Positions 1 through 32,000 of a stretch of DNA of 32,000 nucleotides are shown in pieces (the first letter of the stretch is position 1; each line of letters starts with the position of its first letter). Under the pieces are notes generated by a model that was not told where the DNA came from, ran no database searches, and saw nothing but the letters and a program-made list of their open reading frames with translations. Origin of the DNA: Nocardioidaceae bacterium (lineage in GTDB: Bacteria; Actinomycetota; Actinomycetes; Propionibacteriales; Nocardioidaceae); the NCBI GenBank assembly GCA_035690495.1, contig DASSKK010000067.1, forward strand, positions 1 to 32,000. Direction: 5' to 3'. Made by a program: the position numbers and the translations under genes.

Positions 1-38
1 TGCTTCTCCATCGCCGCCCTCCGGTTCGCGCGGATCAC

Positions 39-507
39 GGTAACCGCCCGGTGCGCACAGTCACTGGGTATGACATGAGAGTACGTGGAAAAGAGCAGCT
101 AGGACGAGCCAGATCGGATAGACATATGTGTCCAGCTGCCCGACGGTTCTGTCTTGAGATATCACCTGGACAGGAATAACCTGTTGGAGCCGGTGATGGT
201 GCCGTTGCCTTCCGCCGGCATATTGTGAACATGTGATGAGCGGTGAGCGGGCCGGCGCATCTCGCCGGCGACTTGCTGAGGCACGCCGAGAATGGTCTCG
301 CGTGGCCCAGCGACGCCGCACATCCCGATCCCGGCCGTCCGGCCGTATCATCGGATCGGGGCCGCACCATGCATCGGCGCGAGCCCGGCACGGGTTGCAG
401 GCACCTCAGGGAAATAGAGCACATCCTGCCTGCCCCGCACCCCGATCGCGCATGACCTTAACCAAGGCACCCGCAGATACGGGTCGCCTAGCGAAGGGGT
501 GGCCGCT
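39..507. promoter_or_regulatory. Long apparently non-coding region upstream of hhyS, with a lower-GC core at about 60-240. Candidate promoter TTGAGA(154-159)-N17-TAACCT(177-182).
   Basis: No ORF here has high-GC codon usage. AT-richer runs occur (gaaaagag, gatagacatatgtg, gagatatcac, ggaataac, catattgtgaacatgtgatg). An 8-bp stem CCCGATCC(324-331)/GGATCGGG(353-360) is present. The putative hhyS RBS GAAGGGG lies at 492-498. Confidence 0.3.
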
Positions 508-1551
508 ATGACCCAGGCCGCGGAGGATCCCGTCCTGCATATTCTGTGGATGAACGGAGGCCTCGGCTGCGACGGGGACTCGGTAGCGCTGACCGCTGCC
601 ACCCAGCCCAGCATCGAGGAGATCGTGCTCGGCGCCCTGCCGGGCCTGCCCAAGGTCGCGGTGCACTGGCCGCTGATCGACTTCGAGTGCGGCCCCGAGC
701 AGGGCGCCGACACGTTCATCGAGTGGTGGCACAAGGCCGACCGGGGTGAACTCGACCCGTTCGTCCTGGTGGTGGAGGGCTCCATCCCGAACGAGGCGAT
801 CAAGTCCGAGGGCTACTGGTGCGGCTTCGGCAACAACCCGGCGACCGGGCAGCCGATGACGACCAACGAGTGGCTGGACCGTTTGGCACCCAAGGCTACG
901 GCGATCCTGGCCGTCGGCACCTGCGCCACCTACGGCGGCATCCATGCCATGGCGGGCAACCCGACCGGGGCCATGGGCGTACCCGACTACCTGGGCTGGG
1001 ACTGGAAGTCCAAGGCCGGCATCCCGATCGTGTGCGTGCCGGGCTGCCCGATCCAGCCGGACAACCTGTCTGAGACGCTTACCTACCTGCTCTACATGGC
1101 CACCGAGCAGGCGCCGATGATCCCGCTCGACGACGCGCTGCGCCCGACGTGGCTGTTCGGCAAGACCGTCCATGAGGGATGCGACCGGGCCGGCTACTAC
1201 GAGCAGGCCGACTTCGCGACCGAGTACGGCTCCCCCAAGTGCATCGTCAAGCTCGGCTGCTGGGGGCCGACAGTGAAGTGCAACGTGCCCAAGCGCGGCT
1301 GGATGAACGGCATCGGCGGCTGCCCGAACGTCGGCGGGATCTGCATCGGCTGCACGATGCCGGGGTTCCCCGACAAGTTCATGCCGTTCATGGACGAGCC
1401 GCCCGGCGGCAAGCTGTCCAGCGCCAGCGTCGCGCCCTACGGAAGCACGATGCGCAGGCTGCGCAGCATGACCACGCGGACGCTCGACAAAGAGCCGAAG
1501 TGGCGCGTGAAGGGGACCCGACTGACCACCGGCGCGTCGCGCACCTGGTAG
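508..1551 (+). CDS. hhyS: [NiFe]-hydrogenase small subunit, group 1h/5 (Hhy-type), lacking a Tat signal
   Basis: ORF 499..1551. The N-terminus runs straight into HILWMNGGLGCDGDS with no RRxFxK twin-arginine leader. FeS-ligand regions are present: GTCATYGG, GCPIQPDN, KLGCWGPTVKCNVPKRGW, GGCPNVGGICIGCTMPGFPD. ATG 508 is preferred over GTG 499 because of its spacing from GAAGGGG. Confidence 0.93.
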   Translation: MTQAAEDPVLHILWMNGGLGCDGDSVALTAATQPSIEEIVLGALPGLPKVAVHWPLIDFECGPEQGADTFIEWWHKADRGELDPFVLVVEGSIPNEAIKSEGYWCGFGNNPATGQPMTTNEWLDRLAPKATAILAVGTCATYGGIHAMAGNPTGAMGVPDYLGWDWKSKAGIPIVCVPGCPIQPDNLSETLTYLLYMATEQAPMIPLDDALRPTWLFGKTVHEGCDRAGYYEQADFATEYGSPKCIVKLGCWGPTVKCNVPKRGWMNGIGGCPNVGGICIGCTMPGFPDKFMPFMDEPPGGKLSSASVAPYGSTMRRLRSMTTRTLDKEPKWRVKGTRLTTGASRTW

Positions 1552-1606
1552 CACAGCGCCGCCCATCCGACCACCTCCACGCAACTCCAGAGACGAGGCG
1601 ACGCAC

Positions 1607-3397
1607 ATGACGTCGACGATTCCCAGTCCGACCACCTTCGAGACCGACGAGAAGGGCCTCACCGAGATGGCGTGGGACCCGATCACCCGCATCGTCGGGA
1701 GTCTCGGGATCTACACCAAGATCGACTTCGGCAACATGCAGGTCGCCGAGTGCCACAGCACCAGCTCGATCTTCCGCGGCTACTCGATCTTCATGAAGGG
1801 CAAGGACCCGCGGGACGCCCACTTCATCACCAGCCGGATCTGCGGCATCTGCGGCGACAACCACGCCACCTGCTCCTGCTACTGCCAGAACATGGCGTAC
1901 GGCGTGAAGCCGCCGCACATCGGCGAGTGGATCGTGAACCTCGGCGAGGCCGCCGAGTACATGTTCGACCACAACATCTTCCAGGAGAACCTCGTCGGCG
2001 TGGACTTTTGCGAGAAGATGGTCGCCGAGACCAACCCGGGCGTCCTGGAGCAGGCGAACCGGACCGAGGCTCCGCACGCCGAGGCGCACGGCTACAAGAC
2101 CATCGGCGACATCATGCGCTCGCTCAACCCATTCACCGGCGAGTTCTACCGCGAGGCACTGCAGGTCTCCCGGATGACGCGGGAGATGTTCTGCCTGATG
2201 GAGGGGCGCCACGTCCACCCGTCCACGCTGTACCCGGGCGGCGTCGGCACGGTCGCCACCGTGCAGCTGATGACCGACTACATGACGCGGCTGATGCGCT
2301 ACGTGGAGTTCATGAAGAAGGTCGTGCCGATGCACGACGACCTGTTCGACTTCTTCTACGAGGCGATCCCGGGGTACGAGAAGGTCGGCGACCGGCGGGT
2401 GCTGCTCGGCTGCTGGGGCTCCTTCCAGGACCCCGAGGTCTGCAACTTCGCCTACCGCGACATGACCGAGTGGGGCCGCAAGATGTTCGTGACCCCCGGC
2501 ATCGTCGTCGACGGCAAGCTGGTCACCAACGACCTGGTCGACATCAACCTCGGCATCCGGATCCTGCTCGGCTCGTCGTACTACGACGACTGGGAGGACC
2601 AGGAGATGTTCGTCCGCCAGGACCCGCTGGGCAACCCGGTCGACCGGCGGCACCCGTGGAACCAGCACACCAACCCCAAGCCGCAGAAGCGCGACCTCGA
2701 CGGCAAGTACTCCTGGGTGATGTCTCCGCGCTGGTACGACGGCAAGGACCACCTTGCGCTCGACACCGGCGGCGGGCCGATCGCCCGGCTGTGGTCTACG
2801 GCGCTGTCCGGGCTGGTCGACATCGGCTACGTGAAGGCCACGGGAAGCAGCGTGCAGATCAACCTGCCGAAGACCGCGCTGAAGGGGCCGGTGCAGTTCG
2901 AGTGGAAGATCCCGCAGTGGTCGAACACCATCGAACGCAACCGAGCGCGCACCTACTTCCAGGCGTACGCAGCGGCGTGCGCCCTGCACTTCGCCGAGCA
3001 GGCGCTGACCGAGATCCGCGCCGGCCGCACCAAGACCTGGGAGAAGTTCGAAGTGCCCGACGAGGGCATCGGCTGCGGCTTCACCGAGGCGGTCCGCGGA
3101 GTGCTGTCGCACCACATGGTGATCCGCGAGGGGAAGATCGCGAACTACCACCCCTACCCGCCGACCCCGTGGAACGCGAACCCGCGCGACTCGTACGGCA
3201 CCCCGGGTCCCTACGAGGACGCCGTGCAGGGCCAGCCGATCTTCGAGGAGAACGACCGCGAGCACTTCAAGGGCATCGACATCATGCGCACCGTGCGCAG
3301 CTTCGACCCGTGCCTGCCCTGCGGGGTGCACATGTATCTCGGCGCCGGCAAGAAGCTCGAGATGCTGCACACGCCGACTCAGTCCGCCGGCGCGTGA
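1607..3397 (+). CDS. hhyL: [NiFe]-hydrogenase large subunit, group 1h/5 (Hhy-type)
   Basis: N-terminal Ni-binding motif TSRICGICGDNH. C-terminal motif SFDPCLPCGVH followed by a 21-aa tail (MYLGAGKKLEMLHTPTQSAGA), typical of the protease-cleaved extension. The RBS GACGAGG lies upstream of ATG 1607. Confidence 0.97.
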   Translation: MTSTIPSPTTFETDEKGLTEMAWDPITRIVGSLGIYTKIDFGNMQVAECHSTSSIFRGYSIFMKGKDPRDAHFITSRICGICGDNHATCSCYCQNMAYGVKPPHIGEWIVNLGEAAEYMFDHNIFQENLVGVDFCEKMVAETNPGVLEQANRTEAPHAEAHGYKTIGDIMRSLNPFTGEFYREALQVSRMTREMFCLMEGRHVHPSTLYPGGVGTVATVQLMTDYMTRLMRYVEFMKKVVPMHDDLFDFFYEAIPGYEKVGDRRVLLGCWGSFQDPEVCNFAYRDMTEWGRKMFVTPGIVVDGKLVTNDLVDINLGIRILLGSSYYDDWEDQEMFVRQDPLGNPVDRRHPWNQHTNPKPQKRDLDGKYSWVMSPRWYDGKDHLALDTGGGPIARLWSTALSGLVDIGYVKATGSSVQINLPKTALKGPVQFEWKIPQWSNTIERNRARTYFQAYAAACALHFAEQALTEIRAGRTKTWEKFEVPDEGIGCGFTEAVRGVLSHHMVIREGKIANYHPYPPTPWNANPRDSYGTPGPYEDAVQGQPIFEENDREHFKGIDIMRTVRSFDPCLPCGVHMYLGAGKKLEMLHTPTQSAGA

Positions 3398-4029
3398 TGC
3401 CAGTCCCACCTCCCGCCCAGCAGCAGGACGTGCACGCCACCGGAGAGCACATCGAGTCGCTGCTGGAGGCGAGTTCGGCCTCGGGACCGGTGGTGCGTGA
3501 ACGGGCCGAGCAGCTGGTCCGGCTGGTGACCGACCTCTACGGCGCCGGGCTGGAGCGGCTGCTCGACGTGCTCTACGAGGCGGGCCGGCTCGACGAACAG
3601 GCGCTGGCGGCGCTCGCCGAGGACGAGCTGGTGTCCGGGCTGCTGCTCGTGCACGGCCTGCACCCCTACGACCTGCCGACCCGGGTCCAACGCGCCCTGG
3701 ACGACGTACGCCCCTATCTGGGCAGCCACGGTGGTGACGTGGAGTTGCTCGGCGTCACCGACGACGGCGTCGTGCAGCTGCGTCTGCTCGGCAGCTGCGA
3801 CGGCTGTCCGTCCTCCGCGGTCACCCTCGAGCTCGCGGTCAAGGAGGCGATCGAGGCGGCCGCGCCGGAGGTGACCGACATCGAGGTGACCGGCATCAAT
3901 GTGGACGGCTCCGGGAGCGACGGGGCCTCGGGGCTGATCAGTGTCGACTCGCTGCGCAGCCGCCTCGACGAGAACGCCACCAGACAGGCGCCCGGTCCGT
4001 GCCCGGTCCCCGGGGTCGCGGCACGATGA
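3397..4029 (+). CDS. NifU/Nfu-like Fe-S protein, in the position of HhyE in mycobacterial Hhy operons
   Basis: The tail of ORF 1672..4029 starts at ATG 3397, overlapping the hhyL TGA by 1 nt (TGATG). The C-terminal half, YLGSHGGDVELLGVTDDGVVQLRLLGSCDGCPSSAVTLELAVKEAIE, is a NifU C-terminal-type domain with a CxxC. Confidence 0.85.
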   Translation: MPVPPPAQQQDVHATGEHIESLLEASSASGPVVRERAEQLVRLVTDLYGAGLERLLDVLYEAGRLDEQALAALAEDELVSGLLLVHGLHPYDLPTRVQRALDDVRPYLGSHGGDVELLGVTDDGVVQLRLLGSCDGCPSSAVTLELAVKEAIEAAAPEVTDIEVTGINVDGSGSDGASGLISVDSLRSRLDENATRQAPGPCPVPGVAAR

Positions 4030-4661
4030 GCGAGACCGTGCAGAACCCGGACACGATCAGCGTGCTGCGCAGGATCCGCGGCACGAAGCCCACCATCGCG
4101 GCCGGCGAGCGCTGCGAGATGTGCGCGGAACCGATCGCCGAGGAGCACACGCACGTCGTCGATCTGGAGCAGCGCGGCCTGATGTGCGCCTGCCGTGCAT
4201 GCTCGCTGCTGTTCACGGACCCCGAGGCCGCGCAGCGCTACCGCACGGTCCCCGACCGCTACCTCGCCTTCCCCGGCTTCACGCTTGACCGGGCCGACTG
4301 GGAGCACCTGCAGATCCCGGTCGGCCTGGTCTTCTGCTTCCGCAACTCTGTGCAGAACCGGATGGTGGCGTTCTACCCCAGCCCCGCGGGGGCCACCGAG
4401 TCCGAGCTCGACCTGTCGGCCTGGGACCGGATCACGGCCGCCAACCCACGCCTCGAGACGCTCCAGGCCGACGTCGAAGCGTTGCTGGTGCGCGCCGACC
4501 ACCCGGAGCAGGGCAGCTTCAGCTGCCATCTCGTACCGATCGACGCCTGCTACGAGCTGGTGGGCCGGATGCGTGCCACCTGGCGCGGCTTCGACGGAGG
4601 CGCGGAGGCCCGTGCCGCGATGGCGGAGTTCTTCGCGGCTGTCGAGGCGCGGTCCCGGTGA
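4026..4661 (+). CDS. Conserved hypothetical Cys-rich protein of Hhy clusters (CxxC...CxCxxC)
   Basis: ATG 4026 overlaps the upstream stop (ATGA). High-GC3 coding frame. Motif ERCEMCAEPIAEEHTHVVDLEQRGLMCACRACSLLF. No recognisable catalytic family. Confidence 0.8.
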   Translation: MSETVQNPDTISVLRRIRGTKPTIAAGERCEMCAEPIAEEHTHVVDLEQRGLMCACRACSLLFTDPEAAQRYRTVPDRYLAFPGFTLDRADWEHLQIPVGLVFCFRNSVQNRMVAFYPSPAGATESELDLSAWDRITAANPRLETLQADVEALLVRADHPEQGSFSCHLVPIDACYELVGRMRATWRGFDGGAEARAAMAEFFAAVEARSR

Positions 4662-5305
4662 GCGACTACGAGTTCAGCGTCCTCGACATCGCCGCCGACC
4701 AGTACGCCGCGGCACCCCAGCTGGTCGCGCGCGTGCGCATCGAGGAGCACACCGGCCGCGTCGTGCACGCGGTCGCGCTGCGCGCACAGGCGCGCATCGA
4801 GCCGCAGCGACGCGCCTACTCCGAGGCGGACGAGACCGGCCTGCGTGCGCTGTTCGGAGAGCGGGAGCGGTGGGCGCAGACACTCAAGCCGTTCTTGTGG
4901 ATGCAGTGCAACACGACGGTGCAGGGCTTCACCGGCAGCACCGAGGTGGGGATCGCGCTTCCGTGCACCTACGACTTCGACGTGGTCGGGTCGCGCTACC
5001 TCCACGCGGTCGGCGACGGCGGCGTGCCGGTCACGCTGCTGTTCTCCGGCACGGTGTTCATCCGCGGGGTCTCGGGTTTCGAGGTGGAGCAGGTGCCCTG
5101 GGACTGCGAGGCGCGCTACGACCTGCCGGTGCAGGTGTGGCGCGACATGATCGCGGCCTTCTACCCCGGCACCGGCTGGCTGCGCACGGACCACGACACG
5201 ATCGCGGCTCTCGCCGACTACCGGGCGCGTCACGGGCTGATCTCCTGGGAGGAGACGTTCGCCCGGCTCCTCGCCGGGTCGGACCATCCGGCGGTGTCAC
5301 CATGA
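4658..5305 (+). CDS. Conserved hypothetical protein (215 aa) of the Hhy cluster
   Basis: GTG 4658 overlaps the upstream stop (GTGA). The next gene overlaps its stop (ATGA). Non-repetitive, globular-looking sequence with good codon bias. No motif I can assign. Confidence 0.75.
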   Translation: MSDYEFSVLDIAADQYAAAPQLVARVRIEEHTGRVVHAVALRAQARIEPQRRAYSEADETGLRALFGERERWAQTLKPFLWMQCNTTVQGFTGSTEVGIALPCTYDFDVVGSRYLHAVGDGGVPVTLLFSGTVFIRGVSGFEVEQVPWDCEARYDLPVQVWRDMIAAFYPGTGWLRTDHDTIAALADYRARHGLISWEETFARLLAGSDHPAVSP

Positions 5306-6672
5306 CCCGGCTCGACTCGGTGCGCGCGGTCGCGGACGCCGTGCTGTTCGAGGGGTACCTGCTCTACCCCTACCGCGCGTCGGCCACCAAGAACGTCTCC
5401 CGCTGGCAGTTCGGCGTGCTCGGTCCGCCCGGTGCGGCCGGCGAGCAGCCGACCATGCAGATGCAGACGGTGGTGCGCGCCCCCACTCGAGACAGTGCCC
5501 TGGAGGTGCACCTGCGGTTCCTCCAGCTGCAGCGCCGCCAGGTGTACGACGTGTCCGACGAGCCCGTCGACTCCCTCACCGTCGCTGGCACCACCCATCT
5601 GTCCTGGGACGAGGCCGTCGAGCGGGAGGCCGTCGTGCTCGTCGAGGCGGCCGCTCTGCCGGCCGGCGTGACACGGGCCGTGCACGTCGAGGGCGGCGAG
5701 GAGACCGAGCCGCTGCCAGGCGGCGCGCACGTCGTACGTCGTCGCTGGCCGTTGTCCGCCGAGCTGGCGGTATCCGCAGAGTCCGTCGAACCAGCGGGAT
5801 CCCATGTCCTGCTGACGATCCGGGCGGCGAACGCAAACGCGGAACCGCCGGGCGATGCTGCCCGCGACAAGGACTGGGCGGCCCGGCGCTCCCTGCTCGG
5901 CGCCCACTTGATCGTCTCGGCCGGCGGCTGGGAGCCGCCGGGCCCGTTCGTGTCGGTGGTGGACCCGCCCGAGGACGCGCGCGAGGCGGCACATGCGTGC
6001 CGGCAGGACCGGTGCTGGCCGTTCCTGGCGGGTCAGCAGGGTGACGCCGACCTGCTGCTGGGTTCGCCGATCATCCTCTACGACTACCCGCAGATCGCCC
6101 CGGAGAGCGCCGGGGCGCTGTTCGACGGCACCGAGATCGACGAGATCCTCACCCTGCGGGTGATGACGATGACCGAGGAGGAGAAGGCCGAGGCCCGGAT
6201 CACGGACCCGCGTGCGGCCCAGATCATCGACCGCTGCGACGCGATGAGCCCGGCCGAGCTCCAGGCGCTGCATGGCACGTTCCGCGACCCGCACGGGCTG
6301 CCTTCCGATCTGACGGAGCCGTCCGAGCCCTCCGAGCCGTGGTGGGATCCGGCCACGGACGCGTCGGTCGACCCGGAGACCGACACCGTGCTCGTCGACG
6401 GCGTCGAAGTCGGCAAGGGGTCGCTGGTGCGGCTGGACCCGAAGCGCCGCGCCGATGCGCAGGACCTGTTCTTCGCCGGCCAGCAAGCCCGTGTCACCGC
6501 GGTCGTCAACGACGTGGACGGCTCGACGCACGTGGCCGTCGTGCTCGTCGACGACCCGGCAGCCGACCTGCACGACTGGTACGGCCGCTACCTCTACTTC
6601 GCGCCCGATGAGATGGAACCGCTCCCTGAACAGCTCCAGAACCAGCCCCACCGAGAGGAGAGCCGACGATGA
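5302..6672 (+). CDS. Conserved hypothetical protein (456 aa) of the Hhy cluster
   Basis: The tail of ORF 4195..6672 begins at ATG 5302 (ATGA overlap). It starts MTRLDSVRAVADAVLFEGYLLYPYRASA, has an acidic EPSEPSEP linker, and ends in a beta-rich C-terminal domain (ARVTAVVNDVDGSTHVAVVLVDDP). The upstream part of that ORF is Arg/Pro junk overlapping two real genes. Confidence 0.75.
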   Translation: MTRLDSVRAVADAVLFEGYLLYPYRASATKNVSRWQFGVLGPPGAAGEQPTMQMQTVVRAPTRDSALEVHLRFLQLQRRQVYDVSDEPVDSLTVAGTTHLSWDEAVEREAVVLVEAAALPAGVTRAVHVEGGEETEPLPGGAHVVRRRWPLSAELAVSAESVEPAGSHVLLTIRAANANAEPPGDAARDKDWAARRSLLGAHLIVSAGGWEPPGPFVSVVDPPEDAREAAHACRQDRCWPFLAGQQGDADLLLGSPIILYDYPQIAPESAGALFDGTEIDEILTLRVMTMTEEEKAEARITDPRAAQIIDRCDAMSPAELQALHGTFRDPHGLPSDLTEPSEPSEPWWDPATDASVDPETDTVLVDGVEVGKGSLVRLDPKRRADAQDLFFAGQQARVTAVVNDVDGSTHVAVVLVDDPAADLHDWYGRYLYFAPDEMEPLPEQLQNQPHREESRR

Positions 6673-6788
6673 GAACGATCGGCAGACTGACCACCCTGCT
6701 GCTGCTGGCTGCGGCCGCGGGCGCCGCCGTGCTCGGGGTGCAGTCGGTCCCCGACATCAAGCGGTACATGAAGATCCGGAGCATGTGA
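6669..6788 (+). CDS. 39-aa single-pass membrane micro-protein (MRTIGRLTTLLLLAAAAGAAVLGVQSVPDIKRYMKIRSM), absent from the ORF track
   Basis: ATG 6669 overlaps the upstream stop (ATGA). TGA 6786-6788 lies 3 nt before the protease GTG 6792. 36 of 39 codons end in G/C. One hydrophobic helix is followed by a basic tail. Confidence 0.55.
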   Translation: MRTIGRLTTLLLLAAAAGAAVLGVQSVPDIKRYMKIRSM

Positions 6789-6791
6789 GCC

Positions 6792-7328
6792 GTGGCCGCT
6801 GGGTCGTCCCCGACCACCCCGCCCGTCATCCTGGTCGCCGGCGTCGGGAACATCTTCTGCTCCGACGACGGCTTCGGGCCCGCGATGGCCAGCCGGCTGG
6901 GCGCGCGTGCCTTCCCCGGGGGGGTGAGCGTGGTCGACTACGGGATCCGCGGCCTACATCTGGCCTACGACCTGCTCGACGGGTACGACGCACTGGTGCT
7001 CGTCGATGCGATTCCGGCAACGCTCTCTGGAAGTGGGCCCGGTGAGGTGTGCGTGCTGGAGGTCGACACCGGCGCGCCCGGCGCGCCGCCCCAGCCGCGC
7101 CGGTTGGACGCGCACAGCATGGACCCGGTCGCCGTACTCACCGAGCTGAGGCGGCTGGGCGGCACCCCACCCCCGACCTACGTCGTCGGTTGCGTGCCGC
7201 ACACCACCGAGGAGGGCATCGGGCTGTCCGAGCCGGTGACTGCAGCACTTCCGGAGGCCGAGCGCACCGTCTGCGAGCTGCTCGACCTGCTCACCGCACC
7301 GACCGTGCACGAAGCGAAGGAGTGCTGA
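6792..7328 (+). CDS. hupD: Hydrogenase maturation endopeptidase (HupD/HyaD/HybD family)
   Basis: VILVAGVGNIFCSDDGFGPAMASRL ... VVDYGIRGLHLAYDLLDGYDALVLVDA matches the Ni-protease family signature (GxGNxxxxDDGxG, conserved D and H). Confidence 0.9.
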   Translation: MAAGSSPTTPPVILVAGVGNIFCSDDGFGPAMASRLGARAFPGGVSVVDYGIRGLHLAYDLLDGYDALVLVDAIPATLSGSGPGEVCVLEVDTGAPGAPPQPRRLDAHSMDPVAVLTELRRLGGTPPPTYVVGCVPHTTEEGIGLSEPVTAALPEAERTVCELLDLLTAPTVHEAKEC

Positions 7329-7330
7329 CG

Positions 7331-7579
7331 ATGTGCCTGGGCATCCCCGGTCAGGTGGTTGCGATCCCCGACGGTTTCGCGGGCCAGATCGCGCTCGTCG
7401 ACGTCCAAGGGGCCCGGCGCAACGTCAACGTCGGCATGCTCGACGCCGTGCCTGCCGCGGGCGATTGGGTGCTGATCCACATGGGCTTCGCGATGGAGGT
7501 CGTCGACGAGCAGCACGCCCGCGAGGCGCTCGCCGGGCTGGAGATAATGGGGCCTGGAGTGGGGGCTGCCGATGATTGA
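7331..7579 (+). CDS. hypC: Hydrogenase assembly chaperone HypC/HupF
   Basis: MCLGIPGQVVAI... with the essential N-terminal Cys2, and GDWVLIHMGFAMEVVDEQHA. 82 aa. ATG 7331 lies within ORF 7049..7579. Confidence 0.92.
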   Translation: MCLGIPGQVVAIPDGFAGQIALVDVQGARRNVNVGMLDAVPAAGDWVLIHMGFAMEVVDEQHAREALAGLEIMGPGVGAADD

Positions 7580-8399
7580 GACTGCGACTGCGGCGCGGCG
7601 GCGGGTCCAGGTGTCGGGGCCGGTGCTGTTCGCCCGATACGCGTTCCCCCCGAACTCGCACGGCTTCTGCGGACCGAACGACTTCCACGCGTTCTTCGAG
7701 TACGGCGTCGCCGGCGCCGGAGGCGAGGCGGACAACGGCCTGCGGGCGATGTCCCAGCAGTTTGCCGGCGCCTGGCCCTATCTCCAGCTGATCGCCGACT
7801 CGACCGGGCTGCCCGATCCTCTCGACCGGCGCGTCGTCGAGGCGTACTGGGTCGGCAGCCGGCGCCTGGACATGGTCTCCACCCGCGCGGTGGGTGACTC
7901 GATGCAGGAGCGGTTCCGGCACATGGTCGGGCCGCGGTTCGGGGACCTGACCGAGAGCGTGCTGGCCGGCGGAGTGCCGCACCACAGCTTTGCGGTGTTC
8001 TGCATCTACCCATGGACCGGGCTGCTCAGCGACCGCCGGAAGGCTCCGCAGGCGTTGACCGTGCTGGACCGCTGCCGGATCCGCTGGGGACGGGTGCTTG
8101 CCGTGGACGGGGACCAAGTCGTCGTCGAGTCGCGGGCGCTGACCTGGGACGGCCGGTGTCTCGGCATCGGCGAGCCGGCCAAGGAGACCGTCGTACGCGC
8201 CGTGGACGGCGTCGGCATGGTCGACCCGCCGGAGGTCGGGGACTGGGTGTCGCTGCACTGGGAGTGGGTGTGCGACCGGCTGACCGAAGCCCAGGTCGCC
8301 CAGCTCAAGGCCTTCACGATGCGGCACCTGAAGATCGTCAACGGCGGCAACCTGCACTCCGCCGGCTCACGCGGACCCGCCGCCCTCCTCGAAAGTTGA
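7572..8399 (+). CDS. Conserved hypothetical protein (275 aa). N-terminal domain unknown, C-terminal half HypC-like.
   Basis: ATG 7572 overlaps the hypC 3' end by 8 nt. The C-terminal segment DRCRIRWGRVLAVDGDQVVVE...GDWVSLHWEWVCDRLTEAQ parallels HypC MCLGIPGQVVAI...GDWVLIHMGFAMEVVDEQ. Confidence 0.75.
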   Translation: MIETATAARRRVQVSGPVLFARYAFPPNSHGFCGPNDFHAFFEYGVAGAGGEADNGLRAMSQQFAGAWPYLQLIADSTGLPDPLDRRVVEAYWVGSRRLDMVSTRAVGDSMQERFRHMVGPRFGDLTESVLAGGVPHHSFAVFCIYPWTGLLSDRRKAPQALTVLDRCRIRWGRVLAVDGDQVVVESRALTWDGRCLGIGEPAKETVVRAVDGVGMVDPPEVGDWVSLHWEWVCDRLTEAQVAQLKAFTMRHLKIVNGGNLHSAGSRGPAALLES

Positions 8400-8419
8400 T
8401 CGGGGTCGCGCCGGAGGAA

Positions 8420-8503
8420 GTTGAGTTTTGCCTCGTTCGGCACCGAGATGCGCCTCGTTCCGGAACGGGACGCAACTCAACACGGAATGAGGCACAACTC
8501 AAC
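8420..8503. terminator. 84-bp structured element between convergent operons: a 19-bp imperfect inverted repeat enclosing an inner hairpin
   Basis: GTTGAGTTTTGCCTCGTTC (8420-8438) pairs with GAATGAGGCACAACTCAAC (8485-8503), with 1 mismatch and 1 G-T. The inner hairpin at 8451-8474 contains the palindrome CGTTCCGGAACG. Half-sites are duplicated: AACTCAAC at 8474-8481 and 8496-8503, GCCTCGTTC at 8430-8438 and 8452-8460. Local GC is lower than the flanks. Confidence 0.5.
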
Positions 8504-9473
8504 GGGCCGGCCAGGACTCCTTCAACGTCCACGTCACCGCCTCGCCCGGACGGTGCCGAGGCGGCCCCGATTCGCGGACCAACAGCCGGCCGACCTCGGT
8601 GTCGAGGACGTAGTCCGAGTGCGGCCCACGGAACCAGACCGCTACTACGCGGCCGGACCGGTCGCCGTCCAGCCGCGCCCACTCGGGGCGCACCAGCACC
8701 GTCCCGCTCGGTTCGGCCAGCTCGGAGACCTGGCCGGTCAGCCGGGCCGCCCAGGCGTCGACCGGCCGGTGGTAGACCTCCTCGGGCGTGCCGACCTGGA
8801 CGAGCCGGCCCTCCGACAGCAGCGCCACCCGGTCCGCGAGCCCGAGCGCCTCCTGCGCGTCGTGGGTCGCGTAGAGCGCCGCGGCACCGGTCTCTCGGCG
8901 ACGGGTGCGCAGGTCGTCGAGGAACAGATCGCGCAGATGCGTGTCGAGGTGGGCGGTGGGTTCGTCGAAGAGGTACAGGTCGGCCTGTCGCGCGAGTGCC
9001 CGACCGAGGCCCACCCGCTGCTGCTCCCCTCCGGACAGCTCGGCCGGCCGGCGGTGCGCCAGGTGTGCGACGTGCAGCCGTTCCAGGATCTCCCGCGCCT
9101 CCTCGTGCGCCTGTGCACGGGAGATCCCGCGCCGACGGGCCGGGTAGGCGACGATCTCCAGCGCGGTCAGGTGCGGCCACAGCGCATAGCTCTGGAAGAC
9201 CATCGCCACCTCACGCCGTTCCGGCGGCTCTGCGGAGTGCGCGGAGGCAACCCTGCTGCCGCGCAGCCACACCTCCCCCTCGGTCGGCGTCTGGAAGCCG
9301 GCCACCGTGTGCAGCAACGTGGACTTCCCCGAGCCGGACGGACCGAGCAGCGCCACCAGCTCCCCGGCCCCGACCTCGAGGCGTACGCCGCACAGCGCGG
9401 CCCCGTCGCCGGTTCCGTCGTACCGCACCGTCAGATCGCGCAGCTCCAGGGCCGCCGCGGGCTCAGCGGACAT
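8499..9473 (-). CDS. ABC transporter ATP-binding protein (FbpC/PotA-like importer ATPase)
   Basis: Walker A GPSGSGKST, signature LSGGEQQRV, Walker B LYLFDEP, plus a C-terminal regulatory/TOBE-like extension. Confidence 0.93.
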   Translation of the reverse strand: MSAEPAAALELRDLTVRYDGTGDGAALCGVRLEVGAGELVALLGPSGSGKSTLLHTVAGFQTPTEGEVWLRGSRVASAHSAEPPERREVAMVFQSYALWPHLTALEIVAYPARRRGISRAQAHEEAREILERLHVAHLAHRRPAELSGGEQQRVGLGRALARQADLYLFDEPTAHLDTHLRDLFLDDLRTRRRETGAAALYATHDAQEALGLADRVALLSEGRLVQVGTPEEVYHRPVDAWAARLTGQVSELAEPSGTVLVRPEWARLDGDRSGRVVAVWFRGPHSDYVLDTEVGRLLVRESGPPRHRPGEAVTWTLKESWPAR

Positions 9474-11133
9474 CAGGCACCCCGACGCTGCGTCTGACCC
9501 GGGAGACCAGCCACCACAGCACGGCGGCCAGCACCAGCACGAGCAGGGTGAGCAGCACCGACAGGGCCGCGGTGAGCCCGACCTGGCCGAGCTCCTCGCT
9601 GTTGAGCACCACCACGGCCAGCGTCTCGTTGCCGGGGCCGTAGAGCAGGCTGGACATGGTCACCTCGTGCAGACCAGTGAGGAAGCAGACCAGCCATCCG
9701 GCGAGCAGTGCGGGCGCCAGAGGACGAAGCAGCACGGTGCGCAGCGCCACCCACGACGTGGCGCCGCTGACCCGGGAGGCATGCGTCTCCTCGGGCGGCA
9801 ACCGGTCCAGTGCACCGGACACCGGGCGGTGCGCCAGCGCCCACAGCTTGGCCAGGTAGGCGAGGCCGATGATCAGCAGGCTGCCTCCGATCCAACGGCC
9901 GTAGCCGATCAGCAGACCCACGGCGAGCGTGGATCCGGGCAGCACGAAGGTGAGCGCGACCAAGGTGCCCGCCGCGCGACCGGCCCGGTCGCGCTCGAGC
10001 AACGCGACCACTCCGCCCAGAACGGCCAGCACGGACGCGGCCACCAGGGCGAGCACCATGCTGCGCCCGAGCGCCTCGCCGTTGCGGGCGGTCAGCACCG
10101 CGGTGAAGTTGGCCAGCGTCCAGTTCGAGGGCACCGGTAGCACGCCGACCGCGCGGGTCACCGCGGTGGCGAGCAGTGCAAGCAAGGGGATGCCGACCGC
10201 CACCGCCAGGTAGCACCACATCATCGTCGCGGCGAGCCGGCCCGCGACCCGGCCGCCCGGGGCCGCGCCCAGGCTCCCACCCGACGTACGAGTCGTCCGC
10301 AGCCCCGGCGTCAGCAAGGCATCGGCGGGTCCCACCACTGCGGCCGCGATCAGCACCAGGACCAGCGCCAACGTCACCGCCGCGACGAAGGAGGCGGGAT
10401 CGCTGCTGCTTGCGAGGTCGGCGTAGATGCGAGTGGTGACGGTGTGCACGCCGGTGGCGCTGCCGAGGATCTCCGGGATGGCGAACGCGCCCAACGCCAG
10501 CACGAAGACCACGGTCGCGGCCATCGCCAGCGAGGGCGCCAGCAACGGCATCGTGATCGTGCGCAGCACCGTCCAGGGCCGGGCGCCCGCAGCACGCGCA
10601 GCCCACTCGAGATCGGACTCGGCGCGGGCGGACAGTCCCGAGACGGTCAGCAGGTAGGCGACCGGTGCCGCATTGACCGCGAGTACGACGGTGACCCCGG
10701 CCAGGCTCTGCACGCCCGGCCACGACCAGCCGATCAGGTCGTCGACGAAGCCCGAACGGCCGAAAGCCGCCAGCCAGCTGAAGCCGAGCACGAAGTCCGG
10801 AACCAGCACCGGCAGCAGGACCGCGACGCGAAGCGCCGTACGGGTCGGCACATGAGAGCCTCGCAGAGCGACTGCGAACGCGGCCCCGACCGGCACCGCC
10901 AGCGCCGTCACGGCTGCCGCCACGATCAAGGAGGTGCCGATGGCCGAGCCGAACCCGGGGGCGGTCAGCACGGCACCGACCCGGCCTCCGGCGTCGACGG
11001 TTACGGTCCGCACCATCGCGGCCAGCGGCACCACCACCAGCGCCAGCACCGCCACGACGACGACCGCGAGCAGCGCCCACCGGGCCCGGGCCTGCTCGAA
11101 GACCGGCGGCGCGACGCTGCGGCGGCCGCCCAC
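9463..11133 (-). CDS. ABC transporter permease, fused two-domain type (Fe(III)-type FbpB-like)
   Basis: 556 aa, very hydrophobic, with two repeated permease halves. GTG 11133 abuts the stop of the binding-protein gene. Its 3' end overlaps the ATPase start by 11 nt. Confidence 0.9.
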   Translation of the reverse strand: MGGRRSVAPPVFEQARARWALLAVVVVAVLALVVVPLAAMVRTVTVDAGGRVGAVLTAPGFGSAIGTSLIVAAAVTALAVPVGAAFAVALRGSHVPTRTALRVAVLLPVLVPDFVLGFSWLAAFGRSGFVDDLIGWSWPGVQSLAGVTVVLAVNAAPVAYLLTVSGLSARAESDLEWAARAAGARPWTVLRTITMPLLAPSLAMAATVVFVLALGAFAIPEILGSATGVHTVTTRIYADLASSSDPASFVAAVTLALVLVLIAAAVVGPADALLTPGLRTTRTSGGSLGAAPGGRVAGRLAATMMWCYLAVAVGIPLLALLATAVTRAVGVLPVPSNWTLANFTAVLTARNGEALGRSMVLALVAASVLAVLGGVVALLERDRAGRAAGTLVALTFVLPGSTLAVGLLIGYGRWIGGSLLIIGLAYLAKLWALAHRPVSGALDRLPPEETHASRVSGATSWVALRTVLLRPLAPALLAGWLVCFLTGLHEVTMSSLLYGPGNETLAVVVLNSEELGQVGLTAALSVLLTLLVLVLAAVLWWLVSRVRRSVGVPDVR

Positions 11134-12135
11134 CTATCTTCCGCCGAAGATCGACTGGTACTGCCGCAGCACCTTGTCCTTGCTGTGCGAGAGCTTCATC
11201 CAGTCCGGCGAGACGATCTTCGCGTCGGCCGGTTCGGTCGGCCCCGGCACTCCGGCCAGCGTCGGGTAGGAGCCGGAGTCCGCGATCACCGTCTGGCCCT
11301 GCTTGCTGGTCACGTAGCTGCAGAAAGACTTGGCGGCCTTGTTGTCCGCCGAGTGCTTGGCCAAGGCGATCGGACCGTAGATCGCGACCGATCCGGGATC
11401 CGGCCACGTCACGGCGATCGGCGAGCCGCTCTGCTTGGCGGCGTAGGCGGAGTTGGCGATCGTGATCCCGGCCTTGTAGGTGCCCTGCGCGACGCCGTTG
11501 ACCACGTCGGTGGGCGTGCTCAGCTGGGTGCCGCCGTTCTTCTTCAGCGTCGCGTAGAAGTCCAGTCCGTACGACGGATCGGCCGCGAAGTACCCGAGCG
11601 CGCCGAGCGCCGAGGCCGCGATGTTCGGGTCGGGGACGGCCACCGACCCGTCGTACCTCGCATCCGTCAGGTCCTTCCACGACGCCGGCGGCGCGACGCC
11701 CTCGTGGGTGACCGCGACCATGTAGAGCAGCGCCACACCGACGTAGTGGTCGGTGCGGTACTCCTCGGGGATGTCGGTGGCGGGCGTCCAGTCGCCGATC
11801 AGCCCCTGGCCGACGTAGTCCTGCATGGTCAAGGGGTCGCAGGCCCAGATCGCGTCCGCGCGCAGGCCTCCGGAGCGGATGTCGCCGGCGATGCGGGCGT
11901 TCAGGTCACCCGTGGGTGCGCGGTAGAGCTTGACCTGCATGCCCGGATGCGCCTTCTCGAAGGCCTTGATGACCGGGTTGATGGTGGTGTCGCTGACACA
12001 GGTGTAGAGCGTGAAGGACTTCGCCGACCCGGATCCCCCGGCTGTGCCCGGGCCTCCGGTGCCGCTGCCGCATCCGGCGACCGCCAGCAGCAGCACTGCC
12101 AGGATCGATACCCACACCTTCCGCGTAGTCCCCAT
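11134..12135 (-). CDS. ABC transporter substrate-binding lipoprotein (family-1 / Fe(III)-binding type)
   Basis: Signal peptide with lipobox LAVAGC, followed by a Gly/Ser linker. The periplasmic-binding-protein-like body includes FTLYTCVSDTTINPVIKAFEKAHPGMQVKLY. Confidence 0.9.
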   Translation of the reverse strand: MGTTRKVWVSILAVLLLAVAGCGSGTGGPGTAGGSGSAKSFTLYTCVSDTTINPVIKAFEKAHPGMQVKLYRAPTGDLNARIAGDIRSGGLRADAIWACDPLTMQDYVGQGLIGDWTPATDIPEEYRTDHYVGVALLYMVAVTHEGVAPPASWKDLTDARYDGSVAVPDPNIAASALGALGYFAADPSYGLDFYATLKKNGGTQLSTPTDVVNGVAQGTYKAGITIANSAYAAKQSGSPIAVTWPDPGSVAIYGPIALAKHSADNKAAKSFCSYVTSKQGQTVIADSGSYPTLAGVPGPTEPADAKIVSPDWMKLSHSKDKVLRQYQSIFGGR

Positions 12136-12166
12136 TCTTCCAACCTACGCACGCGCGCCCGGACTG

Positions 12167-12676
12167 TCACGGGTCAGCGAACAGACCCCGCACGTACGCC
12201 GCCTGGCCGACATGCTGGGTGTCGTCGTCGACCACGCTGACCAACCGGACCGCCAACGTCACGGGCGGATCCCACCGCTCGTCGACGACGGCGGCGAGAT
12301 CCTCGTCGGTGAGCGACCCGAGGTAGGCGACGGTCTGCGCGTGCGTGGCGTCGTGGTAGTCCGCGAGCAGGTCGGCTGACGCGCGTACGGCGCCCACCTC
12401 GTCACTGCTCTGCCCGTAGCCGGTGGCGCCGGCGTCGAACGGCAGGCCGAACCGGTCCGCCCAACCGTCGGCGTGCCACACCTGGTTACGCTCTGCGACC
12501 TCGGCGACGTGACTGTCCTGCACGCGGGTCAGGTGCCAGACCAGCCAGGCGATCGAGTTGGCCTGCTCGTCCGGGCGGAGGGCCAACTGGTCCTCGGTGA
12601 GCCCTTGCACCGCCGCGTGCACGTTCTCCCGCACCCGGCCGAAGGCGTCTACGAGCAGGTCGGTGGCCGTGCTCAT
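12167..12676 (-). CDS. DinB-family (DinB_2 / mycothiol-transferase-like) protein
   Basis: The true start is ATG 12676 (MSTATDLLVDAFGRVRENVH...). SIAWLVWHLTRVQDSHV is a typical DinB helix with metal-binding His. The 71-aa N-terminal extension in the track is Arg-rich junk overlapping doxX. Confidence 0.85.
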   Translation of the reverse strand: MSTATDLLVDAFGRVRENVHAAVQGLTEDQLALRPDEQANSIAWLVWHLTRVQDSHVAEVAERNQVWHADGWADRFGLPFDAGATGYGQSSDEVGAVRASADLLADYHDATHAQTVAYLGSLTDEDLAAVVDERWDPPVTLAVRLVSVVDDDTQHVGQAAYVRGLFADP

Positions 12677-13176
12677 GCTGCAGCCGGTGGGGCCGCCCGG
12701 TGCCCGACCTCGACGACGGCGGTGGACGCGGCAGCGCCGAGCGCGAGTGCGCCCAGCCCCCAGCCGGCGCCGGACCGTTCGGTGCCGATCACGTGGTCGA
12801 CCGAGATGCTGCCCGGCCCCTCCTCGGCGAGCATGGCCAGGGCGGCGATCAGCACCGCGTTGAACTCCCAGCCGCGGTTGGCGTTCCACGGCCCGTTCGG
12901 CCAGTGGACCTTGCGGATCGCGGTGGTCATCACGCCGATCAACGCCGCGCTGGCCAGAGGGGTGGCCGCGCCCAGCGCGAGCAGCGCGCCTCCGGCTGTC
13001 TCGGTGATCGCCGCGGCCAGGGCGTTCTCACGCGGCGGATGAAGGTTCAGCGAGCCCATCATCTGCTCGGTGCCGTCCAGGCCCGGACCGCCGAAGGCGC
13101 CCTGGAGCTTCTGCAGCCCGTGGCCGACGAACAGCCCCCCGATCACCCCGCGTGCGACCAGTCGTGTCAGGCCCAT
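12673..13176 (-). CDS. DoxX-family membrane protein
   Basis: LVARGVIGGLFVGHGLQKL with four hydrophobic segments. Its stop overlaps the DinB start (ATGA). Confidence 0.85.
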   Translation of the reverse strand: MGLTRLVARGVIGGLFVGHGLQKLQGAFGGPGLDGTEQMMGSLNLHPPRENALAAAITETAGGALLALGAATPLASAALIGVMTTAIRKVHWPNGPWNANRGWEFNAVLIAALAMLAEEGPGSISVDHVIGTERSGAGWGLGALALGAAASTAVVEVGHRAAPPAAA

Positions 13177-13225
13177 GAGTGCTCCGTTCCGTGTGGTGTG
13201 CGTGCCTCATCCCGTGCCCACCCCG

Positions 13226-13289
13226 CCGGTTCGCAAACCGGCCGTCGGGCCATCCCGCACAAGTATGTAAGCGCTGTTATATTGCCTTG
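13226..13289. promoter_or_regulatory. Divergent doxX/marR control region: inverted repeat CCGGTTcgcaAACCGG (13226-13241) and a -10-like TATATT (13278-13283)
   Basis: A 6-4-6 palindrome is seen directly. TATATT ends 6 nt before GTG 13290, so the marR mRNA may be leaderless. Confidence 0.3.
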
Positions 13290-13778
13290 GTGAGCCTGCG
13301 CGATGACCTGCCCAGCCGGTGGCGGCCACTGTTCGCCGCGTTCCGTGCGATCGACGACCAGATCGCCGAGGCGTACGCGCGACTCGGCGTCGAGGGCGTG
13401 CGGCCACGCTTCAGCATGGCGCTGATGTTCCTGGACTCGGTCGGCCCGATGACGATCCGCCGCCTGGCCGACGAGTGCGGCGTCACGCACTCGGCGATGA
13501 GCCAGTCGGTGAGCGCGATGCGCAAGGCGGAGCTGGTCACCTCGGCTCGCGGTTCCGACGCTCGCAGCCGCCTGGTGAGCCTGACCGACGAGGGTCGTGC
13601 GGTGGTGCCATTGCTGCGCGCCGAGTGGGAGGCGACCGAGCAGGCGATCGCCGAGCTCGAGGACGAGCTGCCCTACCCGCCCTCGCGGATCGCCGACGAC
13701 CTCGCCCACGCGCTGGCCGCCCGGTCCTTCGCCGACCGGCTGCTCGCACATCTCGACGTACGCCGCCCGAGGGACTGA
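13290..13778 (+). CDS. MarR-family transcriptional regulator
   Basis: Winged-helix region PMTIRRLADECGVTHSAMSQSVSAMRKAELVTSARGSDARSRLVSLTDEG. GTG 13290 is chosen because the upstream part of ORF 13179.. covers the AT-richer promoter. Confidence 0.85.
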   Translation: MSLRDDLPSRWRPLFAAFRAIDDQIAEAYARLGVEGVRPRFSMALMFLDSVGPMTIRRLADECGVTHSAMSQSVSAMRKAELVTSARGSDARSRLVSLTDEGRAVVPLLRAEWEATEQAIAELEDELPYPPSRIADDLAHALAARSFADRLLAHLDVRRPRD

Positions 13779-13784
13779 GCGCAC

Positions 13785-15053
13785 TTGCTGCGCAGCCTCC
13801 TCCTCGACCTGCGTCCTTTGGAGACCCGGGCCTTCCGGCACTGGTGGCTGGGCTCGGCGCTGTCCATGTTCGGCACCCAGCTCACGTCCTTCGCGTTGCT
13901 GTACTACGTGTGGGTGCGCACCCACGATGCCGCGTTGGTCGGCGCAGTGGCAGTCGCCGAGGCGGTCGCCACGATCGGGGCTGCGCTGTTCGGCGGCTCG
14001 CTGGCCGATCGCCTGGACCGCCACCGCGTCGTCCTGCTCAACCGATCCGGCCAGCTCGCGAGCTCGCTGGCGCTGGCGGGCATCGTGGTGGTTCCGACCA
14101 GGGCGACGATCCCGCTGGTTTTCGTCCTGGTCGCGGTCTCGTCCGGGTTCGGCGCGTTGGGCGCACCAGCGAACCGCTCGTTCCCGGCGCTCCTGCTGCC
14201 GCCCCGGCATCTCGCCGCGGGACTGGCCCTGAACCGGGTGGCGGGCCAGCTCAGCCTGCTGACCGGACCGCTGCTGGCCGGTGCGATCAGCGCCGCCTGG
14301 GGAGTGCAGGTCTGCTTCCTCATCGACGCCGGGACTTTCGCCGTCGCGCTCCTCTCGCTTCTCGCCGTACCTGCCCTGCCTCCCGGCGACGACGGAGCGA
14401 CCGGTCCGCGGTTGCGCGGGATCCGCGGCGGCGTACGCCTCGTCGTCGGCTCCCCGGTCCTGCTGGGAGCATTCGCCACCGACATCGCCGCAACCGTGCT
14501 CGCCATGCCGGTTGCCCTCTTCCCGGTCATCAACGACCAGGAGTACGGCGGGTCCGCCCTCACCCTGGGACTGTTCGCACCGGCGATCGGGCTCGGCGGA
14601 CTGGTGGCCGCTACGCTCTCGGGCCGGGTGACGGCAACCGCGCGGCCGGGGCGGCTGATGCTGGTCTCGGCCGCGGGATGGGCAGCCGCGATCGGGTGCT
14701 TCGGGCTCGGCCACGTGCTGTGGGTCGGACTCGGGTTCCTCGCGATCGCGGGGGCGTGCGACACGGTCACGGTCGTGTCGCGTACGAGCATCGTCCAGCA
14801 CGCCGTACCCGACTCGGTCCGCGGCGGCGTGAACGCCCTCGACTACCTGGTCGGGGTGAGCGGCCCGCAGATGGGCAACTTCAGGGCCGGCCTCGTCGCC
14901 TCGGCGACCTCCGGAGCCACAAGCGCCGCGCTGGGCGGCCTCGCGTCGCTGGCGGCCATCGCCGGGCTGGCCGCCGCACTTCCCGCGCTCAGCCAGGAAC
15001 CCGCACACGCACCCGGGTCAGCGGAAGCGCGGCAAGGGCGAACGCGGCGGTGA
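13785..15053 (+). CDS. MFS transporter (efflux-type, EntS/MFS_3-like), probably co-transcribed with marR
   Basis: About 12 hydrophobic segments. N-terminal FRHWWLGSALSMFGTQLTSFALLYYV. A TTG start lies 6 nt after the marR stop. Confidence 0.85.
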   Translation: MLRSLLLDLRPLETRAFRHWWLGSALSMFGTQLTSFALLYYVWVRTHDAALVGAVAVAEAVATIGAALFGGSLADRLDRHRVVLLNRSGQLASSLALAGIVVVPTRATIPLVFVLVAVSSGFGALGAPANRSFPALLLPPRHLAAGLALNRVAGQLSLLTGPLLAGAISAAWGVQVCFLIDAGTFAVALLSLLAVPALPPGDDGATGPRLRGIRGGVRLVVGSPVLLGAFATDIAATVLAMPVALFPVINDQEYGGSALTLGLFAPAIGLGGLVAATLSGRVTATARPGRLMLVSAAGWAAAIGCFGLGHVLWVGLGFLAIAGACDTVTVVSRTSIVQHAVPDSVRGGVNALDYLVGVSGPQMGNFRAGLVASATSGATSAALGGLASLAAIAGLAAALPALSQEPAHAPGSAEARQGRTRR

Positions 15054-16164
15054 CCAGGAACCCCACGCCGAAGCTCGTCCGGGCGGCGACAAGCCCGACG
15101 AGTACGGCGCCGAGGCCCGTACCTGCGTCGAAACCGACGTTCCAGATCGCGCTGGCCGCGGCGTACTCACTCGCCGCGACTCTGGAGAAGGCAGCCACCA
15201 GGGTGAGGTTCTGCAGACTTCCGTAACCAAGGCCCGCCACCGCCATCGCCGCCAACAGCAATGCCGGGCGGGCACGCTGGCCGGCTCCGAGGAGCGCCAG
15301 CGCGGTGAGCAGCAGGCCGGCGACCGTGACCATCAGCATCGGCGCAAGCATCCGGGCGGCACCATGTCGGTCTGCGACGCGTCCGACCAGCCACCGGCCC
15401 AGCGCGGCGACCAGCCCCAGGACCAGCAGCGCCGTCACCGACAACGCCGTGGAGCCGGTGAACTGGGGCAGGAAGGTCATCAGCGCGCCACCGGCCAACG
15501 TGACCGCGAACAGCACCAGCGCGGGCGGGAGTACGACGCCGAACGAGGCCCACCGTTGGGGCGGGGCTGTGGCGGTCGGCAAGGGACGACCAGGCGCGTG
15601 CAGCACCCGGCCGAGCCGGAGTGCGGCCGGAATGCCCAGCAGCGGCACCGCTCCGATCACGAACACCCACCAGAAGCCGATCCGCTCGGCCACAGCGACG
15701 CTGCTCGGAAGCAGCAGCAGGTTGGGGACCGCGACGCCGAGACCGTAGACGCCAACAGCCTCACCGCGCCGGGCGACTGGCACCAGCTGCGCGACCAGGG
15801 CGCTCCCGGTGACAGTGAGGATCCCGAAGCCGACGCCGCGGACCGCGGACAGGCCCAGCACCGGGGCCAGGCCGTCCGAGAACCCGAGGCACAGCGACGG
15901 TCCACCGAGCAGCAGCATCGACGCCACGAGCGAGGGACCGTGGCCGACGCGGCGCAGCAGCGGCGGAACCAGCGGTTGGGTGGCCACCGTCGAGAGCAGC
16001 AGCACCCCGGTCACCAGTCCGGCGCCGACCGTGCCCTGCCCGCCGTGCACCACCCACAGCGGTGCCACCGAGAACAGCGCCGCATAGCCGCCGAAGCCAG
16101 CCACGGTGAGGAGGGTGAGGGCGAGCATCCCGGGAACGCGCCACACCGGTGACTGCTCACCCAC
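14989..16164 (-). CDS. MFS transporter, last gene of the boxC operon; start uncertain (GTG 16164, GTG 16146 or ATG 16128; the longest ORF reaches 16212)
   Basis: Polytopic hydrophobic protein (LTLLTVAGFGGYAALFSVAPLWV...). GTG 16164 would overlap the acyl-CoA synthetase stop by 8 nt. The 3' end overlaps the convergent MFS gene by 65 nt. Confidence 0.8.
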   Translation of the reverse strand: MGEQSPVWRVPGMLALTLLTVAGFGGYAALFSVAPLWVVHGGQGTVGAGLVTGVLLLSTVATQPLVPPLLRRVGHGPSLVASMLLLGGPSLCLGFSDGLAPVLGLSAVRGVGFGILTVTGSALVAQLVPVARRGEAVGVYGLGVAVPNLLLLPSSVAVAERIGFWWVFVIGAVPLLGIPAALRLGRVLHAPGRPLPTATAPPQRWASFGVVLPPALVLFAVTLAGGALMTFLPQFTGSTALSVTALLVLGLVAALGRWLVGRVADRHGAARMLAPMLMVTVAGLLLTALALLGAGQRARPALLLAAMAVAGLGYGSLQNLTLVAAFSRVAASEYAAASAIWNVGFDAGTGLGAVLVGLVAARTSFGVGFLVTAAFALAALPLTRVRVRVPG

Positions 16165-17974
16165 CGGCAACAGTGACGACTCCCGGGCCCACGGGGTCGG
16201 CGTACAACGCATCCACCAGATGCGCGCGGGTGCGCAGCACCTGGCGCTGGTTGACGTATCCCTTGTCGGTGATCTCCCCCGCGTCGAGGTCGGCCGGACG
16301 GGTCATTACCAGCAGCCGCTGCACGTGCCCGGCCGAGCCGATGGCCTCCTGCGCGGACAGCTGGCTGCCCAGCTCGGCGAGCAGGTCCGGGTCGCGTTCG
16401 ACCTCCGAGTCATTGTCGAGGCTGTGCCCGAGCAGCTTGGCAGCCGCGGCGGCGTCCAGCCACGCGAGCGCGGCCACGTAGTCGCGATGCTCGCCCGCGA
16501 CGACCACGTCGGACACCAGCGGGCAGGCCGACAGCAGCGCCGCGCGCACCGCAGCCACCCGGACGAACGTGCCGGTCGCGAGCTTGAAGTCCTCGGCGAG
16601 CCGGCCGCCGAACAACAGCCCGCGGTTCGGCTCGGCGGGATCGACCGGCTGCACGGCGTCGCCGGTGCGGTAGAAACCGTGCTCGTCGAAGCTCGCGGAC
16701 GTCAGGTCGGCTCGCCCGTAGTAGCCGGGAGTCACCATGGGCCCGCGCACCCGGATCTCGTAGCTGCCGGCCTGCTCCGGCGTGGGAACCAGCAGCAGCT
16801 CGGCGCCGGCCAGCGGGACACCGATGCACCGGGAGTCGTCGTAGTCGAAGTGGGCGGACGTGGCGGCCGGTGCGGTCTCGGTCAGTCCCCACGAGCCGGT
16901 CATGGGTACGTCGTGCCCGGCGGCACTCCTGCTCAGCGACAGCAGCCGTTCTCGGAGCTCGGGGGGCAGCGCGGCAGCGGCGTCGAACAGCAACCGCAAC
17001 CGGGAGAAGAAGCGGCTCGCCAACTCGCTGTCCGCCTCCAGGGCGGGCACGAGCCGGGCGTAGCCGGCCGGCACGTTGAAGTAGATCGTCGGCGGCACGT
17101 CCGCGAGGTTGGCGAGCGTCTTGTCGAACAGGGCCGGCGCCGGGCGGCCGTCGTCGACGTAGATCGTCCCGCCATGGGTGAGCACCAGATTGAGGTTGTG
17201 ACTGCCGCCGAACGTGTGACTCCACGGCAGCCAGTCCACAATCACCGGCCGCTCGTCGGCCAGGAACGGCCAGGACTGGGCGATCATCTGCTGGTTGGCG
17301 GCCAGCATCCCGTGCGTGGTGATCACCGCCTTCGGCGTGCCCGTCGAGCCGGAGGTGAACAACAGCTTCGCGACGGTATCGCCGTCGATCGCCTGGAACG
17401 CGTCCTCGACCGCTTGCCCCGGCTCGGTGCGCACGAGCTCGTCGAGCGGAGTCGCTCCGGGGCGGAGACCGTTCCCGAGGACCACCGGCACCCCGTCGAG
17501 CGCGTCGAGGGCGGGGCCGAACGTCTCCGCGTCCTCGGCGAAGACGGCGCCGGGTTTCACGAGTGCGGTGACCTCGCGCAGCCGGGAGTGGTCGCGCGAG
17601 GCGGTCGCGTAGGCGACGCTGGTCGGTGCGACCGGAACGCCGGCGAGCGTCGCGCCGAGCATCACCAGCAGGTGGTTCACCGAGTTGCCGGACACCACCA
17701 GCAGCGGCCGGTGCGGCGCGAGCCCCCGCTCGAGCAGTCCCTGGCCGATCGCCAGGGCAGCGCGTTCGGCCTCGGCGTACGAGACGCTCCGCCATCTTCC
17801 GGCGGCGTTGCGCTCGGCGGCCAGCAGGTGCTCCGGGTCGCGCCGCACCCATTGGCGGAACGACGTCGTCACGCTGTCCGGATGGTTGCCCAGCGGCTCG
17901 GCGGATCGCAGCAGCAGGCTGCCGTCGTGACGCCGTTCGCACCTGATGTCGGGGACGGCGAACAGCGTGCTCAC
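16157..17974 (-). CDS. AMP-dependent acyl-CoA synthetase (about 605 aa, feruloyl-CoA-synthase-like long form)
   Basis: AMP-binding motifs LLFTSGSTGTPKAV, SWGLTETAP and YRTGD, plus the C-terminal GEITDKGYVNQRQV. GTG 17974 overlaps the amidohydrolase stop (GTGA). The 92-aa extension in the track is Arg-rich. Confidence 0.9.
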   Translation of the reverse strand: MSTLFAVPDIRCERRHDGSLLLRSAEPLGNHPDSVTTSFRQWVRRDPEHLLAAERNAAGRWRSVSYAEAERAALAIGQGLLERGLAPHRPLLVVSGNSVNHLLVMLGATLAGVPVAPTSVAYATASRDHSRLREVTALVKPGAVFAEDAETFGPALDALDGVPVVLGNGLRPGATPLDELVRTEPGQAVEDAFQAIDGDTVAKLLFTSGSTGTPKAVITTHGMLAANQQMIAQSWPFLADERPVIVDWLPWSHTFGGSHNLNLVLTHGGTIYVDDGRPAPALFDKTLANLADVPPTIYFNVPAGYARLVPALEADSELASRFFSRLRLLFDAAAALPPELRERLLSLSRSAAGHDVPMTGSWGLTETAPAATSAHFDYDDSRCIGVPLAGAELLLVPTPEQAGSYEIRVRGPMVTPGYYGRADLTSASFDEHGFYRTGDAVQPVDPAEPNRGLLFGGRLAEDFKLATGTFVRVAAVRAALLSACPLVSDVVVAGEHRDYVAALAWLDAAAAAKLLGHSLDNDSEVERDPDLLAELGSQLSAQEAIGSAGHVQRLLVMTRPADLDAGEITDKGYVNQRQVLRTRAHLVDALYADPVGPGVVTVAGG

Positions 17975-18837
17975 GGCGTCGCTCGGTTGATGCCGGCGTA
18001 CACCCGCGCCGCGTTGCCGCCGAGGACCAGCCCGGCGGTCTGCTCGGACAGGCCGAGGCCGACCACGTCGGCCGCGTTGCGTGCGGTGCCGGGCACGCCC
18101 GGCCAGTCGGTGGCGAAGATCCACTTGCGGGCCAGCCGGCTGAGGTCGTAGCGCACGTAGTACTCCGGCAGCCGCTTCGGCGGCAGGCCGGACAGCTCGA
18201 TCCAGACGTGCTCGTAGGACATCGCGAGGAACGCCGCCGCGTCGTACCACCAGCCGCGGCCGCCGTGCGCGAGGACGACGTCGAGGGTCGGGAAGTCGCG
18301 GATCACCGGCAGCAGCAGCTCGGGGTCGGCCAGCTCGTTCATCGAGCCGGGGAACGTGCTGGTGCCGCAGTGCACCACCAGAGGGACGTGCCGCTCGACC
18401 AGCACCTGATACGCCGGGTAGAGACCGGCGTCGTCACAGCGGAACCCGCCGTGCACCGGGTGCAGCTTGAGCGCGGCGGCGCCCTGGTCGAGCTGGCGGC
18501 GCACCTCGTCGGCGACCGGGAAGTGCAGGTGCGGGTTGACGTTGGCGATCGGGCGGAACCGCGCCGGGTTCTGCTCCACGATGGGCAGCAGGTCCTCGAA
18601 GCGCTGGATGCCGGTCGCCTTGGGGCTGTACTCGCAGAACAGCAGCGCGACGTCGACGCCCTGCTCCTCGAAGAGCTCGTCGAGCCGCGCCGGGCGGGGT
18701 ACGCCGTCCGCGTCCCACACGTCCTCGAGGATCCCCTCGGGGCCGAAGTCGCGGGCCCACTCGATCCAGGCCGGCGCCAAGGTCGGGAGCACCGGCACGT
18801 GCACATGGGCGTCGACGAGCAGGTGGCCTTCCAGCAT
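17971..18837 (-). CDS. Amidohydrolase-2 family metal-dependent hydrolase/decarboxylase (TIM barrel)
   Basis: HxH motif LVDAHVHVP, then KLHPVHGG, VVHCGTS, LAHGG and ATDWP (terminal Asp). ATG 18837 shares 1 nt with the ferredoxin stop. The track ORF 17971..19146 fuses it to an out-of-frame reading of the ferredoxin gene. Confidence 0.88.
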   Translation of the reverse strand: MLEGHLLVDAHVHVPVLPTLAPAWIEWARDFGPEGILEDVWDADGVPRPARLDELFEEQGVDVALLFCEYSPKATGIQRFEDLLPIVEQNPARFRPIANVNPHLHFPVADEVRRQLDQGAAALKLHPVHGGFRCDDAGLYPAYQVLVERHVPLVVHCGTSTFPGSMNELADPELLLPVIRDFPTLDVVLAHGGRGWWYDAAAFLAMSYEHVWIELSGLPPKRLPEYYVRYDLSRLARKWIFATDWPGVPGTARNAADVVGLGLSEQTAGLVLGGNAARVYAGINRATP

Positions 18838-19193
18838 CAGCCGGCCGCCTGCCCCGGCTCGACGGTCCAGCCGGCCACGAGCGGCGTGTCGACGCCGACC
18901 TCGCCCAGCTTGGCGGCTCCGCCCGGCGCGCCCAGCGGCTCGGCACGGCCGGGCAGCGCCTCGGTGAAGAACCGCCGGTTGTCCTCGACGAACGCGGTGT
19001 CGTCCTCGGCGACCCGGCGGTCCTGGCTGATCGCCTCGACGGGGCAGACCGGCTCGCAGGCGCCGCAGTCGATGCACTCCTTGGGGTTGATGTAACTCTT
19101 GCGCTCTCCCTCGTAGATGCAGTCCACCGGACACTCGTCGACGCACGACTTGTCGTTCACGTCGATGCAGGCGCTGGCGATGACGTAGGGCAC
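18837..19193 (-). CDS. 7Fe ferredoxin ([3Fe-4S][4Fe-4S], actinobacterial FdxA type)
   Basis: PYVIASACIDVNDKSCVDECPVDCIYEG and CIDCGACEPVCPVEAI. GTG start preceded by GGAAGGGAG. Confidence 0.92.
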   Translation of the reverse strand: MPYVIASACIDVNDKSCVDECPVDCIYEGERKSYINPKECIDCGACEPVCPVEAISQDRRVAEDDTAFVEDNRRFFTEALPGRAEPLGAPGGAAKLGEVGVDTPLVAGWTVEPGQAAG

Positions 19194-19233
19194 TGCGCTC
19201 CCTTCCTGGGCTCCGTCTCCGGGACTTGTCGAG

Positions 19234-20268
19234 CTACACCGGTTGCGACTCCGGAGCCGGCATCTCGCTGGTGTGGCCGGGGAACAGGTGCGCGTCGGGG
19301 TCGATGTGCACGGCTGCGTTGTTCACCGCGGTGGCCACCTCGCCGAACCCCGTCGCGATCAACCGGACCTTCCCGTCGTACTCGACGACGTCGCCGGCAC
19401 CGAAGACCCCGGGCAGGTTGGTCCGCATCGCGCTGTCGACGACCAGGTGCCGGTTGTCGTGCATCTGCACACCCCATTCGCGCATCGGGCCGAGGCTGGC
19501 CTTGAAGCCCAGCGCCGCGACGACGCGCTGGCACGCCAGCTCCAGCGGGGCCGGCTCGCCACGGACCGCGATCGTCGCTCCCGCGACGGTGCCGTCGCCG
19601 TTCAGGGCGGCGACCTCGGCGTTGACGACGATGCGCACGCCCGTCTCGCGCACCTTCTCCACGGTGCCCGGCTGCGCGCGGAACCGCTCCCGCCGGTGCA
19701 CGAGCGTCACCGACGACGCAAGCGGCTCCAGCATCAGGCACCAGTCGAACGCGCTGTCACCGCCGCCGACGACGAGGACGTCGCGCCCGGCGTACCCCTC
19801 GACGTCGGTGACGAAGTACTCCAGCCCACGACCGAGGAAGTCCTCCCCGGCCGGCAGCTGACGCGGGCTGAACGTGCCGATCCCGCCGGTCACCACCACG
19901 GCCCCGCAGTCCACGACGTTGCCGGTCGAGGTGACCACCCGCATCCGGCCGTCGTCGCGGATGTCGAGGGTCTGCGCCTCCTGGTCGAGGAGGTACGTCG
20001 GATGCGCCGACGCGGCCTGCTCGAACAGCGCGGCGACCAGATCCCTGCCGAGCACGGTCGGAAAGCCGCCGACGTCGTAGATCTGCTTCTCGGGGTACAT
20101 GGCGCTGACCTGGCCGCCGACCTGGCTCAGCGAGTCCACGACGCCGACGCTGAGGCCACGCACGCCGGCGTAGTAGGCACCGTAGAGCCCGACGGGGCCG
20201 GCCCCCACGATCAGCACGTCCACGTCGGTCGAGCCCACGCCGTAGGTCGAGCTTGTCGAGACCATCAC
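19234..20268 (-). CDS. Thioredoxin-reductase-like ferredoxin-NADP+ reductase (YumC-type FNR)
   Basis: FAD-binding DVLIVGAGPVGLYGAYYAG, SQVGGQVSAMYPEKQIYDVGGFP, and NAD(P)-binding VLVVGGGDSAFDW. The start (GTG 20268 or ATG 20265) overlaps the boxC stop. Confidence 0.9.
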   Translation of the reverse strand: MMVSTSSTYGVGSTDVDVLIVGAGPVGLYGAYYAGVRGLSVGVVDSLSQVGGQVSAMYPEKQIYDVGGFPTVLGRDLVAALFEQAASAHPTYLLDQEAQTLDIRDDGRMRVVTSTGNVVDCGAVVVTGGIGTFSPRQLPAGEDFLGRGLEYFVTDVEGYAGRDVLVVGGGDSAFDWCLMLEPLASSVTLVHRRERFRAQPGTVEKVRETGVRIVVNAEVAALNGDGTVAGATIAVRGEPAPLELACQRVVAALGFKASLGPMREWGVQMHDNRHLVVDSAMRTNLPGVFGAGDVVEYDGKVRLIATGFGEVATAVNNAAVHIDPDAHLFPGHTSEMPAPESQPV

Positions 20269-21983
20269 ACCCGCCCGAAGTCGTAGCTGCCACGCCGGCC
20301 GGACCCGAACCGGCGCAGCGCGCCGTCCGGGCCGGAGGCGTTCGGTCGCACGAAGACCCAGTTCTGCCAGGCGCTCAGTCGCCCGAAGATCTTGGTCTCG
20401 ATCGTCTCCGGGCCGGCGAACCGGCAGTTCGCCTCCATCCCGGTCAGCGCGTCCGGAGAAAGCGACGCCCGTTCCTCGGTGACGATCCGCAGCTCGTCGG
20501 TGAAGTCGATGTCGTCGAGTGCCATCGTCACCAGCCCGGCCTCCTCCGCGGCGGCGGCGTCCAGCGGCTCGTCGATCCGGCTGCGCGCAGCGGCGAGTCC
20601 GTCGTCGTCGCCGTAGAACCGGGTCGCCAGCCGGGACAGGCCGTTGCTCATCGGGAACAGACCGTCGTTGCTCGCGGTCAGCACGATGCGTGCCGGCTCC
20701 GCGTCCGGGTCGACGTCCTCATAGACCCCTTCGAGCATGTACTGCCGGTCGCAGGCCAGCCCGAGCTCGGCGAGCAGACCGCCGAAGCACGACCCGGGCT
20801 CGACCACCGCGAGCAGGCTGCGGCTCGTCACGTCGAGGCGTTTGAACGTGCGCTTGAGGTAGTGCACGACCTCGTGCACGAGCCAGTCCCGGCTAACGAG
20901 CTCCCGCAGCTGGGCGTCGTACGCCAGCACCCTGTCGAGGTCGCCCGTGATGCGCAGCAGCCAGGTGCCGAGCTCGGGCTCGTTGGTGCGCAGCCGCAGG
21001 ATCGCGTCGTCGAGCTCACGGGCGAGCGCGAGCGGCCAGTAGTCGACGCCTTGCGCGAGGACGCCGGCCGCACCGCCAGGCGGATCTTCGTTTGGACCGC
21101 GCACGGTGAGGTCGACCCGGCGTGCGTCCCGATCCAGGTGGGCGGTCAGGTGCGGGTAGCTCAGGGCGTCGTCGGTCTCGTGGCGCTGCAGCGGCGTGAG
21201 GCTGACTCCTCGCTCCCCCGGCAACCGGTTCGACGCCGATGCCGCGGCGCGGGCGCGCTCGCGCAGGCGCTCGTCCCAGCTGTTGCGGGGCACGGTGGCG
21301 TCCACGAGTCCCCAGCGCACCGCGGTGTCGCCGCGGTAGCCCTCGGCTCGCGTGGCGAACAGGTCCGCGCGGTCCTTGCGCACGTGCCGCTTGTCCACCA
21401 CCCGGGTGAGCCCGCCCGTCCCCGGGAGCACGCCGAGCAGCGGCACCTCGGGCAGCGAGACGGTCGAGGAGCCGTCGTCGACGAGCACGATCTGGTCGCA
21501 GGCGAGCGCCATCTCGTAACCACCGCCAGCCGCCGAGCCGTTGAGTGCGGCGATCCAGGTCTGCCCCGAGCTCGCGGTGGCGTCCTCGATGCCGTTGCGC
21601 GTCTCGTTGGTGAACTTGCAGAAGTTGACCTTCCAGGCGTGCGGCGAGCAGGCGAGCATCCGGATGTTCGCGCCGGCGCAGAACATCTTCTCCAGGCCGC
21701 CGGTGAGGACCACTGCCTTCACCTCGGGGTGCTCGAAGCGCAGCCGCTGGACGAGGTCGTGCAGCTCGATGTCGACACCGAGGTCGTAGGAGTTCATCTT
21801 CAGCTCGTAGCCCGGCATCAGGCCGCCGTCCTCATCGACGGCCAGGGTGGCGGTGGCCACCTCCCCGTCGACCTCGAGTCGCCAGTGCCGGTAGCCGGCC
21901 GGGTCGGTGTCGAAGTCCACCTTCGGGACGACCTGCTGCTCGGCTACCGGCTCTGCGGCCTGGTCGACGTGCATGGCGGTCAT
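20265..21983 (-). CDS. boxC: Benzoyl-CoA-dihydrodiol lyase / 2,3-epoxybenzoyl-CoA dihydrolase (BoxC, double crotonase fold)
   Basis: 572 aa. The blocks KMNSYDLGVDIELHDLVQRLRFEHPEVKAVVLTG, HAWKVNFCKFTNETRNGIED and SLPEVPLLGVLPGTGGLTRV match BoxC of Azoarcus as I recall it. RBS AGAGAGGTG. Confidence 0.9.
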   Translation of the reverse strand: MTAMHVDQAAEPVAEQQVVPKVDFDTDPAGYRHWRLEVDGEVATATLAVDEDGGLMPGYELKMNSYDLGVDIELHDLVQRLRFEHPEVKAVVLTGGLEKMFCAGANIRMLACSPHAWKVNFCKFTNETRNGIEDATASSGQTWIAALNGSAAGGGYEMALACDQIVLVDDGSSTVSLPEVPLLGVLPGTGGLTRVVDKRHVRKDRADLFATRAEGYRGDTAVRWGLVDATVPRNSWDERLRERARAAASASNRLPGERGVSLTPLQRHETDDALSYPHLTAHLDRDARRVDLTVRGPNEDPPGGAAGVLAQGVDYWPLALARELDDAILRLRTNEPELGTWLLRITGDLDRVLAYDAQLRELVSRDWLVHEVVHYLKRTFKRLDVTSRSLLAVVEPGSCFGGLLAELGLACDRQYMLEGVYEDVDPDAEPARIVLTASNDGLFPMSNGLSRLATRFYGDDDGLAAARSRIDEPLDAAAAEEAGLVTMALDDIDFTDELRIVTEERASLSPDALTGMEANCRFAGPETIETKIFGRLSAWQNWVFVRPNASGPDGALRRFGSGRRGSYDFGRV

Positions 21984-22084
21984 CGGGACACCTCTCTGGT
22001 GGGGACACTCAATACTCTACGCAACCCGCGCACACCGTCAACAGTTTGTAGACTGTGCACCGTTCGGCGCAGGAAGGAGACTCG
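21984..22084. promoter_or_regulatory. Divergent boxC/paaX control region with an imperfect inverted repeat GCACAccGTCaAC...GTaGAC-TGTGC (22030-22059)
   Basis: 101-bp gap between divergent starts. The imperfect palindrome is seen directly. TAGACT (22049-22054) is -10-like. GGAAGGAG precedes paaX ATG 22085. Confidence 0.3.
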
Positions 22085-22954
22085 ATGCCCGGTGGCGGAG
22101 CAGACCACCCGCCCGAGCCGTCGGCCCGTCGGCGGGCGCTCGGCTCCGCCAGCGCACGCTCCCTGCTGCTGACGGTTCTCGGCGAGTTCGTGCACCCGCG
22201 CCAGGAGCGGGTGTGGACCGCGACGCTGCTGGAGGCGCTGACTGCCCTCGGCGTGGAGGAGAAGTCCGCGCGCCAGGCACTGGCACGTACGGCGAAGGAG
22301 GGCCTGCTGGTCTCCTCCCGTCACGGCCGCCGGGTGCTGTGGACGCTGACCGAGGACGGTGGCCGGCTCCTCGAGGAGGGCACCCGTCGCATCTACGGCT
22401 TCATGCGCGAGCGTCACCCGTGGGACGGGACCTGGCTGGTGCTCAGCGTGGTGATCCCGGAGGCGCAGCGGCAGCTCCGCCACCGGCTGCGCACGCGGCT
22501 CACCTGGCTCGGGCTCGGCTCGCCGAGCTCGGGGCTGTGGGTCAGCCCGGACGCCACCAAGGCGCGCGACGTACACGTGGCGCTCCGACAGCTCGGCCTG
22601 GAGAAGCAGTCGTTCGCGTGGACCGGTCCCGCGACCGGCATCGGCGACGAGGGTCGGCTGCTCACGCGCGCGTGGGACCTGGTCGACGTCGAGGACCGTT
22701 ACCTCGCCTTCCTGGAGGGGTTCGAGTCGCGCGAAGCCGAGACACCCGGCGATGCGTTCGTGGCGCAGGTGCAGATGGTCCAGGAGTGGCGGCGCTTCCC
22801 GTTCCTGGACCCGGACCTGCCCGTCGAGCTGCTCGACCACGACTGGCCCGGCGCCCGGGCCGCTGCGACGTTCCACGACCGGCACGCCCGTTGGCACGCA
22901 CTCGCCCAGGCCGAGTGGGACCGCCTCGACGCCTCCCCCGGCGCCAAACCCTGA
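22085..22954 (+). CDS. paaX: PaaX-family transcriptional repressor
   Basis: N-terminal wHTH SLLLTVLGEFVHPRQERVWTATLLEALTALGVEEKSARQALARTAKEGLL, and PaaX C-terminal domain FVAQVQMVQEWRRFPFLDPDLP. ATG 22085 has a strong RBS. Confidence 0.88.
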   Translation: MPGGGADHPPEPSARRRALGSASARSLLLTVLGEFVHPRQERVWTATLLEALTALGVEEKSARQALARTAKEGLLVSSRHGRRVLWTLTEDGGRLLEEGTRRIYGFMRERHPWDGTWLVLSVVIPEAQRQLRHRLRTRLTWLGLGSPSSGLWVSPDATKARDVHVALRQLGLEKQSFAWTGPATGIGDEGRLLTRAWDLVDVEDRYLAFLEGFESREAETPGDAFVAQVQMVQEWRRFPFLDPDLPVELLDHDWPGARAAATFHDRHARWHALAQAEWDRLDASPGAKP

Positions 22955-22985
22955 CCCTCTGGCGTTTCCCATGGGACCCAGGTTT

Positions 22986-23036
22986 TCTGCCGCCCCCCAC
23001 GGGGAGTTCCCCATGGGGAGCGGCAGATTCTCATGG
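22986..23036 (+). terminator. GC-rich stem-loop (TCTGCCGCCCCC / GGGG-A-GCGGCAGA) followed by TTCTCAT; candidate paaX terminator
   Basis: A 12-bp stem with one bulged A (22986-22997 pairing with 23015-23027). It is preceded by TTTT and followed by a T-rich stretch, and lies in the 112-bp convergent gap. Confidence 0.4.
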
Positions 23037-23066
23037 TGCCCTGGTAAACAGCGGCTCGACTGGGGC

Positions 23067-24380
23067 TCAGGTGGATGCCGACCGCGTCAGCTCAGCGAGT
23101 GCCAGTCCGCGGATAGACGCGTCGAGCACCTCGACGGTGTGAGCCAGGGGCATCGGTCTCCCGGCGCGCTCGAGGGCTGCGCCCACCTGCATCAGGCAAC
23201 CGGGGTTGGCGGTGACAAGCAGGTCGGCGCCCGTGGCCAGCACGTTGCCGGCCTTCCGGTCCCCCAGCTCACGCGCCGGTTCCGGGTTGATGATGTTGTA
23301 GATGCCCGCCGAGCCGCAGCACAGCTCCGACTCGGCGATCTCCCGAAGCTCGACCCCCGGGATAGCAGCGAGCAGGCTGCGCGGCTGACGTCTGACTCCC
23401 TGCGCATGGGCGAGGTGGCACGCGTCGTGGTAGGCGATGGTCACGTCGAGCCGGTGCCGGGGCGCGACCGGCTCCAGCTCGGTGAGGATCTCCGAGACGT
23501 CACGCACCTTCGCCTCGAAGGCACGGGCACGGTCGGCGTACGCCGGGTCGTCGGCCAGCAGGTCGGCGTACTCCTTCATCGCGGAGCCGCAGCCGGCCGA
23601 GTTGACCACGACCCGGTCGACGCCCGCCGCCTCGAACGCGTCGACCAGCGCCCTGGCGTATCCCTGCGCCTCGGACTCGCGCCCGTTGTGCGCCGACAGC
23701 GCCCCGCAGCACCCCTGGCTCTTCGGCATGATCACGTCGCAGCCCTCGGCGGCGAGCACTCGGGCGGTGGCCGCGTTGACGCCCGGGAAGAACTCGCGTT
23801 GCACGCAGCCCGTGAGCATCCCCACCACCGCCCGGCGCTGCCCCTGGGCGGGAACCCGTTCGGGGAGCCTGTCCCGACGTCCGAGTCGAGGAGCCAGCCG
23901 CTCCATGGCGGCCAGCTGCGGTGAGAGCCGTTCCAGCAGGCCCGTGCGTCGCAGCAACCGGTCCAGGCCGCTCCGCTGGGCGCCGCGGAGCGGGCCGCGC
24001 AGCAGCCGGAGCCGGCGCGGGTGGGGGAAGAGCGAGAACACCAGGCCGCGGACCGCCTTGTCCTTCTCGTCACGCTCGTGGTGCCGCTCCACCTGCGCCC
24101 GCGTCGCTCCGATGAGCTTGTCGTACTGCACGCCCGAGGGGCATGCGGTCACGCAGGCCATGCAGCCCAGGCAACGGTCCCAGTGCTGCACCATCGAGTC
24201 GCTCATCGGCTCGCCCTCGAGGCCCTGCTTCATCAGGTGGATGCGTCCGCGCGGGGAGTCCATCTCCTCGCCCCACAGCACGTAGGTGGGGCAGGTCGGC
24301 AGGCAGAAGCCGCAGTGCACGCAGTCGTCGACGAGCGCCGGGTCGGGTGGCCGGTGGTCGTCGAACGCGGCGGTCGTCAT
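23067..24380 (-). CDS. glcF: Glycolate oxidase iron-sulfur subunit GlcF
   Basis: Two 4Fe-4S motifs ([29 protein letters not shown]) plus two CCG domains ([14 protein letters not shown]). ATG 24380 shares 1 nt with the glcE stop. Confidence 0.9.
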
Positions 24381-25684
24381 CAGATCCCTCCCACGAAGCG
24401 GCCGGGCGCGAGCCGTCGCCCGGGGTCGAACTCGTGCTTGACACGGCGCATCAGGTCCAGGCCGGAGACCGGACCCCAGGTGTCGACCTCCTGCTTGACC
24501 TCGCTCGCCGCGTCGAGCACCACGAGACTGCCCCCGTGGGCCGTGCAGGTGTCGCGGAGACGGCCGACTGCCTCGCGGACCGCCTCGACGGGGCAGTCGG
24601 GCGCGATTGCGCCGTACACCACGCCGACGCCGGCCGAGCCGCGCAGGGTCACGGGTGCGCCAGGTGTGTCGCGGGCCGCGGCGAGCACAGCGGGCAGCCC
24701 GGACAGCGCGAACGTGAGCTTGAGCGCGGTCGCTCTCGCACCAATGGCATCCACCGTCGTATCCATCCAGGGGTAGCTTCCCCACCACTCCGGCGGGGTC
24801 GGGTCCTCGGTCACCGCATCGCCGAGAAGCTCGAGCGCCGTGGCCGTTCGGCCGGCGACCCCTTCGGGGATCCCGGCCAGCTGCACGGTCAGCGTCCCCG
24901 CACCGCGCGACGGCCAGTCGACCTCGACCGCGGCGGGCACCACCTGCGCGTGCAGGACCGCCTGGGCGACCTGGTAGGCGTGGTCGGCGGACTCGATCGG
25001 CACACCGAGGTGGCGCCGCTCGGCGGGCAGCGGATGCAGCCGGAAATGAGCGTCGACCACGACTGCCAGGGTGCCGAACGATCCCACCATCAGCTTGCCG
25101 AGGTCGTAGCCGGCGACGTTCTTCACCACCCGGCCGCCGGCCTTGGCGACGACTCCGTCGGCGCGCACGACGGTGATGCCGATCAGCAGGTCCCGCGGGG
25201 TGCCGACTGCAAGCCGGGTGGGACCGCTGGTCGCGGTCGCCAGGGTGCCTCCGATGCTGGCGCCGGGAACCGTCTCGTCGACGGAGAGTCGCTGGCCCTG
25301 CTCGGCCAGGACCTTCTGGAGGTCTGCGAGCCGGGTGCCCGCCTGTGTTGCTGCCACGAGGTCGCCGGCGGCGTGGTCGAGGACCTGGTCCATGCCGCTG
25401 AGATCGGCGATCACGTCGGCGCGCTCCGGTGGACGGCCCCAGGTCAGCTTCGTCCCGTGACCGCGCACGACCACGGCCAGGTCGTGCGCAGCACACGCGC
25501 GCATCAGCTCGGCCACCTGGTCGGCGGTGGTCGGGCTGGCGACCAGGGCGGCCTGCACCCCGTCGACCGCGTCGAGCTCACCGGCATCCGAGGCGGGACA
25601 CGCCGAAGCGACAGCGCGGCGCGCCGCCTCGTCCACCTCCGCCGGTCGAGCCTGTCGAGACCCGGTCTGTGCCGTCGTGTTCAT
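24380..25684 (-). CDS. glcE: Glycolate oxidase FAD-binding subunit GlcE
   Basis: FAD_binding_4-type region VVVRGHGTKLTWG, VKNVAGYDLGKLMVGSFGTLAVV. ATG 25684 shares 1 nt with the glcD stop. The track extension upstream overlaps glcD. Confidence 0.88.
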   Translation of the reverse strand: MNTTAQTGSRQARPAEVDEAARRAVASACPASDAGELDAVDGVQAALVASPTTADQVAELMRACAAHDLAVVVRGHGTKLTWGRPPERADVIADLSGMDQVLDHAAGDLVAATQAGTRLADLQKVLAEQGQRLSVDETVPGASIGGTLATATSGPTRLAVGTPRDLLIGITVVRADGVVAKAGGRVVKNVAGYDLGKLMVGSFGTLAVVVDAHFRLHPLPAERRHLGVPIESADHAYQVAQAVLHAQVVPAAVEVDWPSRGAGTLTVQLAGIPEGVAGRTATALELLGDAVTEDPTPPEWWGSYPWMDTTVDAIGARATALKLTFALSGLPAVLAAARDTPGAPVTLRGSAGVGVVYGAIAPDCPVEAVREAVGRLRDTCTAHGGSLVVLDAASEVKQEVDTWGPVSGLDLMRRVKHEFDPGRRLAPGRFVGGI

Positions 25685-27140
25685 CAGAACACCTCGGCCA
25701 GACCCTGCTGCTGCAGCGGGTGCGGCTCCTTGTGCCGGCCGGGCACCTCGCCGCAGAGCCGAGGGGTCGGGTAGATCTTGCCCGGGTTGGACACGCCCGC
25801 GGGGTCGAACGCGCAGCGGATCAGCTGCATGGTGTCCAGGTCGGCGTCGTTGAACATCTTCGGCATGTACGCCGCCTTGTCGATCCCCACCCCGTGCTCG
25901 CCTGTGATCGAGCCCCCGTGGCCGATGCACAGGTCGAGGATCTGCCCGCTCACCTTCTCGGCTGCCTCGCCGGCGCCCTCGACCCCGTCGTCGAACAGCA
26001 CCAGCGGATGCAGGTTCCCGTCACCGGCGTGGAAGACGTTGGCCACCCGCACCCCGGAGGTCTGCGACAGCTCGGCGATCCCCCGGAGCACCTCGGGCAA
26101 CGCGGTGCGCGGGATGACGCCGTCCTGGACGATGTAGTCGGGGCTGATCCGTCCCATCGCCGCGAACGCCGACTTGCGGCCCTTCCAGATCAGCGCCCGA
26201 TCCTCCGGGTCGGTGGCGACCCGCAGCTCGAAGGCCGCGTTGTCGCGGCACAGCCGCTCGACCTCGTGGTACTCGTGTTCGACCTCCACCGCGGCGCCGT
26301 CCAGCTCGACCACCAGCACCGCACCTGCCCCTTCGGGGTAGTTGCAGCGCACCGCGGCCTCGGCCGCCTCGATCGACAGCGCGTCCATCATCTCGATGGC
26401 TGCCGGAACGATGCCCGCAGCGATGATCGCCGAGGTGGCGGCGCCGGCCTCGTCGGTGGAGGCGAACCCGGCCAGCACCGTGCGGATCTGCTCGGGGTCG
26501 CGCACGAGCCGGACGGTGACTGCGGTGACCATCCCGAGTGTTCCCTCCGAGCCGACCACCGCGCCGAGCAGGTCGTAGCCCGGTGCGTCGGGGGCCATCG
26601 TGCCCAGCTGGACGATCTCGCCCTGGGGGGTGACCATCTCGGCGCCGAGGACGTGGTTGGTGGTGAAGCCGTACTTCAGGCAGTGCGCCCCGCCGGAGTT
26701 CTCCGCGACGTTGCCGCCGATCGAGCACACCTGCTGGCTCGACGGATCGGGCGCGTAGTGGTAGCCGTACGGCGCAGCGGCGCGGCTGACGTCGAGGTTG
26801 ATCACCCCCGGCTCCACGACCGCGCGCTGGTCCTCACGGCGTACCTCGCGCACCGCCCGCATCCGGGAGGTGACGATGAGTACGCCGTCCGCGCGCGGAA
26901 GCGCACCGCCGGACAAGCCGGTGCCGGAGCCACGGGCCACGAAGGGCAACCCGTGCTCGGCGCAGGCCCGGATGATCGTCGCGAGCTGCTCGGCGGTCTC
27001 GGGCATCACCGCCAGCCCGGGCGTCACCTTGTAGTAGGCGAGGCCGTCGCACTCGTAGGTGCGCAGCCGCGCGTGATCGGTGATCACGGCGTCGGCCGGC
27101 AGGATCTCCAGCGCCACCCGGGAGACCGCCTCGAGAGCCG

Positions 27141-27144
<4 letters not shown>
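25684..27144 (-). CDS. glcD: Glycolate oxidase FAD-linked subunit GlcD
   Basis: [25 protein letters not shown], and a C-terminal FAD-oxidase domain. The start overlaps the malate synthase stop (ATGA). Confidence 0.93.
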
Positions 27145-28745
<1,601 letters not shown>

Positions 28746-28777
28746 GTGCTCCTCCTGTGCTGTCCTCTGGGGTGGGG

Positions 28778-29521
28778 TCAGTCCTCGGTCATGGGCAGGC
28801 TGCGGAATGTGAAGCGGATGTGGTCCTCGACGAGCGCGGGGGCGGAGTCGGCGTCGCCGGCCCGGATCGCGTCGAAGAGGCGATGGTGCTGGGCTCGCAG
28901 CTGGTCGCGCAGCGGTCTCCAGTCGGGCAGCCGCTGCAGGCCGCGCAGAATCGGGGCGTGCATCGCGTCCCGGATCGCGATCGTCATGTCGGCGACCAGC
29001 CGGTTCCGGCCGGCCTCGGCCACCGCGACGTGGAAGGCAGTGTCCCACCGGTTGAACGTCTGCTGGTCCTCGGTCCCGTCCATCTGCTCCAACGCCTCGT
29101 CCATCGTCGCGCAGTCGGCGTCGGTGGCCCGCTGGCAGGCCAGCCGGATGCTGTGGCGTTCGAGCATCACGCGCGCCTCCACGACGTCCTCGAGCGGGAA
29201 GTTGGCCAGGGCAACGTGCAGCCGCACCAGCCGGGTGAGTGCCTCGCTGGGCATCGCCGCCACGGTCGTGCCGCTGCCCGGGCCGACCCCGACGGCCGAG
29301 CGGAGTACGCCGTGCGCCTCGAGCGCCCGGATGGCCTCCCGCACGGCCGAACGGCTCACCCCGAGCCGGGGCGCCAGGTCGCGCTCGGAGGGCAGCCGGT
29401 CACCGACCCGCAGCTTGCCCTGGAGGATCTGCTCCTCGATCTGCGCGACGACGAGCTCGTCGGCTCGGCTGCGCTCGACCGGCTGCCAGTCGGGGTCTTG
29501 GCGTCCCGTCAGCCCAGTCAA
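28778..29521 (-). CDS. GntR/FadR-family transcriptional regulator (FCD domain; functional analogue of GlcC/LldR/PdhR)
   Basis: w[34 protein letters not shown], followed by an all-helical FCD-like domain. TTG 29521 is preceded by GGGAGG at 7 nt. Confidence 0.88.
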
Positions 29522-29560
29522 CCCAGAGCCTCCCGTGTCTGCCGCCTGCCGTGCCTGCCC

Positions 29561-29612
29561 TTGACGCTGTGTTCCCGGTCACTCTATCGTCCGATGCAAT
29601 GGTCTGACCATT
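29561..29612. promoter_or_regulatory. Candidate permease promoter TTGACG(29561-29566)-N18-TATCGT(29585-29590), plus a perfect GntR/FadR-type operator AATGGTCtGACCATT (29598-29612)
   Basis: A 7-1-7 perfect palindrome with the TGGT-N-ACCA core typical of FadR-subfamily operators. It is the only such site in the 145-bp divergent gap. Confidence 0.55.
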
Positions 29613-29666
29613 CGACGAGCGGCTTGGCCGTCCACACCGGGCGGTGGTCGACGTCGAGCTTTCGGG

Positions 29667-31337
29667 ATGAGGTGCCAGATGTTCCAGCAGATCCTCGATC
29701 CGCTCCACACCGTGGCAGGCAGCACTCTCGTGGCGCTGGTGCCGGTGATCGTGCTGCTGCTTGCGCTGGCGGTGTTCAAGCTCGGCGCCTGGCAGTCGGT
29801 GGCCATCGGCGCGGTCGTCACGGTGCTGCTCGGCATCTTCGTGTGGCAGGCCCCGGCCGACTCGGCCCTGACGGCGTACGGCCTCGGCGCGGCCACCGGT
29901 GTGTGGTCGATCGACTGGATCGTGTTCTGGGGCGTGATCATCTACAACACGATGGTCAGCACCGGGGCCTTCGACGCCTTCAAACGCTGGCTGGTCGCCC
30001 AGGCGACCGCCGACATCCGGGTGCAGACCCTGCTGATCGCGTGGGCGTTCGGGGCGCTGCTGGAGGGCCTCGTCGGGTTCGGCTACCCGTGGGCGGTGGT
30101 CGCGCCGATCCTGATCGGGTTCGGCATCATCGACATCGCGGCGATCCGGGTGGCCGCCCTGGCCAACAACGCGCCGGTCTCGTTCGGCGCACTCGGCGCA
30201 CCGATCATCGGGCTCGCCGCCGTCACCGGACTGCCGTTGATGGCGCTCTCGGCATCGATCGGCAAGATCGTCGCGATCCTCGCGCTCGCGCCGCCGTGGA
30301 TCCTCATCTACCTGGTCAGCGGCAAGCGTGGGCTGAAGACCGGGTGGCCGCTGGCGATCGTCGGCTCGCTCGCCTACATCGCCGGACAGTTCCCGACCTC
30401 GCAGTTCCTCGGGCCCTACCTGCCCGACATCATCGGGTCGCTGGTGTGCTTCGCCGCGCTGCTGATCCTGCTGCGCCTCTGGCAGCCGCGCGAGCTGCTC
30501 GGCTTCGGAGGCGAGCCGCTGACCGACGAGCAGGTAGCCACCCAGGCGGCCGAGTCGAAGGACACCCCGCCGATGGGACCGGGTGCGGCCAGCCCCCAGG
30601 ACGCGCAGCGCTCCGGCGCCGGCGCACTGCGCGGGCTGGTGCCGTTCATCATCCTGATCGTGGTGGTGGTGATCTGGACCGGGCCATGGCTGGCGCTGCA
30701 GAAGCACGTGGTGTTCGAGCCCGCCGTGAACGCCGTATCCTCACTGTCGCACAAGGCCAGCAGCGTCTCCTGGTCGTTCGCCCCGCTGGTGGCGGGGACC
30801 GCGATCCTGGTCTGCTGGCTGCTGATCGCGGCGTACCTGCGACCGAACGCCTCTCAGCTGCGCGAGGTGTTCGCCGAGACGTACCGGCAGATGTGGGGCG
30901 CGATGCTGGTCGGCCCGCTGATCTTCGGGCTCGCGCAGGTCTACAACTACTCCGGGATGGCCAACTCGATGGCGAACGGGTTCTCCAAGCTCGGCGTCGG
31001 CTACGTGGTCGTCGCGCCGATCCTGGGCTGGATCGCGGTGGCGCTGTCGGGCAGCAACACCACCTCCAACGCGGTGTTCGGACAGTTCCAGTACGCCGTG
31101 GCGAAGCTGCTGAACGCGCCGGTGCTGCTGTTCCCCTCGCTGAACTCGCTCGGGGCCGAGGTCGGCAAGCCGGTGGCGCCGCAGACCGCGAGCGTCGGAG
31201 TCTCCACGACCAAGTTCGTGCGCAACGAGGGCGCGGTGATCCGCTACAACATGGGCTGGACGCTGATCATCCTCGCCTACCTCATCGGCATCGGCTGCCT
31301 GTTCTACTTCGTGCTTCCCGGGTCGGTCAGCCTGTAG
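29667..31337 (+). CDS. L-lactate/glycolate permease (LctP family); alternative start ATG 29679
   Basis: 556 aa polytopic protein. LctP-type blocks WQSVAIGAVVTVLLGIFVW, SIDWIVFWGVIIYNTMVSTGAFDAF, LLEGLVGFGYPWAVVAP, SGSNTTSNAVFG. Confidence 0.92.
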   Translation: MRCQMFQQILDPLHTVAGSTLVALVPVIVLLLALAVFKLGAWQSVAIGAVVTVLLGIFVWQAPADSALTAYGLGAATGVWSIDWIVFWGVIIYNTMVSTGAFDAFKRWLVAQATADIRVQTLLIAWAFGALLEGLVGFGYPWAVVAPILIGFGIIDIAAIRVAALANNAPVSFGALGAPIIGLAAVTGLPLMALSASIGKIVAILALAPPWILIYLVSGKRGLKTGWPLAIVGSLAYIAGQFPTSQFLGPYLPDIIGSLVCFAALLILLRLWQPRELLGFGGEPLTDEQVATQAAESKDTPPMGPGAASPQDAQRSGAGALRGLVPFIILIVVVVIWTGPWLALQKHVVFEPAVNAVSSLSHKASSVSWSFAPLVAGTAILVCWLLIAAYLRPNASQLREVFAETYRQMWGAMLVGPLIFGLAQVYNYSGMANSMANGFSKLGVGYVVVAPILGWIAVALSGSNTTSNAVFGQFQYAVAKLLNAPVLLFPSLNSLGAEVGKPVAPQTASVGVSTTKFVRNEGAVIRYNMGWTLIILAYLIGIGCLFYFVLPGSVSL

Positions 31338-31395
31338 CCTCGTTGGCTTCACTGCTCGTGTCTCGTTTGTGGTGGCTGCCGTCGCCACATCGCAC

Positions 31396-31515
31396 TCAGG
31401 CGGCCCTGTTGCCGATGCGGCGGGTGCCGGTGTGGTCGACGAGGTAGTAGCCGCCGTAGGGGTCGCGCCAGACATACAGCCCGGGGAAGGGTCTGCCAGC
31501 CGGCGAAGGTCGACG
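31396..31515 (-). pseudogene. Relic of the C-terminus of an HNH/DUF222-type endonuclease (39 codons, no start codon)
   Basis: Reading on directly after the boxB TAG in the same frame gives RRPSPAGRPFPGLYVWRDPYGGYYLVDHTGTRRIGNRAA*. The G-x-Y-x-W-x-x-P-x-G-x-x-Y-L-V-D-H-T-G-T pattern is the characteristic C-terminal end of actinobacterial DUF222/HNH proteins. The N-terminal part, several hundred aa long, is absent. Confidence 0.5.
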
Positions 31516-32000
31516 CTAGACCAGGCCCTCCTCGGCGAGGTGTACGTAGTCGAACTCGACGGGCTGGTCGTTGATCCCGGTCAGGGGAGGAGCGATCCAG
31601 CCGGCGAACTCGCCGTACTCGTACTCGGGCACCATCAGGGCGGCGACGGTACGTCGGTCCTCCTCGGAGGGCAGCCACTCACCTGCGCGCGCGTCCCACT
31701 CCTCGGCGGACAGCACCTGCCCGTCGGGGCTGATGCGGTGCGCGGCGTACACGCCGACCTGGCGGTGGAAGCCCTCGTGCGGGAGGTACAGACGCTCCTC
31801 GACGCCGGCGTCCTCGAGCGCCTGGTTCCAGCGACGGACCCCGTTCGCGCAGTCGGCGGCGTACTCGTCGCGCAGGTCGAGGTTCAGCGCCGAGAGCATC
31901 GGCACCCGCTTCTCACGGATCTCGTCGCCCTCGACGTACCGCATCGTGCGGGAGTCGTCGAGCAGCACGTGGTCGTCCTTGCGCCGCGTCTCCTGCCAGC
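31516..32000 (-). CDS. boxB: Benzoyl-CoA 2,3-epoxidase (oxygenase component) BoxB, C-terminal part; the gene continues beyond the window
   Basis: The frame is open to position 32000 (...WQETRRKDDHVLLDD...). VPMLSALNLDLRDEY..GVRRWN..LPHEGFHRQVGVYAAHRISPDGQVLSAEEW...WLPSEEDR...FAGWIAPPLTGINDQPVEFDYV parallels the BoxB C-terminus as I recall it (VPALSALNERLRDDW..VDRWN..LPHKGFHRKIGMFADVHVSPDGRLISEAEW..WLPTESDR..FANWIAAPARGINNQPVNFEYV). Confidence 0.85.
   Translation of the reverse strand, partial: WQETRRKDDHVLLDDSRTMRYVEGDEIREKRVPMLSALNLDLRDEYAADCANGVRRWNQALEDAGVEERLYLPHEGFHRQVGVYAAHRISPDGQVLSAEEWDARAGEWLPSEEDRRTVAALMVPEYEYGEFAGWIAPPLTGINDQPVEFDYVHLAEEGLV

Follow-up and report, generated by a model that had tools for sequence, protein, structure and literature searches.

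A boxC operon with its own ferredoxin and ferredoxin reductase probably belongs to an actinobacterial-type benzoyl-CoA catabolic cluster

How would a boxC operon that carries genes for a ferredoxin and a ferredoxin reductase supply electrons for benzoyl-CoA epoxidation, and is benzoyl-CoA still its substrate? The question is raised by a stretch of 32,000 nucleotides (the window) from a Nocardioidaceae MAG, in which genes were called by Pfam and NCBIfam profile searches, with bit scores compared with family cutoffs. Six genes lie on the minus strand, i.e., boxC (20265-21983), a thioredoxin reductase (TrxR)-type ferredoxin-NAD(P)+ reductase (FNR; 19234-20268), a 7Fe ferredoxin (18837-19193), the amidohydrolase-2 protein Amh2 (17971-18837), the AMP-binding ligase LigL (605 aa; 16157-17974) and an MFS transporter (14989-16212), while a PaaX-family regulator is divergent from boxC on the plus strand (22055-22954). 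All seven genes were found where the first-pass annotation had placed them, and a reading of the sequence gave the same junctions: an overlap of GTGATG between boxC and fnr, a gap of 40 nt between fnr and fdx, a 1-nt overlap (TGATG) between fdx and amh2, and a GTGA overlap between amh2 and ligL. The start of the last gene, mfs, is uncertain, the candidates being ATG 16212 (which gives an overlap of 56 nt with ligL), GTG 16145 and ATG 16127. A promoter scan of positions 14800-23200 yielded only one sigma-70-like promoter, located before boxC, and a scan of the same interval revealed no terminator-like site. Together with the GC3 (0.82-0.92 across all called frames), this is evidence for one operon, and boxC-fnr-fdx-amh2-ligL-mfs was thus confirmed as a real, tightly coupled six-gene unit.

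BoxC scored 841.9 bits with TIGR03222 (cutoff 712.3), is 100% identical to HET7387369.1, and aligned over its full length with BoxC from Burkholderia xenovorans (2W3P, E 1e-199). Only the 3' end of boxB, i.e., the last 160 codons, lies within the window (31516-32000, minus strand, codons to 31998), where it is cut by the window edge, 9.5 kb from the operon. This part corresponds, at 100% identity, to residues 332-491 of a full-length, 491-aa BoxB (P0189, HET7387377.1) encoded on the same 59,327-bp contig, which scored 743 bits with TIGR03225 (cutoff 499) and aligned over its full length with BoxB of Azoarcus (Aromatoleum) evansii (3PER, E 2e-186). Because the scores of BoxB and BoxC mark them as true equivalogs, benzoyl-CoA likely remains the substrate of the ring-cleaving enzymes; the earlier proposal that the operon acts on a different aryl-CoA is not upheld for these enzymes, which pass the equivalog cutoffs and align end to end with 2W3P and 3PER. 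The entry substrate alone may differ, via the ligase and the MFS transporter.

The homology and neighbourhood comparison suggested by the first-pass annotation was carried out on 84 actinobacterial boxC loci, among which boxB, paaX, Amh2, ferredoxin and FNR all recur. Within the 54 well-flanked loci (8 kb or more of sequence to either side of boxC), boxB was present in 53, PaaX in 43, a ligase of the benzoate-CoA ligase (BCL) type in 43, Amh2 in 23, ferredoxin in 16 and FNR in 15. The description of the operon as non-canonical therefore holds relative to Proteobacteria, but not among Actinomycetota, where the architecture is standard. The proteobacterial clusters, such as those of A. evansii and B. 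xenovorans LB400, contain orthologous BoxB and BoxC proteins and share the logic of a CoA ligase, an epoxidase, a dihydrolase and BoxD. On plasmid pBRH01 of Mycetohabitans rhizoxinica (L084) the layout is boxR-boxC-boxB-boxA, with a divergent bcl, and tblastn comparison gave about 57% identity for BoxC and 61% for BoxB. Both boxC genes have a regulator gene upstream, although boxR on pBRH01 is co-directional whereas paaX is divergent here. Proteobacterial clusters have BoxA, the XRE-type regulator BoxR, and an α/β hydrolase with DUF4863; the corresponding components here are a separate TrxR-type FNR plus 7Fe ferredoxin, a PaaX-family regulator, and Amh2 (with or without DUF6158 or GNAT). The window differs further in having BCL replaced by a feruloyl-CoA synthase (Fcs)-like ligase and an MFS gene, and in the displacement of boxB by 8.5 kb.

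The search for a full-length BoxA was negative for the window and for all 84 actinobacterial boxC loci, and a motif scan of these loci revealed no BoxA-like open reading frame. With the genuine BoxA from Mycetohabitans pBRH01 as query, only the N-terminal Fe-S domain found matches, and these fell on the cluster ferredoxin; in the window, the ferredoxin (29% identity) is the sole part of the locus that matches BoxA. In a plasmid collection there were 12 full-length BoxA matches, all of them proteobacterial, and BoxA was not found in the complete 11.85-Mb replicon of Nonomuraea gerenzanensis, which carries boxB, paaX and boxC-amh2. The ferredoxin of the window scored 147.7 bits with FdxA_Actino (cutoff 125), and its cysteine pattern (C9-x7-C17-x3-C21P ... 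C40xxC43xxC46xxxC50P) is of the 7Fe ([3Fe-4S][4Fe-4S]) type. The best PDB matches of the FNR were YumC from B. subtilis (3LZW, E 4e-82) and other TrxR-type FNRs, such as those from Thermus (2ZBW) and Chlorobaculum (3AB1), with homology over the full length (E 4e-82 to 8e-67) and, as in those proteins, no redox-active CxxC. Unlike theirs, its gene belongs to a catabolic operon, with a 7Fe ferredoxin gene and the genes of an oxygenase pathway as neighbours. The sequence GGGDSAFDW occupies the position of the TrxR CxxC disulfide, and true thioredoxin reductases were matched far less well (E about 1e-29). FNR-ferredoxin pairs were found in Nocardioides, Nonomuraea, Actinomadura, Actinospica, Amycolatopsis, Nocardia, Streptomyces and Epidermidibacterium. 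Half of the well-flanked loci (27/54) contain none of FNR, ferredoxin or Amh2, so the pair cannot be a strict requirement, and those loci must rely on housekeeping partners. BoxA has been described as transient in its action and present in minor amounts (PMC4498308), which makes its replacement by a soluble ferredoxin plausible. It therefore appears, from gene content and homology, that a separate ferredoxin and ferredoxin reductase replace BoxA, as had initially been raised as a possibility, and the 7Fe ferredoxin is the predicted direct electron donor to BoxB.

The regulator had also been described as PaaX-type and divergent, and the comparison strengthens that assignment. Its product passed the Pfam thresholds for PaaX, PaaX_M and PaaX_C, the three-domain architecture of PaaX from E. 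coli and Pseudomonas, but scored only 158 bits with TIGR02277 (cutoff 264), marking it as a member of the PaaX family rather than a phenylacetate equivalog. ATG 22086, preceded by the ribosome-binding site GGAAGGAG, is a more likely translation start than 22055. The boxC promoter reads from 22041 to 22014 on the minus strand (-35 TTGACG, 16-nt spacer, -10 TAGAGT) and is bracketed by an inverted repeat, CTAC-N27-GTAG (22014-22051). The strict pattern occurs before boxC in 42 other loci, and the repeat is kept in 64-65 of 65 promoters from the 84 loci aligned on the -35 element alone; CTACA-N24-28-TGTAG was observed 23 times, against 1.2 expected from shuffling. In other loci, this inverted repeat is also found before boxB, ligS, amh2 and a LigL gene, and the window agrees with the conserved pattern at every invariant position. 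A PaaX orthologue adjoins boxC in 43/54 loci. The repeat is the site at which the PaaX-family repressor is predicted to bind, and a PaaX-type repressor takes the place of BoxR in the actinobacterial layout. In E. coli, the site of PaaX is TGATTC(N27)GAATCA (PMC9493321), so that both systems would have a pair of short inverted half-sites, spaced by about 27 bp and overlapping a promoter, and in both the regulator adjoins a CoA-dependent epoxidase pathway; however, the half-sites here are CTAC/GTAG, and box genes rather than paa genes would be controlled. According to a 2026 survey (PMC13186573), paaX is rare outside the phenylacetate-ligase context, and paa clusters of Actinomycetes mostly use PaaR.

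The ligase had been assigned to a different class from that of known box clusters, and this was clearly so: LigL gave just 69 bits with the benzoate-CoA ligase family (benz_CoA_lig, cutoff 375), and a ligase of its class is found in only 2/54 actinobacterial box clusters, the usual enzyme being a BCL of 520-540 aa. No benzoate-CoA ligase of the usual type is encoded in the 32 kb. LigL resembles Fcs-type synthases (PRK12582; Ralstonia, Burkholderia, Pseudomonas), which are also about 600 aa and align over the full length, and it is named feruloyl-CoA synthase by PGAP (HET7387365.1). It differs from them in falling below the PRK12582 cutoff (677 versus 777 bits), in having no ech or vdh neighbours and in being embedded in a box operon. 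Proteins 60-64% identical to LigL are encoded within some box clusters or adjacent to PaaX genes. Most LigL relatives are in non-box contexts, a point against the scheme favoured below. That the sole ligase is Fcs-like, and 43-46% identical to annotated proteobacterial enzymes, one of them encoded beside hca genes, would fit an operon degrading another aryl-CoA (from a substituted benzoate or a hydroxycinnamate), with BoxB and BoxC shifted in specificity. A LigL gene accompanies an ordinary BCL gene in L085 and L090, suggesting a non-redundant substrate, and the MFS gene (Pfam MFS_1, 89 bits, with no specific NCBIfam subfamily match) is unique to this locus, a homologue search of the other 84 box loci and of 80 LigL loci being negative. 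Nevertheless, we regard such a shift as unlikely. Other contexts of actinobacterial LigL genes, with a CocE-like S15 hydrolase or with acetophenone/acetone-carboxylase-like genes and a thiolase, likewise lead to benzoate or benzoyl-CoA. In the window, promoter and operator are of the standard box type. BoxC (80% identity) and BoxB (86%) closely resemble orthologues that adjoin an ordinary benzoate-CoA ligase and BoxD; the closest relative (L083, BoxC identity 80%) comprises a 4HBT thioesterase gene, boxD-boxB, a divergent paaX and boxC-bcl-fnr-fdx-amh2-DUF6158, with BoxD and BCL both above their NCBIfam cutoffs.

A slightly less probable alternative is that the FNR-ferredoxin pair serves an acceptor other than BoxB, e.g., Amh2 acting as a dimetal oxygenase in an FNR-Fdx-Amh2 three-component monooxygenase, or that it is a general redox module of a benzoyl-CoA regulon. 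The genes for ferredoxin and Amh2 share one base, amidohydrolase-related oxygenases need ferredoxin-type partners (PMC13154177), and Foldseek matches to Amh2 (AF2 model, pLDDT 88) include the oxygenases SfbO, AibH1H2 and DitZ, with a TM score of about 0.6. In addition, the 12-kb contig L094 has an FNR-Fdx pair with LigL, a thiolase and acetophenone/acetone-carboxylase-like genes, with no boxB in view. However, hydrolases and decarboxylases matched Amh2 equally well or better, the known partners of amidohydrolase-fold oxygenases are Rieske ferredoxins, and 12 loci have Amh2 but no FNR, whereas four have FNR but no Amh2. Amh2 also fails the signature of that oxygenase superfamily: it lacks the defining C-terminal D-x-P-H-x-[D/E] motif, having instead D244-W-P-G-V-P, all six positions of which are invariant across 30 orthologues. 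Amh2 (288 aa; PF04909, 102 bits) shares with ACMSD, LigJ, LigW, LigY, LigI and BB4693 (3IRS) a TIM-barrel fold with HxH on strand 1, histidines on strands 5 and 6 and an aspartate on strand 8, but is just 14-20% identical to them and shorter (they have about 330 aa). It has no close characterised member and constitutes a small, separate family, with 88 representatives at E<=1e-30 and some members fused to DUF6158 or to GNAT; amh2 directly follows boxC in N. gerenzanensis. We conclude that it is a TIM-barrel, metal-dependent hydrolase-like conserved accessory of actinobacterial box clusters; as in the first-pass annotation, it has no assigned step. NCBIfam gave no match, and the best PDB match, 3IRS, is uncharacterised.

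Least probable is that the locus is a rearranged, decaying remnant, split by an insertion, deprived of its benzoate-CoA ligase and no longer supporting the pathway. Between boxB and paaX lies an 8.5-kb glycolate/lactate utilisation module (23067-31337; glcEF-like genes, glcD, malate synthase, a GntR/FCD regulator and a lactate-family permease), for which no flanking repeats were found and which is not part of the box system. In relatives, the distance from the boxB end to paaX is 10-45 bp or, where a single GNAT gene intervenes, about 0.6-0.9 kb. Compared with its nearest relatives, the locus also lacks the BCL gene and DUF6158, and a Marmoricola MAG is similarly disrupted, a DUF222 gene occupying its boxB-paaX junction. 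Against decay, all six reading frames of the operon are intact, with GC3 of 0.82-0.92 and coupled start and stop codons, BoxB is full-length, and the promoter/operator is conserved.

We therefore favour, as probable on the basis of sequence comparison, the reading that this is the principal operon of an aerobic benzoyl-CoA (box) cluster of the actinobacterial type, with the ferredoxin and FNR feeding BoxB. In this scheme, the MFS protein would import an aromatic acid and LigL would form its CoA thioester, either benzoyl-CoA itself or a C6-C3 precursor that would be β-oxidised to benzoyl-CoA. Electrons would pass one at a time from NAD(P)H, via the FAD of the FNR and the 7Fe ferredoxin, to the diiron centre of BoxB, the two proteins doing the job of proteobacterial BoxA, a fused FAD/2x[4Fe-4S] protein. 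BoxB, a diiron benzoyl-CoA 2,3-epoxidase, would epoxidise benzoyl-CoA, BoxC would hydrolyse 2,3-epoxybenzoyl-CoA to 3,4-dehydroadipyl-CoA semialdehyde and formate, and BoxD, encoded elsewhere, would oxidise the aldehyde, with Amh2 as a putative accessory. The divergent PaaX-family protein, bound at the wide inverted repeat over -35 and -10, would repress the operon until released by an aryl-CoA, most likely benzoyl-CoA. The unusual features of the window are the glycolate insertion and the replacement of the usual ligase by LigL and the MFS transporter; the layout that it carries, i.e., the actinobacterial box layout, is common, yet unstudied.

Genes in the window, which has a G+C content of about 71%, were picked by third-position GC and domain matches. 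Six of them form a minus-strand group spanning 14989-21983. From the upstream end, they encode BoxC (841.9 bits on TIGR03222, cutoff 712.3; aligned full-length with 2W3P), a thioredoxin-reductase-like flavoprotein recognized by domain matches (FNR), a ferredoxin (Fdx; 147.7 bits on FdxA_Actino, cutoff 125), a 288-residue amidohydrolase-2 protein (Amh2; PF04909), an AMP-forming ligase of 605 residues (LigL), and an MFS transporter with no informative subfamily match. The junctions reported in the first-pass annotation, i.e., a boxC/fnr overlap, a gap of 40 nt, an fdx/amh2 overlap (TGATG) and an amh2/ligL overlap (GTGA), could all be read in the sequence. The only sigma-70-like promoter found between 14800 and 23200 lies just upstream of boxC (TTGACG-16-TAGAGT, 22041->22014), and a promoter/terminator scan revealed no terminator-like site inside this region; the six genes therefore constitute one operon. 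At its downstream end the MFS gene converges with an oppositely oriented EntS-like MFS gene (13785-15053), the two overlapping by 65 nt (14989-15053) with no terminator-like site between them.

The window contains neither a complete boxB ORF nor a Pfam match to one, which had suggested an "orphan" boxC. This idea was overturned by a search with the BoxB of the nearest relative, a MAG locus whose BoxC is 80% identical. It recovered a 491-residue protein (HET7387377.1, referred to here as P0189) with an accession eight numbers past that of BoxC, and the last 160 codons of boxB, cut by the window edge at 31516-31998, encode a sequence identical to its last 160 residues. The BoxC itself is 100% identical to a Nocardioidaceae MAG protein on a contig of 59,327 bp, and P0189 comes from the same contig. 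P0189 scored 743 bits on TIGR03225 (cutoff 499), making it a BoxB equivalog, and aligned end to end with Azoarcus BoxB (3PER). boxD is absent from the window, and its equivalent position would fall beyond base 32000; in the nearest relative it is directly upstream of boxB (NF008868, 626 bits against 444).

The window boxB is 9.5 kb from the boxC operon, and is separated from the paaX-family gene by 8.5 kb of glycolate/lactate genes (23067-31337). This module, comprising a glcEF-like gene, glcD, malate synthase, a GntR/FCD regulator and a lactate-family permease, looks complete and sits exactly at the boxB-paaX junction, where relatives have 10-45 bp or a single GNAT gene between the end of boxB and paaX. 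We saw no repeats flanking it. A Marmoricola MAG (locus L166, DATDNR010000149.1) has a DUF222 gene (384-1937) at the same position, so that the junction seems to be prone to rearrangement in Nocardioidaceae; the operon at that locus is reduced to boxC-fdx-amh2. Elsewhere in the window, 499-8399 is occupied by a cluster for a [NiFe]-hydrogenase, whose small and large subunits are encoded at 499-1551 and 1607-3397; it also includes DUF5947, DUF6084, a HycI-type protease and DUF6390, and at 5305-6790 there are long ORFs on both strands without a Pfam match.

We mapped the window proteins onto 80 genome loci, all actinobacterial, that encode a BoxC relative, supplemented with loci from Nonomuraea gerenzanensis, Epidermidibacterium keratini and the nearest MAG. 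Genes were then counted wherever boxC had 8 kb or more of sequence on each side, which left 54 loci. boxB was present in 53, the one exception being the window itself, where it lies 9.5 kb away. A PaaX-family gene and a TIGR02262-type benzoate-CoA ligase (BCL) gene were each found in 43 of the 54. Less frequent were the genes for Amh2 (23), Fdx (16), FNR (15), a GNAT acetyltransferase (10), BoxD (9), DUF6158 (7) and a 4HBT thioesterase (6), while LigL occurred in two and the operon MFS transporter in the window alone. The nearest relative carries a 4HBT thioesterase, boxD-boxB, a divergent paaX, and boxC-bcl-fnr-fdx-amh2-DUF6158, with its BoxD and its ligase (533 bits on TIGR02262) above the NCBIfam cutoffs. 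Given this recurrence, the gene set that had been described as non-canonical proves to be the ordinary actinobacterial architecture. What sets the window apart is the insertion, loss of the usual ligase and DUF6158, and gain of LigL and the MFS transporter. A formate dehydrogenase beta-subunit-like Fe-S protein adjoins two Actinomadura box clusters (L033, 6195-7169; L024, 5378-6343), formate being a product of BoxC. The close relatives L003 (500-4472) and L009 (15609-16172) have, next to their box genes, an ABC transporter of the branched-chain-amino-acid type and a hexapeptide-repeat protein like PaaY; the window lacks both.

In Proteobacteria BoxA is treated as a defining subunit, and clusters that lack it count as incomplete in genome surveys. 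Using BoxA from a canonical proteobacterial cluster, that of Mycetohabitans pBRH01 (boxR-boxC-boxB-boxA), as a tblastn query, we found no full-length match in the window or in 84 actinobacterial loci. Its flavin half was never matched, and its N-terminal 2x[4Fe-4S] domain matched only the ferredoxin genes of the clusters, with 28-37% identity. Scanning the actinobacterial loci for the cysteine motifs yielded no BoxA-like ORF either. All 12 full-length BoxA matches in a plasmid collection were proteobacterial, and none was found in the complete 11.85-Mb replicon of Nonomuraea gerenzanensis, which carries boxB, paaX and boxC-amh2. BoxB and BoxC are orthologous to those of the described box system, from which this variant differs in electron supply, in its regulator and in one accessory enzyme. 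The variant is widespread and not confined to the window.

What, then, supplies electrons to BoxB? The ferredoxin has a 7Fe pattern (Cx7Cx3CP and CxxCxxCxxxCP) and is above the cutoff of its family HMM. The flavoprotein lacks a CxxC motif, contains GGGDSAFDW, and matched the YumC-type protein 3LZW with an E value of 4e-82, compared with about 1e-29 for true thioredoxin reductases, marking it as a ferredoxin-NADP+ reductase of the YumC type. BoxA is a reductase with two [4Fe-4S] clusters that makes only transient contact with BoxB and suffices in small amounts (PMC4498308). Taken with the BoxA-free loci, this makes it plausible that a soluble ferredoxin and a separate reductase act in its place. 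The proposal made from the sequence, that the Fdx/FNR pair may replace or supplement BoxA, thus gains support: the recurrent linkage of the genes and the lack of BoxA in 84 loci argue for it. In half of the loci such a pair is missing, and there housekeeping partners must be able to do the job.

The gene at 22055-22954, divergent from boxC, had been called a PaaX-type regulator, and this call was borne out, all three domains scoring above cutoff (PF07848, N-terminal wHTH, 62 bits; PF20803, middle, 65 bits; PF08223, C-terminal, 66 bits). Its likelier start is the ATG at 22086, which follows a ribosome-binding site, GGAAGGAG. The protein falls below the phenylacetate equivalog TIGR02277 (158 bits against a cutoff of 264.6). 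BoxR of pBRH01 had no match in any actinobacterial locus, a PaaX-family gene being present instead. According to a recent survey, paaX is rare outside phenylacetate-ligase contexts, and paa clusters of Actinomycetes mostly have PaaR (PMC13186573).

Alignment of the regions upstream of boxC revealed a conserved block. The pattern C-N-ACA-N5-TTGAC-N15-19-GT-N-GA was seen a single time ahead of boxC in the window (22016-22051) and in each of 42 other loci, with one off-target match in 2.1 Mb. Anchoring on the -35 element only aligned 65 of 84 loci; CTAC was found at -10 to -7 in 64 of these 65 promoters, and GTAG at +21 to +24 in 54-65 of them. The two arms are exact reverse complements, 27 nt apart, and bracket the -35 and -10 elements. 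A related pattern, CTACA-N24-28-TGTAG, was observed 23 times versus 1.2 in shuffles, and was also present upstream of boxB (L008, L015), BCL (L075), amh2 (L061) and LigL (L115). The predicted operator resembles the E. coli PaaX site, TGATTC(N27)GAATCA, in having inverted half-sites about 27 bp apart that overlap the promoter (PMC9493321). For a repressor acting at the predicted CTAC-N27-GTAG operator, the product of the divergent PaaX-family gene is the obvious candidate and, by analogy, its effector may be benzoyl-CoA.

LigL was the only ligase found in the window. It scored 677 bits on PRK12582 (cutoff 777) and 69 bits on the benzoate-CoA ligase family TIGR02262 (cutoff 375), and its earlier placement in a different size class was confirmed. 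Annotated feruloyl-CoA synthases of Proteobacteria share 43-46% identity with it, and one of them is encoded beside 3-phenylpropionate/cinnamate dioxygenase genes; no hydratase/lyase or aldehyde dehydrogenase neighbor of the ech/vdh kind was present in the window. Among 80 metagenomic relatives (49-68% identity), about 10 were in box clusters or behind PaaX genes, with an ordinary BCL alongside in L085 and L090, and others adjoined a CocE-like S15 hydrolase, acetophenone/acetone-carboxylase-like genes or PhaC. These contexts would suit a ligase whose aromatic-acid substrate is ultimately turned into benzoyl-CoA, but they are too heterogeneous for a firm assignment of that substrate. In L094 (1-12111), L100 and L132 the LigL relative lies beside acetophenone/acetone-carboxylase-like subunits, with a thiolase in L094 and L132, and with PaaX and an FNR-Fdx pair in L094. 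These neighbors suggest a route from benzoylacetate-type acids to benzoyl-CoA. An inverted repeat, CTACAAAG...GT[CG]G, was found upstream of 19 of 73 LigL relatives. In six loci (L114, L117, L119, L124, L127 and L129), which also carry the CocE-like S15 hydrolase and a 479-residue protein without a Pfam match, LigL is preceded at about 60-90 bp by almost the same inverted repeat, CTACAAAGAGATGCC...TTCTTGTCG, a predicted operator akin to, yet distinct from, the box operator.

The operon MFS transporter had no counterpart in any other compared locus. It had also been suggested that the operon may act on a substituted benzoate or another aryl-CoA rather than on benzoate itself. Since BoxB and BoxC are equivalog-level and close to their orthologues in ordinary benzoate clusters, we find no support for a shift in the ring-cleavage substrate; it may be that only the entry substrate differs.

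The Amh2 family is small: a search of 1.84 billion proteins yielded 88 representatives at E<=1e-30. Its homologues bear only generic names in the source, and Amh2 has no NCBIfam match. A confident structure model (pLDDT 88) was closest to the uncharacterized BB4693 (3IRS; TM 0.72), also the nearest entry in a PDB sequence search, followed at TM ~0.6 by ACMSD, LigJ, LigW, LigY and amidohydrolase-related dimetal oxygenases. The last of these raised the idea that FNR, Fdx and Amh2 form a three-component dimetal oxygenase. We rejected it because Amh2 lacks the published C-terminal metal-binding loop, D-x-P-H-x-[D/E], having D244-W-P-G-V-P there. It retains histidines on strands 1 (as HxH), 5 and 6 and an aspartate on strand 8, the usual ligand set of hydrolases and decarboxylases. 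The gene usually follows the ligase gene, and in Nonomuraea gerenzanensis comes directly after boxC. Possible leads, and no more than that, are hydrolytic rescue, a lactonase-like activity, or deacylation in partnership with GNAT. Natural fusions of Amh2 to DUF6158 (P0265, 436 residues) and to a GNAT acetyltransferase (P0401, 437 residues) also exist, and stand-alone GNAT and DUF6158 genes recur in box loci.

To our knowledge, Proteobacteria are the only group in which the box pathway has been elucidated. Our searches of the openly available literature turned up such genes only in passing, as with "boxBC" in UBA5794 MAGs; none of the papers found described box clusters of Actinomycetota, a box pathway lacking BoxA or box genes under PaaX-type control. 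The present data indicate that many soil Actinomycetota have boxB and boxC without boxA, often accompanied by their own ferredoxin and reductase, by a repressor of the PaaX type and by a conserved gene resembling those of hydrolases. The full scheme, in which Actinomycetota would combine a BoxA-independent FNR->7Fe ferredoxin->BoxB chain, a benzoyl-CoA-sensing PaaX paralogue acting at CTAC-N27-GTAG, and a so far undescribed step, enzymatic or regulatory, performed by the small Amh2 family, is put forward tentatively, and we think it rather unlikely to hold in every part. Confirmation of the pattern that the data indicate, boxB and boxC without boxA and with these frequent companions, would mean that the calling of aerobic benzoate-degradation potential from metagenomes needs correction, would provide a testable set of redox partners for a diiron epoxidase, would extend PaaX-family regulation beyond phenylacetate, and would open one new enzyme family, Amh2, to assignment.
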